From Candidatus Binataceae bacterium (GTDB taxonomy: Bacteria > Desulfobacterota > Binatia > Binatales > Binataceae), in assembly GCA_030041155.1 (NCBI GenBank), contig JASHOJ010000187.1, positions 1,446 through 65,445 on the forward strand: a stretch of 64,000 nt of DNA, given 5' to 3'. This document shows, in pieces, positions 1 through 64,000 of this stretch. The translations under genes were made by a program, and so were the position numbers. Below the pieces are notes generated by a model, which was not told the origin of the DNA, did not search any database, and worked only from the letters and a program-made list of their open reading frames with translations. The first letter of the stretch is position 1. The number at the start of each line of letters is the position of its first letter.

Positions 1-582
1 GGCGCGCAGACCTCCATCCAAGGACAGGGCAAATAGCGGAAGCAGCGCTGGACTCCGGCTCGCAGCGGATGCGGCGTAGAGTCGATCCTCATCTTCAGCA
101 GTGAGCGCCTTCCCGACATCCCGCCTCTCCTTAAGCCAATCGACATCTTCCGAGAGGGTGTGCCAGAGACGAAACGTTCTGAGAATTTGCCTGAGGACGC
201 CTATCTCGTAGTTCACGCTCCGAGGGCCGAGGCCTTCTTTGAGGCGCTTTCTCTGCAGTGCTCTGATGTCGGAGATGTCGATGTCGCATACCAGGCGATC
301 CTTGAATTCGACAGTCAAAGACTCAACATATTGCCTGTAATTCCGCAGCGTGCTTTCGCTTTTGCCGATCTTCGCTTCTATCCAATCCTTCGCGGCGACC
401 GGAAACAGCGGCGTGCGCTCCCTCTTTCCGATCCGGTTAATGCCAAGCTCAAGCTCACGCCGGCGAGCGCGTTCCGCCTCCTTCGCGACCGTTTTCGAGT
501 TTGTCTTTGCTGAATCGCGAATGACCTGGCCCTGAAACAGGAATTTGTACCAGTAGACCTGACCTCGTTTGTAAACGCTCAT
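1..582 (-). CDS. int: Tyrosine recombinase / phage-type integrase, N-terminal part (C-terminus lies beyond window start)
   Basis: Reverse-complement of 541-582 starts ATG AGC GTT TAC AAA CGA GGT = MSVYKRGQVYWYKF..., a classic integrase N-terminus (SAM-like domain). The frame stays open to position 1. It is absent from the ORF track because it is partial. Confidence 0.7.
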   Translation of the reverse strand, partial: MSVYKRGQVYWYKFLFQGQVIRDSAKTNSKTVAKEAERARRRELELGINRIGKRERTPLFPVAAKDWIEAKIGKSESTLRNYRQYVESLTVEFKDRLVCDIDISDIRALQRKRLKEGLGPRSVNYEIGVLRQILRTFRLWHTLSEDVDWLKERRDVGKALTAEDEDRLYAASAASRSPALLPLFALSLDGGLRA

Positions 583-612
583 ATGCGCTCTCGATCGAAG
601 CTGTGACGATCT

Positions 613-813
613 TCAGACGGCGCGCTCACTTGCCTCTGCCAAATAGCGACGAACTTCCTCATCGAGAAGTACCACTCTCCTTCCGAGGTGGGCGGCGCGC
701 AATCTACCGCGCTTTATTTCAAGCCGCAGAAAGGGGACGGACACGGTAAGACTCCGCGCGAGTTCTTCGAGCGTCCAACCAAGCTTTGAATCAATGTGAT
801 TGTTCGGCCTCAT
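613..813 (-). CDS. xis: Excisionase / AlpA-like (MerR-superfamily) DNA-binding protein
   Basis: Internal Met of ORF 613..891. 'LGWTLEELARSLTVSVPFLRLEIKRGRLRAAHLGRRVVLLDEEVRRYL' matches the helix-turn-helix of excisionase-family proteins. It sits next to int. Confidence 0.5.
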   Translation of the reverse strand: MRPNNHIDSKLGWTLEELARSLTVSVPFLRLEIKRGRLRAAHLGRRVVLLDEEVRRYLAEASERAV

Positions 814-887
814 ATCGTCACCTTTTAACTGAGCCGCGGCGGGGAAACGTCGGTCCGTCTTCCTCGCCGCAGCAACTCCTGAATAAA

Positions 888-1280
888 TCAAGCCGGAATC
901 TCGGCATCGCCGAGGACGGCTTGATCGGAGGACAGCTCGTCGGCACCTGCATGAGTCGGCGTCCCGAGAAATTGGACTCGCGCGGCTAGTATCTCAGTAC
1001 GCCGGCTCGTTGAACCGTTGCTTTCCCACTCTCGGGTCTGCAGGCGGCCCTCCACAAAAACCTGCCTACCCTTCTTGAGATACTCGTGGCAGGTGAGCGC
1101 GAGCTTTCCCACGACCACGACCCGGTGCCATTCGACCCGCTCCTGGCGCTTGCCATCTTTATCAACGTAGGCCTCGTCGGTGGCGACCGAGAGGTTGACG
1201 ACCGGCATGCCGGCGGGCGTGTAACGAATCTCGGGGTCTTGCCCAAGATGCCCGATGACCATAGCTTTGTTGAGCGACAT
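888..1280 (-). CDS. ssb: Single-stranded DNA-binding protein
   Basis: 'MSLNKAMVIGHLGQDPEIRYTPAG...' is a canonical SSB OB-fold N-terminus. Typical ICE accessory gene. Confidence 0.85.
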   Translation of the reverse strand: MSLNKAMVIGHLGQDPEIRYTPAGMPVVNLSVATDEAYVDKDGKRQERVEWHRVVVVGKLALTCHEYLKKGRQVFVEGRLQTREWESNGSTSRRTEILAARVQFLGTPTHAGADELSSDQAVLGDAEIPA

Positions 1281-1343
1281 GAGATTGACCTCCTGTTGTG
1301 CTCCGTGCCGGGGGTAGCGGCCTCGACACGGAGCTTTTGTTTA

Positions 1344-1532
1344 CTACTCTCTCGAAACCCTGCTCGCGTTCCACGTAGCGTCCTCGGCCGCCGCCTCGCC
1401 GTGCTCCTTCATCAGCTTCGTGAAACAGGTCCAATGGAACACCGCAGTGCTCGCCCAGAGGTGCGCCTTGAGATAGTTCTCGTCGGTCCTCACTTTCTGA
1501 CCACAACGGCCACAATTTCCCTGATACATCAT
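1344..1532 (-). CDS. Small zinc-ribbon protein (hypothetical)
   Basis: 62 aa with CGRCG...C/H motifs. In tandem with the next small Cys-rich ORF. Confidence 0.3.
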   Translation of the reverse strand: MMYQGNCGRCGQKVRTDENYLKAHLWASTAVFHWTCFTKLMKEHGEAAAEDATWNASRVSRE

Positions 1533-1542
1533 CCTTCACTCC

Positions 1543-1758
1543 CTACATCGAAGTATTGTTCTCCTCGTCGAACGCTTGCGATGAAAACTCTTGGCTCGCC
1601 GCCTTACCGCACTCCTCGCCTTCGCAGTAAAGCGAACGATCTTCGGGAAAGTAGAAGGCACGCTCGCCGGTATGAATCGGGCGTTTGCAGCGCACGCACT
1701 CGCCCTCGAACCTGACGTTGATCCAACGCGGATCGCACTTGTAACGAGGCATCGTCAT
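1543..1758 (-). CDS. Small zinc-ribbon protein (hypothetical)
   Basis: Internal Met 'MTMPRYKCDPRW...CVRCKRPIH...YCEGEECGK' (71 aa), four-Cys ribbon. Upstream part of track ORF 1543..1998 is R/P-rich and unlikely to be coding. Confidence 0.3.
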   Translation of the reverse strand: MTMPRYKCDPRWINVRFEGECVRCKRPIHTGERAFYFPEDRSLYCEGEECGKAASQEFSSQAFDEENNTSM

Positions 1759-2025
1759 CTCTCCTTTCGCGCCCGCTTGCCGTAGGCCAGGGCGCAGATG
1801 GCTTGGGCATGGATACCCAGCGCCATCTTTCCCCGCCGCCCTTCTCAGCCGAATCTGGAAGGGCGACGGCGGAAAGGAATTCGATGTGGCGCGCAGCGCC
1901 ACCACCAATGAGCGGTGGCGAAGCCGTGCAATTCCGGCGTGACCGAGCGGAGCGGTCCAGATAGACGGGCGCGACGGAATTGAGCGTAGCCGGCGCAAGG
2001 GGAGGCGTGGTTGCTGGTATCGCTT

Positions 2026-2751
2026 TCATGGCGTTAGCTCCGCACGCCCCGGCGCTGACTCGATTCGGCGCCGATTGTGACGGTCGTGTTTTTTGAAGAG
2101 CCGCAGGCAACGTCGGCAGAGTCCGTTCAGATAGCTCGCGAGCGAGTCTGTGAATGCATCGTCCTGCTCCTCCAGCAACTGCGAGCGAATAGCATGAATC
2201 TCGGGATGGGTTGTGCTCCACGTGTAGCTGTTGGCGGCATAATCGACGGCCGCGATCGCTGTGTGGTCGTAGAGCGGGTTGAGGGCGCGCACAAACGGAG
2301 CGGGAAAGATCAGCCCAATGCTGTTCCCTCGCCTGGCCTGCGGTCTGACTTGGCTGAGCACAAACGAGCGCTCGACGCCGCTGCCCAGTCTTAGTCGCAC
2401 GATGCTTCTGATGATTGGCTGCGTTTCCCTGCCGACGATCGGGTCGCACGGTCCTAGCCGTGGATCGTCCTTTTCCGACCAGATTTTGATGTGAGCCGAG
2501 TGCGCCGCGTCTTGATGGGTGCGGATCTCCAGGAGGGTTCCATTCACGTAGCTGAACGGGACACTCAGGCACCGCTGACGCTCGATCAGGCCGAGAAGAT
2601 GGACTTCGTATTTGAAGGTAAATGAGCGCAGTTCCCCAGCTCGTGGGTACTCGGCCGCCGGCCGACTCGCGGGTCTGAACGCAGGAGATCCGCAAATGCA
2701 GCAGATTTGTTGATCGATCATCCGTGAACCACAACGAGTGCAAAACTTCAT
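2026..2751 (-). CDS. Hypothetical protein with N-terminal zinc ribbon
   Basis: 'MKFCTRCGSRMIDQQICCICGS' N-terminus. 241 aa, directly downstream of the relaxase gene. No family recognised. Confidence 0.4.
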   Translation of the reverse strand: MKFCTRCGSRMIDQQICCICGSPAFRPASRPAAEYPRAGELRSFTFKYEVHLLGLIERQRCLSVPFSYVNGTLLEIRTHQDAAHSAHIKIWSEKDDPRLGPCDPIVGRETQPIIRSIVRLRLGSGVERSFVLSQVRPQARRGNSIGLIFPAPFVRALNPLYDHTAIAAVDYAANSYTWSTTHPEIHAIRSQLLEEQDDAFTDSLASYLNGLCRRCLRLFKKHDRHNRRRIESAPGRAELTP

Positions 2752-2769
2752 TGCGTTTTCCTCCTTGCC

Positions 2770-5553
2770 TCACCAACTGATTCCGCGGCTGCGCTTGACC
2801 TTTTGCTCCGGCCGGATGCCCTGCTTGAGTCGGGCGGCGAACGGGTCTTCGATGTCGATCGGCCTGAACCTCGGCAAGGATCGTCGCTGGGCGGGCGAAA
2901 GATGTTCGAGTGCGGTCGCCTTTAACTGCTCGCGTCCTACTGCGCGGGCCAGCGCTTCGGCACTGTCCGTGTAGATGCGAGCGTCATGTCTCGCGCGGCT
3001 GAGCGAGACGTAGAACTGTCGGCGATTTACCAACCGGACGCCGCGCTCGGTGTCGACGTTGACGATGACACGATCCACGGTCGCGCCCTGAGCAGCGTGC
3101 GAAGTCGACGCGTAGCCGTAGTCGATGTGGCGAAGCCGCGAGCTGGCCGCGGCTATTTCGCGACCCCTGTCGGTGCGGAGGCGAGTTTGAGCGGCGTCGA
3201 TCGCGACGACCGTAGCGAACTGGCCGTTGGCGACCCCGAGCGCCCGGTCCGGCGCGCGAAACTGAATTCGGTCTCCGACGGCAAGCGTACGCGCCTCGGA
3301 GCGGAAGACCTCGATACCCCGCAGGCGGCCAGGACGGTACTCGACGGTCTCACCACTCTCGGTTCTAAGTTTCAGGATGTTGCGCTTGGGATCCGACGCC
3401 TCGACCCTGGAATAGCTGCCGGAGGCGATGCCCAGCTTCGAGCTGCCACGACGAAAGCGAAGCACGTCGCCCACAGCGTAATGGCGCGCATGCCCCCGCT
3501 GCGCGCGGGTCAGATCGAGATTCGACAGCGTGGCGACTTCGATACCCTCACGCGCGATCGCACCACGCCCGACCAGCAGCTCGCGGATGACGCGGTTAAG
3601 CTCGGTGCGCTCCTCGATGGCGGGACTCACAACCAGAGTCGTTTGTCCGGCCCGATGCGAAACCAGATAGTCCTCCGCGATTGCACGGTAGCGGTCGGTG
3701 GCCTGAGGTATCTCGTGGATGCGCGACTGCTGGGAAAGCGCGGCGACGCTCTCGGCAAGCTTTCCAGCCGCCGCAAGCTCAACAGCTTCGCGCAACGCTG
3801 GATCGCGCTGGCGGCGAATCGCGGTAAGCGACGCGACCGTCATTCCCGCCTGCCGCATTTGAAAGAGCGGACGGCCCGCTTCGATTGCATGATGCTGCCG
3901 CTCGTCGCCGACGAAGACTATGCGTTCAACGCCTATTTCTCTGGCGAGATGGAGCAGCCGATTCACCTGGCGGGTGGCGAGCAGGCTCGACTCGTCGACG
4001 ATCCACAATTCCTTGCCCTGCCTTTCAGGCTTCGGATTTTCCAGTAGGCTCGCCACGGTGCGCGCCAGCACACCCGCCTCGTTCAGAGACTTGACGCTGC
4101 CGCTCGTTGGTCCGAAGCCGCGCACGAGGTAGCCGCGTTCTTCGGCCAGTTTGCGGATCGAGCCGACCGTGGTGGTCTTGGCGGCACCGGCGCGTCCTTC
4201 GAGTGCGCTCATCCAGTCACGAGTCGAGAGGGTCGTTTGGGCGACAAGAACCTGGTCGGCTGCGAGACCACGGCGCACAGCCCAGCGCTTCACCTCGTCG
4301 GCGCTCGCAATTGGTTCCGATCTGCCCCGGCCTTCGTGCATAAGCGCGATGTTGTCGCGCTCAAGCACTGCCATCTGCGGTGTGGTGAACGCTCCGATCG
4401 GATGACGATGGTTTGGTGCCAGATCGATTAGCCTGCCATCATTTCTGTGGGCCTCGATGGCGGCACGCACGCCATCTAGTACGCTGCCACCCATCGCGTG
4501 CTGGAGAGTGAAAGTCTCGAGCTCGCGCCGATCCGGCGCGGCGTCGCGCTCAATCGCATGCGCGGTTGCGTGGCGTACCGCCTCACCGAGCTCGGCCTCA
4601 CCTACTTTGGGCACGATCGATTTGCGGTTGAGGGCCGCTTCGGCGAGGCGCGCGAAAGGAATTTCGTAAGCCCCTGCGCGCTCGCGCCATTCAGCCTTGA
4701 GGGCCTGCTCGTCGCGCTGGTCTTTCGAGAGACGCGAGCGATGCGCGGCGATCTGTGCGGCGCTGGCGCCGTTAATGCCGAGCTTAGCAAGCTCGCGCTC
4801 GATCTCCTGGCGACGCAAGGAGAAAGCCATCACCTGCTCGCGTGCGTAACCTTCAAGCTCCCAGCGTCCGTCGCTTCCGGCGATGGTGATCGGGTAGCCC
4901 AGCCTCTGAACTGCGCGCGCGAATTCGGCGCGGTAGACGGCGGTGGCGAATGCTTGCGAGCGGTAGATTTCGACCGGATCGAGTCCGCGCCATGCGCCAT
5001 CTGGACGGCGCGTCATGTTCATCACCACAACGTGGGTATGCAGGTGCGGGTCAGGGCCGTATCCATCATTGGTGGCATCTTCCGTCGGCCTGGCCGCGAT
5101 ATGATCGAAGCGGGCAGCGACAACCTTGCCCGTCGTCACCCACTCCTGACCGCGATGCATGCGCGCCTGGGCAAACCGCTCGAGTTCCTGAAGAGCCGTT
5201 TCGACGGCGCGGCGATGCGCTCCGATGAGGCGTGAATCGTCGCCGACCAGCGCCTGTACGCTCACTGATTTGGGAGCGTTGAAGGTCGCGTCCCAACCTG
5301 CGCGCTTTTGTTCACCCTCGCGCTGCGCCGCCTGGACGATAATCTCGCCGCTCCTCGGGTCGAGGCCGTTTAGCACCGCGCGAAAATTCGCGGTATCGAT
5401 GTCGCCCGCGAGCCCCAGCTCCGCCGCGCCCTTACCGAACCAGCGTCCGATCACGCGCTGCTTCTCGGTGTAGTAGTCGTCGCGGCTGTACTTCTCTTCG
5501 TAGTAGGTCTCGGCCTGACCCGCGCTGAGGGCGCCTTTTGACATCACCAACAT
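2770..5553 (-). CDS. traI: Conjugative relaxase/helicase, TrwC/TraI (MobF) family
   Basis: N-terminal TrwC relaxase domain (..YYTEKQRVIGRWFGKGAAELGL.., HTHVVVMNMT histidine triad). C-terminal RecD-like helicase ('GRAGAAKTTTV' Walker A, 'WIVDESSLL' Walker B). 927 aa. Confidence 0.9.
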   Translation of the reverse strand: MLVMSKGALSAGQAETYYEEKYSRDDYYTEKQRVIGRWFGKGAAELGLAGDIDTANFRAVLNGLDPRSGEIIVQAAQREGEQKRAGWDATFNAPKSVSVQALVGDDSRLIGAHRRAVETALQELERFAQARMHRGQEWVTTGKVVAARFDHIAARPTEDATNDGYGPDPHLHTHVVVMNMTRRPDGAWRGLDPVEIYRSQAFATAVYRAEFARAVQRLGYPITIAGSDGRWELEGYAREQVMAFSLRRQEIERELAKLGINGASAAQIAAHRSRLSKDQRDEQALKAEWRERAGAYEIPFARLAEAALNRKSIVPKVGEAELGEAVRHATAHAIERDAAPDRRELETFTLQHAMGGSVLDGVRAAIEAHRNDGRLIDLAPNHRHPIGAFTTPQMAVLERDNIALMHEGRGRSEPIASADEVKRWAVRRGLAADQVLVAQTTLSTRDWMSALEGRAGAAKTTTVGSIRKLAEERGYLVRGFGPTSGSVKSLNEAGVLARTVASLLENPKPERQGKELWIVDESSLLATRQVNRLLHLAREIGVERIVFVGDERQHHAIEAGRPLFQMRQAGMTVASLTAIRRQRDPALREAVELAAAGKLAESVAALSQQSRIHEIPQATDRYRAIAEDYLVSHRAGQTTLVVSPAIEERTELNRVIRELLVGRGAIAREGIEVATLSNLDLTRAQRGHARHYAVGDVLRFRRGSSKLGIASGSYSRVEASDPKRNILKLRTESGETVEYRPGRLRGIEVFRSEARTLAVGDRIQFRAPDRALGVANGQFATVVAIDAAQTRLRTDRGREIAAASSRLRHIDYGYASTSHAAQGATVDRVIVNVDTERGVRLVNRRQFYVSLSRARHDARIYTDSAEALARAVGREQLKATALEHLSPAQRRSLPRFRPIDIEDPFAARLKQGIRPEQKVKRSRGISW

Positions 5554-5556
5554 GGC

Positions 5557-7425
5557 CTAATCCCACCCTCCGAGAGCCGAGTCTTGTTGTGCTTGTACAT
5601 TCAGCGTCGTGACAGGCTTGGTAGGGTTTCTCTCCGGAGAAACCACGGCTTCGGTGTCTCGTCGCAGAACAAAGGCTGGAGCCGTTCTCTTGGGCTCCGT
5701 CCATTGCAGTGCTACGCGAGCGCGGTCATATCCGGCGATGCACAGGTAGCCTTCGAGAGGTGGAAGTTTCTGGATCTCTGCGGGCAAGACCACTCGCTCC
5801 AGCGTCTGATGAGGTTGCAAGTTAAAGCCGTCGCGATAGAGCGAGGGTCCAGTTAGCGTGGTCATTTGGAGGCGAATCACCTCGCGCTGACCCAGCGTGC
5901 GGCTGGCCCACTCTGCGGTCTCGGCCTCGTCTGACCGCAGAATCAGTTTGGTCGCCGGCGCCGAGAGCAGCGTCACGGTGCGGTCACGTCCGTAGATCGA
6001 CTGAAGCTGCGAGATCGCCTGAAAGCCGAATACCACACAGAGGCCACGCTTGCGCCCGCGTACGACGAGGTTTTCGAGCTGACCCTGATAGTCGAGCGCG
6101 CCCAGCTCGTCGATCACGATCCAGACCTGCTCGCGCGCGCCGTCAAGCTCGGCGGCCAGAAGCTGGCGCACTAGACAGTCGAGCCACACGTTCTGGAGCG
6201 GGAGCGCCGCTGCCCGAGAATCCTCGGTCGAAGTCAGGAACAGCCAACCCCGTCGCTGCCGTACCCATTCAACGGCGCTCCATCTGGTACGACCGGGCAC
6301 CTCGGGCGGCAGGTAGCACAGCGGATTGGTCGCGTTGGTTGCCATCGCGACTATCCCAGCGCCTTGGTCGTGTGCACCTGGATCAATGAGCGCTTCCGCC
6401 GGCGTTCCGGCTAGGGCTTTCTTGAGCTGTTCGCGCGGCAACGTCAGCAGTTGAGTAATCGTTTTCGCGGTTTGTGGCTTGGCAGTCTCCAAAATGCTGA
6501 CCAGCGTGGTGCGCCCCGAGCGACGAAAGAACCGGTCGGCGCCGCTCTGGGCGAAGCTGTTCGGCACGTCCGGGATGAGTGACTGCGCCAGCGCCTCGGC
6601 GTCCATGCAAAAACTTTCCGCTCTCAGCTCAGCCCAGGGCGACCACGACGGGCAGCGGTCATCAAGCGGGTTCAGAACCGCGTCGCCACGTTCTGGCCGA
6701 TAGAATTCCGAAATGTATTCGGCGTCGGGATCGAGCACGACGCCAATCCCGCCGCGCGCCTCTATCTGGCGCAGCATCTGGCGAATGCAGTTCGACTTGC
6801 CCGAGCCGGTTTTGCCTGTAAGCGCAAAATGTTGCGGCTCCAGGTCTGCGGGGATCGACACGTTTGCGATATGGATTGGTCGCACGCCGCTTCCGCTCGT
6901 CGATCGTCGAAGCATCGGGATACGCAATGCTCCGCGCGCGGCAGCATTCTCCATTGCACCACTCAATTCCCGACTGCTGATAAGCTGCAGGCCGCGCACG
7001 AGGTGCGCATCGGTGCTCTTGCGACGAAGCAGCATGACGGCCGCCACGGTGATCAGCAGGGGAGCGACCGCGCCGTAGCGCATATAGTGGACCAGCCATT
7101 CGCCGAACGAGTGCTGATAGAAATGCCTGGCGTTGAGAAACGGATAGAGCACCTCAACCGGATAGCGCCGCTCCATATAGGGCAGTGTCGGATGAAGGAA
7201 CGGGATGCTCAGCTTCGTGAGCAGCCAGGCTGCGAACCACTGCACGAAGAGTTGATGGCCGAAGCTCGGGAAATAACGTCCAGTCCAGAACCAGACGAGT
7301 TCGAGCGTTGTCGCCAGCCATGAAAAGAGGCAGAGCTTAAGCCAGACGATGACGAAGCGCGCGTTCATCCGCGCGCCGGTAGCGTAAGCCTGCCAGCTTG
7401 CAGCCTGTCGTCCGCCCGACCACAT
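5557..7425 (-). CDS. traG: Type IV coupling protein (TraG/TraD/VirD4 family)
   Basis: N-terminal TM helices. 'TGKTGSGKSNCIRQM' Walker A and 'VWIVIDELG' Walker B. 622 aa, directly upstream of the relaxase. Confidence 0.85.
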   Translation of the reverse strand: MWSGGRQAASWQAYATGARMNARFVIVWLKLCLFSWLATTLELVWFWTGRYFPSFGHQLFVQWFAAWLLTKLSIPFLHPTLPYMERRYPVEVLYPFLNARHFYQHSFGEWLVHYMRYGAVAPLLITVAAVMLLRRKSTDAHLVRGLQLISSRELSGAMENAAARGALRIPMLRRSTSGSGVRPIHIANVSIPADLEPQHFALTGKTGSGKSNCIRQMLRQIEARGGIGVVLDPDAEYISEFYRPERGDAVLNPLDDRCPSWSPWAELRAESFCMDAEALAQSLIPDVPNSFAQSGADRFFRRSGRTTLVSILETAKPQTAKTITQLLTLPREQLKKALAGTPAEALIDPGAHDQGAGIVAMATNATNPLCYLPPEVPGRTRWSAVEWVRQRRGWLFLTSTEDSRAAALPLQNVWLDCLVRQLLAAELDGAREQVWIVIDELGALDYQGQLENLVVRGRKRGLCVVFGFQAISQLQSIYGRDRTVTLLSAPATKLILRSDEAETAEWASRTLGQREVIRLQMTTLTGPSLYRDGFNLQPHQTLERVVLPAEIQKLPPLEGYLCIAGYDRARVALQWTEPKRTAPAFVLRRDTEAVVSPERNPTKPVTTLNVQAQQDSALGGWD

Positions 7426-7431
7426 AGCCTG

Positions 7432-7872
7432 CTACTCGCGCCGCCCTTCGCTGTTGGCTTTCGCCGGGCTCTGCCGACGATCAATTTCTGCGTCGAGGCG
7501 GCCAAGATAATCGGTGGCGTCCTTGCGCGAGAGCTGCTGTATTTCCTTCAGCTTCGGACGATCGAGTCCGAAGGTCTCGCTCTGTTCGACCATGTTGTAA
7601 AGCGAGGACCGAGTGCGCGAGATCTCATAGACGGTGTGGCGGAAGCGATCCTCAATCAGGTCGCGAATCCCCCGAATCAACTCCGGCTGCTCGTTCGCTG
7701 CGCTATAGTGTTCGCACACGATCGACCGCACGATCTCGGTCGGACTGACTTCGCGCTCTCGTGCGTCGGTTTCGACGCGAGTTGCGATTTCCGGAGCGAG
7801 TCGCACCAGTACCGCTCGCGGCTGCTCGCTGGTCTCATTGATATCGGCTGATATCTTTTTGTTTTCGGGCAT
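7432..7872 (-). CDS. Putative relaxosome accessory / ribbon-helix-helix-like protein (hypothetical)
   Basis: Internal Met 'MPENKK...'. The segment 'REVSPTEIVRSIVCEHY' resembles CopG/RHH accessory proteins. Position between the coupling protein and traF. Confidence 0.3.
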   Translation of the reverse strand: MPENKKISADINETSEQPRAVLVRLAPEIATRVETDAREREVSPTEIVRSIVCEHYSAANEQPELIRGIRDLIEDRFRHTVYEISRTRSSLYNMVEQSETFGLDRPKLKEIQQLSRKDATDYLGRLDAEIDRRQSPAKANSEGRRE

Positions 7873-8041
7873 TTTCCTCTCCTCCAACTCCTCTTCTGAT
7901 ATCCGTGATAGCGTCCGGATTCCGGGCCCTTTCTGCGAGATTTCCTTCATCGAGGGGATGAGTGACGTGTCAAAGCCTGAAACGCGCGAAGCGCGTCAAC
8001 GGACCTAACGCCACATCTCATACCTGTGGACATGCAGGACC

Positions 8042-8302
8042 TCATCGCATTTCTGAATGGGCAGGGCCGCCGTTCATGTCCGCAACGCTGTTGGAATGGC
8101 GCTTGAGCCACGACTGGAACTTGCGGTCGGACTCCACGAAGTTGCGGACGATCTCGACAATGATTCTGCGGATGCCGATGGCGTCACCGTGGATGTGCTG
8201 GTAGTAGGTGGCGTATCCGTCCAATTCAGCCTTGAGCTTGCCGGGCAAGGTGACGTTGACCTGCGCTGACTTCAGCTGCTGCTCGACTTTGTTGAGCCTC
8301 AT
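8042..8302 (-). CDS. Small conserved ICE protein (DUF2274-like, putative)
   Basis: 86 aa. Position between trbI/traF and traG matches the small conserved ORF of Tn4371-like ICEs. Family assignment is from memory, not a search. Confidence 0.35.
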   Translation of the reverse strand: MRLNKVEQQLKSAQVNVTLPGKLKAELDGYATYYQHIHGDAIGIRRIIVEIVRNFVESDRKFQSWLKRHSNSVADMNGGPAHSEMR

Positions 8303-8972
8303 GGAAACCTCCTGATTGACTTCTGAGTTCGCGTGGAGAGATGAACCGAGCGTAAGCGCTATTCACGATGGCCATCGCAATCAGCATGGCGATGGCCGCG
8401 ATAAACACGATGTAAGCAAAGAGCAGCGCCTGCGAGACCGCTGGGCTTGACCAGACGATGACTGGAATCAGCTGCGAGATGACACTGCTGATCGCAACCG
8501 GACCGAAGTACCGGCTGTCGATCCCGCGCGGATGTTGGGACAAGACCCAGACCTGTCGGGTGCGGACGCGATAATTTCCAAACTGATAGTGCTGGAGGGG
8601 TTGCCCTTCCGCATCACGGTCTAGCGGCGCACTGTCGGGCCAGAGTGTTCCGTCGATGCGTACGCCATGCGCTCCGAGCTGCACCACATCCCCAGCGACT
8701 GCAGCGACGCGTTTGATCAGCGGGATATTGGCGGGGGCATACCGACGGAGGACCAACGCCGTCGGACCTGTAGGCTGCTTCAACCACACCAGGGCTCCGC
8801 GCTCGGCGCCACCCGGGGCAAGGCGGTAGATACCGACCGGCTCGCTTGGCGTCAGATTGAGGCAATACCCGAGCGCTGCTGGCAGCCGATAGCCGATCAG
8901 ACCCGTACCTAGGAGCACGGCGTAGCCTACGGCAACGGTTACGATGCGGAGTGTCCAGCAGCGTTTCTTCAT
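8226..8972 (-). CDS. traF: Conjugal transfer signal peptidase TraF (S26 family)
   Basis: 'LIKRVAAVAGDVVQ' signal-peptidase I-like motif with an N-terminal TM helix. Start overlaps the trbI stop. The ORF runs ~70 aa longer than typical TraF and overlaps 8042..8302. Confidence 0.7.
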   Translation of the reverse strand: MKKRCWTLRIVTVAVGYAVLLGTGLIGYRLPAALGYCLNLTPSEPVGIYRLAPGGAERGALVWLKQPTGPTALVLRRYAPANIPLIKRVAAVAGDVVQLGAHGVRIDGTLWPDSAPLDRDAEGQPLQHYQFGNYRVRTRQVWVLSQHPRGIDSRYFGPVAISSVISQLIPVIVWSSPAVSQALLFAYIVFIAAIAMLIAMAIVNSAYARFISPRELRSQSGGFHEAQQSRAAAEVSAGQRHLARQAQG

Positions 8973-10108
8973 CGCGCGTTCTCCATAGTGTTCGCGGCGT
9001 CCGCATAGGGTCCCGAGAACACCAAGTCACGCGTGACCAGGACGCGGAAGTGATAGCCGGGCCTGATTTGGATCGTGGGAGCGACTTGGATGTTGGCCAT
9101 GTGCCCCATCGCCTGCTGGCCGAGCTGTTGCGCTGCTCCCATTGCGGCCATCTGGCCGGGATTCATCGAGTAGGCACCCGTGCCATACGCTCCGCTGGTC
9201 ATGGTGGGATAGTCCGACATCATCATTCCTGCGGAGATTGCCGACATGAGCAGCGCCGGCGCCCACACTTTGGCGTAGTGATGGTTCACTTGATCCTGAA
9301 AGCCGGCGTAACCCGATGCGTCGCTTCCCGTCAGATCTGGAAGATTGAGTTCGCCGCCGTTGGGAAACACGATGGTGCGCCACTTGACCATCAGGCGCTC
9401 CTGCGACGGAATGAGCTGATTGGAGTAGGAGCCGATGAGCTTGCTGCCCTGGGGAATCAGAACGTATCGTTCGCTCACACTGTCCTTCACGTCTTGGGCC
9501 ACGCGGCCAAGCACGTCGCCGGGTATGTCGGAATTAATTCCGGTCTCGAGCGTGCCGTAGATGACGGTCCCCGTCGTAATGCTGTAAGGCGATGCGGGAT
9601 GCGGGTCGGCGATGATCGGAGCGCCGCTTGGATTGCCGCCTTGTCCCTCCACTGGTTCGCCTCCCGCTGAAACCAGACGGGGCGTTTCCAGCACCTGTGA
9701 CTGTCCCTTCGGTGCCACGAGTAGATCTGATGCGAGCGCCTTCTCATATTCTTCGCGACGATGTTCAGCGGCAGGGTTCGGCGCTGTAGGAGGAACATAG
9801 TTCTGCGCTGGCGGCTGGTACTGCGGGACGGGTGTGGCGACCGCCTGCATAGTCGGGGACGGGCTGGGCGACGCAGCAGAAGCTTCCGCATGCGCGACAC
9901 GGTTGGACTCATGATCGATCCAACTATCGTCGGCCTTCTGATAGCTGACGTTTTTCTTTGGCTGCGTGACCTGTCCCGCGTAGTGGATCGCGAGCACGCC
10001 GCCCAGTGTCCCGACGCCGAGCAATCCTGCGATCGCCAGCCCCCACCAGGGCTTGAGTCTGTGAACGAGTTCCTCGGGCTTGACGGTTCGTGGTTGCGTT
10101 TGATCCAT
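8969..10108 (-). CDS. trbI: TrbI / VirB10
   Basis: N-terminal TM helix, Pro/Gln-rich linker, and a conserved C-terminal VirB10 domain ('TGTVIYGTLETGINSD...RVLVTRDLVF'). Confidence 0.85.
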   Translation of the reverse strand: MDQTQPRTVKPEELVHRLKPWWGLAIAGLLGVGTLGGVLAIHYAGQVTQPKKNVSYQKADDSWIDHESNRVAHAEASAASPSPSPTMQAVATPVPQYQPPAQNYVPPTAPNPAAEHRREEYEKALASDLLVAPKGQSQVLETPRLVSAGGEPVEGQGGNPSGAPIIADPHPASPYSITTGTVIYGTLETGINSDIPGDVLGRVAQDVKDSVSERYVLIPQGSKLIGSYSNQLIPSQERLMVKWRTIVFPNGGELNLPDLTGSDASGYAGFQDQVNHHYAKVWAPALLMSAISAGMMMSDYPTMTSGAYGTGAYSMNPGQMAAMGAAQQLGQQAMGHMANIQVAPTIQIRPGYHFRVLVTRDLVFSGPYADAANTMENAR

Positions 10109-10111
10109 CGC

Positions 10112-10987
10112 TTAGGCTCCCGTCCGTGCAATCGTTATCTGCTGCTGCTCCTTGCCGGTGCCTGATACCAGCACCGCCTCTTTGAAGAGGCGGTCAACAA
10201 CGTAGTAGCGGCCTTTGACCTGGTAGTTGACCAACGCATCGGCGCCGTCCGCATTGACCATCAGCGTGGGTGCATCAGACGCCAGTAAGGTCTGCGGCAT
10301 CTCGATGTAGACGCGCTCGCCATCGTCGAAGGTCTGTACCGGCTTCCATGGAACGTTGGGGCCGGAAACGGTGTAGGCGAAGTTGAGCTTTGCTAGGGGA
10401 GTGGGCGTTGCGGCCTCGCGCGCTTTGCGCTCAAGTTCGCTCTTTCTGTTTGTTTCGGCAGCGATGACCTCCTTGGGATAGTAGAAGGCGATGCGGGGCA
10501 TATATTTCCCGCTGGACTTTAGAGTCAGATGATAGGTATGGCGGCTGGTAAGAATGATGAGGTTGGTCGTGATGCTCGCCGCCTTGGGCTTCACCAGCAC
10601 GCGCCCATCGACCGCCTGGATCATCCAACGCTCGGTATCGCCGGCGGCTGCATCGTCAGCACTCTCACCTGGCGCCAACAGAATCTCCGTGACGCGGAGC
10701 GGTTCGCATAGGACAACGAAATCAGCATCTGCTTCATACGGAAACCGCGTGGTGATGCCTTCGTGAAGCACGGGCGGCTGTCCGCTCCGCTGATAAGTTG
10801 CTATTGCGGTTCGGACATCAGCAGGCTGCTTATCGAGCACGCTTTCGGGCGGGAGCGGCGCTGGTTCGGATTCCAGCAACTTGGCTGGTACTAATTCGAT
10901 CGGCTGGGCAGGTTGCCGTGCCGAGCATCCTGACAGAATTGCTGTGGTTATGATTGCTGCGCTTATAAAGGCCGATTTACATTTCAT
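10112..10987 (-). CDS. trbG: TrbG / VirB9
   Basis: Lipoprotein-type signal 'MKCKSAFISAAIITTAILSGCS' and a VirB9 C-terminal domain. Start at an internal Met that overlaps the trbF stop. Confidence 0.85.
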   Translation of the reverse strand: MKCKSAFISAAIITTAILSGCSARQPAQPIELVPAKLLESEPAPLPPESVLDKQPADVRTAIATYQRSGQPPVLHEGITTRFPYEADADFVVLCEPLRVTEILLAPGESADDAAAGDTERWMIQAVDGRVLVKPKAASITTNLIILTSRHTYHLTLKSSGKYMPRIAFYYPKEVIAAETNRKSELERKAREAATPTPLAKLNFAYTVSGPNVPWKPVQTFDDGERVYIEMPQTLLASDAPTLMVNADGADALVNYQVKGRYYVVDRLFKEAVLVSGTGKEQQQITIARTGA

Positions 10988-11649
10988 GAGCCTTGCTCCT
11001 CGCTCCAGTCGATCTGAGTCACATAAAGGCCGATCGGATTGCTGAGCATGTGATCGGGGTCGGGCGCCGCAAGCTGCACCGCGAGCAAGGCGCGCCAACG
11101 GGCGGTCGACAGCACGTCGCCATTCAGGCTCCGTGTGGTTTCTGTCCAGCGAACCTCGTAGGTGCCGCTAGGCGCACGCAATACCGAATCGACCTCGGCC
11201 TGAATCGTCTCCTTGCTCGCAAGTTCGAATGGCGGGTGGTTGCGATACCAGACCGGCAGTACCGTAGCTGCCTCGCCGCGCGCCATGTCATAAACACGAT
11301 GAAGGGCCGCTTTTTCTTCTGCGCCGTCGCCAAGCACGCTGCGGGCATCGGTGATGAACCGTGCGAGCTCGAACCTGATCACCGCTTCGTTTTCCGATTG
11401 ATCGGCGGCCAATGGCTGTAGGAGGCCGCTGACCTCGCCCGCCTTATCCAGCTCGATGACGTAGGGAACGACGCGCGGTTTGCGGGCGAGATACAGTCCC
11501 AGCGTGGTTGAGAAAAGTAACGCGAGCGCCATTGCGATCATGCTGTGGCGTAGTATCTGGTTGCCGCGTTCGAGACGTTCGTACTCCGACCGGAGTGCAG
11601 CCGACGCAGCGAGATATGGACTGTCTGATTTGGCGTTGAAGGTCGTCAT
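10984..11649 (-). CDS. trbF: TrbF / VirB8
   Basis: '...LAASAALRSEYERLERGNQILRHSMIAMALALLF' N-terminal TM helix plus NTF2-like VirB8 body. 221 aa. Confidence 0.8.
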   Translation of the reverse strand: MTTFNAKSDSPYLAASAALRSEYERLERGNQILRHSMIAMALALLFSTTLGLYLARKPRVVPYVIELDKAGEVSGLLQPLAADQSENEAVIRFELARFITDARSVLGDGAEEKAALHRVYDMARGEAATVLPVWYRNHPPFELASKETIQAEVDSVLRAPSGTYEVRWTETTRSLNGDVLSTARWRALLAVQLAAPDPDHMLSNPIGLYVTQIDWSEEQGS

Positions 11650-11670
11650 ACGAGGGCTCCATGGCAGCGC

Positions 11671-12891
11671 TTACAGCTTGCTTGTTCCTTTGCCGTTGCC
11701 ATTGATGCGGCTCGTGGCTGGCGCCTTGCTACCAAGAGCCGACGTACCCGTTTGGCTGAGAGCTCCGGTTTTCGGCCAATCGTTGTTGAATCCTTGCGTT
11801 TGTGATGTCGATCCAAGAGGTGTGGTGCGTTTGCTCAAGTCCTCAGTGGTGGGAGCCGGAGGCGGTTTCAGCTGATCCTCCCGCTGCTTGTCCCACAAGC
11901 GCATCGCACGGGTCGCGCCTTCGTCGGCAAGATTGATGACACCGTTGAAGGCCTGGCCGCCCAATTTGCCGGCGACCTCAAGCGCCTTGGGTATGGCCTT
12001 GGCGCCGTCGCGGATCGCGCTGGCCAACGTGGTGCCAAGAATGATGTCACCCAACGTGGAGCTTACGGTGTGATCGACGATCTGTGCTGCTTTGGTGGGA
12101 ATCCGCGCGGTGATAACCGCGAGAAGGAAGGCCTCAACCGCCGCTTCGATGCCGTAGTACCAGTTGGTCATCAGCTCTGTGACGTGCCTCCCGCTGTCCA
12201 CTGTCCAGTTTCTGGCGAGCTGCGTGCCGACGCCTACCATCAGGTAAAGGAAGAACAGCCTGACGGCGATTCCGAGTGCCCAGCCGAAGTAGCCTTCGCC
12301 AAAGCGCCAAGTGAACCGGGTACCGGAAGTTGCTACCAGCGCGGTTCCCGCTACGCAGGCGACATAACCTTCGACGAGAGTTTCCAGCAGGATGCAGGCG
12401 ATGATCGCGAAGCACACGAGGATGATGAGAGCGGAGAGAAGTAGGAGGAGCGCATTGAGGGTGGCGCTAGGATGAAATACGGTCCATCCCGACGCGATCG
12501 CCTGCAGAAGGATCAGCGATAACTGAAAGCCCTGCGTCATGACGCCGCCGGGGGTCATCGCGCTAGCCGGCACGTGACCCGCAACTGACGCCCAACCGGT
12601 AAAGCTTAAGATCACGCCGTTCTGCAAAAAGTCGGGGCCGTACTTAAAGAGCGTGAACATCGCCATGACGCCCGCGATAGTTCGCACCAGATCGATCGCA
12701 AGCTGATCGAAGTCGCGTCGAAGCGTGCCGGTGATTCCAACGAGAATGAGTTCGATAGCCGCGAGCATGTAGAAGAGATTGGTTCCGATGCTGTACAGAC
12801 CTCCCAGCCATGTCGCGGTGACCGTCTGGAATTGGGTGAGTACGTCTTGAAAGACGCCGAATTGGGTTGGAGGCATTTTACTGTCCCTCAC
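11671..12891 (-). CDS. trbL: TrbL / VirB6
   Basis: Polytopic membrane protein with a Gly/Thr/Ser-rich C-terminal tail, typical of TrbL. 406 aa. Confidence 0.8.
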   Translation of the reverse strand: MRDSKMPPTQFGVFQDVLTQFQTVTATWLGGLYSIGTNLFYMLAAIELILVGITGTLRRDFDQLAIDLVRTIAGVMAMFTLFKYGPDFLQNGVILSFTGWASVAGHVPASAMTPGGVMTQGFQLSLILLQAIASGWTVFHPSATLNALLLLLSALIILVCFAIIACILLETLVEGYVACVAGTALVATSGTRFTWRFGEGYFGWALGIAVRLFFLYLMVGVGTQLARNWTVDSGRHVTELMTNWYYGIEAAVEAFLLAVITARIPTKAAQIVDHTVSSTLGDIILGTTLASAIRDGAKAIPKALEVAGKLGGQAFNGVINLADEGATRAMRLWDKQREDQLKPPPAPTTEDLSKRTTPLGSTSQTQGFNNDWPKTGALSQTGTSALGSKAPATSRINGNGKGTSKL

Positions 12892-13384
12892 TGCTGAAAT
12901 TCGGATCTGGAATCCCCTTCGGGATCACTGCTCCTGATGGGCACTGCCAGGTGGATGACCCCGGTTTGAGATAACTCGGGTAGTTTGTGGTGCATCCAGC
13001 AGCGTCCATTTCACGGAAAGGCAGCCACTCTTTGCGGACAAAGTCGTACTGGTAGCCACGGTGAAACATTTCATCGTTCTTGGCCGCGGCTCGGTTCCCT
13101 TCCTCAGCTTTTTTGCGCTGATCCGCCCGCATGATGTCGTTGACGGATAGGCAGTTCGGATAGTTGGCAAGTACGGTTTGCCCGCACAGCCGCTTCGCTT
13201 CTCGCCACGCGGAGGTATTCGCGTCGTGTTCGCGTTGCCAGAAGGTCCGGTCAAACTGAGTTGTAGGAATGGTACTGCCCAACGCTGTAATGGCCTCTTG
13301 ACTTTTCGCCGGCGACTCACCAGGCCGGGGTTTGCACGCAGCAAGCACGGTCACCGCAAGCGCGATTGCGAGACTCTTTTTCAA
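12878..13384 (-). CDS. Lipoprotein, putative entry-exclusion TrbK-like
   Basis: 'MKKSLAIALAVTVLAACKP' lipobox. Located between trbJ and trbL, as in Tn4371-like ICEs. Confidence 0.45.
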   Translation of the reverse strand: MKKSLAIALAVTVLAACKPRPGESPAKSQEAITALGSTIPTTQFDRTFWQREHDANTSAWREAKRLCGQTVLANYPNCLSVNDIMRADQRKKAEEGNRAAAKNDEMFHRGYQYDFVRKEWLPFREMDAAGCTTNYPSYLKPGSSTWQCPSGAVIPKGIPDPNFSSEGQ

Positions 13385-14088
13385 GGCTCGACTCCTCCTG
13401 CGTTCAGGAATTGGCTCGCTTGCACGACGCCTTGGGTGTCCGTGCTGAGGCGCGCGCCCCGATCCACCGCTTCCGCGTTGATGAGTGTGATCAACAGCTG
13501 GCGGATGAGCTGAAGCTGCTGTGCCTGGGCGAGGAGGATTTCATTGGTCACCTGCGCCGCCTGAAGCCGCCCGCTCACTGACGCGTTTCTGGATTCCAGC
13601 GCCGTAAGCTGCTGATCCTCATACTGGAAGTGCGCCGCCTGCTGTTGCGCCACGGCCAGTGCGCCGCCCAGTGTGCCGAGGGTTAGCGCGGCGAGCTGCT
13701 GCATATGTTGAGCGGCATTGACCGGCGGCGAAACGGCACCGGGAAAGTCTGCCTTGAACTGCTGCGCCGCATTGGGTGATGCGTAGCAGAGTCCTCCGGA
13801 CTGGCTCATCGTGCTCCCAAGGCCATTCAGGAGTCCTAGTTGCGATTGCCAAAGGCCCGAGTCGCCGGTCGTAGTGTTCTGCGCGGCGAGGTCGGCAATG
13901 CGTGTCTCCTGGCTAAGCTGCTCCGCTTGCCGGCCATACATCTGAGGATCGCTGACGATAACCGGACAACCGCAGGTGCCGCCGAACTGCGCGTGTGATT
14001 GCGGGACTTCGACAACCAAGGCGGCGGCAATAAAAACTAAGCTGGCGATTCGGCGCCGCCTTGCGCGCCGGATAAAGAAAACCTTCAT
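13381..14088 (-). CDS. trbJ: TrbJ / VirB5
   Basis: Internal Met 'MKVFFIRRARRRRIASLVFIAAALV' signal peptide followed by coiled-coil Q/A-rich sequence. Start overlaps the trbE stop. Confidence 0.75.
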   Translation of the reverse strand: MKVFFIRRARRRRIASLVFIAAALVVEVPQSHAQFGGTCGCPVIVSDPQMYGRQAEQLSQETRIADLAAQNTTTGDSGLWQSQLGLLNGLGSTMSQSGGLCYASPNAAQQFKADFPGAVSPPVNAAQHMQQLAALTLGTLGGALAVAQQQAAHFQYEDQQLTALESRNASVSGRLQAAQVTNEILLAQAQQLQLIRQLLITLINAEAVDRGARLSTDTQGVVQASQFLNAGGVEP

Positions 14089-16547
14089 GACTCCTGCTCC
14101 TGCCGTGCGACTCCATCGAGGAAGGATGGAATGGAATTCGTAGCCAAGGGTTTGGAAATCACGTGCGCTCCAAAGTCGGTCAATCCACGATCGGCGAGCC
14201 AAGCCTCTACGAAGTCGTCGGCCCCATGGGCGAGTAGCTCGCGAGCTCGCTGCACATCGCGATGACTGGTCGATCCGCACAGCGCCAGAGCGATTGGGCC
14301 TAGGTCCAGATTGAAAAGCCGGCTTCCGAGCGGCGAGGTGTAGTAGTACTGCGAGCGCGGGGTAGCACGCGCGATGATCTCGATCTGGCGCCGGGTCAGC
14401 CCAAGCTTGAGGTACGAATCTCTGACGTGTTCGCCGCGCGCCTCTGGATTAGGCAGGAAAATCTTCGCCGGACAGCTTTCCAAGAGGAGATTGCAGTTTG
14501 GAGATGATGCGATCTCGGTGAGGCTCTGGGTCGCCATCACGATGCCGGCGTTGCGCTTGCGGAGCGTCCGGAGCGCTCCATAGAACCAGTCGGCGGACAC
14601 CGGGTCGTTAAGCAGCCGCCAGGCCTCGTCAATGAAGATCAGCATCGGTTCGCCGGTGCATTCCCGCTCAATTTCATGCAACAACCATTCGAGCGCGGGT
14701 GCCGCGGCGCGTTCACCCAGTGCCATCAATCCGCGAGTCTCGTAGACGCGGAGGGTGCACTCGCCCAAATTGCCTGGTTCGCCGTCGAAGACTTGGCCCC
14801 AGGGGCCTAGCTCGGTGTACTGGGTGAGAATCCGACGGAGCGCATGAATCTGAACCATGCCTGCCAGATGCCGCATGCGGCGAAGTCTCTGGCTCGCACA
14901 AAGCTCGATTGAGCGCGCAAGCTCTTCCTGGTCCTCAGCACTCAGCGCGGTTTGCCAACGCGCGAACAGACGATCCGAAAATGCCAACAGAAATTGATCT
15001 TCCTCGTCGGATGAACCTGCTCGCTCCAGCGGACAGAGCGCCGGCGTGCCCTCGTTGCCAAGGTCGCGGTAATCCGCCCCAAGCGCGTGTACAGCGGCGA
15101 ACGACGAGTAATCGAAGTCGATCCAGCGGACGCGCGCAGCCTTGAGCGCAGTCCACGCCATCGCGAGCAGTGCCAACAGAACGGACTTTCCGGCTCCAGT
15201 CGGACCGATAACCAACATGTGAAGCAATCCGCCGCCGGAGTGTGGCGGGAGCCAGAAGGGAGCGTGCCCAGCCGAGCAACAGACCAATGGCGCCGGCGTG
15301 TCTGGTGGAAAATGCGGTGAATCGATGGTCGGCGTTCCCGGCCACGGCTCGCTCACCAGCGCGAGATGAGCGAAGTTGATCCCACTTATGAGAGGACGCG
15401 ATACGTCCGACCAACCGTTGCCGGGTTGTGGGCCTTTAAAGGCTTCAACCGCGTTAACATCTTCGACACGCGCGCCGATGCCTGCGTTCTGCAGACGCCT
15501 GACCAGTTCCCGAGCTTGCAGGTCGGCCCGGCGCGCGTCCTCGTCGAAAATCAACGCCCACATGCTGAGAAAGCCGAAGGGAGTTCCGCTTGCGGCGTGG
15601 GCGATCACTTCCTCGGCATCGGCCACCATTTCGTCGGCGTAGCGGTTGGCGCGAGTTCGCGGCACATTCATTGCGGCAAGGATGATCTGCATCAGCCCTT
15701 GGCGCCGCCGCGCCCATTGACCGCGCACTTGGTTGCCGTGGCGTTGACTTGTAACCGCATCAAGCGGAATCCAGCGCAGCGTGAAGCGCATGCGCCCGCG
15801 CTCATTCAGAACGAACCACAAGAGTTGCGGGATGGTCTCGGCCGGATAGCTGTTGATCGCGACCGGCCGAATATGAAGCTGGCCAACTCGGGGATACAGG
15901 CCGCCAAAGAAAGTCTGATCCGCCAGCACTTCATCCAGATGGACCGCAACGGACGGCAGAACGATCGGATGCTCCAGTCCGGTTAGGCACAGGTGCAGAT
16001 CGTGAAACATCTCGGCCGAAGTGAGTCGGCGCACTCGCGCGACTCCTGACAGGGCGTCGCCGAAGGCACGGGCGCGTTCACGAAACCGCTCGATCTCGTA
16101 CTGCCAACTTGATGAACTTTCGGCGCCACGGCCGGCGAAAAAGGCCGATGAGGCTCGCGCTTTGGCCTCCGCCGGAAAATAATGACTCAAGTAAATGCGG
16201 CTGCAAGTAACCCAGTAGCGTTCATTGCCGAACGCAGCCCGCCGCTCCGCGTCGACCAAAGCTGCGGCTCTCGTGGGAAACTCCCGTTCAGGATAGTTCG
16301 GCGCAGGTAGTCGATGATGGACGACGTGGAGCATGTCCATGTCGCCCAACAGGGCGAGCGCGTGTTCGAAGCGCTCGCAGATGGTTTCCACCTCCTCCGC
16401 CGACAGTGACTCGAAATCATCGTGTCGAATTTCCCATGCGACCATCAGGCCGCCGGGCTTGAGGAACGCCTCGCCTTCCGCCAGGAACGCGCTTGCCTGA
16501 ACGATATCCGCCAGCGAATGATCGATGCTCGACTTCCAGAGACTCAT
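14085..16547 (-). CDS. trbE: TrbE / VirB4 ATPase
   Basis: Large VirB4-family ATPase with Walker A 'GPTGAGKS'. Start at an internal Met (MSLWKSSIDHSLADI) that overlaps the trbD stop. Confidence 0.9.
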   Translation of the reverse strand: MSLWKSSIDHSLADIVQASAFLAEGEAFLKPGGLMVAWEIRHDDFESLSAEEVETICERFEHALALLGDMDMLHVVHHRLPAPNYPEREFPTRAAALVDAERRAAFGNERYWVTCSRIYLSHYFPAEAKARASSAFFAGRGAESSSSWQYEIERFRERARAFGDALSGVARVRRLTSAEMFHDLHLCLTGLEHPIVLPSVAVHLDEVLADQTFFGGLYPRVGQLHIRPVAINSYPAETIPQLLWFVLNERGRMRFTLRWIPLDAVTSQRHGNQVRGQWARRRQGLMQIILAAMNVPRTRANRYADEMVADAEEVIAHAASGTPFGFLSMWALIFDEDARRADLQARELVRRLQNAGIGARVEDVNAVEAFKGPQPGNGWSDVSRPLISGINFAHLALVSEPWPGTPTIDSPHFPPDTPAPLVCCSAGHAPFWLPPHSGGGLLHMLVIGPTGAGKSVLLALLAMAWTALKAARVRWIDFDYSSFAAVHALGADYRDLGNEGTPALCPLERAGSSDEEDQFLLAFSDRLFARWQTALSAEDQEELARSIELCASQRLRRMRHLAGMVQIHALRRILTQYTELGPWGQVFDGEPGNLGECTLRVYETRGLMALGERAAAPALEWLLHEIERECTGEPMLIFIDEAWRLLNDPVSADWFYGALRTLRKRNAGIVMATQSLTEIASSPNCNLLLESCPAKIFLPNPEARGEHVRDSYLKLGLTRRQIEIIARATPRSQYYYTSPLGSRLFNLDLGPIALALCGSTSHRDVQRARELLAHGADDFVEAWLADRGLTDFGAHVISKPLATNSIPSFLDGVARQEQES

Positions 16548-16864
16548 GGCATCCACCTCGGGAGCGGAGGGACGGTAGGCTTTGGCTTCTCCGGAGAGCC
16601 CCACGCTCGTCCGTGCGCCAGCCGGATTGCCGGCTCGCGCAGATGACGGAGATAAATGACCGGCCATTCCGGATGACGCTTGGCCGCCGCTCGAAGCGCC
16701 CACTGGACGCTCAGCGCGATGCCGATGGCGAGCACGAGGGTCCACCAGCGAAGCCCGGTCGACAGAATCGCCAGCGCCAGCACCACGTTGATCACCGTGA
16801 GCCGCGGATGACCGCCGCCAAGCAGCGGCGCACGCACCATCGACTGATGAACCGCGGCGCGCAT
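16544..16864 (-). CDS. trbD: TrbD / VirB3
   Basis: 106 aa two-TM protein, placed between the pilin gene and VirB4 with overlapping start/stop codons. Confidence 0.7.
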   Translation of the reverse strand: MRAAVHQSMVRAPLLGGGHPRLTVINVVLALAILSTGLRWWTLVLAIGIALSVQWALRAAAKRHPEWPVIYLRHLREPAIRLAHGRAWGSPEKPKPTVPPLPRWMP

Positions 16865-17166
16865 CAGTTAATCACCGCCGCGAGTCCCAGATAGGTCATG
16901 ATGTTGAGCGCCGCACCGGCGAGCGCGCCGCCCGCAATGACCCCAACCAGCGCCTTGGCCGCCGGGCCGAACTCCTGCCAGAACGTCCAACCTATTCCGG
17001 CGACGATGATCCCGGCCGCGAGCATCGCGTGAGCCAGTCCGCCCTGCATGCCGTTGATCAGAGTGGTCAGGGGTCCATCCCACGGCAGGCCCGTCGGCGT
17101 ATATGCGAGAGCCGAAGTGGCGTACACCAATAGGAATGTCGTGGTAAGAACGATTGACTTGCGCAT
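16864..17166 (-). CDS. trbC: TrbC / VirB2 pilin
   Basis: Internal Met 'MRKSIVLTTTFLLVYATSALA' signal peptide followed by a hydrophobic, Gly/Ala-rich pilin body. Confidence 0.65.
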   Translation of the reverse strand: MRKSIVLTTTFLLVYATSALAYTPTGLPWDGPLTTLINGMQGGLAHAMLAAGIIVAGIGWTFWQEFGPAAKALVGVIAGGALAGAALNIMTYLGLAAVIN

Positions 17167-17402
17167 CACCAACCTCCTGAAAAAGCGGGCGACAAAAGCA
17201 GCGCCGCTTGGATTCCGAACGTCAGAAGCAACAGGACAGTTACGAACATCGCTAAGGGGTAAGGCGCGTCGCTCAGGGCGAAGATGAACCACGCGATTAG
17301 AACCGCCGCTGTGAGCGCCGGCAGCTGGGCAGCATGGAGGGCTGCCAAAAAAATCAGGACCTGATTACCAAGAGCCGCTTCAGTCATTGGTCTCGTCTCC
17401 AT
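17166..17402 (-). CDS. Small two-TM membrane protein (hypothetical)
   Basis: 78 aa, hydrophobic. Its stop overlaps the trbC start, suggesting translational coupling. There is no counterpart in canonical IncP trb operons. Confidence 0.3.
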   Translation of the reverse strand: METRPMTEAALGNQVLIFLAALHAAQLPALTAAVLIAWFIFALSDAPYPLAMFVTVLLLLTFGIQAALLLSPAFSGGW

Positions 17403-17659
17403 AGACCTGAGTAGTTTTGAGCTGTCCCTTCTCCGCTGATGGAGTTAGCGAGGACGCAGCCCAGGCAGAACAGACCGGCGATTACGTAAGCTCCAACTGG
17501 TCCGACGAAGAACGCATGAACGCTCGGGTACTGCAGGAAGGGAACCGGATCGTAGACGCACATAAACTCACCATGGGCGTAAGCGTCGGCCTGCCTCGCG
17601 AGGAGCTTGGCCCATCGCTCAGGCGTGTCGAAGGTTGCGACCCAGCGAAGCACGAGCAT
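17384..17659 (-). CDS. Hypothetical small membrane protein
   Basis: 91 aa with a hydrophobic C-terminal half, located between trbB and trbC. Confidence 0.25.
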   Translation of the reverse strand: MLVLRWVATFDTPERWAKLLARQADAYAHGEFMCVYDPVPFLQYPSVHAFFVGPVGAYVIAGLFCLGCVLANSISGEGTAQNYSGLWRRDQ

Positions 17660-17719
17660 GTCGAGCGAGACGGCAGCGAGCAGAAACGCCGGCGTTCTTC
17701 AATATCCTGGTACAACGCA

Positions 17720-18673
17720 TCAGTCCGCTCTCTCCTTGATCTCTTTCAGCCGATACCCGCCGTTCGGGGCGCAGCCTTCCACCCGCACCATCTCCTCGAT
17801 CCTTCGTGCGCCATCCGGACGGCGAGAAATGAAAATCAGTAAATCGACGCTCTCGGCGATAAGCCGACGACTCGGCGGAACGCCCGCCTCCTCGACCAAG
17901 CTCTCCAGTCTGAGCAACGCGGCAGGCGCACTGTTGGCGTGAATCGTGGTGAAACCGCCGGAATGGCCGGTATTAAACGCCTTCAAGAGGTCCAGCGCTT
18001 CTGCTCCACGAACCTCGCCGACGATGATGCGATCCGGGCGCATGCGCAGCATCTCGCGGACGTGACGGCGCATATCGGCCCGACCGCGTGCAAGCCGGCG
18101 GATCGCATTGTTCGCACTGATCTGAAGTTCCGGTTCGTCCTCGATGATGCCGAGCCTTTCATCGGGCGACGTTTTCAGCAGCTGCGCAACCATTGCGTTA
18201 AGCAGCGTGGTCTTCCCGGCACCGGTGGCGCCAATGGCCACAATGTTGAAACGTCGTCGAATCGCGTTGTCGATAACGTGGAGTTGCCAGGGGGCGGCGA
18301 TGAAGTCACCAAGTGGTCTCACCGCCCGCCAATGCAGGCGAATCGAAAAGGTCGGTCCATCAGATACCGGAGGCAGCGCTGCCGAAAAACGCGCGCCATT
18401 GGGCAGGATCATGTTGATGAACGGGGCATCGCGCTCGATGGTTTTGCCGACACTCGCCGCGAGCAGGCGGATACCCGCCTCGACTTGCGCGGCTGGCAGC
18501 GCAACGCCCAGTGCCCGCATGTCGCCCGCACCTAGGTCCGCAAACAGCGGACAGCTCCGCTCAGCCCTGTCGTAGTTGGCCGAGACCTCCTGGGGCTTGC
18601 CCTGGAGCAACCTCTCGATTTCCAGCAGTTCCGCAGCTTGCCGCCACAGGAACTTATCGTGGCTCTGCATCAT
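17720..18673 (-). CDS. trbB: TrbB / VirB11 ATPase
   Basis: '[18 protein letters not shown]' Walker A and '[11 protein letters not shown]' typical of the VirB11/PulE family. Confidence 0.9.
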
Positions 18674-18771
18674 GACCGGCTTGCCTCATGCTTCGTCGCC
18701 GACCCTCTTACAGCATCCAGAATCCCCGATGAAATAACTCTGAGACTCTGAACTTTTGTAAGTGTGAAATC

Positions 18772-18801
18772 GTTGTATCGAAAAAAAGAGGCACCTGTCA
18801 A
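18772..18801 (-). promoter_or_regulatory. Putative sigma70-like promoter of the trb operon
   Basis: On the minus strand, TTGACA (18801-18796), an 18-nt spacer, then TACAAC (18777-18772), about 100 nt upstream of trbB. The -10 match is weak. Confidence 0.25.
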
Positions 18802-18822
18802 GCGCCTCGACGTCCAAATATT

Positions 18823-19488
18823 TTAGGACAATAGGTATTCGAGCTGGCGCAGGCGCACCCGCGCCGCTTCCGTTGATACCTTAAACAGCTCGCTGGTCCG
18901 CTGGATCAGCAGCTGTTCTTCGATCGAGTGCTCATCAAGCCGGCCTTCCACGCTGCGCTCGGCGCGAAACGCCCCGACGTGCAATTGCATACGGCTCGTG
19001 GGCATCAACATGGCGCCGGAAACGTAGCAGGCGAGCCACTCCATCCAGTCAATGTCGCTGCTTGCGGGTTTGATGTGGGCTCGCAAACACTTGTGCCGTT
19101 CGGTGCGCCTGCAGTAGCGGTCGAATAACCAGGTCTGCCAATGCACGTGCCCATATTCGTGCGTCAACGTGTTGCGTTTGCGGTGCTCGCGCCAGTGCTG
19201 GTACGACAGCTCCCGCGCGATGCTCACGTGGGGTTTGTGACCGGGGAAGAACTCGGTGAGGCCGTGCACCTCCTCACCCTCCCCGCTGAGGTCACAGTAC
19301 AGGTTGAGTTTGGCAGTCTCGCGGTCCAGCAGCTCTACGAGCGCGTCGGTGGGGACGGGAATCGAGTATTGCCCGTACCGGCCCATGAGGAATGACTCCA
19401 TGATGCGCTCGCACTCCTCTTCCAGCTCTTCGATTTCGTAGTATGGCCGTTCGGGAAAGCGGCCGGTCCGGTCCGGAATCATCTTCAT
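18823..19488 (-). CDS. ImmA/IrrE-family metallo-endopeptidase
   Basis: HEXXH motif 'LTHEYGHVHW'. Translationally overlapped by the upstream XRE repressor gene. Positioned directly in front of trbB. Confidence 0.7.
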   Translation of the reverse strand: MKMIPDRTGRFPERPYYEIEELEEECERIMESFLMGRYGQYSIPVPTDALVELLDRETAKLNLYCDLSGEGEEVHGLTEFFPGHKPHVSIARELSYQHWREHRKRNTLTHEYGHVHWQTWLFDRYCRRTERHKCLRAHIKPASSDIDWMEWLACYVSGAMLMPTSRMQLHVGAFRAERSVEGRLDEHSIEEQLLIQRTSELFKVSTEAARVRLRQLEYLLS

Positions 19489-19823
19489 GATTTCTTCCCA
19501 CCTTTCCCCCCTCCTTTGCTCTTGAGCTCGCGCCGGAAAGCTCGATACGCGGCAGTAACCTGCTCTTCGTTTGCCTCCCCCGGGAGGATATCGGGTGGCA
19601 TTCGCTGCGCCCAGAAATAAAACACGTCGCGCTCCACCTTGAGCACATCGGCGAACTGGTCGAGCAGGTAGTCGGGCGGCTTGCCGCGATCGTGTTCGAG
19701 GTAGTTCAGGTAGGTGGCTGAAATCGGCTTACCGTCACGGTTCTTGATTAACGCCGCAAACTCCTTCTGGCTAAGCCCCTGCGCCTTGCGTCTCTCTATC
19801 AGGAATTGTCCCAGCGTCTTCAT
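19485..19823 (-). CDS. XRE-family HTH transcriptional repressor (ImmR-like)
   Basis: Internal Met 'MKTLGQFLIERRKAQGLSQKEFAALI' is a Cro/C1-type HTH. Lys/Gly-rich C-terminus. Confidence 0.65.
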   Translation of the reverse strand: MKTLGQFLIERRKAQGLSQKEFAALIKNRDGKPISATYLNYLEHDRGKPPDYLLDQFADVLKVERDVFYFWAQRMPPDILPGEANEEQVTAAYRAFRRELKSKGGGKGGKKS

Positions 19824-20106
19824 CGTGGCGCCAGACTTCCTCCAGCAGTTGCGTTCGCTCCGCCAGCGGCCTGCACCGCGGCTCCCGGCACCCGTTCGAC
19901 AATTTGCTTCGATGTGATCATACGTTTTGACGTCGGCATCCTGCCGCCTGGCTTGCCGAGACGGTCGTACCGATTCCTCGGTCCGTGCTCCTTTTTGCGC
20001 GCTCTCAACCGCGCCCTTTTCGTAAGACTTCCGCAATTGCAAAAGCGCTGCAAGTCCGTGGCATGCGGTTGTCCAGTGGACCTTCGGTGATCGGACAACT
20101 GGAGAA

Positions 20107-20132
20107 GGCGACCGAGCCATGGCTCGGTCGCC
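20107..20132 (-). terminator. Perfect 26-bp palindrome GGCGACCGAGCCATGGCTCGGTCGCC (hairpin: terminator or operator)
   Basis: Exact reverse-complement symmetry read directly from the sequence, 9 nt 3' of the ardC stop (20141-20143). The downstream minus-strand tract is only moderately U-rich. Confidence 0.35.
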
Positions 20133-20140
20133 GCGCGCAT

Positions 20141-21022
20141 TTATTCGGTGGTGCAAGAACCGTCGAGGATGTAGTCAGCGGCCTTTTGCGCCTTGGCGGC
20201 GGCGATCACGATCAGGCGCTTGTCGCTGCGCACTCGCGCCAACCACCCTTGAAGGTAGGCCGCTTCGTTCTCGATCACCGCCGGCGAAATTCCTGCCTCC
20301 GCGCAGAGATAGGCGGCTGACATTTCCGCGATTAACTCTTCCGCGGCGTATGTCGGCGAACCGAAGGGTGCCGCCTCCGCGATCGATTCACGATTGAGTC
20401 GCTTCGGGTGTCCTGCCGCGTGGGATTCTTCGTGGTTCAGGGTCGCATAAAATTCGGCAGCGCTGCTGAAAAGCTCGCGCGGCGGCAGCGTGATGCGATC
20501 GGCCGTCGGGCTATAGAAAGCTTTCGATCCGCCGAATTCAATAGCCGGCGGGTTCGGCATATTGGCGATGATCCGCTCCGCTGCTTCGATGGGATCGCGC
20601 TGGTACGTCTGAATCTTCGGAAGCCTGTCCAGCACCGCTTGCGGCAGCTCGCACTGCTCTACGTTCCAGAGTCGGTAATAGCGCAGGACGAAGCGTCGGC
20701 GATTCCTCCGGTCCGCTTCCACCTTCTCCAGGTCCGGCTCCGCCTCGGACTGCGATGCGCCATCTACTCGCCAGAACACGACGATTTGGCTTTGCTCGCC
20801 TTTCGGCACCGATCCGCCAAGCTCGTTAGCCTGCCTGAGCGTGAGCCAGTATGGCGACACGTACTTGGTCGCCGACAAAAGAAAGAAGTTCACGCCGCGA
20901 TAGATCTTTTTCGAGACGATGTTGCGCGGTGCTCCAGCCGCGCTCCATGGCCGACGCCACGGAATCACGCCTTGCTCAAGCAGGTTGATGATCCTCTCAG
21001 TCACGATTGCGTAAGTGTTCAT
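20141..21022 (-). CDS. ardC: Antirestriction protein ArdC (ssDNA-binding N-domain plus metalloprotease C-domain)
   Basis: 'MNTYAIVTERIINLLEQGVIPWRRPW' is an ArdC/DUF1738-type N-terminus. 'LNHEESHAAGH' is the HEXXH zinc-protease motif. Confidence 0.8.
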   Translation of the reverse strand: MNTYAIVTERIINLLEQGVIPWRRPWSAAGAPRNIVSKKIYRGVNFFLLSATKYVSPYWLTLRQANELGGSVPKGEQSQIVVFWRVDGASQSEAEPDLEKVEADRRNRRRFVLRYYRLWNVEQCELPQAVLDRLPKIQTYQRDPIEAAERIIANMPNPPAIEFGGSKAFYSPTADRITLPPRELFSSAAEFYATLNHEESHAAGHPKRLNRESIAEAAPFGSPTYAAEELIAEMSAAYLCAEAGISPAVIENEAAYLQGWLARVRSDKRLIVIAAAKAQKAADYILDGSCTTE

Positions 21023-21252
21023 TGTCGCTCCGCTCCTCTTCTGGCGCCCGCTTCCGCGAAAGCGGCAGGGCGCGGCTTGGTTCGTAAACACCCGAACCGT
21101 TTTCCGCCCTCGCGCTCTTCACCCCTGACTGAGAGTGCGAGGGTGGAAAGACTCGCCGCGGAGCGAAGCGGAGCTACCAATGAGCGCGACGGAGCAATTC
21201 AAGGCCGCCGTGACAAGCGCGAGCGGTCTCGGTCAGGGATGGCGCGGCGGCC

Positions 21253-21633
21253 TTGAGCGCAGCCGCGCAAGGCGGAGTGGTGGGCATTGCGGTGTTGCTC
21301 ACGTATGTGACTGCGATATACATTGTCAGGGTGGATTGGGAGGAAAGGCTGGCGAGTTGCGAAGGGTTCCAATGGGATGCCGGCAACGCGGCAAAGATCT
21401 GGGACCGTCATCAGGTGACCCCGGCCGAATGCGAGGAGCTGTTCTTCAATCGGCCTCTAGTGGTGGCCACTGACGAAGAGCACTCCGCAGGCGAAGAACG
21501 GCTCTACGCACTCGGCCAGAGCGATAGTGCAAGGCTGATGTTCGTGGTGTTTACGATTCGTGGGCGGCTGATCCGCGTGATCTCGGCACGCGATATGAGT
21601 CGCAAGGAGCGAAGGATTTACCGATCATCATGA
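21253..21633 (+). CDS. brnT: BrnT-family toxin (DUF497)
   Basis: 'FQWDAGNAAKIWDRHQVTPAECEE' matches the BrnT signature. The true start may be GTG at 21331, which gives ~100 aa. Confidence 0.6.
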   Translation: MSAAAQGGVVGIAVLLTYVTAIYIVRVDWEERLASCEGFQWDAGNAAKIWDRHQVTPAECEELFFNRPLVVATDEEHSAGEERLYALGQSDSARLMFVVFTIRGRLIRVISARDMSRKERRIYRSS

Positions 21634-21902
21634 AAAAGGCACTACCCAAATTCAAAAGTGAAGACGCCGAGCGGGAGTTTTGGGCAACTCACGACTCGAC
21701 CGAATTCGTCAATTGGCGCAAAGCGAAGCGCATGATCCCGCCGAGCCTGAGGCCCTCCTCGCAGACCATCTCACTGCGTCTACCTAAGCCGATGCTCGAT
21801 CGCCTCAAGCTTCTCGCGAACAAACGGGACGTGCCGTATCAATCGCTGTTGAAAATGTTCGTTGCGGAGCGGCTTGAGGCTGAGCTGAAGGGACAGCGAT
21901 GA
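21630..21902 (+). CDS. brnA: BrnA-family antitoxin (CopG-like)
   Basis: ATGA overlap with brnT. 'EREFWATHDSTEFVNW...SLRLPKPMLDRLKLLANKRDVPYQSLLKMFVAERL' is the BrnA/ribbon-helix-helix pattern. Confidence 0.6.
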   Translation: MKKALPKFKSEDAEREFWATHDSTEFVNWRKAKRMIPPSLRPSSQTISLRLPKPMLDRLKLLANKRDVPYQSLLKMFVAERLEAELKGQR

Positions 21903-22126
21903 AGTGCGAGATGAAGTGCGATCAGAATCCGTCGCTGAAGGGGGATAAAAACGCTGGGTGCAGACGCCAAATAGGTGAAAACCCGGCATAGAGTGCACCT
22001 AAGGGAGTGACTGGCAGTCTTACCCCTCGAAAGATCCGGAGTGCCGAGACCGTCCTGGGAGTGGTCCAGGCGTGAGCGCTGATGTGTTTTACCGGAAAAT
22101 CGGTAAGACAGCGCCATACTGTATGC

Positions 22127-22155
22127 TTGACAATCGCTGAAATACGACGTACAGT
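22127..22155 (+). promoter_or_regulatory. Sigma70-type promoter of the DGQHR/SNF2/MTase operon
   Basis: TTGACA (22127-22132), a 17-nt spacer, then TACAGT (22150-22155). The AAGGAG RBS (22174-22179) lies 7 nt before the ATG at 22187. Confidence 0.4.
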
Positions 22156-22186
22156 CTGTGGAGTTTTGACGCAAAGGAGCTATACA

Positions 22187-23308
22187 ATGATCCTTTCATT
22201 TCCGGCGATGCGAGGGCACATGGGCAGGCGGGATTACTTTGTCACGATGGTGAAGCTCAGCCTGGTCCCCAAGCTGTTCAAATTCCGCGACTGGGCAGAG
22301 TTGCCGCCCGAGCAGCGGGCGCAGCGCGTGATCCAGAAGAGCCGTATCCCGGAAATCACCCAGTACATTCTCGATAACGAGGACGGCTATCTGTTCTCCT
22401 CGCTGACAGCCTCCTTCGATTGCGAACCAACTTTCACGCCTGTGAAAGGTCGGGATGATCTAGGCACTCTCGAGGTGCCGTTCGACTCGGATCTCGTGAT
22501 CAACGACGGTCAGCATCGACGCGCGGCGATCGAAGAAGCTCTCACCCAAAATCCGAAACTTGGCGATGAAACAATCTCGGTCGTGCTCTTCCCGTTCGAG
22601 GATTTGGGGCGGATGCAGCAGATGTTTTCCGACCTGAATCGAACCGCGCGCACCACCTCTAAGTCGCTCAACATCCTGTACAACCAGCGCGATCTCATGA
22701 GCCAGATCACGCTGACCGCAACCGAGCGCATCGACGTTTTCAAGGGTCTCGTCGACAAGGACCGCGTATCGCTCGCACTGCGGTCGCCCAAGTTGTTCAC
22801 GCTTGCTGCGATATATGACGCCACCAACGCGCTGCTCGGGTCAGTAGTCGACGCCGACTACGACAATAAGTTAGCGCTGGCGCTTGAGTTCTGGGAGGTC
22901 GTGGCGGAAAACATGCCCGAGTGGGAAAAGGTGAAAAGCGGCGATCTGAGACCGATGGAGCTTCGACAGGAATTCATCCATTCGCATGCCGTCGTGCTAT
23001 GCGCACTCGGTTCGATGGGCCAGACGCTGATTTCCACCTATCCGGATGAATGGAAAGCGCAGCTTCGGGGTCTTCGCAAGATCGATTGGCGCCGAACGAA
23101 CAAGGAATGGCAGGGAATCGCGATGTCCGGAGCGGACGTAGTCAATCGGCGGCAGAACCGGATGGACACTGCGTCCTTTCTTAAGCTCAAGATGGGGTTG
23201 AAGCTGACGCCGGCTGAAGAGCGCTCCATCAAGGGCGCCACCGATATCTCGTTGATCATGAACGACCTGCGCAAGTTTGCGGGCGAGCCTGCGGCAGCGG
23301 AAAACTAA
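22187..23308 (+). CDS. DGQHR-domain protein, DndB-like (ParB/sulfiredoxin-fold)
   Basis: 'DSDLVINDGQHRRAAIEEAL' carries the DGQHR motif (22505-22519). 374 aa, DndB-like size. No dndA/C/D/E genes nearby. Confidence 0.75.
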   Translation: MILSFPAMRGHMGRRDYFVTMVKLSLVPKLFKFRDWAELPPEQRAQRVIQKSRIPEITQYILDNEDGYLFSSLTASFDCEPTFTPVKGRDDLGTLEVPFDSDLVINDGQHRRAAIEEALTQNPKLGDETISVVLFPFEDLGRMQQMFSDLNRTARTTSKSLNILYNQRDLMSQITLTATERIDVFKGLVDKDRVSLALRSPKLFTLAAIYDATNALLGSVVDADYDNKLALALEFWEVVAENMPEWEKVKSGDLRPMELRQEFIHSHAVVLCALGSMGQTLISTYPDEWKAQLRGLRKIDWRRTNKEWQGIAMSGADVVNRRQNRMDTASFLKLKMGLKLTPAEERSIKGATDISLIMNDLRKFAGEPAAAEN

Positions 23309-23323
23309 CTCGGGGGAACTTCG

Positions 23324-23605
23324 GTGGACGACTCAAGCCAGCTTGTCGCACAGTTTGAGAAAAACGCCAAAGAGGAAGTTCGAGTCAGCATCGACGAATT
23401 TCGCGGGCGAAAGATCATCAATATGCGAGTGTATTACCGGTCCGATAGCGGCAAGTGGCTGCCTGGCAAACAGGGGCTTGCGTTGGCTGTTGATCGCTAC
23501 CGTGATCTCGCCGATGCCGTTCTAAGGCTTGGCGAACGGCTGCAGTCGCAAGGCCTGTTGCCAAACGCCTCGATCTCGACCGGCTCACGGACAGAGGGCA
23601 AATAG
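23324..23605 (+). CDS. PC4-like (transcriptional coactivator p15 / YdbC-like) ssDNA-binding protein
   Basis: 'VRVSIDEFRGRKIINMRVYYRSDSGKWLPGKQGLALAVDRYRDLADAV' aligns by eye with human PC4 '[48 protein letters not shown]'. Confidence 0.55.
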   Translation: MDDSSQLVAQFEKNAKEEVRVSIDEFRGRKIINMRVYYRSDSGKWLPGKQGLALAVDRYRDLADAVLRLGERLQSQGLLPNASISTGSRTEGK

Positions 23606-23615
23606 GGGACGGCCT

Positions 23616-26600
23616 GTGCCCAGCAAGCGATCAACAAGCCGCGAAGTCCGTGAGAATCCAACATCTGCGCAACCGGACCGAAAATCGGGCGGCGATGTTC
23701 TCGTCGTCGACAACAGCGACACCGATTGGAAGGTTCGTGACTACCTCCGAGAGTGGACGGAAATTGCTCATACCTTCGACATAGCTACGGGTTTCTTCGA
23801 GATCGGATCATTGCTGATGCTCGACGGCCAATGGCAGAAGCTCGACAAGATTCGCATCCTGATGGGAGACGAGGTATCGAAGCGCACGAAGAAGGCACTC
23901 GTCGATGGACTGATCGCCAAGGTAAAGTCCAAGCTCGACGACAGCATCGAACGTGAGAAGGAGTCTAACGATTTTCTAAGCGGAGTTCCCGCCATTGTTG
24001 ACGCCATCCGAAACCGTAAAATCGAGTGTCGCGCGTACACGAAAGACCGCTTTCACGCCAAGGCCTATATAACCCACGCGAAACTCGCGGTCGTTGGTTC
24101 AGCGGCGCTCGTGGGCTCAAGCAATTTCTCGGCGCCGGGCATCAGCCAGAACGTTGAGCTGAACATTCAACTCCGGCGCGAGGTTGAGCTGCTTCAGGAA
24201 TGGTTCGAGCGTCACTGGAAGGAAGCTGGAGACATTTCTGACGAGATCCTCAAGGTCGTCGAGCGGCAGGTCCGCGAGTACTTGCCGTTCGAGGTCTATG
24301 CGAAAGCCCTACTGGAGTACTTTCGCAACCACGAAATCTCAGCCGGCGAATGGGAACAGCTCCAGTCACGGATGTTCAAAGTCTTGGACCAGTATCAAAA
24401 GGAAGGATACCAAGCGCTCGTCAAGATCGCTCGTCAATACGGCGGAGCGTTTCTCTGCGACGGCGTCGGCCTTGGCAAGACGTTTGTTGGCCTGATGCTG
24501 ATCGAGCGTCTCGTGATGTACGAACGCAAGCGCGTGATGTTGCTCGTGCCCAAGGCCGCCCGCGAGTCTGTCTGGGAAGCCTCACTCAAGCGATACCTGC
24601 CGCATCTTCTTGGTGACTTCAGTAATCTCGTTGTCTTCAATCACACCGACCTTGGCCGAGGCAACGAATTCCCGGAGCGCTTTCAGCGGATGAAGGAACT
24701 CGCCGACGTGATCATCGTCGACGAGGCCCATCATTTCCGAAATCCAGGTGTTCGAGGCGGCGAGGACGCCCGTCCAGGAATTCGCAGGAAGGCAGAGGTC
24801 GCGCCCTCCCGCTACTGGCGCCTTTTCGAGATCGCCGAGGGCAAGACGCTTTTCATGTTGACGGCGACGCCCGTCAATAACAGCTTGCTCGACCTACAGC
24901 ACATGATTGAACTCTTCTCTCGTAGGCAGCCTGATTATTTCAAGGCAGCGCCGCTGGGAATCCATTCGCTTCCGGGGCATTTCAGGAAGATAGAAAACGA
25001 CCTTCTAAAGGCGCTTGGCGCTTCGAAGCCGAAGGACGACGGAGCGACGGAAACTAACGAAGTCGAAGCTGAGCAGGTTCTGTTTAGCGATGAACTGTTC
25101 CGGGCTCTCGTCGTACAACGCAGCCGTGCTTACGTACGCGAGAGTCAGAAGCAAGCCGGCGCCACCGAAGCTATCTTCCCGACGCGTGAAGACCCCAAGG
25201 TGGTGGAGTATTCGGTCAAGAAGACGTACGGGCGGGTCCTTGAAATGGTCGAAGCAGCCTTTTCGAAGAGCAAGCCCCTGTTCTCCTTGGCGATGTACTA
25301 CCCTTTGGCCTACTACAAGGGCGACGATACCACCATCAATCCTTTCGAGGAAAACCGTCAGAAACAGCTGGTGGTATTGATCCGGACCCAGTTCCTGAAG
25401 CGCTTTGAGAGCTCAGCGAAGGCGTTCGAGCTCTCTTGCGAAGCTCTGCTCCTCAAGCTCCTCGCTTTCATGACCAAGAACTCTGTGACCGATTCCGAAA
25501 AGCGTCGGCTTGAGCGATGGCGAGGACAGAACGCGGAGCTTCTCGGCTCGGTCAGACAGCACCAGTTGGAGCTGTTCGAGGAGGAACCGGAGCCCGATGA
25601 GGACGTTATCACCGAAGAAATGCTTGACGATGTCGAGGAGCTGTCTCGCGACGAATATAAGGTCGAAGAGATACTCGACGAGTCCCTCCTCGACATGGAC
25701 CAGATCGCGAAATTCCTTCAGGAACTTCAAAAGCTCAAGCCCGCGCAGGACGATAAGCTGCGAGCGCTGGCGCGTCTCCTCAAGACCGACAAGATTCTCA
25801 AATCCCACAAGGTCTTGATCTTCACCGAATTCATGGCGACTGCGCGATATCTGGCACGCGAGTTGGACAAGGCCGGCTTCGAAGGAGTCGATGAGATTGA
25901 CAGTGCCCGCAAGCGAAACCGTTCCGATGTGATTCGGCAGTTCGCCCCGTACTACAACGGTTCGTCCAGCGCCGAACTCGCGCAAGTCGGTCTTTCCGAG
26001 ACGCGCATCCTAATTTCGACTGACGTACTATCCGAAGGCTTGAACCTGCAGGACGCCGCTCGCCTGATAAATTACGACATCCATTGGAACCCCGTCCGAC
26101 TCATGCAGCGTATCGGTCGCGTCGACCGACGTATGAGCCCAGAAATAGAAGCACAACTCGTCGCCGATCATCCGGAACAAAAGCCGTTAAGAGGACAGGT
26201 CACGTATTGGAATTTTTTGCCGCCGGATGAACTAAATCTTCTGCTCAGCCTGTACAGCACGGTTTCCCACAAGACGCTGCGTATTTCGAAGACCTTTGGA
26301 ATTGAAGGGAAGAAGCTCCTCAAACCCGACGATGATTATGATGCGCTGCGAGACTTTATTCACTCCTACGAAGGTTCGACGACTCCCATCGAGAAGATGC
26401 ACCTTGAATATCAGCGGCTTCTCTCTGACTTTCCCGATTTGAAGGCGCGCCTCGACGTGCTTCCTGGGCGTGTATTCAGTGGAAAGCAGAACCTTAAGCC
26501 CGGAGCGCGAGGGGTGTTTTTCTGCTACGCACTCCCAACGCCGGCCGGTCCAGCCGAGCAGCGCGCAGAGGGCGAAGAGAACGGTTGGTCGGTGGAAAGG

Positions 26601-26840
26601 GGATACACCCGCTGGTTTCTCGCTGATCTCGACAGCGAGAAAATACTGGACGAGCCGTCTGAAATTATCGACTCCATCCGTAGCGATCCCGACACCCCGC
26701 GACGGGCGGTGTTGGACAAGGCTTTGCTTACCGAGACTCGTGTTCGGGTCGAAAAACACATCAAGAACACTTACCTCAAACAGGTACAAGCGCCGGTCGG
26801 AGTTAAGCCGTTGCTGAAAGCATGGATGGAGCTCAACTGA
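23616..26840 (+). CDS. PLD (HKD) nuclease-SNF2-family helicase fusion protein
   Basis: N-terminal 'DRFHAKAYITHAKLAVVGSAALVGSSNFS' HxK(x4)D(x6)GSxN motif at ~24050. SNF2 motifs 'GVGLGKT', 'IIVDEAHHFRN', 'LTATPVNN', 'LISTDVLSEGLNLQ', 'QRIGRVDR'. The track ORF begins at 23529 but overlaps the upstream gene; a GTG at 23616 lies 11 nt after the upstream stop. Start is uncertain. Confidence 0.8.
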   Translation: MPSKRSTSREVRENPTSAQPDRKSGGDVLVVDNSDTDWKVRDYLREWTEIAHTFDIATGFFEIGSLLMLDGQWQKLDKIRILMGDEVSKRTKKALVDGLIAKVKSKLDDSIEREKESNDFLSGVPAIVDAIRNRKIECRAYTKDRFHAKAYITHAKLAVVGSAALVGSSNFSAPGISQNVELNIQLRREVELLQEWFERHWKEAGDISDEILKVVERQVREYLPFEVYAKALLEYFRNHEISAGEWEQLQSRMFKVLDQYQKEGYQALVKIARQYGGAFLCDGVGLGKTFVGLMLIERLVMYERKRVMLLVPKAARESVWEASLKRYLPHLLGDFSNLVVFNHTDLGRGNEFPERFQRMKELADVIIVDEAHHFRNPGVRGGEDARPGIRRKAEVAPSRYWRLFEIAEGKTLFMLTATPVNNSLLDLQHMIELFSRRQPDYFKAAPLGIHSLPGHFRKIENDLLKALGASKPKDDGATETNEVEAEQVLFSDELFRALVVQRSRAYVRESQKQAGATEAIFPTREDPKVVEYSVKKTYGRVLEMVEAAFSKSKPLFSLAMYYPLAYYKGDDTTINPFEENRQKQLVVLIRTQFLKRFESSAKAFELSCEALLLKLLAFMTKNSVTDSEKRRLERWRGQNAELLGSVRQHQLELFEEEPEPDEDVITEEMLDDVEELSRDEYKVEEILDESLLDMDQIAKFLQELQKLKPAQDDKLRALARLLKTDKILKSHKVLIFTEFMATARYLARELDKAGFEGVDEIDSARKRNRSDVIRQFAPYYNGSSSAELAQVGLSETRILISTDVLSEGLNLQDAARLINYDIHWNPVRLMQRIGRVDRRMSPEIEAQLVADHPEQKPLRGQVTYWNFLPPDELNLLLSLYSTVSHKTLRISKTFGIEGKKLLKPDDDYDALRDFIHSYEGSTTPIEKMHLEYQRLLSDFPDLKARLDVLPGRVFSGKQNLKPGARGVFFCYALPTPAGPAEQRAEGEENGWSVERGYTRWFLADLDSEKILDEPSEIIDSIRSDPDTPRRAVLDKALLTETRVRVEKHIKNTYLKQVQAPVGVKPLLKAWMELN

Positions 26841-29800
26841 TGGCCTCTGCCCTGAGTGGTAACGCTAATCGCCTTCGCGACATCAAGACGTTCCCTTCAC
26901 TCGTCAAATACCTGCGCGATGACCTTGACTGGCCGATCGACAGCGATGACTTCGAGGATCTGACGTTCGAATGGGAGCCTGAGGAACTCGGGATCGACCC
27001 AGCAAGCGCGGCGAAGATTCAGGAGATCAAACAGCTTCGTCCTCTCAGCAGCGATCAACCTTGGGGCATCTTCTTCGTGAAGTTCGAGCCCCGGAGACTC
27101 CCAGTTGTCGCGCTGCGGCGGATCTTACGCGCCTTGGTCGTTCGCAAACGCGTTGCCACCGCTAAAGCTCAGCAGAAAACCTGGTCGCTCCACGACTTGC
27201 TGTTCATCTCAAGTTATGGCGAATCCGATCAACGGGAAATCGCTTTTGCTCACTTCGCCGAGGAACCGGAACTTGGAGATCTGGCGACGCTGCGGGTTCT
27301 CGGCTGGGATGAGGACAATGCCGAGGAACGCCTGCAATACACGGACGCAGTGCTGAGAGAGAAGCTTCGATGGCCGGATGACGACCGCGACTTGGATTCG
27401 TGGCGATCGCGATGGTCGGAAGCTTTTACCCTGCGTCCGGGAGAGGTAATTCGAACCGCCAAGGCGATGGCCGAACGTTTGGCGGAACTAGCCGTGAGAA
27501 TCCGTAAGCGGGTCATCGAGGTACTGAACTACGAGCGTGAGCGCGGACAGATGCGAAACCTATATGTCGCGTTCAAGGAGGCGTTGATCCACGACCTGAC
27601 CGAGGACGATTTCGCAGATACATACGCGCAGACCATCTGCTACGGTCTCCTGACCGCCCGCTTCTCCCGTCCGGCAGGCTTGATCGCGGAGAACCTGAAA
27701 GACATGGTGCCACCGAGTACCAATCCCTTCCTCCGGGAATTACTGGGTACCTTTCTCAAGATCGGCGGTCGCAAAGACAAGCTGGATTTCGACGAGCTTG
27801 GCATCACCGAAGTCCTTCAAACTTTGCACGCCGCCAAGATGGAAGAAGTAAGGCGCGACTTCCTCGAGCGGAATCCAGACGAAGACCCGACGATTCGCTT
27901 TTACGAAGATTTTCTCAAACAGTACGACCCCAAGAGGCGCACACAACGCGGGGTCTTTTATACACCACGCCCTGTCGTTTCTTACATCGTCCGCAGCGTC
28001 CACGAACTTCTCCAAAGTGAATTTGGACTTCCTGAAGGTCTAGCTTCGACCACTACCTGGGGCGAGATGGTGAAACGCCATCCCAGCCTGAAAATTCCCG
28101 AAGGAACAGCTCCCAGTTCGCCGTTCGTTCAGATCCTCGACCCGGCAGTTGGTACAGGGACCTTTCTCGTTGAAGTGATCGACATCGTCCACAAAACCAT
28201 GCTGGCCAAATGGGAAAGGGACGGTCGCAAGGCCCTCGAGATTCCGAAACTGTGGAACGAATACGTCTCGAGACATCTTCTTCCACGGCTTCACGGCTAT
28301 GAACTTATGATGGCTCCGTACGCCATTGCCCACATGAAGATTGGCCTGAAACTTCACGAGACCGGCTACCGCTTTGGCAGCGACGAGCGCGCCCGGATTT
28401 ACTTGACAAACTCACTGGAGCCGCCCCACGACTTTTCTGATCGGCTCGCGTTCGACGCTCCCGCACTTGCTCATGAGGCCAAAGCAGTCAACGCGATAAA
28501 GCGCGAACAACGGTTTACGGTAGTTATTGGTAATCCGCCTTATTCGGCTTCAATTTCGGAGCCCGACTGGCTCATGAAGGCACTGGAACAATGGAAGCAA
28601 GGTCTAAACGAAACGAAAATCGATCTTAATCGTGAAGAATGGAAGTTCCTTCGTCTGGGTCAGATCCTGTGTGGTAAAGCATCGCTCGGACTCCTGGGCT
28701 TCGTGATAAATCGTGATTACCTGGACGGCGTCGCGAAGCGAAAGATGCGAGAGAGCCTCCAAGAAAGCTTCCCCTACCGTCTGATTGTGGATCTAAACGG
28801 CGACGTAAAGGGCAACATCGCCGACCAGAACGTATTCGAGATTACGCAGGGTGTTTGCATAACGATCCTTTGCCGCGGCGATGGCGATCAGCATCGATTC
28901 TTTTCCGTTATCGGCAATCGGGACGAGAAATATTCCATTTTGTCGGATAAGGTGGCACTCGATCGGCATCTCATCAGTTTTACGCCAACGCCTCCATATT
29001 TTCGCTGGATTCCTCCCGCCGGACAGCGCTCGGCTGATGCTGAAAACGAGTATTTGCAATGGTATCCGGTCAACGAGCTATTTCAGGTCTACTCTTCCGG
29101 AATCCAAACCAAGCGCGACGGATTGTGTATTCACTTCAGCGAGAAAGATCTCTGGTCAACCGTAACCCGGCTGAATGAGCTCACTGTCGCCGCTGCTCGG
29201 AAAGAGTTTGACCTACCCCCGGACGGCCGAGATTGGACGGTCGCAGCGGCGAAAGCAGACATATCTGCATCCGGGCCGAACAAGCGATATATCACTCGTC
29301 TTCTGTATCGCCCATTTGATATCCGCTTTACCTACTGGACGGGACGCACGAAGGGTTTTGCCGCCTATCCGAGGCGTGAGGTTATGCAGCATGTTGTCGG
29401 CCGACACAATATAGGAATGATTTTCAATCGTCAGGTGGTCGGCGACGGCGTTTCTCACTTCGGGGTATCCCGTTTGCCCATTTGCCATGGCACGTTTTAT
29501 CTGGGGAACAAAGGGCAGGACTATTTCGCTCCTTTATTCATCGTAAGGGACGACCTTATCTCACGGTCAAACCCTCTCCTTGAGCCAAACTTTAGTACGC
29601 AGTTTGCGTCTGCCTTAGCGGACGTATGGAGGCGGACGGCTGATAAGCCAGCTCCTTCTGATGTCTTTAACTATGCCTATGCGGTCTTCCACAGTCCTAT
29701 CTATCGTAGGCGGTATGAAGAATTTCTGAAACGTGATTTTCCACGACTTCCGTTAACGGGGGACGCCAAATTGTTCCAAATTCTCGCGCGGCTCGGAGGC

Positions 29801-30193
29801 GAGCTTGTAGCCTTACATCTTATGGAGTCGGCGCTTCTGAATCGGCATTTGAGTGATTTTCTCGGCAGAAGGAGACCTGAGGTTGAAAGGGTCTCCTACG
29901 ACAACAAGACAATCTGGATCGACAAGGAGCAGGTCTGCGGTTTTCAGGGCGTGCCGGAGGTCGTCTGGGAGTTTCGCGTTGGGGGTTATCGGGTCTGCGA
30001 AAAATGGCTAAAGGACCGCAAGGGTCGCGTACTGTCCACGGAGGACATCGATCACTACCAGCGCATCGTCGTCGCTCTATCCGAGACTATTCGGCTCATG
30101 AAGGAAATCGACAAAGTCATCGAAAAACACGGCGGCTGGCCCGGTGCATTTTCCACTGACAACGTGGATTCGACCAGAAGCGCGAACGCGTAG
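26840..30193 (+). CDS. N6-adenine DNA methyltransferase, gamma-class, PglX/DrmMI/Eco57I-like (MTase plus putative TRD)
   Basis: Motif X 'GVFYTPRPVVSYIV', motif I 'LDPAVGTGTFLVEV', motif IV 'VIGNPPYSA' (NPPY at 28532-28543). N-terminal aromatic helix 'TYAQTICYGLLTARF' as in PglX. TGATG overlap with the upstream stop; an alternative ATG at 26822. Confidence 0.8.
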   Translation: MASALSGNANRLRDIKTFPSLVKYLRDDLDWPIDSDDFEDLTFEWEPEELGIDPASAAKIQEIKQLRPLSSDQPWGIFFVKFEPRRLPVVALRRILRALVVRKRVATAKAQQKTWSLHDLLFISSYGESDQREIAFAHFAEEPELGDLATLRVLGWDEDNAEERLQYTDAVLREKLRWPDDDRDLDSWRSRWSEAFTLRPGEVIRTAKAMAERLAELAVRIRKRVIEVLNYERERGQMRNLYVAFKEALIHDLTEDDFADTYAQTICYGLLTARFSRPAGLIAENLKDMVPPSTNPFLRELLGTFLKIGGRKDKLDFDELGITEVLQTLHAAKMEEVRRDFLERNPDEDPTIRFYEDFLKQYDPKRRTQRGVFYTPRPVVSYIVRSVHELLQSEFGLPEGLASTTTWGEMVKRHPSLKIPEGTAPSSPFVQILDPAVGTGTFLVEVIDIVHKTMLAKWERDGRKALEIPKLWNEYVSRHLLPRLHGYELMMAPYAIAHMKIGLKLHETGYRFGSDERARIYLTNSLEPPHDFSDRLAFDAPALAHEAKAVNAIKREQRFTVVIGNPPYSASISEPDWLMKALEQWKQGLNETKIDLNREEWKFLRLGQILCGKASLGLLGFVINRDYLDGVAKRKMRESLQESFPYRLIVDLNGDVKGNIADQNVFEITQGVCITILCRGDGDQHRFFSVIGNRDEKYSILSDKVALDRHLISFTPTPPYFRWIPPAGQRSADAENEYLQWYPVNELFQVYSSGIQTKRDGLCIHFSEKDLWSTVTRLNELTVAAARKEFDLPPDGRDWTVAAAKADISASGPNKRYITRLLYRPFDIRFTYWTGRTKGFAAYPRREVMQHVVGRHNIGMIFNRQVVGDGVSHFGVSRLPICHGTFYLGNKGQDYFAPLFIVRDDLISRSNPLLEPNFSTQFASALADVWRRTADKPAPSDVFNYAYAVFHSPIYRRRYEEFLKRDFPRLPLTGDAKLFQILARLGGELVALHLMESALLNRHLSDFLGRRRPEVERVSYDNKTIWIDKEQVCGFQGVPEVVWEFRVGGYRVCEKWLKDRKGRVLSTEDIDHYQRIVVALSETIRLMKEIDKVIEKHGGWPGAFSTDNVDSTRSANA

Positions 30194-30228
30194 TTCGGCC
30201 AGAACTTATCTGCTCGCAGGTTAAGCCG

Positions 30229-33200
30229 ATGCCAACCCCCTACGTTCGTCATGTCTCAGTCCGAGTTCCCTGGCAGGATGCCGTGTGGAATGGTCACGTG
30301 TGCGATGATCCCTTGGCTAACAGTTCCTGTCTCGCCCTGCGGTTGATCGCCGAGAATCGAGACGACGAGGTCGAGCAAGGACTCGCGAAGGAAGCATTTG
30401 ACGGACTCTCGCCGGAGCAGATGCCGCCTTGTCTTAGGAGCAGTGCCGCGTTCCTGTCCCCTCACTCGTACACGTTTAAGAGTGTGATGGAGTACTCAAA
30501 ATGGAGCCGCGACCACAAGCACATTCTGCCGCGTTCGGTTCATCTTCCGGCGTTTGGAGCACTGCTGATCCCTTATCGTTGGATGCTAAAGGAGAGCGGG
30601 TTTCAAATTGCCGAGAGTCTCGAACTGGACGCACACGCGGAGCGCGAGCCAAATAGACCATCCTGGCTGGTGAACACGAGCTGGGTTCAGCACCAGGACA
30701 ATCAACGAACCCTCCTCGATGCGTTCGCGAAGCCGCTCTTAGAAGATGAAACGCTAGTGTTCTTCTACGCGCCACGAACGCCACTTTGCGATGACGAGCG
30801 CCGGGCGCTTCTCGGAGTTGCTCTCCTCCAGAAGAAGTCCGACCTAGTTGAGTATCCCTACGAAGGTGGCAATCCAAACGGCCGCCTTCAGGCGATGGTA
30901 TGGGAACGGCCCATTCAGCATTCGTTGCGGCCACGACGGAAGAAGGGGACGGGATTCAGCGGAGGTTTCGTGATGCCGTATCACGAAGTCCTGGCGCTCG
31001 CAGAGCGCGACCGAACGGTCGATCCCGCCGAATTCGTGGCGTTTGTTCCTAACGACGTGCGCGTGCAGTTCTCCTATGGCAGCGAGCATGTTTCCCATGG
31101 TGTGGCGGCAACCGTTTTGACCGCTTCGAGGAATGCGCTGGAAAAGATTGGAACAAAGCTTGAAGGGCCATGGACTAGCTACATCAGTTGGATTGACGAA
31201 CGCCTCTCTCGCCTTTGGCGCCTACAAGGTCCCGCGCCAGGACTTGGTGTGACGTTGTCGGCGCTCCATAAGGGGTTCAATGGAACATTGTTCGCGGTCG
31301 CACTCTCGGATGTTCTCGGCGAAAACGAAGATCCATGGTCGGTCGTAGATAGGGTCCTATCGGGAGCACAGGACGCACCGCCCGGAGCACCGAAGATTAC
31401 GACAGTTCTTCGCCGACGCTGGGCTAACGTCAAAACCGATCCAAAGAGACTCGCGGCGCTGAAACTCCTCGCGCGCTTCGAACTGACAAATGATCAAGCT
31501 GATCGAGCTGTGAACGATTCTGAGCCTGCAAGGCTGTTGGGCAACCCTTACGTGTTATACGAGGACGATCGCAAAAGTTTCGACAGGGTGTCCTTTGCGA
31601 CGATCGATCGTGGTCTTTACCCAGGTGCTGAAATCGCCGCCGCGCATCCGCTATCTGCGGAATGCGACCGCAGTCTCGACGAACCGGACAATCCACTCCG
31701 CCTACGGGCCGCTTGTGTCCATATTCTCGAAGAGGCCGCTGCCCAGGGAGACACTATTCTACCTGCGGACCGTGTCAAAGATGCATGCGAGAAGCTGACT
31801 CTTTCCCGGCCGTTGCCTCTCGACGGCGAGTTGCTCGATATATTCCGAGACGATTTCAGGCCCGTAATTCAGGTCGGCGGTGAAAGGACGAAGCCGACCG
31901 CTCAACTGGAGCGATACGTTCACTATCGTGAAATCATCGAGCAGGCGGTCAAAAGCCGCCTCAAATCCAAGCCGAAGAGAGTCGTCGTCGACTGGAAAGC
32001 CTCTTTAATCCGCAAATTCGGGAAGCCCAGGCCGGGCGACGTCGATGAACTGCGCGCACGGCAGGAGAAAGAGGTTGCATTGGATCGGCTTACCGCAAGC
32101 CGAATCGCCACTTTGGTTGGCCCGGCGGGCACGGGTAAAACGACTGTCCTTGAGCTCTTGCTCCAGCAGGATGCGGTGGTCGGTACTCGGGTTCATCTTC
32201 TGGCGCCGACTGGGAAAGCCCGTGTCCGTCTCGCTCAGGAGACTAACCGACCCGGAGAGGGCGAAACCATAGCGCAATTTTTGTTGGCCTTGGAACGGTA
32301 CGACAAAGTGACGGGCCGCTATTTTCCCAATCCTTCAGCCGCTAAAGCCGAAGCGACGACCTGCATCGTCGATGAATCTTCGATGATGACCGAAGACATG
32401 CTGGCGGCCATCACCGATGCAATACCTGATAGTTGTCGTCTGATCTTGGTTGGAGACCCGTATCAGCTTCCCCCGATCGGCGCGGGGTGCCCGTTCGTGG
32501 ACATTATTGAGTTTCTCCGCCACAACCATGCGGAGGCCATAGGTGAACTAACAGTACCAAGACGGCAGGACACCAGCTCGCAAGACGGCCGTCGAACGAC
32601 CCCGCTAGAGCGATCGGACGTTCAACTCGCTGCGATCTTCTCTGGACGTGCGCTCCTTCCAGGTGAAGATGAAATCGCCGCTCGAATATTGACTTCTGCT
32701 GATGACGAATTTGTGAAGTGTCGCCGATGGGATCAGACGGCCGAGCTGCCGAGCCTTCTCAGAACGATCTTCAAAAAAGAATTCAGTGCGAACGATGACA
32801 CCCTACAGAGCAAGTTTGAAGAATTCCTTGGTGCAGTCACAAACCAGAAGGGATACCTCAACTTTGAAAATGGTTGTTCCGACGGGGCGTCCGATTGGCA
32901 GATCCTGTGCGTTACCAAAACTCAGCCCGGTGGCTCCATCCACCTGAACCGCCACATTAAGGAGACATACCGCAGCGAATGGCTAGAGAAAGCGATCGAA
33001 TCAAATCACGTTCCACACTTTCGAGATTGGTTTAGATTCATTAAGCCGCGGGGCCCGGAGCAAATCACATACGGCGACAAGGTGATTTGCGTGCGAAACC
33101 ATTTTCGGGGTCCTTGGATATATGCTGAGAGAACGAGAGGTCCCGAAGATGAATATATAGCCAACGGCGAAACCGGCATAGTGGTTGGACAGTGCGCCTA

Positions 33201-34017
33201 TGGTAAAAGCAATCCTCGCTTTACGCACGTGGAGTTCTCCGGGCGACCTGATCGCTCGTTCAGCTTTGGCCCTGGCGCCTTCCGCGAAGAAGGGCAGCCA
33301 TATCTTGAACTTGCTTACGCGATAACTGTCCACAAAGCACAAGGTAGCGACTTTGACACAGTGATTCTTGTGCTGCCGATGCAAAGCAGGTTGCTCTCTC
33401 GAGAGATGCTATACACGGCGCTGACCCGACAGAAGAGAAGAATCTGGATCCTGCATCAGGGGCCACTTGATAGCCTGTTGGCTTACCGCCATTACTCGTT
33501 CTCCGATATTGCAGCACGCTTCACGAACCTCCTACGCGAGCATCGACCACAGCAAGTGCCCAACCCAGTCGGCCTCCCGTCGGGTCTCCTGTCATTAAGC
33601 AGAGGGTTCCTCGAAGAACGCCTAGTCCATAGAACAGTTCGCGGTGAGATGGTTAGCTCTAAGTCGGAGCTCGCGATTGCCAATATTTTGTACTTACTCG
33701 AACGAGAGGGGCATTTGACATACGTAGTGGAGCCTCCATTGCCTTTTGCTGATAACGCAAAAGGCCGTTGGGCGGACTTTCAGATTAAATGTCGCAGCGG
33801 GACCTGGTATTGGGAGCACTGCGGAATGATGGATCACGAGAGCTATCGGCGGCGTTGGAAGCGGAAGGAGAGGCTATACCAGGAGAACGGCTTCACGCGT
33901 TACTCCGACGAGAATCCGTCTGGACACCTGATAGTCACAGAGGACGGATCGGGCCAGGGTCTGGACTCGCAGGCTATCGCCCTTCTGGCGCGCAAGCTCT
34001 TTGTCTCAGCGGATTAG
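30229..34017 (+). CDS. SF1 (RecD/Dda-like) helicase with unknown N-terminal domain and C-terminal DUF559/Vsr-like endonuclease fold
   Basis: Walker A 'LVGPAGTGKTTVLE', Walker B 'CIVDESSMM', 'YAITVHKAQGSDFDTVILVL' (SF1 motif VI region). C-terminal 'ELAIANILYLLEREGHLTYVVEP...ADFQIKCRSGTWYWEHCG' resembles DUF559/very-short-patch-repair nuclease domains. Confidence 0.7.
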   Translation: MPTPYVRHVSVRVPWQDAVWNGHVCDDPLANSSCLALRLIAENRDDEVEQGLAKEAFDGLSPEQMPPCLRSSAAFLSPHSYTFKSVMEYSKWSRDHKHILPRSVHLPAFGALLIPYRWMLKESGFQIAESLELDAHAEREPNRPSWLVNTSWVQHQDNQRTLLDAFAKPLLEDETLVFFYAPRTPLCDDERRALLGVALLQKKSDLVEYPYEGGNPNGRLQAMVWERPIQHSLRPRRKKGTGFSGGFVMPYHEVLALAERDRTVDPAEFVAFVPNDVRVQFSYGSEHVSHGVAATVLTASRNALEKIGTKLEGPWTSYISWIDERLSRLWRLQGPAPGLGVTLSALHKGFNGTLFAVALSDVLGENEDPWSVVDRVLSGAQDAPPGAPKITTVLRRRWANVKTDPKRLAALKLLARFELTNDQADRAVNDSEPARLLGNPYVLYEDDRKSFDRVSFATIDRGLYPGAEIAAAHPLSAECDRSLDEPDNPLRLRAACVHILEEAAAQGDTILPADRVKDACEKLTLSRPLPLDGELLDIFRDDFRPVIQVGGERTKPTAQLERYVHYREIIEQAVKSRLKSKPKRVVVDWKASLIRKFGKPRPGDVDELRARQEKEVALDRLTASRIATLVGPAGTGKTTVLELLLQQDAVVGTRVHLLAPTGKARVRLAQETNRPGEGETIAQFLLALERYDKVTGRYFPNPSAAKAEATTCIVDESSMMTEDMLAAITDAIPDSCRLILVGDPYQLPPIGAGCPFVDIIEFLRHNHAEAIGELTVPRRQDTSSQDGRRTTPLERSDVQLAAIFSGRALLPGEDEIAARILTSADDEFVKCRRWDQTAELPSLLRTIFKKEFSANDDTLQSKFEEFLGAVTNQKGYLNFENGCSDGASDWQILCVTKTQPGGSIHLNRHIKETYRSEWLEKAIESNHVPHFRDWFRFIKPRGPEQITYGDKVICVRNHFRGPWIYAERTRGPEDEYIANGETGIVVGQCAYGKSNPRFTHVEFSGRPDRSFSFGPGAFREEGQPYLELAYAITVHKAQGSDFDTVILVLPMQSRLLSREMLYTALTRQKRRIWILHQGPLDSLLAYRHYSFSDIAARFTNLLREHRPQQVPNPVGLPSGLLSLSRGFLEERLVHRTVRGEMVSSKSELAIANILYLLEREGHLTYVVEPPLPFADNAKGRWADFQIKCRSGTWYWEHCGMMDHESYRRRWKRKERLYQENGFTRYSDENPSGHLIVTEDGSGQGLDSQAIALLARKLFVSAD

Positions 34018-34152
34018 TGCGGTTTAGTAAATAGGATCTCGTCAGAGAATCAGAGGACCGGCACGGCCGCCGCACAGTCCTTCGCGACATGGTGAAAAAG
34101 CTTTTGTTGTTCAAGTGATTCACGCGTCAGGACTGCAACTCGAGGCGCAGCT

Positions 34153-35298
34153 ATGGGGATTGCGAGCTATCAAGAAGACGATTTTGAGCGCTATACAGAC
34201 GCTCACTGGCGGGAGCTTAAATCCGCGCCCCAGGACCGACTTTATTTCTGCGATGTCTGTCGGGCTGAGTTCGCGAGCGAAGAGCAACGTGATCTACACC
34301 GGAGCGAGGTGCACTTGGCCGCGATTCCGCTGCTGCTGCTTGGAAATGTGGCGGCCCCCCACGAAATCCGGATCCGCAATCACAAGATGGCGGAGCAAGT
34401 CGGATTTCAAAACTGTCGCAAGCTTTCGGTTGCTCGCGACGGCCTTAGGCCGGTGCCCTACACCCCGACCCGACTGAAAGCCGAACTCGCGAAGGCCAAC
34501 CAGAGCCACTACCTGGTCCGTCCAGATGGTAGCGATGAGGAATACGTGATCTCCGTCCAGATTCCGGAAGCAGCGGTGCTGCGCGAAATTGATAGGACAT
34601 TCGTCGAATTGCTAGCAGTCGAAGCGCCGCGCGTTCAGGACATTGCCCGCTTCCGCGAAGTTGCCGCATCCATCGGTCGGGTCGGCGAATACAGCGGTGC
34701 GTTAGCTGATTACGTTATGGGCACGATCATCAAGGATCGGGATCACGCGCGCGGCGCCACGCTCGATTTTAATGAGTACAAGCCGAAGTACGAGTCCGCG
34801 CGCGCCATCCTTTTTGATTATGTGAAGGACGAGAGCCACCGCCCACCCGTCCCAGAGGCGGTCTGCGCGTCCATCAATTTTGGTCTTAACCAGTTTGACG
34901 GAACCTATCGTCCCGTCGGGATTCGGCTTCTCGACGACTGTGTCAGGTTTCTACTGCCACTTCTCGGTCCGACTACCAAGCTGCCAGACTTCACGCTCGT
35001 GTCACCCAGCCGGCATGGTGCCCCGATCTGTCCGCTCGATGGTGGCACGCATCATGTGCTGCAGGCCTTCGAGCGGATCAGCCTCAGCTCCGGTCGGTCA
35101 TTAGACGTGCTTCGGGAAGAGGCGGAAAAGGCCGAAAGCACCCTGCTTTCCGAGTATGACCGTGCGAAGCTTTACACGTTTACGGCGGTGGGACTTTTAA
35201 AGGCGGGCGATCGCAGCTCCTCTAAAAAGATACTCGCGCATCTCGTGAACGATTTTACTTTTAGCCGATGGGCCGAAGCTCAACTCTATTCCGCATGA
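34153..35298 (+). CDS. Hypothetical protein with N-terminal C2H2-type zinc finger
   Basis: 'YFCDVCRAEFASEEQRDLHRSEVH' is a perfect C-x2-C-x12-H-x4-H pattern. 381 aa, first gene of a coupled trio. Confidence 0.5.
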   Translation: MGIASYQEDDFERYTDAHWRELKSAPQDRLYFCDVCRAEFASEEQRDLHRSEVHLAAIPLLLLGNVAAPHEIRIRNHKMAEQVGFQNCRKLSVARDGLRPVPYTPTRLKAELAKANQSHYLVRPDGSDEEYVISVQIPEAAVLREIDRTFVELLAVEAPRVQDIARFREVAASIGRVGEYSGALADYVMGTIIKDRDHARGATLDFNEYKPKYESARAILFDYVKDESHRPPVPEAVCASINFGLNQFDGTYRPVGIRLLDDCVRFLLPLLGPTTKLPDFTLVSPSRHGAPICPLDGGTHHVLQAFERISLSSGRSLDVLREEAEKAESTLLSEYDRAKLYTFTAVGLLKAGDRSSSKKILAHLVNDFTFSRWAEAQLYSA

Positions 35299-36407
35299 AT
35301 GACAAGAATATCCAGCAAAACGCTGCTGAAAAGACGGCTGCCGGCACCCGAGACAGCTCGCAGGCACACGATGATAGCTCTCACGCCGAAGGACCGTCAT
35401 CCCCCAGGCTGAATCAATCGGATGTCGGGGGTGCCCACATTCCTTCGGGACCGAGCCCAATGTCGGCTCCATCGCTTACAGGTTATTACTCAGCGCGGCG
35501 CGGCCAGCCGGGGGCCCTCGTTAAGGCGCTTCGCCTGGGACCCGGCACAGGGTTTCCGGATACCGAGCGACAAACAATTCTCGCCGATATCAGCCGACTT
35601 GATCCGTATCTAGCGAAGTCTGTCACTCTGGCCCAAGCTGCAACGGACGTGGCAAAAGATCGGGCCGTCTTTGATTGGATCGGTGAACTCGTCGTTTACG
35701 AACTCCGAGGTCATTGGGCGCCGGAAGCGGGCCTCTCCGCCGCAGAAACGTTCGATGAGATCTCCCGCTCGATACGCGCCCAGATGCAGCGAAAGGAAGC
35801 TCGCAAAAAGGGCTTCAACCTGCTGCTAACCGCACTCGCCTGGCTTGCGCCTCGCGGCCTCCAGCCCGAGGACGCTCTGAGAGCGATCGAACACGCTCTC
35901 ACCGTTGCCAAGCGGAGCAGCATTACAAGCGACGAGCGGCAGCGCCAAGCGATGGCAGAGCTGGTGAAGATCAAAGCCAGCCCCAAGCTTCTCAAGGCGT
36001 TGCTCCAGATTCTCGCTCCCTGGCGCACGCGTACTCTCGAGGTCGAAGCACAAGCCGCCGCGCACCGCGAAGAAGTGGCCGCCCTAAATTCCCGAATACA
36101 AGCGTTGGAAGGACGCGTTACGGAATCCAGGGAACTGACGACAAATCTCGAGGCGCGACTGGCGGATCACGGCCGTCTGCTTGAAGACCGTGAGCGTAGG
36201 CTAAGCACACAGCACAATCTTGCCCAATCGCAGCTGGCCCTTACTAGGGGAACGATTAACGGTTGGCTCGAAAACGAAGTGCGACCGCGCCTGGCAGATG
36301 CATTGGATGCGGTCGAGTGCGAGCCCCCGCGCCACGAGGTCTTGCGCGAGCGCTTAAAGGCGGTCCTGGCTTTGCTTGATCAGAAAAAAGGGGGGCACTG
36401 GGGATGA
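35295..36407 (+). CDS. Hypothetical protein, disordered N-terminus plus long C-terminal coiled coil
   Basis: ATGA overlap with the upstream stop. The C-terminal ~150 aa have heptad-like spacing (..AALNSRIQALEGRVTESRELTTNLEARLADHGRLLEDRERRL..). Confidence 0.45.
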   Translation: MNDKNIQQNAAEKTAAGTRDSSQAHDDSSHAEGPSSPRLNQSDVGGAHIPSGPSPMSAPSLTGYYSARRGQPGALVKALRLGPGTGFPDTERQTILADISRLDPYLAKSVTLAQAATDVAKDRAVFDWIGELVVYELRGHWAPEAGLSAAETFDEISRSIRAQMQRKEARKKGFNLLLTALAWLAPRGLQPEDALRAIEHALTVAKRSSITSDERQRQAMAELVKIKASPKLLKALLQILAPWRTRTLEVEAQAAAHREEVAALNSRIQALEGRVTESRELTTNLEARLADHGRLLEDRERRLSTQHNLAQSQLALTRGTINGWLENEVRPRLADALDAVECEPPRHEVLRERLKAVLALLDQKKGGHWG

Positions 36408-38260
36408 TTTTCGGCCTCGACTTTGGAACCACGAATTCGCTGGTGGCTCTGGTACAGGGTGACCGCGTAATCCATTTTCTGGACGGCAACGAGCCACATC
36501 CATCCGTAGTGTGGTACCGAAGCGGTGACGCTACTGTCGTTGGCCGGATCGCAAAAGAAAACCTGGGGTCGCGCCAGAGTGGCGTCATCGGTGACTTTGT
36601 GCGGTCGCCGAAATTCAATCTGGGAAAGGGCCATCCGGTGTATGTAGCTGGCCGGAACTTAGCGGCCAGCGATGTTGTGTCAGAAATTTTAGCGTTTCTA
36701 CGCAATGACGTAATGCGAGAAGAGCGCGGCCTGAAGGATATCAGTTTCGAGCGCGCCGTGGTCACAATTCCAGTCACCATGCATGGTCCGGCTCGGCAAG
36801 AATTACGCGAAGCCGCGCACAAGGCCGGACTTCGAATCCACCAGTTCGTTCACGAACCGCTCGCCGCTCTTTATGGCCATCTCCGCGCGCATCCTGATTT
36901 CAGACGCCGAATCGCCGAGCTCGAGAACAAAGTTGCTCTGGTTTTCGATTGGGGCGGTGGCACTTTGGATCTGACGCTCTGCAAGTTCATGCGCGGCAGT
37001 TTGGTACAGATCGCGAATCGTGGTGATACCGACGTAGGAGGCGACCGGTTCGACGAGGCAATCGCCGATTGGGTGCGTGAACGCCACAGAAGGCAACACT
37101 CCTTGCAGTCTGGCCGAGAGGACACCGAACTCGCCAAGGCCCGATTGATCGAGCAGTGTGAGCTCGCAAAAAAACAGCTTTCAATTCAAAACAGTACATT
37201 CATCTTTGTCAGAGACTTCATTCAGCGGTCTAGTCCAGAACACACACTCCAGGTAGCCATAACGGCCGACGACCTGAGCACTATTAGCGATCGCCTCGTC
37301 ACTCAGGGTCTCGAAAATATCGACAAGCTTCTGTCTTCGGCCGGCTATGATCAAAGGTCAATTGCATTTTGTCTGGCGACCGGAGGAATGTGCCGCGTTC
37401 CCTTTATTCAGCGGCGTCTTCAAGAAAAATTTGGCTTCGACCGTGTTGAAGCTCCGGAACATGCCGAATGGCTTATCGCCGACGGCGCAGCCTGGATCGC
37501 TCATGATGGCCTTCCCCTGGAACTGGCCAAGCCTTTCGAGCTTTATCACGCGGACAACACATACGTGCCGATACTGCACGACAAGCGAAGACTCCCAATC
37601 GAGAACGTCCAAGAATCGCCGGTATCGCTCCAGGTCTATTGCGTCGACCCGAGAGACGGTCTCGCTAAGCTCCAATTTGCGCGCCCAACCTGGCCGGGTC
37701 GCACGTCGCCTTCTGATCCGCGCCAGATCTATACGACCCAGACTCTCAAGGTCGACCCCAATGCTCCGCCATTTGTCGAACGAATCATGCTCGACATCAC
37801 GATCGATCACAACCTGGTTGTCAGCGTTCGCGCCAGATCTGGTGAGGACGACAAACTTACTGAGGTGCATGACCTGGAATTCGGCTTGCATCTCGGCCCA
37901 GCGTCAAACGCGGGGTCGTCCGATCGGGCCGGAGGAGGTTCGTCCAGTAACGACCCGCTACCCACTGCAAGCAATCAGACCATAGGGGCGGTCCGGATTC
38001 GATCCAACGTCCTTCTTCAGAGTCATGAAATAAATGGCGGTTATCGCTGGGACTTGGTTCCAGGTGACATTGTCGAGCAATACTCTCCTCGCTACTGGCC
38101 AATCGTCCTTAACGCGCGCCAAATAGGCGAGAAAATGTATTACGTCCCGTGTGCATTGTGTCACCAAGGAATCTACGAAATTATGCTTCGAGGATGCAGC
38201 GAACCACGATGTCCGGAGAGCCGCAGATCCCATCCCACGACCCAGTCGGCGCGGCACTAA
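36404..38260 (+). CDS. Hsp70/DnaK-like actin-fold ATPase (non-canonical, 618 aa)
   Basis: 'MIFGLDFGTTNSLVAL' phosphate-1 motif, 'LVFDWGGGTLDLTL' (DLGGGTFD-like), 'FCLATGGMCRVPFIQ' adenosine motif. The C-terminal 230 aa are unlike a DnaK substrate-binding domain. ATGA overlap with the upstream gene. Confidence 0.75.
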   Translation: MIFGLDFGTTNSLVALVQGDRVIHFLDGNEPHPSVVWYRSGDATVVGRIAKENLGSRQSGVIGDFVRSPKFNLGKGHPVYVAGRNLAASDVVSEILAFLRNDVMREERGLKDISFERAVVTIPVTMHGPARQELREAAHKAGLRIHQFVHEPLAALYGHLRAHPDFRRRIAELENKVALVFDWGGGTLDLTLCKFMRGSLVQIANRGDTDVGGDRFDEAIADWVRERHRRQHSLQSGREDTELAKARLIEQCELAKKQLSIQNSTFIFVRDFIQRSSPEHTLQVAITADDLSTISDRLVTQGLENIDKLLSSAGYDQRSIAFCLATGGMCRVPFIQRRLQEKFGFDRVEAPEHAEWLIADGAAWIAHDGLPLELAKPFELYHADNTYVPILHDKRRLPIENVQESPVSLQVYCVDPRDGLAKLQFARPTWPGRTSPSDPRQIYTTQTLKVDPNAPPFVERIMLDITIDHNLVVSVRARSGEDDKLTEVHDLEFGLHLGPASNAGSSDRAGGGSSSNDPLPTASNQTIGAVRIRSNVLLQSHEINGGYRWDLVPGDIVEQYSPRYWPIVLNARQIGEKMYYVPCALCHQGIYEIMLRGCSEPRCPESRRSHPTTQSARH

Positions 38261-38303
38261 ACCTTTGATCGCAATAATAGTGACTGCCCTTGAGTCATAG
38301 GCA

Positions 38304-39119
38304 ATGCCAGCTACAACACCGAATATCCGTCGGGAGCTTGCTCGTCGCTACCGTGACTGTCCAATCGATTGTCCGATGTTTCAAGACGAGCTGATTTCCA
38401 CGCTGAGCGATTTCTTCGGTGTGTTTCACTCTTTGTTGGAGCCAGACAAAGTGTTTTGGTTTCGAGGCCATCCACGACTGACGCATTCACTCGCCCCTTC
38501 AGCGCTTCGATACACCGAGCAAGAGAAGAGGGATACGGCGCTCCGTCTCGTAGCTGATATGAAGCGCTTCCTGGACATGAAGTTAGGCCGCCCGCCGGCT
38601 CCCGACGATGACCTCGGGTGGATTCAGGTTGCGCAGCATTATGGACTACCCACACGACTGTTAGACTGGACTCAGAATGCAGCGGTGGCACTCTTTTTCT
38701 CGTGCAGCAAAGACATCGATTCGGATGGCTTGGTCGTAATCCTTAATCCTATCGAACTCAATCAAAGTGCCGATCCTCGCTCGCCACGCGTGTTCAATAT
38801 GGAACGAGATGCCAGAATCATCAGACCATACTTGAAGCTCGACGGCAGAATACGACCTTCGGGCAAGCGCACAATCGCAATCAACCCAACCTGGAACACC
38901 GAAAGAATCGCTCTACAGCAAGGTGTCTTTACTCTCCACGGTTCGCGAACCTTTGCGTTGGATCGCGGTCAGGCAAGCTCCCTCCTATACGTACCTATAT
39001 TGCGCGAGCACAAAAGCGCTCTATTAAACGAGTTGGAGCGTGTTGGTATCGGTGAGATGTTCATTTTTCCGGAACCGGAACATGTGTGCTCTCACCTCCG
39101 GCGAGGTGCCGGATTGTAA
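38304..39119 (+). CDS. FRG-domain protein
   Basis: 'KVFWFRGHPRLTHSLAPSALR' is the FRG signature. 271 aa. Confidence 0.6.
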   Translation: MPATTPNIRRELARRYRDCPIDCPMFQDELISTLSDFFGVFHSLLEPDKVFWFRGHPRLTHSLAPSALRYTEQEKRDTALRLVADMKRFLDMKLGRPPAPDDDLGWIQVAQHYGLPTRLLDWTQNAAVALFFSCSKDIDSDGLVVILNPIELNQSADPRSPRVFNMERDARIIRPYLKLDGRIRPSGKRTIAINPTWNTERIALQQGVFTLHGSRTFALDRGQASSLLYVPILREHKSALLNELERVGIGEMFIFPEPEHVCSHLRRGAGL

Positions 39120-39127
39120 GGACAGTA

Positions 39128-40297
39128 ATGGCGGAGCAAATTCCATTTATAACGAGCGACGACACGGCGAGAATCACGCGAAGATTTTATGCGGACTCGG
39201 AAATAGTGCGGATCCCAATAGACCGAGCCACAAGCCTGCTTCCACTTTTGCGCCCGGCCTTCAGAATATGGCTGGACCCTTGCGTCGATGGTATGGACGA
39301 TATTGACTCACGTCGCGACCGACCATGGTTCGCTTTCATGAAGCGCTTTCCAAGATTCGAGGATGTCGGGAAGCCGCCATTCCAAGCAAAACCCGTCGCG
39401 TCAGAAGTGGAGGCTTTCGTTGACGCCATTTTAGACAACTGCGCGTCACAGAAGCCGGCATGGATCACTGTTCCGCAGATGCCGTTAATAACGAATTCTG
39501 ATCGCAACAAAATCAATCGAGCGCTGGCCGCCGCCACCGGCAAGTGGAAAAGCCGTAAGGGATTTGCCGGGAAGCTTATTTTGCCTGTGATATTTACGCA
39601 TCAGGAACAAGTGAACGGTAAGACCGCAAGGAACCCCAAAATACAGCAGGCTGAGAAGTGTTACCACGATGCTCAGGCAGACGGACTTTGGGTCGTCGAA
39701 AGGAGCTTGGTCGACGACAGCGGGTCAGCGACTCTCAGAAACAGACGTCTGCCGGGAATTGTTGCCTTGCATCAGGAACTCAATGAACGAATCGCATCCA
39801 GAATCCGTATAGCGGGACCGTACTGGGGCCTAAATCTAGTACTGTGGTCGAAAGGTCTAGTGGAATACCCTGCGATTGGAGTTGGTTCTGGATACCAATA
39901 TTTTCTAGCAGGTGGCCACATAACGCAGGCGAGCGTGAAAATCGTAATGCCCTCACTCAGACGCCGGGTTGGTGTTAGTGTTCAACTCAGAGGCTGGCTC
40001 GATGCGGCACTTGCCAAACTAGCCACGATGCATCCGGCATTTGCAGAGCTCAACGATATTAAGAAGCAGTACAGCAGCCTGAGTTCGCCCGATGCCTCGC
40101 GTGAGCAAGTTGCTGCGTTTTACAAAAATTGGCTTGACCTTATTGCCAATGCGCCCAGATCTGGGCGGTCGATGGCTCTGTTTCAAGATTTGTCCGCTGC
40201 ATATGCACTAGGCAAGTCGCTTCCCGACCTACCGAATGAGGGGACAGCACGGCGTCCCGAAGCCGTGGCCGAGCCACTGATGCTTAGTTGCCTTTGA
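39128..40297 (+). CDS. Hypothetical protein, partner of FRG-domain gene
   Basis: Starts 9 nt after the FRG stop, behind an AAGGACAG RBS. 389 aa, no family recognised. An upstream in-frame ATG exists at 39086. Confidence 0.45.
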   Translation: MAEQIPFITSDDTARITRRFYADSEIVRIPIDRATSLLPLLRPAFRIWLDPCVDGMDDIDSRRDRPWFAFMKRFPRFEDVGKPPFQAKPVASEVEAFVDAILDNCASQKPAWITVPQMPLITNSDRNKINRALAAATGKWKSRKGFAGKLILPVIFTHQEQVNGKTARNPKIQQAEKCYHDAQADGLWVVERSLVDDSGSATLRNRRLPGIVALHQELNERIASRIRIAGPYWGLNLVLWSKGLVEYPAIGVGSGYQYFLAGGHITQASVKIVMPSLRRRVGVSVQLRGWLDAALAKLATMHPAFAELNDIKKQYSSLSSPDASREQVAAFYKNWLDLIANAPRSGRSMALFQDLSAAYALGKSLPDLPNEGTARRPEAVAEPLMLSCL

Positions 40298-40985
40298 CCT
40301 GGCTTCTCCAGAACTTTTCCACACAATACAGCTGAGCAGCCTTATCCCTCCATTGCTCGGTTTTCTTGGGTGCGATCATGACTTGACATCGGCTATGCGT
40401 CACGCTGAGCAAGCCCACGCCAGCCGAGAAGAACGTTGACCAACGCGATGGTGTAGACTCGACACGTTTGGCATTATCGGCCGGCAACGCAACATATGAT
40501 TCGTCGGCAAACGCTAGATTGTTCAGCGCTTGCCGCATGGCCTCCTCCACTCTAGAGAGCTTTAATTCCACAGCGATCAGGCGGTCCTGAAGTGGCATCC
40601 AGCCGTTGATCTTCTGCAGCCTGGTCTTTGAGGAAAGGATCACGAACCGATCAGCGATGAGTCTTTCGGTCTCCTTTCGAACGGCTTCCTCAGGTACCCA
40701 GCCTGTCCAACGCCGCAATAACTTCTCGAACGTAAGGGATCTCCCAGTTTCCACGTCCGGAATCTGAAGGAGAATCATTGCGCGGGTGATTGATGTAACC
40801 GGACGTGTCTGCTTGAGCTGAATGCGCCGGGCGACATTTTGCGAATTGAAGCGCAGACCGACGAGATCGCACGCGCCCCACGGCGTGACGAATTCCGCCT
40901 TGGCCGTCAAGCCTTCGGCTCTCATCCACCGCGCCACGGTCGGCGTCATATCACATTCCTTCAGAAACATCGTCCCTCTCAGCAT
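40284..40985 (-). CDS. Hypothetical protein, possible PD-(D/E)xK (Hjc/NucS-like) nuclease fold
   Basis: 'VTPWGACDLVGLRF...RRIQLKQT' and 'RLIAVELKLS' resemble D...(E/Q)xK nuclease cores. Convergent with the upstream plus-strand genes. Weak assignment. Confidence 0.3.
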   Translation of the reverse strand: MLRGTMFLKECDMTPTVARWMRAEGLTAKAEFVTPWGACDLVGLRFNSQNVARRIQLKQTRPVTSITRAMILLQIPDVETGRSLTFEKLLRRWTGWVPEEAVRKETERLIADRFVILSSKTRLQKINGWMPLQDRLIAVELKLSRVEEAMRQALNNLAFADESYVALPADNAKRVESTPSRWSTFFSAGVGLLSVTHSRCQVMIAPKKTEQWRDKAAQLYCVEKFWRSQVKGN

Positions 40986-41511
40986 CTACTCGCGCTTGCT
41001 CTCGCCGCTCCGTTCAAGCGAGGCGATGCTACGCGAAGCGCGTGTTGAACTCCAGACACGGCCAGTTCCTGCGTTCAACGTCTCAGTTTTTCGGCGGGAA
41101 GTGAGCGCTCCGCCGGTCACTATGGCGGGCTCGCTCGCGGGCTGATTCGGTCTCGGCTGTTCGCCAGGGTCCTCGCGGGTCGCTCCGAGTAGAACCAGAT
41201 CCGTCGGACTCCTCGAACCGTCAAACCGCGGTCTATCCAGCCCGTCCAACGTGGCCGCTAAACACGATCGCTTAGCCCTCGACAACATTCTATCACGCCT
41301 TTTGGCTGGACGGCATCCCTGGATCAGAACGCGAGGCGAACGCCCGAGTTAAGCTCCGGCTTTCGTTGCCCAAAAGAGGTCAGTATCCGAGCGCCTTTGC
41401 GTTGGCGGCACCTGCGATGTCCCGGGAAACCGAAGCCGCCGTGGCGTTGATCCGGTCGAGGGCGACGAGTGCGTTGCCACCCGGTTTCAAGGAGGATGTC
41501 ACGAGCGGGGT

Positions 41512-41540
41512 TTGACGAAGTGGTAAGGCCACCCTAAACT
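41512..41540 (+). promoter_or_regulatory. Putative promoter of second MTase operon
   Basis: TTGACG (41512-41517), a 17-nt spacer, then TAAACT (41535-41540), 35 nt upstream of the TTG start at 41575. Confidence 0.3.
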
Positions 41541-41574
41541 GGGGTTAGCCCCAACCTGTATGGGGTAAATCAAC

Positions 41575-42042
41575 TTGAATTATACGCTTCAGCAGCTTCG
41601 GGACATTGTCGGTATTTCGGTGGAAACGTTCCGACATTGGCAGCGGGTAATCCCCGCTTTCTCTGCTCGAAAAGGACGTCGGGCGCGTTTTTCAACGGGC
41701 GATCTTATCGCCGCCGCGATAATTCGAGTCCTCACCGACGACTGCGGAATAAAAATTGGCCGACTGAAGGCAGCGAATCAGATCGTCTCGCTGTGCAATG
41801 ATAAATCATGGGCTCTTGATCGCAAGACCCTGGTGGTGAACCCAGCCGAAGGTAGTTGCCAGGTCGTTGGAGATCGGGGCGCTGGGGGCGACGGCTTCGT
41901 TGTCCTCTGCCCTCTCAAACCCATAATGAGCGAGCTGCGAGGCAAACTGTTGGACTCCGAAACGACCCGGGCACAGCGAGCCCTCGCCTTTCCAGTGATC
42001 GAGGTGAAGAGGAAAAACCAGACCTGGAGACGCGGACCATGA
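41575..42042 (+). CDS. MerR/AlpA-like HTH protein (putative regulator)
   Basis: TTG start. 'YTLQQLRDIVGISVETFRHWQR' resembles MerR-superfamily HTHs. ATGA overlap with the downstream MTase. Confidence 0.45.
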   Translation: MNYTLQQLRDIVGISVETFRHWQRVIPAFSARKGRRARFSTGDLIAAAIIRVLTDDCGIKIGRLKAANQIVSLCNDKSWALDRKTLVVNPAEGSCQVVGDRGAGGDGFVVLCPLKPIMSELRGKLLDSETTRAQRALAFPVIEVKRKNQTWRRGP

Positions 42043-45000
42043 ATGGCAGGCATCTCCTGTCCGACGAGTGGAAGGTGCGGCTGGGTCTTTTGAGTCGCTC
42101 CGCCGCTGAATTCTACGAGGAGAACGAATCCGTCGGCGACGTACCATATGCGGGAGCTATCCGTACCGCACTCCGGGAGTTGAACCTCTCGGGATTGTTC
42201 TGCGTGCAGGGCGTTCCGACGATCGTCTTCCTTTCCTTGGATGAATACGACCCGGAGAAGCTCATTGCCGTACATGCCGCTCTCTGGAACCAAGGGCTTG
42301 CGAGCTTGCTTATGGTCGCAAGCGGCGACACACTGCGAGCCTTTTCGTTGGCGAAGAAGCCACTCAGAGAAACTGGTGACGAGTTCGAAAAGCGCTGTCT
42401 GGTGGAAACGCTGGAGGCAGTCGTTGATGTTCTCAGGATACAGAGCGTCTTGTCCGCAGCTGAGTCCGGCAGGCTGTGGCAAGACGAGCCGGAATATTTT
42501 CAGCCGAAGGAACGGGTCGACCAAGTCTTGCTCGACAACCTGACAGAATCCCACCGTCAGCTGTGTGACTTGAGTCTGCCATCTCAAGCCGCTCAAGCTC
42601 TCCTCATACAGGCGATGTTTATCGCCTACTTGGAAGATCGCGGCATAACGTCCCGAGAGTATTTTGCTAGGGGCACTGGCGGTATGGCAGACACCTTCCT
42701 TGAGCTGCTTCGGACCGGGAAGGTTAGCTCACTCAGCTCGCTCTTCGGAAAACTTCGAGAAGACTTCAATGGCGACCTGTTCGTGGCGCCCTGTTCTTTC
42801 GATAGCGGCGCCAAGGCTCCGGCATTGAACAGCGCACATCTTGATGTACTTTCACGGTTCCGCAGCGGTGAGGAGGAAATGGTCGGTGGCCAGCGCAGAT
42901 TTTGGGGATACGACTTCAAATACATCCCGATAGAACTCATCAGTGCTGTCTACGATCGCTTTCTTGAGGAGGAAAAGCAGGAGCGCCGCGAGCAGGGAGC
43001 CTACTACACTCCGATGTTCCTCGCGGATGCAATTGTTTCCCAGGTCTGGGAACTTCTGCCCACAGAATTGAAGGTTAAGTGCACAGTCCTCGATCCCGCA
43101 TGCGGTTCTGGGGTCTTCCTTGTACGGTTTTTTCAAAGATCCTGCGAGTTTTGGCGTTCGACTCACCAAACGAAAACCATCCGGTGGGACGTCCTGCGCT
43201 CAATCTTAGATCGAATCAATGGTTGGGACGTGAACGAGAACGCGGTGCGGGTCGCAGTCTTCTCTCTATATGTGGCGCTAATGGAGGAGGTATCTCCGCC
43301 AGATCTTCAGCTGCTCCTGAAACGAGGAAGAATCCTGCCGGGGCTATGGACTCGAACCATGGTGTGCCAGGACTTCTTCTCAGTACGTGAAGATCGCACG
43401 AATAATTTCGACGTTATTGTTGGCAATCCTCCGTGGAGCAGCCGTCAAGGCTCGGAACGCAGCCACGTGAAGTGGTCCGAAGCGGCGCAGCTCCCGCTAC
43501 CCGCCAAGGAAGCGGCGTGGGCTTTTGCATGGAAAAGCCTTCGTCACATATCACAGGCCGGTATTGTCGGTTTGCTACTTCCCGCCATGGGATTCCTCCA
43601 CAACCAAGCGGAGGACGCGATCGAAGCGCGCAATCAATTCCTAGTAGATGCGCGGATCCGGCGAATCGTCAACTTTGCTGACCTGCGTTTTTTGCTTTTC
43701 GACAAAGCGCAACGAGCAGCCGCGCTCTTAGTCTTCGCGCAAAACTCTGAGTCGAAGCCTGTGTATCGTATTGAATACTGGGTGCCTAAGGCGCGCCCGG
43801 GTCTGTTTATAAAGCGTGTTATTCTGGTAAGTACCGCCGACAAGGCGTCGTTTACCTCCGAGGAAGCCGTTGCTGATCCACTGCTGTTTACAAGGAGAAT
43901 GTGGATGCACGATTCGGAGGCGAAGCTTTTCAACTATTTGAGGCACCTGACACCGCTGAGCCGCTTGGTGAAGGAACATCGCGAGGCACGAACGGAAGAA
44001 CCGTCCACCGGCCTATGGATAATCGGCCAAGGGTTTCAGCCTTTCAACGAGCCCACGAAAAGCGCTCCCAAAGCCAAGGAGAGCGACTATGTAGGCAAGG
44101 TCCCCGATCTGCCGGTAAAACGAATGACCCGGCTCGCGCAGTCAGCAACGGGATTGGCTCCGTGGAGAGATAATTTAGTTCGTAGAAAAGGCTACGAGCG
44201 GGGATTCCACGGGCCCCGTGTGTTGGTCTCTCGCGCAGTTGAAGTCTCGGACAGCAGATTGCGAGCTTCGTATGTAGAGGCGCCGCTGACCTTCCAGGAT
44301 ATCATTCAGGCAATCGCCGTTCCGATAGATGATGTCCCTCGCGCCAAGGTTCTCGCGGCTTTCCTGAATAGTCGGCTTGCAACCTGGTTTGCGTTTCACG
44401 GAACTTCGTCGTTCTCTTCCGATCGTCAGGAAGTCAAGGAAAATCAACTACTGACTTTGCCGTTCCCAGCTGCAGATGAAGTAGAGAAGCCCCAACGGGC
44501 TAGAGCCGCGGCTCAAGGGTTAATCAGTCTCGTCGATGCTTATTTCGGAGACGGGAACACCAGTTTCCGACTCGTCGGTGAGGACAACCCGATTCCTACC
44601 GAATTGGACGACCTTACGTACGACTACTTCGGTCTATCCAAAATCGAGCGAACTCTCGTTGACGACGTTGTTGCGAACATAATCCCGGGGATCCAACCTA
44701 CCCGGACTCGATACCCGGACCTATGGAGGCCCGCTGACGTCTCGGACCGACACCAGTACGCGAGTCTCCTTCTGAGCTTACTCAGAGAGTGGTTCGATCA
44801 AACCTGCGTTGTCGGCGCAAAGTTAGTGGCCAGAAATTCAGACTTGGCAATTTTGAAGCTGTCGCTCGAAAGCAGGAATGGAACTCCAGAGTACACCGAA
44901 GAGGCTGGCGACTCGTTCACCGATGTGCTCACGCGGCTTTCGCGAGAGGTAAACCAGCCGTTGGATCGCAATTTTCAGGTAGTTCCGAATTTCCGGATTT

Positions 45001-45128
45001 TCATCGGCAGAGACCTCTATCTTATCAAGCCGACGCAGAAGCGATATTGGCTAAAGTCCACCGCGATAGCTGACTCGGATTCGATCGCGATGGATCTGCA
45101 GACCGGCGCGGAATTACACCTCGAGTAA
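42039..45128 (+). CDS. N6-adenine DNA methyltransferase, gamma-class, PglX/Type IIG-like (second copy)
   Basis: 'GAYYTPMFLADAIVSQV' (motif X), 'LDPACGSGVFLVRF' (motif I), 'VIVGNPPWSS' (motif IV at 43425-43436). ~560 aa C-terminal putative TRD. Internal Met start at 42039; the track ORF starts at 41856. Confidence 0.8.
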   Translation: MNGRHLLSDEWKVRLGLLSRSAAEFYEENESVGDVPYAGAIRTALRELNLSGLFCVQGVPTIVFLSLDEYDPEKLIAVHAALWNQGLASLLMVASGDTLRAFSLAKKPLRETGDEFEKRCLVETLEAVVDVLRIQSVLSAAESGRLWQDEPEYFQPKERVDQVLLDNLTESHRQLCDLSLPSQAAQALLIQAMFIAYLEDRGITSREYFARGTGGMADTFLELLRTGKVSSLSSLFGKLREDFNGDLFVAPCSFDSGAKAPALNSAHLDVLSRFRSGEEEMVGGQRRFWGYDFKYIPIELISAVYDRFLEEEKQERREQGAYYTPMFLADAIVSQVWELLPTELKVKCTVLDPACGSGVFLVRFFQRSCEFWRSTHQTKTIRWDVLRSILDRINGWDVNENAVRVAVFSLYVALMEEVSPPDLQLLLKRGRILPGLWTRTMVCQDFFSVREDRTNNFDVIVGNPPWSSRQGSERSHVKWSEAAQLPLPAKEAAWAFAWKSLRHISQAGIVGLLLPAMGFLHNQAEDAIEARNQFLVDARIRRIVNFADLRFLLFDKAQRAAALLVFAQNSESKPVYRIEYWVPKARPGLFIKRVILVSTADKASFTSEEAVADPLLFTRRMWMHDSEAKLFNYLRHLTPLSRLVKEHREARTEEPSTGLWIIGQGFQPFNEPTKSAPKAKESDYVGKVPDLPVKRMTRLAQSATGLAPWRDNLVRRKGYERGFHGPRVLVSRAVEVSDSRLRASYVEAPLTFQDIIQAIAVPIDDVPRAKVLAAFLNSRLATWFAFHGTSSFSSDRQEVKENQLLTLPFPAADEVEKPQRARAAAQGLISLVDAYFGDGNTSFRLVGEDNPIPTELDDLTYDYFGLSKIERTLVDDVVANIIPGIQPTRTRYPDLWRPADVSDRHQYASLLLSLLREWFDQTCVVGAKLVARNSDLAILKLSLESRNGTPEYTEEAGDSFTDVLTRLSREVNQPLDRNFQVVPNFRIFIGRDLYLIKPTQKRYWLKSTAIADSDSIAMDLQTGAELHLE

Positions 45129-45138
45129 AGGTAAGACA

Positions 45139-45801
45139 ATGCCGGTGGGAGATGCCGAGGAGTGGCGGAAGCGATTCATAAGAATGGACGAGCGCCTACT
45201 CGCACGCATTTCCGAAATCTGGCCGTCGTGCCTGGCAACACTGCGCGGGCAACCTGAAGAGAACACGATAACGATGACCTTAGTGGACGTACTGTCCCGC
45301 GACATCGTCGCTCGTCGAATTGCCTACTTTGAGTACCAGTTTGAACCGTTCGGATACAGGCCGGACGGAGTCGTCTTCAGCAAAGGAAAGGTGGATTTGG
45401 CTGCGATTCTAGATCAGGACCGCAACAAATACTTGGCCTACGAGTGCAAGCGATTGAACGTCATCTATAGCGGCACCACGCGCTTGCTCGCGGCTGACTA
45501 CGTGAAAGATGGCACCATGCGATTTGTGACCGAGCAATACGCTGATGGGCTTCCGCTCGGTGGTATGCTGGGTTACGTTCTGAACGGCGACACGCAGTCT
45601 GCAATCGATGGCGTAAAAAAGGCAATCACCAAGAAGCGCGCGCGGCTCGGTCTTCGGTCCGGACCCCGGGAGATACCACCTATAGCCGGACTTAAAAGAT
45701 TCTCAACGGGACATGCTCGGCCCGCGGGCTCTACGATTGAACTCTTACACACTTTTCTGCCGTTTTCGGCATCGAAAGGCGAGCTAACAATCGGCTATTA
45801 A
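45139..45801 (+). CDS. Putative PD-(D/E)xK restriction-endonuclease-like protein
   Basis: 'YRPDGVVFSKGKVDLAAILDQDRNKYLAYECKRL' has a PD...D...ECK arrangement. Starts 11 nt after the MTase stop. Confidence 0.45.
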   Translation: MPVGDAEEWRKRFIRMDERLLARISEIWPSCLATLRGQPEENTITMTLVDVLSRDIVARRIAYFEYQFEPFGYRPDGVVFSKGKVDLAAILDQDRNKYLAYECKRLNVIYSGTTRLLAADYVKDGTMRFVTEQYADGLPLGGMLGYVLNGDTQSAIDGVKKAITKKRARLGLRSGPREIPPIAGLKRFSTGHARPAGSTIELLHTFLPFSASKGELTIGY

Positions 45802-46052
45802 CCGTCCAGTCGAATCCGGTTCGGCGCCAATAAGGCCTTGACATTGAACATCACCTTGGGGTTCACCCTGCCCTTCGGTTGACGACTATGTGGGATTTTT
45901 GTGGGGGCTCAAAAATTAAGCGATCTTACTTATGAATGCGCACAACTTGGGTGCACACCAACGCCAACACTATTCGGCCTATCTAAGACGTCGCTAAAGG
46001 GAGGCGCCGCCCCGGCCGCAGTCAGAGAGACCGGGTTTGTTGACATAGTCAC

Positions 46053-47126
46053 ATGACAGACCTGCAGATGCCGACGCTCAATTTCATGCCGTGGTGTCGG
46101 CTCGATCGAGAATATCGCGTGGGAGCGGTTGCGCTCATCCCGTATTCGCGCGAACATCCGCCGGTTGATCTCGATCCCGACCATACCCGCGCCGTTAACA
46201 CGATCCTCGCCGACTTCATTTACGTTAACGGGCGTCCGATCGATCGGTGCACACTCATAACCCTCGAAAACCGCTTGTTAATAGAGGGTTGGGACAACCC
46301 CAACGCATTCGAGACAACATACGGCCACGCGCAGATGGCGTGTCTCTCGTCACTCGAGGGCCGCGACTATTTTGGTAGCGCGGAACCGTACAGCAACGCG
46401 GAATGCTTCGCGCTCTATTCACGGCAATACCGTGAAGGGAGGGCCGTCGCGGCGCCGATTTTCAGGCGGGATAGTACTCCGTTGGGGCTCGCCGGACCTG
46501 CCCTGCGGGTTCACATACCTGCGCAGGCAATAGCCGTTCCGAAGCTCCCATTCAATGAGCCGCTCTATCGCGCGCTCACGGCGCTGCGTCGTCGATGGCT
46601 CGACGCGGGGCGGACGGGCGACTGGGCGATCTGGGCCGAGTCTATCTATTCCTTCAATCTAGCGAATACCGACCAGGAGAGTTTCGGCAGGGACTTGGAG
46701 TGGGTGCTCATGTGTTCGGCCATGCAGCGCCTTTTGGGAGCCCGCTCTTCAGCGGCGGATACAGCTAGCAAACTCGCAGCCGCCTTAACATCCGACGGCT
46801 CGCTCGGTCCGTCAGCATCAGAGACTGTCCAGGACTGGGCGAAAGAGTTTTACCGCCTGCGCAACGACTTTGCGCATGGGAAATTGCGGACGCGGCAGCC
46901 GCGCATGTGGCACCAACCCTATCACCTGCTACTCGCCGCCATCGTCTTTCCTCTGCTCGTCAAAAAGCTTCTGGAACGGGAGGCATTCTACCAATCGACC
47001 GAAACCGATCGGGTGGAGGTCGCGGCGTTCGTGCGTTTCGCCGCCGATCTCCGCGACACCGGCTCTCCGCGCAAGAGTTGGCACCGCTATGTGCGCGAGG
47101 AGCAGGAGCAGGCGCGGGTCCCATAG
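46053..47126 (+). CDS. HEPN-motif protein (putative RNase / abortive-infection effector)
   Basis: 'EFYRLRNDFAHGKL' is the R-x4-H HEPN motif (46860-46877). The N-terminal ~250 aa are unassigned. Confidence 0.5.
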   Translation: MTDLQMPTLNFMPWCRLDREYRVGAVALIPYSREHPPVDLDPDHTRAVNTILADFIYVNGRPIDRCTLITLENRLLIEGWDNPNAFETTYGHAQMACLSSLEGRDYFGSAEPYSNAECFALYSRQYREGRAVAAPIFRRDSTPLGLAGPALRVHIPAQAIAVPKLPFNEPLYRALTALRRRWLDAGRTGDWAIWAESIYSFNLANTDQESFGRDLEWVLMCSAMQRLLGARSSAADTASKLAAALTSDGSLGPSASETVQDWAKEFYRLRNDFAHGKLRTRQPRMWHQPYHLLLAAIVFPLLVKKLLEREAFYQSTETDRVEVAAFVRFAADLRDTGSPRKSWHRYVREEQEQARVP

Positions 47127-47646
47127 GTCGAGCCGTGGCGCTACTGCCAGGCCATCGGCCGCACAGGCGAGACGCGTGTCGGTCGTCTAACCGCGCTCGT
47201 TCATATGCGGTACTTCTTTATATCGACCGTGTTTGGAATTGCCGCCTCTGCTGTCGCCGTCGCCGTTACGACGATCGAGATGTATCCGCCCGCGCTGGCG
47301 CGCGCCGTTTTTTGATTACGGTGGGTCGTCCTGAAAGGGTGAAATCCGGTCAATTCCGAGGAAGAAATGCCATCAGAGTTTGATCGCGAAGGCGGTCGGC
47401 TCGTTCTTCCTAGAGCGTGAGACATTTGTGAGAAACGCGGCTTCAAGCGAGAAATCGACGTGGCCGATTCTGTGCCACCGCCGTGCCCACAATTTGGGCC
47501 GTTTCACCGTTTCATGTCGACATTTCTGGCGTCTTTCGCGCTCGACAGCCTCAATTGACAACCTTGAGCAACGAGTGGGATACAGCAAAGGGTAGGGGTC
47601 ACAATAGGGCGCGGCGTAAAGTCCACAAAGGAGGAGGGCAATAGAA

Positions 47647-48753
47647 TTGCCGATCTCGGAAGAAATCATCGGAGAGGCGACTGCTCGCTATGAGCGGGAG
47701 CGTGACCGCTATCTCAAACTCGCCGCCCGGGTTGCTGACATTTGTCGGTCTGAAATCGTGGAGGCGAACGCAATACGCGCTCAAGTCACCTGGCGCGCGA
47801 AGAGTGCAAAAAGTTTTGCAGACAAGCTCAGACGTTTTTCAAAAAGGCCCGAAAAGAAATGCGAGACCGTCGACAAAGTTTTCGTTATGGTTAGCGACTT
47901 GGCTGGTGTTCGCATCGCGACCTACCAGCCAGAGACGGAATCGCGCGTCACACAGGAGATTCAAAAGCGCTTTCGAGGGACAGATGGACTTGATGTTAAG
48001 CCGGAAAAAAAAGACAAGGTTGCACAAGGCGGATTTTATCGTGCGACGCACTGTCAGGTGGTGCTTCCAGATGACGACCTGGTGGGGACCTATGAAAACC
48101 TAAAGGCCACGAGTTGTGAAATCCAAGTCTGCTCCATGATGGCGCATGTCTGGAATGAAATTGAGCACGACATCGGCTACAAACCCGAGGGAACGGGCCC
48201 TCAAGAGAAAGAGCACGGCCTTCTTCAAGCACTTGGCCACCTGACTCGTTCGGGCGATGAGATCATCACACGGCTGCTGGAAGCCAATACGGAACGTCTA
48301 CAAGAGCAGCAGGGCGAATTTGAAGATGTGTTTGAGTTTGTCGCCAGGCTCAAACCGCACTTCCCAGATACTGACTTCACTCTATACTCCGGACAGCTCT
48401 TCGATGAGGCGCAGGCGCTTGGATTGTCCTCTTTCGAGAAGTTGAAGGCGGCGCTGGGAGGAGATGCGAACTTCACTCCGGAAGTCGCCAGGAAGAAGCT
48501 GGCAGAATTCAACGACTATCTGACGAAGCGCCAGGAACCAGAGTGGCTTCTCAACGAAGAATCATCAGATGTCGTGCTGATTTTGCTTCTCGAGAAGTTT
48601 GCAAAGCAGATAGAAGAGAACCACCCGGCCGGCCGCGGCATGGGTCGTCCTCCAAGAATCAGAAGCATTGCGACGCGGTACCGACAGTACCGCAACGATC
48701 TCGAGCAAATCACTGTGGCTTCTGACGGAGTCGCCGAGCCTCACCCCGGATGA
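47647..48753 (+). CDS. RelA/SpoT-domain protein, fused toxSAS-antitoxin (CapRel-like) candidate
   Basis: TTG start after an AAGGAGGAGGG RBS. 'DLAGVRIATY', 'GFYRATHCQVVLP', 'EIQVCSMMAHVWNEIEHDIGYK' are synthetase-domain motifs of small alarmone synthetases. 368 aa with a ~190 aa C-terminal extension. Confidence 0.6.
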   Translation: MPISEEIIGEATARYERERDRYLKLAARVADICRSEIVEANAIRAQVTWRAKSAKSFADKLRRFSKRPEKKCETVDKVFVMVSDLAGVRIATYQPETESRVTQEIQKRFRGTDGLDVKPEKKDKVAQGGFYRATHCQVVLPDDDLVGTYENLKATSCEIQVCSMMAHVWNEIEHDIGYKPEGTGPQEKEHGLLQALGHLTRSGDEIITRLLEANTERLQEQQGEFEDVFEFVARLKPHFPDTDFTLYSGQLFDEAQALGLSSFEKLKAALGGDANFTPEVARKKLAEFNDYLTKRQEPEWLLNEESSDVVLILLLEKFAKQIEENHPAGRGMGRPPRIRSIATRYRQYRNDLEQITVASDGVAEPHPG

Positions 48754-49002
48754 TTGGCCAGCAAGAGGCCAGCTGTTTAGGAGGCGACTCTCGAGGCGGC
48801 AATAGTGTCCGATCCGATTCCGGCTGGCCGTGCTAAAAGGGCAGCGGGATCCGAACGGACACGACTGAAATTGAGTTCAATGCGCCGGTATTTGAGAATC
48901 GAACTGTCGTAGTCTGGCTACGATTCGACGAAAGAAACCAAACGAATCAAGCGAGAGGACTGCCTCGGAACGCCTCTCAGCGATTCTAATTCCGCGCGGA
49001 TC

Positions 49003-49046
49003 GCTGTGCCCGATTTTGTGCCCTGCTGTGCCCAAAATTGTGCCCT
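49003..49046 (+). repeat. Two tandem 22-bp direct repeats (4 x TGTGCCC at 12/10/12-bp spacing)
   Basis: GCTGTGCCCGATTTTGTGCCCT / GCTGTGCCCAAAATTGTGCCCT, read directly from the sequence, ~150 bp inside the tRNA fragment. Confidence 0.5.
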
Positions 49047-49196
49047 TACTGTTTACCGCTGCCGATCACTCGATGGCGCTCGGTGGGATCTATGAAAGCG
49101 TCTGAAGTCCCTCTCCGCCAAAGGTTTTGGTGACCTCAAGTGTCAAGAAAGGATACCGGTTACTCCCGACGCTTCGGAACCTGAATAGAATTCGTA

Positions 49197-49235
49197 ATCA
49201 GCAGGTCGTCGGTTCGAATCCGACGGGTGGCTCCA
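49197..49235 (+). other. 3' tRNA fragment (variable region + T-arm + acceptor 3' strand + CCA); putative attR of the ICE
   Basis: T-stem GTCGG, loop TTCGAAT, stem CCGAC, then GGGTGGC T CCA. No complementary 5' acceptor strand (GCCACCC) or anticodon arm lies upstream, so it is not a full tRNA. Confidence 0.5.
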
Positions 49236-49299
49236 AAAAACCCAATAAAATCATGCACTTTTGACGGCGATCGGCTAGCTGAATTGACAATAAGCATTT

Positions 49300-49320
49300 T
49301 GTGTCACCACTGTGTCACCA
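49300..49320 (+). repeat. Tandem duplication TGTGTCACCA(C)TGTGTCACCA just outside the tRNA fragment
   Basis: Read directly from the sequence. Confidence 0.4.
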
Positions 49321-49450
49321 TCCGGTGTGTGAGTCCCCGTCTTCAGCTAAGGGAGGGAGCGCGCAGGCGATTCAAGGCTGCCAGGCAATCAGAATAGAGT
49401 GCCTGCACATCCCCGTCGGGCAGCATTCGGAACCAGAAGTGCGATAAGAA

Positions 49451-50494
49451 GTGCTCAATCGGCGCGGGCCAACAAGACCGGGCGAAAAGAGCCCCAGCTA
49501 CTGGGGACCTCCGGCTCCCCGGTGCTACAATTGGTTTGATGTGGATTTACTAAAGAATGCCATCAGCTCCATAAAAGTCGGGGTCGAAGATTCCCAATCG
49601 ACTGAACACGAGCGTTTACTCTCGGCAGTTCGCAACATCTACGCCGGCATCCTCCTTCTTTACAAAGAGAAGTTGCGCCGACTCTCGCCTCCAAACAGCG
49701 ACGAGGCCTTACTCAAAGCGATAATCCTTCCCAGGCTGGACGCCGACGGCAAGGTAATCTTCATGGGCCGAGGAAGGAAGACGGTTGACGTGCAGCAGAT
49801 GAAGGAGCGTTTCGCTTCGCTCGGAATCGCAACCGACTGGGGCCGGTTCGACCGCATCAGCGGAGTCCGGAACGATCTCGAACATTACTATGCGAACGTC
49901 AGCGAGGCTCAACTAAGGGGACTGATCTCTGATGCATTTGTCCTGGTACGCGACTTCGTGGTCAGCCAGCTAGACGAGGATCCGAGAGCGCTCCTAGGCG
50001 AAGACGCTTGGCAGGAGATGCTCGCCGTTTCTGAAGTTTTCGAGAAAGAGCGCAGAGAGTGTCAAGAATTGCTGGAGTCGATCGAGTGGGCGTCCGATGC
50101 TCTATGTCGTGGAGTGCTAAGCTTAGCATGCGAGAATTGTGGCTCTCCCCTGCTTCGAGCTGGCCCCGCAGCAGCGGCCCAGCAGGATGAGGTCGGGTTG
50201 GAGTGTCGTGCCTGCGGAGAGCGCGAAGAACGAGAATCTTTTGTGCCGCGGGCCATCGCCTCAGCTTTGGAAAATGAACTGTACCTGTCGCACTCGGACG
50301 GTAACGAGACGCCTTACGTCGCGTGCCCCGAATGCTCCGTTGAAGCGTATGTTATCGAAGAAGGCCGCTGCGCGCTCTGCGGGCATGAGGCCGACCATTC
50401 ATGCTCGAGTTGCGGTGGTAACATTCCACCCGAGGAGTTGGACTCCTCTCCGCTTTGCGGCTGGTGCGCACACATGATGTCGAAGGACGATTAG
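49451..50494 (+). CDS. Hypothetical protein with HEPN-like R-x4-H motif and C-terminal zinc ribbons
   Basis: GTG start. 'RISGVRNDLEHYY' (49868-49885). C-terminal CENCG...CRACG...CPECS...CALCG...CSSCGG...CGWC clusters. Confidence 0.4.
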   Translation: MLNRRGPTRPGEKSPSYWGPPAPRCYNWFDVDLLKNAISSIKVGVEDSQSTEHERLLSAVRNIYAGILLLYKEKLRRLSPPNSDEALLKAIILPRLDADGKVIFMGRGRKTVDVQQMKERFASLGIATDWGRFDRISGVRNDLEHYYANVSEAQLRGLISDAFVLVRDFVVSQLDEDPRALLGEDAWQEMLAVSEVFEKERRECQELLESIEWASDALCRGVLSLACENCGSPLLRAGPAAAAQQDEVGLECRACGEREERESFVPRAIASALENELYLSHSDGNETPYVACPECSVEAYVIEEGRCALCGHEADHSCSSCGGNIPPEELDSSPLCGWCAHMMSKDD

Positions 50495-50688
50495 TTGTAC
50501 TCCGAGTCATCGCGCAACACCCCACCTCCGACGATTCAGCCCTAACACAACAATCGCTGTTCGTTGATTCAAATCCGTCATTGCGACGTGGTTTCCCTCA
50601 ACAGTGGCGCGAGAATTGCTGATGCTCAGAACTCAGCGAGCACGAATTTCACAACACGTGCTCGATAGTTCAGCAGCGAGGCGTCGGC

Positions 50689-50830
50689 ATGGAAGGCAGC
50701 GTCTACCTCAAAGCGCGGCAGGAATGGGACGAGCGTTACGCTGATCTGGTTCTCGGCAAACGCAACTGGCAGATCGCCGCCGGCTGCTCGCTCGTTATCA
50801 GTCTCATGCTCGAGGCGGCATCTGGGCGGC
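50689..50830 (+). pseudogene. trbF/virB8 5' fragment (remnant of another conjugative element)
   Basis: 'YLKARQEWDERYADLVLGKRNWQIAAGCSLVISLMLEAA' matches the TrbF N-terminus and TM helix, then degenerates. It abuts the end of a convergent gene. Confidence 0.4.
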
Positions 50831-50836
50831 AATCTC

Positions 50837-51964
50837 TCAGTCGGGTTTTCGCGCCGGACTTTCGGCTGAATCCTCGTCTACATCGTCAAAGCCGGGCGGA
50901 AGTGCGGACTCGCGCTCCCGATCTTGTGCAGACCGCCGATTTCTCAGACGTTCGATAAGGCCGCGCCTCATTGAAGTCAGTTCCGCAGGCAGATTGTTCA
51001 CAGCCTCATCCTCGAAGCTTAGGTTCAGGTAATCCAACGCCAGGCTGGCCACTGCCTCGCCTTGACGGAAATCGCGCTTTCGTTTCATCGGGTCGCGCGT
51101 CGGATGCGTCGAAAGCCAGAGTTTGTGCAGGGCAAAAACACGCGGGTCCGGGACGACGAATCGTACCGGGTAACCATTTTCCGCGATTACAACTTGCGTC
51201 GTTCGTGGCGCGTCGGCTATCCAGTCCAACCCCTGCAAGGGTTCCGGTACGAGGTCTTCATTGCTGCCGAGACTCATAGCTGGCCGATTCTCTGAGAGCG
51301 GCGCACGGATGAGGTCGACCATGAAGCCCTTGTTGTTCACGGCGCGGAAAGAACGTTGGCGCGCGGGGCGAAAGGTCTTATCGACCTTTTGAATCAACCC
51401 CAGCAGTCCGGAACTTCGAACGTCACCAGCGATCTCAAGCTCCGATTTTGTGTGTAGGAGCGTATCGAGGTCGTTCGTTTGAAGAAGGCCGGCCTTAAGC
51501 TGAACGCCGGCAGCCATCTCGTAGGCATAAATGGCGTGGCTGCCGAGGACGATCAGGTGTGTGCCCAAGACGCCCTTGGAGTCGAGCAGTCTTACGATAT
51601 CGGCGGCGATCCTCGGAACGCGATTGACCCCAGCCGCGACGCAGAACTTGGATCGCGCAGCGATCTCGCCTTCGAGGGCTTTGATCTGCTCTCTAAGTTC
51701 GTTCTTCCTTGCGGTGAACCGCTGAAGGACTTCCTCCGTTTTCGCCGAGCGCGGGCCCAGCGACTGTTGGTGCCCCTCGCGGTCGAGCGTCTTTACCAGA
51801 TACTCTTTGGAGCCAACCCGCTTCCAATGGAGGCCACCCCTGAATTTCGCGTACTCTTGTTGGAGATCAGTGAAGTGTTGATAGAGCTGGACAGCATCGA
51901 CCGCTACCCTCCGCTGCTCCGCAGTTAATTCCTTGAATTTCAGGAGTTTTCCTCTCCAAATCAA
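50837..51964 (-). CDS. Nucleotidyltransferase-fold protein (AbiEii/GSU2403-like, putative)
   Basis: 'LIVLGSHAIYAYE...LLQTNDLDTLL' fits the GS...DxD minimal nucleotidyltransferase pattern. Family placement is tentative. Confidence 0.35.
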   Translation of the reverse strand: MIWRGKLLKFKELTAEQRRVAVDAVQLYQHFTDLQQEYAKFRGGLHWKRVGSKEYLVKTLDREGHQQSLGPRSAKTEEVLQRFTARKNELREQIKALEGEIAARSKFCVAAGVNRVPRIAADIVRLLDSKGVLGTHLIVLGSHAIYAYEMAAGVQLKAGLLQTNDLDTLLHTKSELEIAGDVRSSGLLGLIQKVDKTFRPARQRSFRAVNNKGFMVDLIRAPLSENRPAMSLGSNEDLVPEPLQGLDWIADAPRTTQVVIAENGYPVRFVVPDPRVFALHKLWLSTHPTRDPMKRKRDFRQGEAVASLALDYLNLSFEDEAVNNLPAELTSMRRGLIERLRNRRSAQDRERESALPPGFDDVDEDSAESPARKPD

Positions 51965-52097
51965 AAATACCTACGACTGAAAGGAAAATCAAGCTGCGGA
52001 GCGGTATATTATGCATCTGCGGGACCCGTTGAGTGGCTGTTTCCTTTAAAAAGTACGTGGTTAATGATTTGAAAGGAAGGGCCACCCATTTTGAGTC

Positions 52098-53192
52098 CTA
52101 CGCGGCGCGGTTGAGGACCATGTAGTGCAGGCCCTTGGAAATCGGCGCAAGCCCGCTGGCAATCAGCGACCAGGTTTCGCCGCCGTCGTCGGTCGCGAAC
52201 ACCTCGCCCGAGGTCGTGCCGGCAAACACCGAGAATGAATCGTCCCACTCCTCGAGAGTCATCGCCTCGACCGCGGATCGCCACTGCTCGGGAGCGGGCA
52301 GACCTCCACTCAGAATTTTCCAGGTCCGGCCATGGTCGCGGCTGAGACCGATTCGCGATCCGGCAAACGCCGTTTGCATCCAGGTAAACGGATTTCCGCG
52401 AGCGCCCGATGCGACCAGCACCTCCGGGTTGCTCGGCAAATACGTAAGCTGATCCGGATAGCCGCCGATCGGCGATTTCGTGTCGCTGTAGCGAGTCCAG
52501 CTCTTACCTCGATCGTCGCTGACGCACAGACCCGTGCCGCCCATCATGTAGAGGCGCGCCGGTGACTTCGGATGGATCACCAACCGGTGCACATCGAAGT
52601 CGAAATCTCCCTCGAAGCCGGAAATCTCGCGCCAGCTTTCACCACCGTCGGTGCTGCGAAGAAGGTCTCCCTGCTCGATGCTGGCATAGATGGTTGCGGG
52701 ATCGTCGGGCGCGACCGTAATCACTTTGACGTGCGCCTGATGCGGCGGTCCCGGGAAAGTCCATCGCGCCACGCCTGCGCCGGATCGGAGCGATGGGCTC
52801 TCGCGCCACGTCTCGCCGAGGTCGTCGCTCAAGTAGAAGTGCGCGGGTTCGGTCCCCGCAAACAACCTGAGTTTGCCGTTCAATGACGTAGCGCCGAGGC
52901 TGTAAACGTCGTTGTGCGCGATTCCGGCATCGCGATGCTCCCAGGTTTTGCCGTCGTCCCGGCTCATCATGACGCCGCCGTGATAAATCGCCGCCAGCAT
53001 CAGGCCCGCCTGCGGCATGATCATCGAGCTGATATGCGCGCCCTTAAGTGTTTGCTCGCCAACTCGCCATCCGTGAAGCTCTTTTGTGCGTTCAAGCCTC
53101 ACTACTCCGTCGGCCGTGCCGACCAGGAGCTCGCGCGAAGGCCGATCAGACGCATAAACCGAGGTACCGCTGTGGGTCAGGGTAATTGCCAT
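52098..53192 (-). CDS. BNR/Asp-box repeat protein (sialidase/Ycf48-like beta-propeller)
   Basis: Six S-x-D-x-G-x-T/S-W repeats (SRDDGKTW, SDDLGETW, STDGGESW, SDDRGKSW, SRDHGRTW, TDDGGETW). Confidence 0.7.
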   Translation of the reverse strand: MAITLTHSGTSVYASDRPSRELLVGTADGVVRLERTKELHGWRVGEQTLKGAHISSMIMPQAGLMLAAIYHGGVMMSRDDGKTWEHRDAGIAHNDVYSLGATSLNGKLRLFAGTEPAHFYLSDDLGETWRESPSLRSGAGVARWTFPGPPHQAHVKVITVAPDDPATIYASIEQGDLLRSTDGGESWREISGFEGDFDFDVHRLVIHPKSPARLYMMGGTGLCVSDDRGKSWTRYSDTKSPIGGYPDQLTYLPSNPEVLVASGARGNPFTWMQTAFAGSRIGLSRDHGRTWKILSGGLPAPEQWRSAVEAMTLEEWDDSFSVFAGTTSGEVFATDDGGETWSLIASGLAPISKGLHYMVLNRAA

Positions 53193-53467
53193 GATCGTTC
53201 TCCTTGAGAAGGGCGCTGGACAGCACGATTGTGCGTCCGCCTCTGCCGAAACGCAAAGGCGATAGAACCAGCCGCTCAGGTCTCGGGGAGCGACTCCGAC
53301 AGCCGCCCCGCAATACTCGGCGCATTCAGCGTCGCCTGCTCCGTGAAAACCTTAACCATCCTTGATGAATTTCCGTTAATCGTCGCGCCGCGGCCCGGCT
53401 TCCCATATGGATCGCTGCTGCTTGGTGAAACGAACCCGGCTCGGATTCCGTCTGAGGATTAGGAGGT

Positions 53468-53683
53468 TTGGTCATGAAAATAATGATCTCGGCAATCGCA
53501 GCGTTCTTCATGCTGTTCATGATGATCATGCCAATAAGCGCTTCCGCTGATTCGACCGTCACACCCCAGAATCCGCCTGCTGCTTACGGGCAGATTTACC
53601 AAACGGCTTACTGGGGACATCACTACGGCGGCGCCTGCCGCAACCCGCGCTTCCGCCATCATCATCGGTGGCTCTGCTGGTAG
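53468..53683 (+). CDS. Small secreted His/Cys-rich peptide (hypothetical)
   Basis: Signal peptide 'MKIMISAIAAFFMLFMMIMPISASA', then 'AYWGHHYGGACRNPRFRHHHRWLCW'. A terminator-like hairpin lies downstream. Confidence 0.3.
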   Translation: MVMKIMISAIAAFFMLFMMIMPISASADSTVTPQNPPAAYGQIYQTAYWGHHYGGACRNPRFRHHHRWLCW

Positions 53684-53742
53684 AAACCCGAAGGTGAACG
53701 CGCTGTAATTCGACTGACGCAAATCGAAAAGGCTAATCGAAG

Positions 53743-53778
53743 GGGTGGAAGCGTTAATTGCTGCCACCCTTTTCTGTT
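53743..53778 (+). terminator. Putative rho-independent terminator
   Basis: GGGTGG, a 15-nt loop, CCACCC, then TTTTCTGTTT. Confidence 0.35.
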
Positions 53779-53903
53779 TATTGCGGTTGAGACTCCGGCA
53801 AGTGTTGTGCGAGGTGCTTGAGCCAGCCCCTCGTCGAGTTTCGTCTGGATAGCGCTACGGATGGATCGCGCTACGAAGCCCCGTTTGTTATAGCTTCTCG
53901 GCA

Positions 53904-55466
53904 ATGTCAACGGACAAGAACGATGGCGAGAATGGTTCGGTGTTGGCTCGAACTGCGCGCGAGGCCGTCATCTATGCGGTGCTGCTGAGCGCGGCGGTCG
54001 GCATCTACCTGATCATCCACTACTACGGCGAGCGAATTCCGATGCCCACGCGTCCGGCCGCACAACTCGGCCTCGTGGGCGGTCCGGCAACTGGTCATGA
54101 TGCTGACGTGATGCTCCACGTCCTGATCGCGCTCTCGCTAATAGTTGCGGTCGCGCGGGTAGGCGGAATCGTCTTTCACTTCCTTAGACAGCCAGCGGTA
54201 ATCGGCGAGATCGTCGCCGGCATCATGCTCGGTCCTTCCCTCCTGGGATACGTCTGGCCGAGTGCATTCAACTACTTGTTGCCTCCGATGGTCGCGCCTT
54301 TCCTGGACGTGTTGGCGCAGCTCGGGATCATTCTTTACATGTTCCTGGTCGGACTCGAACTCGATCCGCGCGCGGTCGCCAAGAATGGGCAGGCAGCGGT
54401 CGCGATTTCGCACGCGAGCATTGTGGTGCCCTTCCTGCTCGGAACCGCGCTGGCGCTGGTGCTTTATCCCGAGATCGCCGCGCAGGGCATCCCTTTCACC
54501 GGCTTTTCTCTGTTCATGGGTATCTCGATGTCGGTGACGGCGTTTCCCGTGCTGTCGCGCATTCTGACCGACCTCGGCTACAACAAGACGCCGCTGGGCA
54601 CGACGGTGCTCACTTGCGCGGCGGTTGATGACGTGACCGCCTGGTGCCTGCTGGCAGTTGTAGTAGGCGTGGTCGAAGCCCGCGGCACCGGCAGCATCAT
54701 CACGATAGTGATGGCAATCACTTACATCATTCTGATGATCGTCCTGGTGCGTCCAACAATGGTGCGGCTGAGCCTGCATCAGGAGGGTCGCGAGCGCCTG
54801 ACCCAGGGCATCATCGCGATCGTCTTCATCCTGCTGCTGATCTCGGCACTGACGACGGAACTGATCGGCATCCATGCGATGTTCGGTGCGTTCGCGATCG
54901 GCGCAATCATTCCCTCCGACAGCAAGATGGCGCACGAAATGACCGACCGGCTCGAAGATGTGCTGGTGGTTCTGCTCCTGCCGACCTTCTTCGCACTGAC
55001 CGGCCTGCGGACTCGCATCGGCCTGGTCAGCGGGCAGGAAGCATGGATTATGTGCGGACTCACTATTCTGGTGGCGTCGGTCGGAAAATTCGGCGGCAGC
55101 TTCATCGCGGCTCGTCTTACCGGGATGAAGTCGCGCGACGCGTCGACGCTCGGCGTGCTTATGAACACGCGCGGTCTGGCCGAGTTGATCGTGCTGAATA
55201 TCGGGCTCCAGTTGCGCGTCCTCAATCCCAAGGTTTTTGCGATGCTGGTGGTAATGTCGCTGGTGACCACCCTCGCAACCTCTCCGATTCTTTACTTGAT
55301 AAGGCGCGACGAGTTGAACGCGATGCGCACCGAGCAAGGCGCTTTTCCGGTTGCATGGTTTCAGCGCGCAATATTCAAGCATGTGGAGCTGCGCAGACGC
55401 GGAGCGCTGTCTAAGTCCGCTGATTCAAGCACGGGGGCGATAGAAGCGGCAACGCAGGACCGCTAG
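53904..55466 (+). CDS. Monovalent cation:proton antiporter-2 (CPA2, Kef/NapA-type)
   Basis: 'QPAVIGEIVAGIMLGPSLLG' and 'GLELDPR' signatures with ~12 TM segments. 520 aa. Confidence 0.8.
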   Translation: MSTDKNDGENGSVLARTAREAVIYAVLLSAAVGIYLIIHYYGERIPMPTRPAAQLGLVGGPATGHDADVMLHVLIALSLIVAVARVGGIVFHFLRQPAVIGEIVAGIMLGPSLLGYVWPSAFNYLLPPMVAPFLDVLAQLGIILYMFLVGLELDPRAVAKNGQAAVAISHASIVVPFLLGTALALVLYPEIAAQGIPFTGFSLFMGISMSVTAFPVLSRILTDLGYNKTPLGTTVLTCAAVDDVTAWCLLAVVVGVVEARGTGSIITIVMAITYIILMIVLVRPTMVRLSLHQEGRERLTQGIIAIVFILLLISALTTELIGIHAMFGAFAIGAIIPSDSKMAHEMTDRLEDVLVVLLLPTFFALTGLRTRIGLVSGQEAWIMCGLTILVASVGKFGGSFIAARLTGMKSRDASTLGVLMNTRGLAELIVLNIGLQLRVLNPKVFAMLVVMSLVTTLATSPILYLIRRDELNAMRTEQGAFPVAWFQRAIFKHVELRRRGALSKSADSSTGAIEAATQDR

Positions 55467-55522
55467 CGAGTCTCGCGCGCGTTGGGAGTCCCGTTATCTC
55501 CAAAGACCCGGCGTCTGGATTC

Positions 55523-57592
55523 TCAAGGTAGACAGACGTTATGACCATTAATTAGGCATTGTTGGGGCGGCGTCATTACCGGCGCCGCCAAGCCTATTAT
55601 CTCGCTGACGCTGTTGCTGAGTCCGTTCGTCAGAAAAACGTTGCCTGAAGCATCCAAAGCCAGCCCGTTGATGTTGTCAAACGGTGCGCCCGAGGGAGCG
55701 AAGTTATATCCAGTAGCGTAGTTGCTGGCGCCAGTCAGCTCGGCCACGCTGTTGCTGGCGAGATTCGCGACGAAGACATTGGCAGAACTGTCTACCACCA
55801 ACCATCTGGGATCGTCGAAAGCCGCTCCTGCGGGGGCGAAGTTGAGTCCGGTGGCATAGCTGCTGGCGGCAGTCAGCTCGCTCACGCTATTGCCGATGAC
55901 GTTCGCAACGAAAATGTCGCCCGCCGCATCCAACGCGAGCGATGCAGGATAATCAAACGCGGCGCTCGACGGAGCGAAGTTGAGTCCGGTGGCATAGCCG
56001 CTGGCGGCAGTCAATTCGCTCACGCTAAATGGGGGGTTAGCGTAGTTTACGACAAAGGCGTTGTTAGAGGCGTCTAACGCTAGCGATAGAGGATAGTCAA
56101 TATATGCGGCTGAAGGAGTGAAGTTGAGTCCACTGGTATAGCCGCTGATGGCGGTCAACTCGCTGACGCTGTTCGTGTCAAGATTTGCGACGAAAAGGTT
56201 GCCGGAAGTATCCAACCCCATCATGTCAGGAAGATTCATGGCTGCGCCAGACGGAGTGAAGTTGAGTCCGCTGGCATAGCCGCTGGCGGCGGTTAACTCG
56301 CTCACGCTGTTACTAGTAGAGTTAGTCAAAAAAAGGTCATCCGAAATATCGATTACCAGGTACTGTACATTGTCCAAGGCTGCGTCTGAAGGAGCGAAGC
56401 TTAATCCGACTGTATAGCTGCTGGCCGCGGTCAGCTCGCTGACAGTGTTAGTGGCGAGATTCCCTGTGAAAAGGTTGCCGGCGTTATCCATAGCCAGTGG
56501 GCCGGGGTACTGCAGATTCGCACCCGAAGGCGCGAAGTTGAGCACCAACTCCCAATTATCGGGAGCCGCGGAGAGCGCGGGTGCGAGCAAGCTCAGACCC
56601 GTTGGCGGTGTGACTCCGAAGATCGTGCTCACGTTGGAGCCTGGGTTGGCTACTATCGCGTGAACCGCCGCCAAAGTGTCAGATATCGCGGGCGTGGCTG
56701 AGCAATTAGTGCCGTTCCAACTGGCTCCGGCCGTGGCCCCACAAAAAAGCTGCGCGCATTGATTCGATGATGGTCCGGCGGTGTTGATACACGAGGCGAC
56801 GATGTTGGCCAGCGTGTTCAGCCGCTCCAGCGCGTCGCAATTGATCGGCGGTGATCCACCCTCGCAATCCGCCGCCGTGGGCAGAAAGCTGGCCGGGACT
56901 CCGCTGTCGCTCGCGCTGGTGCCCACGCTGGTTACCAGGTCGTTCATTGACTGGTTGATCGCCTTGCTGAAACCCGCGGCATTAGTCGAGGATGTGCCCA
57001 ATTGTGTTCCGGTAGTATCGATGAATTGAGTCAGAGCCCATTGCGCGGCCACCGTGGTCAGTCCATTTACAGTCACATAAGTAGTTCGGCTGAGGTTGTT
57101 ACAGGGTCCGGCTAGCGCCATCAGGCCGATTGCAGAGTTGTTTCCACTGCCGGGATTTCCGCCGCTGGCAACTATGTAAGTAGCCACCGCTTCATTGCCT
57201 GCTGGACAGGTGTACTCAAGGTTGAAATCGCCGGAGGAGTCTGAAGAGCTAGTCCCCAGAGCCATCGCGCCAGCTCCGTAACATGACGAGCCTGAGCAGC
57301 TATTGGCAGGGCCGGCGGCGTAGAGCGTCACCATTGCGCCGGCTATGCCGCCGGCACCACCTTGGACGGAGCCGGAAATCGAAAGTGGAGTCGGAGTTGG
57401 AGTCGAGGTAGGAGTGGGGGTTGGGCTCGCACTCGGCGATCGCGAACCGCTGCTGCCACAGCCGTACACCGTGGCAAGGCTCGCGGTCAGGATCATGGTG
57501 AATAGCACCTGCAGATTTACCCGGCTTGTGAACGGCCGCCATACGATTTTTTGAAAACGAGCGTCGCACCCCTTCGCCATTTTCCACCTCAC
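55523..57592 (-). CDS. Secreted NHL-repeat beta-propeller protein with Pro/Thr linker
   Basis: N-terminal signal/lipoprotein-like segment and a 'PTPTPTSTPTPTP' linker. About 7 tandem ~46-aa repeats (..GLALDASGNLFVAN..NSVSELTAASGY..). The start may be the internal Met at 57496. Confidence 0.65.
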   Translation of the reverse strand: MRWKMAKGCDARFQKIVWRPFTSRVNLQVLFTMILTASLATVYGCGSSGSRSPSASPTPTPTSTPTPTPLSISGSVQGGAGGIAGAMVTLYAAGPANSCSGSSCYGAGAMALGTSSSDSSGDFNLEYTCPAGNEAVATYIVASGGNPGSGNNSAIGLMALAGPCNNLSRTTYVTVNGLTTVAAQWALTQFIDTTGTQLGTSSTNAAGFSKAINQSMNDLVTSVGTSASDSGVPASFLPTAADCEGGSPPINCDALERLNTLANIVASCINTAGPSSNQCAQLFCGATAGASWNGTNCSATPAISDTLAAVHAIVANPGSNVSTIFGVTPPTGLSLLAPALSAAPDNWELVLNFAPSGANLQYPGPLAMDNAGNLFTGNLATNTVSELTAASSYTVGLSFAPSDAALDNVQYLVIDISDDLFLTNSTSNSVSELTAASGYASGLNFTPSGAAMNLPDMMGLDTSGNLFVANLDTNSVSELTAISGYTSGLNFTPSAAYIDYPLSLALDASNNAFVVNYANPPFSVSELTAASGYATGLNFAPSSAAFDYPASLALDAAGDIFVANVIGNSVSELTAASSYATGLNFAPAGAAFDDPRWLVVDSSANVFVANLASNSVAELTGASNYATGYNFAPSGAPFDNINGLALDASGNVFLTNGLSNSVSEIIGLAAPVMTPPQQCLINGHNVCLP

Positions 57593-58129
57593 CTTTCACC
57601 TGCGCACACCCCATCGAAGCTCGGGTGAATCACGCTTCTCGATTAAGATGACGACAGACGCTACATAACCAGATACGTTGCACGTCCCACGATTGACCTA
57701 ACCGCCTGAGCATGGAATGCCTTATTATCGCGAGCTTCGTTTGCTTTACAGCACTCGCGCTGCATAAGTCTACATCTGTGCCGCTTTTTTCCTGACAATC
57801 GCGGACTCCGCTGAACCTTTACCAGGTCAATCAGCACGATCAGGCAACGCCCGCCTTGCGCGCTCCGGAAAAGGAAATCTGGTGTCGCTCTGTCCTGCCG
57901 TGGGCGATGAATCTACCTGCGATCGAAAAAACGCGGCCGCCAGTGAGAGCGCCAGTCTTGAGGGCAATGTCCGCCGCGCTATCGATGTTCACGAGGAGAT
58001 TGACGAAGGTGCATTCAAGGCTCTCATCCGAGCGGCGGTAGCGCTGAACAAATCGTTGTCCCGTCGCAAGTAACGGGAACGAGTCCAAGGATTCGGCACA
58101 TCCAATCGCACCGGCGTATCGAGCCAGCC

Positions 58130-58555
58130 TTAACTTGCGAGTGACGCCGAGTTCGTCCACGAGCTGCCGTACAGCCCGCCCCGACGCCCTGATCGCGCGG
58201 CCCAAGCTGCGGTAACGCGCGGTGCAAATATAGGCGAACGGAACTTTCGTGGTTGGGTTCCAGATGAAATCCCGGAACGTTCGTCCGACCGCACCGGCTC
58301 TCGTGTCGCTATGATCCGGCCACGCTCGTCGAGAACGAAAGCGGCATAGCGACAACTAGTGGCACACCACCTGATATCGGTCCAATGCCGCGCGACCGCG
58401 AAATCCACATCGTGTGCTCGGGTCCCTAGGGACGGGTTCGCTCGTCTGGCTTCCTCTTTAGAAGGTCTGATCAGCGTGAACTTTCCGCAGTGCTTCGCGA
58501 ACTGCACTCCTCGATTCGATTTGGTTTGAACAGTGAGTATGATATCTATCTCCAA
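58130..58555 (-). pseudogene. Possible C-terminal fragment of a Bcp-type peroxiredoxin (truncated)
   Basis: 'GVQFAKHCGKFTLIRPSKEEARRA...AAFVLDERGRIIATREP' resembles the C-terminal half of thiol peroxidases. There is no N-terminal catalytic-Cys region and it overlaps the nikR upstream region. Weak. Confidence 0.2.
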
Positions 58556-58588
58556 ACATCATACCAGACCAAAGAAAGAGAGGGGCTG

Positions 58589-59071
58589 ATGCAACGCGTA
58601 ACAATAACGCTCGACGATGATCTGGTGGCGCAGCTTGATCGGTTTATCAACGGTCGCGGCTATCAGAATCGTTCCGAAGCGATCCGCGACCTGGCTCGTG
58701 CGGGTGTTCAACTGGCAACGGAACAAGCTTATCCAGAAGCGCAATGCGCGGCGGCAGTAATTTACGTTTATGATCATGAGACCCGCGAGCTCCCGAAGCG
58801 GCTGACCCGCAGTTATCACAACCATAGCGACCTTTCGGTGGCGACCTTTCATATCCATTTGAATCGCGAGAGCTGTATGGAAGTGACGGCGCTAAGAGGA
58901 CGCACCGGCGAGGTGCGGCATTTCGCCGAACATGTTATTGCAGAGCGTGGGGTGCGGCACGGCAACATCGTCCTTGTGCCAATGCCATCCGGAAAACGCG
59001 CGCATCGAAATGGCGCGAAAGGGATTTTCGCTTCGAAATCCCTCAGCCACCGGATAGTGCGAACCGCCTGA
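58589..59071 (+). CDS. nikR: Nickel-responsive regulator NikR
   Basis: 'MQRVTITLDDDLVAQLDRFINGRGYQNRSEAIRDLAR' ribbon-helix-helix domain. C-terminal 'YHNHSDL...CMEV' is a metal-site-like pattern. RBS AGAGAGGGG. Confidence 0.7.
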   Translation: MQRVTITLDDDLVAQLDRFINGRGYQNRSEAIRDLARAGVQLATEQAYPEAQCAAAVIYVYDHETRELPKRLTRSYHNHSDLSVATFHIHLNRESCMEVTALRGRTGEVRHFAEHVIAERGVRHGNIVLVPMPSGKRAHRNGAKGIFASKSLSHRIVRTA

Positions 59072-59099
59072 GGCGGTCGCCGCGCGCATCTCAGTAGCC

Positions 59100-60926
59100 A
59101 TGAGAAAAAAGCCTTTGCCAACGGAAAGGCGCATCTTGCGGCCCGGTCCACCCAACAGAGACATCAGGGATCAGGTTAGCCTTGACGTGTGGGGATTTTG
59201 CGACACGCATTTCGAATTCAAGTCTTCGGGCGCGGTCGAACTTGCTGGAGATCGTTACGCTCTCAGCGGGCACGAGCTTCCAGCTTTGAAACCTTGGATG
59301 TCCGGAATTCTGGGTGTTCCGCTGGACGGCAGCTCGCGGTTTGCGCCGGTATACCCGCCGGAGATTCCGGAGCCGATCCGTTCGTCGAATTTCTTGAAGG
59401 AGATAAATGGGTTCCTGACGGCAGACCAGCTCTCTGAGGATCCTGAAATCAGACTGCGTCACGGCCATGGCCACACGCAAGAAGAAATGTATGAGATCAA
59501 GCACGGACGACTTGACCGAATTCCAGACATCGTAGTCTTCCCGAGCGATGATAGGCAGGTGCGTCTGCTGGTCGAAGCAGCCGTTCGCCACAACGTATGC
59601 CTAATTCCCTACGGTGGAGGCACCAACGTTACAGGCGCGTTGCGATGTCCGTTGACCGAATCCCGAACCATCGTGTCAGTCGATATGGAGCGGATGAATC
59701 GCATTCTCTGGATCGATCCAATCAACAGAATGGCGCAAATCCAGGCGGGTGCTATCGGCCGTCAACTCGCCGCGCAACTTGCGGAGCACGGTTTCACGAT
59801 GGGCCACGAGCCTGACAGCATTGAATTTTCAACGCTGGGTGGATGGATAGCGACCAACGCCAGCGGCATGAAAAAGAATAAGTACGGCAATATTGAAGAT
59901 TTGGTGCTCGCTGTCGACGTCGTTACAGCGATGGGCGAGCTTAAAAGGACTTCCGTCCCTCCTCGCGAGTCCGTTGGGCCCGATCTCCGTCGCTCGATTT
60001 TCGGATCAGAGGGCAACTTTGGAATCATTACGTCGGCAGCGGTAAAAGTCTTTCCGTTGCCCGAGGTTCAGCTCTACGGCTCGGTCATCTTTCCATCGTT
60101 CGAAGAAGGATTCGATTTTTTGTACGAGCTGACTCAGCAAGGGGATCTACCTGCGAGCGTCCGCTTGGTTGACAATTTGCAATTCCAATTCAGCCAGGCC
60201 CTCAAACCGCGCGCCGCGGGATGGAAAGCCTATAAGAGTGCTGCCGAGCGACTCTTTGTCACGCGCATAAAACGATTTGACCCGGCGCGGATGGTGGCGT
60301 GCACTCTGGTGTTTGAGGGCACGAAGGACGAGGTCCAAAGACAACAGAATCTCGTCTATAGTCTTGCTCGCCGGCACGGCGGAATGGCAGCAGGAAGTGA
60401 AAATGGCGAGCGCGGCTATCAGCTCACCTTCAGCATCGCCTATATCCGCGACTTCGTGATGAACCACTACATCATAGCCGAGTCGTTCGAGACCTCAGTC
60501 GCTTGGAGCGACGCATTAAGGCTCTGCGAGAACGTCAAACGACGCGTCACCGAAGAACACCGGCGACGCGCGCTGCCTGGCAACCCGTTTATTACGTGCC
60601 GCATCACTCAACTCTACCAGACCGGAGTATGCGTCTATTTCTACTTCGCATTCTACTTCAAAGGCATAGAAAGACCGGCGCAAGTCTATCTTGACATCGA
60701 AGATGCCGCTCGCGATGAGATACTGAAGTCGGGAGGGTCCCTTTCCCATCATCACGGCATCGGCAAGCTCAGAAGAAAGTTCGTGCCGCGGATAATGTCG
60801 GCGCCCTCGCTTTACTGGAATTCCGAGCTCAAGAGGGCGATTGATCCAACCAACGTGTTTGGATGCGGCAATTTGGATCCGGCGCCGACGAAAGACGAGC
60901 TTGCAAGCTCGGCCCGTCAACTTTAA
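59100..60926 (+). CDS. FAD-linked oxidase, alkyl-dihydroxyacetonephosphate synthase (AGPS)-like
   Basis: 608 aa with a ~130 aa N-terminal extension before the PCMH FAD domain ('IPYGGGTNVTGAL'). C-terminal 'HHHGIGKLRRKF' as in AGPS. Adjacent to an acyltransferase. Confidence 0.55.
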   Translation: MRKKPLPTERRILRPGPPNRDIRDQVSLDVWGFCDTHFEFKSSGAVELAGDRYALSGHELPALKPWMSGILGVPLDGSSRFAPVYPPEIPEPIRSSNFLKEINGFLTADQLSEDPEIRLRHGHGHTQEEMYEIKHGRLDRIPDIVVFPSDDRQVRLLVEAAVRHNVCLIPYGGGTNVTGALRCPLTESRTIVSVDMERMNRILWIDPINRMAQIQAGAIGRQLAAQLAEHGFTMGHEPDSIEFSTLGGWIATNASGMKKNKYGNIEDLVLAVDVVTAMGELKRTSVPPRESVGPDLRRSIFGSEGNFGIITSAAVKVFPLPEVQLYGSVIFPSFEEGFDFLYELTQQGDLPASVRLVDNLQFQFSQALKPRAAGWKAYKSAAERLFVTRIKRFDPARMVACTLVFEGTKDEVQRQQNLVYSLARRHGGMAAGSENGERGYQLTFSIAYIRDFVMNHYIIAESFETSVAWSDALRLCENVKRRVTEEHRRRALPGNPFITCRITQLYQTGVCVYFYFAFYFKGIERPAQVYLDIEDAARDEILKSGGSLSHHHGIGKLRRKFVPRIMSAPSLYWNSELKRAIDPTNVFGCGNLDPAPTKDELASSARQL

Positions 60927-60947
60927 CGTCGGACCTTCAGGAGATTC

Positions 60948-62435
60948 ATGGAACCGTCCGGACGCGGCGCCTCGACTCTCACACGTATGGAAGCCCTTGA
61001 CGAAGCAAACTCGAGAGAAACGTGTATTGGCGGTCGTTCCGCGCCGAAACCGCGGGGCATCAGTTGGGCAATCCGGCAGCCCAATGGAACGGCTGTTATC
61101 CGGCTCTTTGGTTATGTCGTCGCGAAGGTGCTTCGCCGCGCCGCGGATTCGGTAACCGTCGACTTGGCCTCATTTGAATCAGCTTTGACGCGAGTTCCCG
61201 AGGGAACGCTAGTGGTTATCGCACCGTCCCATCGAAGCTACATGGATTTTCTGCTGTGCTCGTATCTCTTCTTCGATCAGCCGCAATTGGGCGTTGCGAT
61301 ACCCCACATCGCTGCTGCGGAAGAGTTCTCGCGCATACCCGTCATTGGCCGGCTTTTTGAGAAGGCTCAGGCGTTTTTCGTCAAGCGCGGCATGCGGCGC
61401 AAGGATTACGCAGAATTGAGAGAGCGCATCGCCGACCTGGTTAAACGTCGCCAGACATTGCAGGTGTTCATAGAAGGTACGCGAAGCCGCTCTCGTCAAT
61501 TCTTACGGCCGAAGCACGGCCTTCTTAGATGCCTTCAGGAAACCGGACAGCCCGCGACGATTCTGCCGGTAGCGCTCAGCTATGACCGTGTAACGGAAGA
61601 GGCAAGTTTCCTTCGCGAACTTGCGGGCCGCTCGAAGCCAAAGATGAGACTTCGCACCCTCTCGATATGGACCACTCGTCTAATGCGAGGAAAGATAAAG
61701 ATTGGGCGCGTTCACATCGCATGCGGTACACCGATCATGTTGGACGAGTTTGCCCGACTGAGAGATGTCGCCGAAGCAATCAACGGTCAACTTCAAGCGC
61801 AAACAGTGACCACCACGCTTCATCTCGGGTCTTTTCTCAAGGCTAATCAAATTGACGGCGACTTGGACTGGCTCTCATCAATGCTCAAGCTAAGGGGTGG
61901 ACAGGTCCTAACAAGCGAAAGCGATTTCGGCCGGGCCATTTCGCCTCTGCTTGAAAGATGTATGAGATACCATTGGATTCACCTGTTCTATGCAGAAGCT
62001 CGCACCCTATTTCCCGACAACGCTGCAATCCAGCATCATATTTCCCTGAATGGTTATCTCCAAAGCCCAGCCTTGACCGAACTACCACCTTCCGCTGATC
62101 CGCGGGTTCTCCAGTTGTTGCACGCACTGTTCGAGCCGATCTGCCAGAATTACGTGATGGTCATCGACAGCCTGGGAAAGCCTGGCGATTCGTTAGAGGG
62201 CATCAACGCCGCCAGTGTCCTTTTGAAAAATCCTTCTTCCTTTCTGCCCGACATAGAAGCTGCGTTTGATGCCCTGGTGAAGCGCAGAATTCTAGCGCAT
62301 GCGCAAGAACCGCGGAGCTACCGATGGGGCCGATGCGCCCCAGAGCTCGCGGACTTCAGACGCTCTTGCGTGTTCCGCTATCCCTTGATGGCGGTGGACG
62401 GTGCTCCTCGCCAGACGGAGGAATCCGAAGCCTAG
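60948..62435 (+). CDS. Glycerol-3-phosphate/DHAP acyltransferase family protein (PlsB/GNPAT-like)
   Basis: Motif I 'VIAPSHRSYMDF' (H-x4-D) and motif III 'VFIEGTRSRS'. 495 aa. Confidence 0.6.
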   Translation: MEPSGRGASTLTRMEALDEANSRETCIGGRSAPKPRGISWAIRQPNGTAVIRLFGYVVAKVLRRAADSVTVDLASFESALTRVPEGTLVVIAPSHRSYMDFLLCSYLFFDQPQLGVAIPHIAAAEEFSRIPVIGRLFEKAQAFFVKRGMRRKDYAELRERIADLVKRRQTLQVFIEGTRSRSRQFLRPKHGLLRCLQETGQPATILPVALSYDRVTEEASFLRELAGRSKPKMRLRTLSIWTTRLMRGKIKIGRVHIACGTPIMLDEFARLRDVAEAINGQLQAQTVTTTLHLGSFLKANQIDGDLDWLSSMLKLRGGQVLTSESDFGRAISPLLERCMRYHWIHLFYAEARTLFPDNAAIQHHISLNGYLQSPALTELPPSADPRVLQLLHALFEPICQNYVMVIDSLGKPGDSLEGINAASVLLKNPSSFLPDIEAAFDALVKRRILAHAQEPRSYRWGRCAPELADFRRSCVFRYPLMAVDGAPRQTEESEA

Positions 62436-63471
62436 ACTGAAGTTGTGCGCTGAGGGTCCGCAGAGTATGTGGCGATGAGGGCCGCCCTTTCTGCTCGATC
62501 TGTCTCACCGCTTCGACAATACCTTCGTTGATTGGAGTAGAACATCCGCGCTGTATTCCGCGGCGAACAATCTCACCATTTAGGTAGTCGATCTCGATCG
62601 GCCGTCCCCGTTCAATCGCGTAGAGCATCGATGATCGCATGCGCCGGAATTTGAAGCCGACCGCAAGCAGAGCTGCGTGCTTGAGCAAGAGCGACAATGC
62701 GAACCGAGCGCTCCTCTCGCGTGGTTTCATAGCAACCTTGTCGATTGCTAGCGTTCCGGCGACTGGTTGCATCTCAATCCCCTCAAGCCGGGCAATTTGG
62801 GCAACCTCGGCGAATACTTCTAATGCTAATCGACGCACGCTCGCGTACCTGAGCAATCTGCCAAGTGCTTCGCCACCAATTGCTCCGAACGGACTCGTAA
62901 CGCAGTTGATCGCAAGCTTGGACCATCGAACACCGCGCAAGTCGTCTACAACTTCAACTTCCGAGACCGCGCGCAGAACTTCGGCGATCCTTTCCGGTGA
63001 GGGACACGAAGCCGACGTCCCGCCGATCTGGAGGCGGCCCTTCGACGTACGCCGATAGCGGCCCGGCTGATCCATCGCGGCACCCCATCCGACGACGCAG
63101 CCGATAACGCGCTCGCCGGCTATCGCGATCGCGCGTTCCTCGGCCAGGCCGTTCTGGCATGTAACCACGATGCCGTCCGGTGCCAGCGTCGGCAGTACGT
63201 CCCGAAGCGAGGTTTCCAGCGCGATCGCGGGCGTGGCTGAGATCACAAGGTCGAACGGCGCAGTGGCTTGTTGCGGAGTCGCGATTGGCGCCTGGCAAGG
63301 TGAGATCGTCTCTGCGGGGCCATCAAGCTCCGCCAGGCGGAAGCCCTCGCGTTGCAGTGCTGTCTCTATATTTGGGTTTTTGACGATCGGGGTAATGTCA
63401 TAGCCCGCGCGAGTCAGCCGCGCGGCAATCACTCCTCCGACCGCACCGCACCCAAGAACCGCTATTCGCAT
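62356..63471 (-). CDS. panE: 2-dehydropantoate 2-reductase (ketopantoate reductase, PanE/ApbA family)
   Basis: 'MRIAVLGCGAVGGVIAARLTRAGYD' Rossmann N-terminus (internal Met of ORF 62356..63675). The C-terminal ~60 aa are low-complexity and overlap the convergent gene, so the true stop is unclear. Confidence 0.6.
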   Translation of the reverse strand: MRIAVLGCGAVGGVIAARLTRAGYDITPIVKNPNIETALQREGFRLAELDGPAETISPCQAPIATPQQATAPFDLVISATPAIALETSLRDVLPTLAPDGIVVTCQNGLAEERAIAIAGERVIGCVVGWGAAMDQPGRYRRTSKGRLQIGGTSASCPSPERIAEVLRAVSEVEVVDDLRGVRWSKLAINCVTSPFGAIGGEALGRLLRYASVRRLALEVFAEVAQIARLEGIEMQPVAGTLAIDKVAMKPRERSARFALSLLLKHAALLAVGFKFRRMRSSMLYAIERGRPIEIDYLNGEIVRRGIQRGCSTPINEGIVEAVRQIEQKGRPSSPHTLRTLSAQLQSRLRIPPSGEEHRPPPSRDSGTRKSV

Positions 63472-63698
63472 CAGATTGGTGCAGGTTAGCCCTCGGCCGC
63501 CTGCAATGGAATCAAGAACGACGCCTCTTCGATCGAGGTGAATCGCTCGCTCCATCTCGCGCAGCGCGCAGCCGCCCGGCGCGCAACAAGGAGACGGGTT
63601 CGAAGTTGATTTGAGAAGCGTTGGAGCAGGCAATCTGTTACTTGAAGTACCAGTTGTCGTGCCATGAAGGCTCATCGTGCGTGGGATGATGTAACCCC

Positions 63699-64000
63699 CT
63701 AATCAAGGCCGCGAGTGGCGATCACTTCCTTAGCCGGCGAGCGGTCTCCGGTGCAGTTGATCATCCGCGGCGCATCGATAAGACGAAGGCGGAATCCTAG
63801 CTCTCTGTAGAGCAGGATAATCCTATCGGTTGCTTGATTGGAAAGGACCGCGGGGCCTTTATGCCGCGCTATTCACTCGGCCAGGCGAACCTGATCCTTC
63901 CAGTCGAATCTTTCTTTCGAGTAAGACCTGAATTCCACGTCATAAGGCGGGTCAGCATAGATGAAGTCGTCTGGCAAGGTCACAAGCTTATCGAAGTCGC
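63699..64000 (-). pseudogene. Dam-like N6-adenine DNA methyltransferase, 3' part, with in-frame TGA stop (N-terminus beyond window)
   Basis: Minus-strand translation 'DFDKLVTLPDDFIYADPPYDVEFRSYSKERFDWKDQVRLAE*IARHKGPAVLSNQATDRIILLYRELGFRLRLIDAPRMIN...' has the DPPY motif and a Dam C-terminus. An in-frame TGA lies at plus-strand 63873-63875. Confidence 0.55.

What the first reader, a model, noticed from the sequence alone, without database searches (positions are those of the whole stretch)
59100..62435. Ether-lipid (plasmalogen-type) biosynthesis gene pair: AGPS-like FAD oxidase plus DHAP/G3P acyltransferase
A 608-aa FAD-linked oxidase has the N-terminal extension and C-terminal HHHGIG characteristic of alkyl-DHAP synthase. 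It is followed after 21 nt by a PlsB/GNPAT-family acyltransferase (H-x4-D and FxEGTRS motifs). This is the peroxisomal ether-lipid pathway pairing, reported in only a few bacterial lineages (for example myxobacteria). It hints at ether-lipid production by this organism.
Basis: partly seen in the sequence, partly recalled or inferred. Interest (0 to 1): 0.6.

Follow-up and report, generated by a model that had tools for sequence, protein, structure and literature searches.

The report
Bacterial ether-lipid gene module, FAR-less variant
Two adjacent genes in an uncultured Binataceae-like soil bacterium encode the enzymes that make the ether bond of ether lipids (as in animal peroxisomes and Myxococcus), in a stripped-down layout that lacks the usual fatty-alcohol-forming domain and has a different candidate reductase next door.

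Summary
ORFs lie at 59100-60926 (608 aa) and 60948-62435 (495 aa), 21 nt apart, and carry the quoted motifs.

The first protein is an alkyl-DHAP synthase (AGPS). It scores 577 bits (E 4e-172, 45.7% identity) against solved mammalian AGPS, versus 106 bits for glycolate oxidase. The AGPS-specific N-terminal domain, the catalytic Arg/Arg/Tyr and the HHH loop are all conserved.

The second protein belongs to the acyltransferase clade found in FAR-acyltransferase fusions (the GNPAT-like half of Myxococcus MXAN_1675). It is not PlsB.

So the ether-lipid reading is supported, but the system is already known (M. xanthus MXAN_1676-1675-1674). AGPS homologues are also widespread in Myxococcota, Acidobacteriota, Gemmatimonadota, Leptospirales and Binatota.

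Three things are new here:
- The lineage is Binataceae-like.
- The FAR domain and the MXAN_1674-type reductase are missing.
- A convergent PanE/ApbA-family reductase (62356-63471) is conserved beside the pair in seven contexts whose outer flanks all differ.

About 52 of 80 AGPS loci carry an adjacent NAD(P)H reductase, drawn from three unrelated families. I therefore infer that the PanE-like gene is the missing acyl/alkyl-DHAP reductase (about 40% confidence).

No vinyl-ether desaturase or FAR lies in the window, so 'plasmalogen-type' is unproven and the alcohol source is unknown.

The parts
58589..59071 (+). NikR-family ribbon-helix-helix regulator (160 aa from ATG 58589; the mechanical ORF starts at 58490). 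It lies 28 nt upstream of AGPS on the same strand and may be co-transcribed with it.
   Evidence: Pfam RHH_1 + NikR_C and NCBIfam NikR 192 bits vs cut-off 83. A Shine-Dalgarno sequence GAGAGGGG precedes ATG 58589. NikR sits in the same position upstream of AGPS in L083. NikR-like genes lie 2 kb downstream of AGPS in L007 and L019. A role in the module is not shown.
59100..60926 (+). Alkyl-dihydroxyacetone-phosphate synthase (AGPS, EC 2.5.1.26 by homology), 608 aa
   Evidence: PDB phmmer: guinea-pig AGPS 4bby E 4.2e-172 over residues 26-592; Dictyostelium ADPS 2uuu E 2.9e-93; the next family reaches only 1.9e-29. Identity to guinea-pig AGPS is 45.7%. R355, R450, Y513 and H550-552 are conserved. 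Pfam FAD_binding_4 + FAD-oxidase_C.
60927..60947 (+). 21-nt spacer with ribosome-binding site AGGAG (60939-60943), consistent with an AGPS-AT operon
   Evidence: Read directly from the sequence. No terminator-like site lies between the genes on the + strand.
60948..62435 (+). Stand-alone GNPAT-like (FARAT-type) acyltransferase, 495 aa, inferred DHAP acyltransferase; it has no FAR domain
   Evidence: Pfam PF01553 at 81-211. Motif blocks H95x4D100, AFFVKR142, FIEGTRSRS174-182 and LPVALSYDR. The protein is 45% identical to the AT half of the L005 FAR-AT fusion. Its closest relatives are about 13 stand-alone ATs, then PF07993+PF01553 fusions. In the NJ tree it is nested among fusions and far from GPAT. 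PlsB models score far below cut-off.
62356..63471 (-). PanE/ApbA-family NAD(P)H oxidoreductase (371 aa), convergent with the AT and overlapping its 3' end by 80 nt; candidate acyl/alkyl-DHAP reductase (inferred)
   Evidence: Pfam ApbA + ApbA_C. Gene call of 371 aa in L081. It is a conserved convergent neighbour of AGPS-AT in the window/L081, L001, L002, L082, L083/84, L085 and L091, whose outer flanks all differ. The subfamily has a conserved hydrophobic insertion of about 20 aa, predicted helical, and an invariant RRxRSSMLYA motif.

Best explanation
The two genes form an operon for the first two committed steps of aerobic, peroxisome-type ether-lipid synthesis. The acyltransferase acylates DHAP to give 1-acyl-DHAP. 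AGPS, a non-redox flavoenzyme that forms a covalent flavin-N5/DHAP intermediate, then swaps the acyl chain for a long-chain fatty alcohol to give 1-O-alkyl-DHAP. The convergent PanE/ApbA-family reductase probably performs the third step, the NADPH-dependent reduction of alkyl-DHAP to 1-O-alkyl-sn-glycerol-3-phosphate, which then enters ordinary phospholipid assembly as a plasmanyl (alkyl-acyl) lipid.

What is shown: the family identities, intact catalytic residues, operon geometry and conserved three-gene neighbourhood.

What is inferred: DHAP specificity of the acyltransferase (from its partnership with AGPS and its position in the FARAT/GNPAT clade), and the reductase role of the PanE-like gene (sub-claim confidence about 0.4).

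What is unknown: the source of the fatty alcohol, since no FAR lies in the 64 kb, and whether a vinyl-ether desaturase exists elsewhere. The host is an uncultured Binataceae-like (Binatota) bacterium.
For: AGPS identity: (577 bits and 45.7% identity to solved AGPS; R355/R450/Y513/HHH conserved; the mutant structures 4bc7 and 4bca differ from wild type exactly at the aligned R and Y).

AT identity.

Genetic precedent: deleting MXAN_1676 reduces ether lipids in M. xanthus, and the MXAN_1676-1675-1674 operon has the layout AGPS / FAR-AT / NAD-epimerase-family (PMC9131029, PMC13012113). The same layout occurs in 23 genome loci from several phyla.

Conserved AGPS->AT<-PanE trio in seven contexts with different outer flanks.

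The 'AGPS + acyltransferase + NAD(P)H reductase' logic recurs with non-homologous parts. Acidobacteriota have AGPS, a small PlsC-type AT and a classical SDR. Terriglobia and Leptospirales have AGPS followed by a classical SDR. About 52 of 80 loci have an adjacent reductase.

PanE-like features that would suit an amphiphilic phosphorylated substrate: a conserved hydrophobic helix insertion and an Arg cluster beside the substrate-binding SS motif.

Nearest named genomes are Ca. Binataceae at 70-73% identity.
Against: There is no biochemical or lipid evidence for this organism or for any Binatota. The Binatota genome survey does not mention ether lipids.

No fatty acyl-CoA reductase lies in the window, so one substrate of AGPS has no visible source.

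In M. xanthus the AGPS route is only a minor contributor to ether lipids (PMC9131029).

Against the PanE sub-claim: the gene is on the opposite strand, so it is not co-transcribed with the pair. Its 52-58% identical homologues in Polyangia sit in an unrelated context. It passes NCBI's PanE/ApbA subfamily cut-off (186 vs 141 bits), so it could simply be a ketopantoate reductase. All seven contexts come from one family-level clade.

I could not compare the acyltransferase directly with a eukaryotic GNPAT sequence.
Confidence: 0.8

Rival explanations
1. The pair makes alkyl-DHAP as proposed, but the PanE-like gene is an ordinary ketopantoate (or other 2-keto-acid) reductase that merely sits next door. 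In that case the alkyl-DHAP reduction is done by an unlinked short-chain dehydrogenase.
For: The gene is convergent, so not co-transcribed. It exceeds the TIGR00745 PanE/ApbA subfamily cut-off and keeps the family's catalytic Lys, Glu and Asn. Homologues at 52-58% identity in Polyangia are not near ether-lipid genes. Every other lineage uses SDR-type neighbours.
Against: The trio is kept in seven contexts while everything outside it changes. No MXAN_1674-like or classical SDR lies near AGPS in the window, although about 52 of 80 AGPS loci have a reductase at that position. All equivalog-level PanE models are below cut-off. The subfamily-specific hydrophobic insertion and altered substrate motif argue against a plain ketopantoate reductase.
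Confidence: 0.5
2. The module is a decaying remnant. Having lost the FAR domain and the MXAN_1674-type reductase, it no longer makes ether lipids.
For: The FAR domain is absent here although present in the sister fusion proteins. No FAR lies anywhere in the 64 kb.
Against: Both ORFs are full length with every catalytic motif intact. The stand-alone form persists at 60-87% identity in about 13 protein clusters and seven genomic contexts, which implies purifying selection. Animals also keep FAR and GNPAT as separate genes (PMC13012113), so an unlinked FAR is a normal arrangement. Other FAR-less AGPS-AT layouts exist (L086, L087).
Confidence: 0.07
3. The oxidase is a GlcD/D-lactate-dehydrogenase-type enzyme and the acyltransferase is the cell's ordinary PlsB-type glycerol-3-phosphate acyltransferase. 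On this reading their adjacency has nothing to do with ether lipids.
For: NCBIfam's best-named hits are GlcD (154.8 bits) and PlsB (131 bits), and NCBI annotates relatives as 'FAD-binding oxidoreductase' and '1-acyl-sn-glycerol-3-phosphate acyltransferase'.
Against: Those scores are far below the family cut-offs (568 and 610 bits); NCBIfam simply has no AGPS model. Solved AGPS scores 577 bits vs 106 for glycolate oxidase, over the full length including the AGPS-only N-terminal domain. AGPS-specific catalytic residues are conserved. The acyltransferase's nearest relatives are FAR-AT fusions encoded next to AGPS.
Confidence: 0.02

Closest known systems
Myxococcus xanthus MXAN_1676-MXAN_1675-MXAN_1674 operon (AGPS / FAR-AT 'FARAT' / NAD-dependent epimerase-family protein)
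   Same: An AGPS orthologue comes first and a GNPAT-like acyltransferase follows immediately on the same strand. An NAD(P)H oxidoreductase is the third neighbour. The AT is 45% identical to the AT half of a Myxococcota fusion with this layout (L005).
   Different: The acyltransferase has no N-terminal FAR (NAD_binding_4) domain. No MXAN_1674-like SDR lies anywhere in the window. The third gene belongs to the unrelated PanE/ApbA family and is convergent. The host is Binataceae-like rather than Myxococcota.
Mammalian peroxisomal pathway: GNPAT + AGPS + acyl/alkyl-DHAP reductase (DHRS7B/PexRAP) + FAR1
   Same: AGPS is 45.7% identical to guinea-pig AGPS with the same catalytic residues. The acyltransferase and FAR are separate genes, as in animals (PMC13012113). 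The reaction order is the same by inference.
   Different: There are no peroxisomal targeting signals and none are expected. The genes are clustered. The candidate reductase is PanE-type rather than a classical SDR. No PEDS1 desaturase is in evidence.
Tetrahymena TtFARAT and other eukaryotic or bacterial FAR-acyltransferase fusions
   Same: The acyltransferase domain belongs to the same clade.
   Different: This protein is the acyltransferase half only. In the NJ tree its clade is nested among fusions, which suggests secondary loss or splitting of FAR (no bootstrap support computed).
Acidobacteriota / Terriglobia / Leptospirales AGPS loci (not described in the papers I could search)
   Same: AGPS is followed by an acyltransferase and/or an NAD(P)H reductase, the same three-step logic.
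   Different: Those loci use a small 284-aa PlsC-type acyltransferase and a classical adh_short SDR. Neither is homologous to the window's partners.
Ketopantoate reductase PanE/ApbA and D-mandelate dehydrogenase family
   Same: The neighbour gene has the same fold (Foldseek TM 0.87-0.89 on targets) and the same catalytic Lys, Glu and Asn.
   Different: It shares only 20-28% identity with solved members. It has an extra hydrophobic helix of about 20 residues before the substrate motif, and the motif reads RRxRSSMLYA where canonical enzymes have SSMLQD (the canonical motif is from memory).

Membership tests
AGPS / alkyl-DHAP synthase (EC 2.5.1.26) | VAO-type FAD-binding domain plus FAD-oxidase C-terminal (cap) domain | tested here: met
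   Pfam PF01565 (142-285, E 8e-38) and PF02913 (320-590, E 3e-36)
AGPS / alkyl-DHAP synthase (EC 2.5.1.26) | AGPS-specific N-terminal domain (the extra domain with the gating helix, absent from GlcD/D-LDH) | tested here: met
   The alignment to guinea-pig AGPS starts at query 26 = chain 91, and to Dictyostelium ADPS at query 20 = chain 10, so it covers the roughly 115 residues before the FAD domain. GlcD/LDH hits begin only at query ~100-145.
AGPS / alkyl-DHAP synthase (EC 2.5.1.26) | Catalytic residues shown by mutagenesis (Dictyostelium R352, R447, Y508; guinea-pig R419, Y578) and the HHH loop | tested here: met
   R355, R450, Y513 and H550-H552. Residue list from PMC3509576. Mutant chains 4bc7 (R->H) and 4bca (Y->F) differ from wild type at the aligned positions.
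   576.9 bits (AGPS) and 316.5 bits (Dictyostelium ADPS) vs 105.7 (glycolate oxidase 9qgz), 80.9 (LctD) and 76.4 (D-LDH)
AGPS / alkyl-DHAP synthase (EC 2.5.1.26) | Acyl-DHAP + fatty alcohol -> alkyl-DHAP activity | not testable with these tools
   Requires an enzyme assay
GNPAT-like / FARAT-type DHAP acyltransferase | GPAT/AGPAT-superfamily acyltransferase domain with motif blocks I-IV (HX4D; GAFFxRR-like; FxEGxRSR; proline-containing block IV) | tested here: met
   PF01553 E 1e-22. H95RSYMD100, AFFVKR142-147, FIEGTRSRS174-182 and LPVALSYDR.
GNPAT-like / FARAT-type DHAP acyltransferase | Groups with the acyltransferase half of FAR-AT fusions rather than with PlsB/GPAT | tested here: met
   Beyond its own clade, the top hits are PF07993+PF01553 fusions at 45-53% identity. 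The NJ tree places it inside the fusion clade, with long branches to the 9vuq and 8e4y GPATs. PlsB equivalog models score 131 and 122 bits vs cut-offs of 610 and 618.
GNPAT-like / FARAT-type DHAP acyltransferase | Direct sequence relationship to eukaryotic GNPAT | not tested
   No GNPAT sequence or structure was available in the tools (one search found only GPATs; one search found no supplements). The link rests on PMC13012113 and PMC9131029, which treat the MXAN_1675 AT domain as GNPAT-like.
GNPAT-like / FARAT-type DHAP acyltransferase | Preference for DHAP over glycerol-3-phosphate | not testable with these tools
   No sequence signature is known to me. The preference is inferred from the operon with AGPS.
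FARAT bifunctional protein (MXAN_1675 / TtFARAT) | N-terminal fatty acyl-CoA reductase domain (Pfam NAD_binding_4) fused to the acyltransferase | tested here: not met
   Only PF01553 is found in the 495-aa protein. The alignment to the L005 fusion starts at fusion residue 528. AGPS and AT are only 21 nt apart, which leaves no room for a FAR gene. No FAR-like sequence is found in the window. It is therefore not a FARAT.
MXAN_1676-1675-1674-type operon | Third gene encoding an MXAN_1674-like extended SDR (NAD-dependent epimerase/dehydratase family) | tested here: not met
   tblastn with the L005 SDR against the window found nothing, whereas it is present in 23 of 80 loci.
Plasmalogen (vinyl-ether) pathway | Plasmanylethanolamine desaturase CarF/PEDS1 (aerobic) or PlsA/PlsR (anaerobic) | tested here: inconclusive
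   None was found among the Pfam-scanned ORFs of the window. The rest of the genome is not available.
Ketopantoate reductase PanE/ApbA (neighbour gene) | ApbA N- and C-terminal domains, family-level score, catalytic Lys/Glu | tested here: met
   PF02558 + PF08546. TIGR00745 subfamily 185.9 vs cut-off 141.35. K185 and E293 are invariant. Foldseek top hits are KPR and D-mandelate DH.
Ketopantoate reductase PanE/ApbA (neighbour gene) | Equivalog-level match to a characterised 2-dehydropantoate 2-reductase | tested here: not met
   All equivalog models are below cut-off (for example NF005091 at 154 vs 252 and NF006083 at 120 vs 371). Identity to solved KPRs is 20-28%. The insertion and motif change are shown.

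The most novel reading that the evidence does not exclude
The bacterial acyl/alkyl-DHAP reductase step has no assigned enzyme in the literature I could search. It may be filled by at least three unrelated enzyme families through non-orthologous displacement: MXAN_1674-like extended SDRs, classical SDRs and, in Binataceae, a PanE/ApbA-subfamily enzyme. The PanE-type enzyme carries a lipid-facing helix insertion and an Arg-rich phosphate-binding motif, and this would be a new activity for the ketopantoate-reductase family. As a corollary, FAR-less Binataceae may obtain the fatty alcohol from outside the module, either from an unlinked FAR or, more speculatively, from the long-chain alkane hydroxylation reported for Binatota.
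Probability: 0.35. Interest if true: 0.6.

Novelty: new variant of a known kind. Interest (0 to 1): 0.4.

Why it matters
Ether lipids are used as biomarkers and bear on the 'lipid divide' and on the proposed bacterial origin of eukaryotic plasmalogen synthesis. Showing that uncultured Binatota carry an intact AGPS module widens the list of likely soil producers of alkyl glycerol ether lipids.

The FAR-less acyltransferase is a bacterial parallel to the separate GNPAT and FAR genes of animals. That is relevant to how the fused and split forms evolved.

The most useful result is the comparative pattern: AGPS is nearly always next to an NAD(P)H reductase, but from three unrelated families. This gives concrete, testable candidates for the unassigned bacterial acyl/alkyl-DHAP reductase, including the PanE-like gene in this window.

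Tried and rejected
- **FAR in the window.** I searched with the FAR domain of a Myxococcota fusion by tblastn (best E 0.98) and ran Pfam on essentially all substantial ORFs. Nothing was found.
- **MXAN_1674-like SDR, Binataceae-type epimerase, small PlsC-type AT, classical SDR and DS-like genes in the window.** All absent.
- **Is the PanE-like subfamily tied to ether-lipid genes outside Binataceae?** It is not. Polyangia homologues sit beside a 2-oxoacid dehydrogenase complex.
- **Are the epimerases next to PanE in L083 and L091 MXAN_1674 orthologues?** No, they share only about 21% identity.
- **Promoter and terminator scan of 57.5-64 kb.** Counts were no higher than in shuffled sequence.
- **tRNA and Rfam scans to locate a mobile-element boundary.** No hits.
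- **Exact look-up for an organism name.** The source contig is a 65.7-kb NCBI record, but no name is attached.
- **Primary AGPS structure paper.** I tried to read it by DOI, but it is not held, so I used the review PMC3509576 and the PDB mutant chains instead.
- **Eukaryotic GNPAT sequence in the PNAS 2026 supplements.** None are held.
- **Foldseek of the PanE-like model.** It returned only KPR and D-mandelate dehydrogenase folds, so it says nothing about substrate.
- **Is the ether-lipid module cargo of the adjacent conjugative/defence element?** Considered but not decided. In other genomes the module has chromosomal-looking flanks such as ATP synthase and COX2.


Full report
**1. Observation**

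One search lists an ATG-initiated ORF at 59100-60926 (+, 608 aa) and another at 60948-62435 (+, 495 aa). The stop TAA (60924-60926) and the next ATG (60948) are separated by 21 nt that contain AGGAG at 60939-60943. The oxidase has Pfam FAD_binding_4 (142-285) and FAD-oxidase_C (320-590), leaving about 140 residues N-terminal to the flavin domain, and HHHGIG at 550-555. The second protein has Pfam Acyltransferase PF01553 (81-211) with H95-RSYM-D100 and F174-IEGTRSRS.

**2. The oxidase is AGPS**

Against all solved structures the protein scores as follows:

| Match | Score |
|---|---|
| Guinea-pig AGPS, residues 26-592 | E 4.2e-172, 577 bits |
| Dictyostelium ADPS | E 2.9e-93 |
| Best non-AGPS hit, a glycolate oxidase | E 1.9e-29, 106 bits |
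| D-lactate dehydrogenases | about 76-81 bits |

Identity to guinea-pig AGPS is 45.7% over 565 aligned residues. The alignment includes the N-terminal domain that is specific to AGPS.

The residues shown by mutagenesis to be important in Dictyostelium ADPS are R352, R447 and Y508, with Y508 the proposed catalytic base (PMC3509576). They correspond to R355, R450 and Y513 here. The PDB mutant chains 4bc7 (R to H) and 4bca (Y to F) differ from wild type at exactly the positions aligned to R355 and Y513, and the HHH loop is H550-H552.

NCBIfam names GlcD as the best hit, but at 155 bits against a cut-off of 568. That library simply has no AGPS model, which explains why NCBI annotates relatives as 'FAD-binding oxidoreductase'.

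**3. The acyltransferase**

The PlsB equivalog models score 131 and 122 bits against cut-offs of 610 and 618, so it is not PlsB. Its closest relatives are about 13 stand-alone proteins of 480-520 aa at 60-87% identity. Below roughly 53% identity the hits become proteins of 770-865 aa that carry Pfam NAD_binding_4 (fatty acyl-CoA reductase, FAR) fused to the acyltransferase domain.

In locus L005 (Myxococcota) the gene after AGPS is such a fusion (NAD_binding_4 at 111-379, Acyltransferase at 593-716). The window protein aligns at 45% identity to its C-terminal half only, from fusion residue 528. A neighbour-joining tree of the acyltransferase cores puts the window protein and its stand-alone relatives in one clade nested among fusions, far from the two solved GPATs. 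I computed no bootstrap support, so the tree is indicative only.

The literature treats this acyltransferase domain (MXAN_1675, TtFARAT) as GNPAT-like and reports eukaryotic GNPAT/FARAT branching next to Myxococcia sequences (PMC13012113, PMC9131029). I could not compare it directly with a eukaryotic GNPAT because none is available in the tools.

**4. Relation to what is known**

[quoted passage not shown] Deleting MXAN_1676 lowers ether lipids, although ElbD is the major route (PMC9131029; PMC13012113).

I fetched 80 genome loci encoding AGPS relatives and classified what follows AGPS:

| What follows AGPS | Loci | Lineages |
|---|---|---|
| FAR-AT + MXAN_1674-like SDR (full myxobacterial layout) | 23 | Myxococcota, Gemmatimonadales, Woeseiaceae, an Acidimicrobiia genome and others |
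| The same layout, truncated by contig ends | 7 | |
| Small PlsC-type acyltransferase (284 aa) + classical adh_short SDR | 14 | Acidobacteriota |
| Small acyltransferase only | 13 | Acidobacteriota |
| Classical SDR directly | 10 | Terriglobia |
| More divergent classical SDR directly | 3 | Leptospirales / Spirochaetia |
| Stand-alone AT + PanE-like (the window's arrangement) | 2 | Candidatus Binataceae |

AGPS homologues are therefore far from rare in genomes. There are more than 5,800 protein clusters with E <= 0.001, many auto-named AGPS by JGI. The nearest named genomes to the window are Binataceae MAGs at 70-73% identity. The Binatota genome survey does not mention ether lipids.

**5. What is different here**

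(a) *No FAR.* The acyltransferase lacks the domain. The 21-nt spacer leaves no room for a separate gene. Neither tblastn with a FAR domain nor Pfam scans of the window's ORFs find one in 64 kb.

(b) *No MXAN_1674-like SDR, no classical SDR and no Binataceae-type epimerase in the window*.

(c) *A conserved PanE-like neighbour.* A PanE/ApbA-family reductase (62356-63471, minus strand, 371 aa by the gene call in L081) converges on the acyltransferase and overlaps its 3' end by 80 nt. The overlapping tails of both proteins are unconserved.

The trio AGPS -> AT <- PanE recurs in the window/L081, L001, L002, L082, L083/L084, L085 and L091, and the genes outside it differ each time:
- L082: ATP synthase and aldo-keto reductase on one side, COX2 on the other.
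- L083: NikR on one side, epimerase and deoxyhypusine-synthase-like genes on the other.
- L085: ferredoxin and a PQQ propeller.
- L091: epimerase and adh_short on one side, a luciferase-like oxidoreductase on the other.

**6. Is the PanE-like gene part of the pathway?**

*For.* The position after AGPS or its acyltransferase is occupied by an NAD(P)H oxidoreductase in about 52 of 80 loci, from three unrelated families. That matches the third peroxisomal step, acyl/alkyl-DHAP reductase, which is performed by classical SDRs in mammals and yeast. In Binataceae the PanE-like gene is the only reductase consistently at that position.

The PanE-like subfamily also differs from solved ketopantoate reductases (20-28% identity). 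It has an insertion of about 20 residues, RFALSLLLKHAALLAVGFKF, predicted as a helix (residues 259-274; model mean pLDDT 87.8, with the insertion region at about 75-87). It has an invariant RRxRSSMLYA(L/I)ERG motif where, from memory, canonical enzymes read SSMLQD. A hydrophobic helix next to an arginine cluster at the substrate site would suit an amphiphilic phosphate ester. All equivalog-level PanE models are below cut-off.

*Against.* The gene is on the opposite strand. It passes the broad PanE/ApbA subfamily cut-off and keeps the catalytic Lys and Glu. Homologues at 52-58% identity in Polyangia carry the same insertion and motif but are not near ether-lipid genes. All seven contexts come from one family-level clade.

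I put this sub-claim at about 0.4. I found no paper assigning a bacterial acyl/alkyl-DHAP reductase.

**7. Mechanism**

- *Shown by homology and conserved residues:* AGPS chemistry. Acyl-DHAP binds, Tyr abstracts the pro-R proton, a flavin-N5 adduct forms, the fatty acid leaves, and a fatty alcohol adds to give alkyl-DHAP (PMC3509576).
- *Inferred:* the acyltransferase supplies acyl-DHAP. The PanE-like enzyme reduces the C2 ketone. The product enters phospholipid assembly as a plasmanyl lipid.
- *Unknown:* the fatty alcohol source. An unlinked FAR is the simplest answer, as in animals, where FAR and GNPAT are separate (PMC13012113). Binatota genomes are reported to encode long-chain alkane hydroxylases (PMC8262859), which could in principle supply alcohols, but nothing here tests that.
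- *Unsupported by the window:* vinyl-ether (plasmalogen) formation. No CarF/PEDS1 or PlsAR was found.
- *Regulation:* a NikR-family gene ends 28 nt before AGPS on the same strand and occupies the same position in L083, so NikR-AGPS-AT may be one transcript. The promoter and terminator scans were uninformative.

**8. Setting**

Most of the window is mobile DNA (details are in the items noticed in passing): a conjugative module at 1-21 kb and a defence island at 22-51 kb. The ether-lipid module lies beyond the island and is followed by a fragment that looks like a Dam methylase. In other genomes the module has ordinary chromosomal neighbours, so I do not claim it is cargo of the element.

**9. 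Verdict**

- 'Plasmalogen-type' is not shown.
- The genes are not rare in genomes.
- This copy is a FAR-less variant with a different candidate reductase.

It is a new variant of a known kind. Interest is moderate (0.4). The system itself is known, but the lineage is new for ether lipids, and the comparative pattern yields testable candidates for an unassigned bacterial enzyme step.

Noticed in passing
window 1-21100: Conjugative-transfer module: SSB (888-1280), TrwC relaxase (2770-5553), type IV coupling protein (5557-7425), S26 peptidase, TrbI, CagX/VirB9, VirB8, TrbL/VirB6, a VirB4-like ATPase (14085-16745), TrbC/VirB2 pilin (16864-17292), VirB11 (17720-18673) and ArdC anti-restriction protein (20141-21091). 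No tRNA or attachment site was found, so ICE versus plasmid is undecided.
   Followed up: partly
window 21253-51964: Defence island: BrnT/CopG toxin-antitoxin (21253-21902), DndB (22082-23308), HKD+Snf2 helicase (23529-26840), Type IIG/ISP restriction-modification enzyme (26822-30193), PADLOC candidate PDC-S68 RecD-like protein (30229-34017, 1341 bits), a second Type IIG enzyme (41856-45128), an FRG-domain protein (38304-39119), a RelA/SpoT-like nucleotidyltransferase (47647-48753) and NTP_transf_8 (50837-51964).
   Followed up: partly
window 34153-38260: Three co-directional genes inside the defence island: two with no Pfam or PADLOC match (34153-35298, 35268-36407), followed by an Hsp70/MreB-like ATPase (36404-38260). 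This could be an uncharacterised defence system.
   Followed up: no
window 58589-59071; L083 3422-3898; L007 13655-14086; L019 ~8727-9155: A NikR-family regulator lies immediately upstream of AGPS in the window and in L083, and about 2 kb downstream of AGPS in two Pyrinomonadaceae loci. I cannot tell whether this reflects regulation of ether-lipid genes or coincidence with nickel-uptake genes (a TonB receptor follows in L007).
   Followed up: partly
L007 6146-8283 and about 15 other Acidobacteriota loci; L083 8331-10321: A deoxyhypusine-synthase-like gene paired with an NAD epimerase-family gene recurs 1-4 kb upstream of AGPS in Acidobacteriota (DS 78-92% identity to the L007 copy, mostly 86-92%; epimerase 64-83%) and next to the PanE-like gene in a Binataceae-like contig. 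The link to AGPS spans two phyla and is unexplained.
   Followed up: partly
L007 9980-13506 and 36 further loci: Acidobacteriota, Terriglobia and Leptospirales have their own AGPS layouts: AGPS + 284-aa PlsC-type acyltransferase + classical adh_short SDR, or AGPS + SDR alone. These were not described in the papers I could search. They suggest that the acyltransferase and reductase partners of AGPS have been replaced repeatedly.
   Followed up: partly
P0124, P0126, P0128, P0132, P0133: JGI's automatic names for the stand-alone, FAR-less acyltransferases are 'fatty acyl-CoA reductase' or 'alcohol-forming fatty acyl-CoA reductase'. These are evidently transferred from FAR-AT fusions, so they are likely misannotations of proteins that have only the acyltransferase domain.
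   Followed up: no
window 55523-57592 (-): A 689-aa predicted secreted protein with a Ser/Pro/Thr-rich linker after the N-terminal hydrophobic segment and about seven repeats of an 'SVSELTAAS(G/S)Y..GLNF.PS' unit. The only Pfam hit is a faint NHL-repeat match, so its function is unknown.
   Followed up: no
window 63876-64000 (-), continuing in L081 3064-3366: Fragment of a gene with a DPPY motif that looks like a Dam-type DNA adenine methyltransferase, directly beyond the PanE-like gene. The ether-lipid module is thus bracketed by restriction/modification-type genes on both sides.
   Followed up: no
L082 6997-7974; L091 11201-14532: In two related contigs an aldo-keto reductase lies directly upstream of AGPS (L082), or a luciferase-like oxidoreductase and an aldehyde dehydrogenase lie within 5 kb (L091). 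These could bear on fatty aldehyde or alcohol supply in FAR-less lineages. Not analysed.
   Followed up: no
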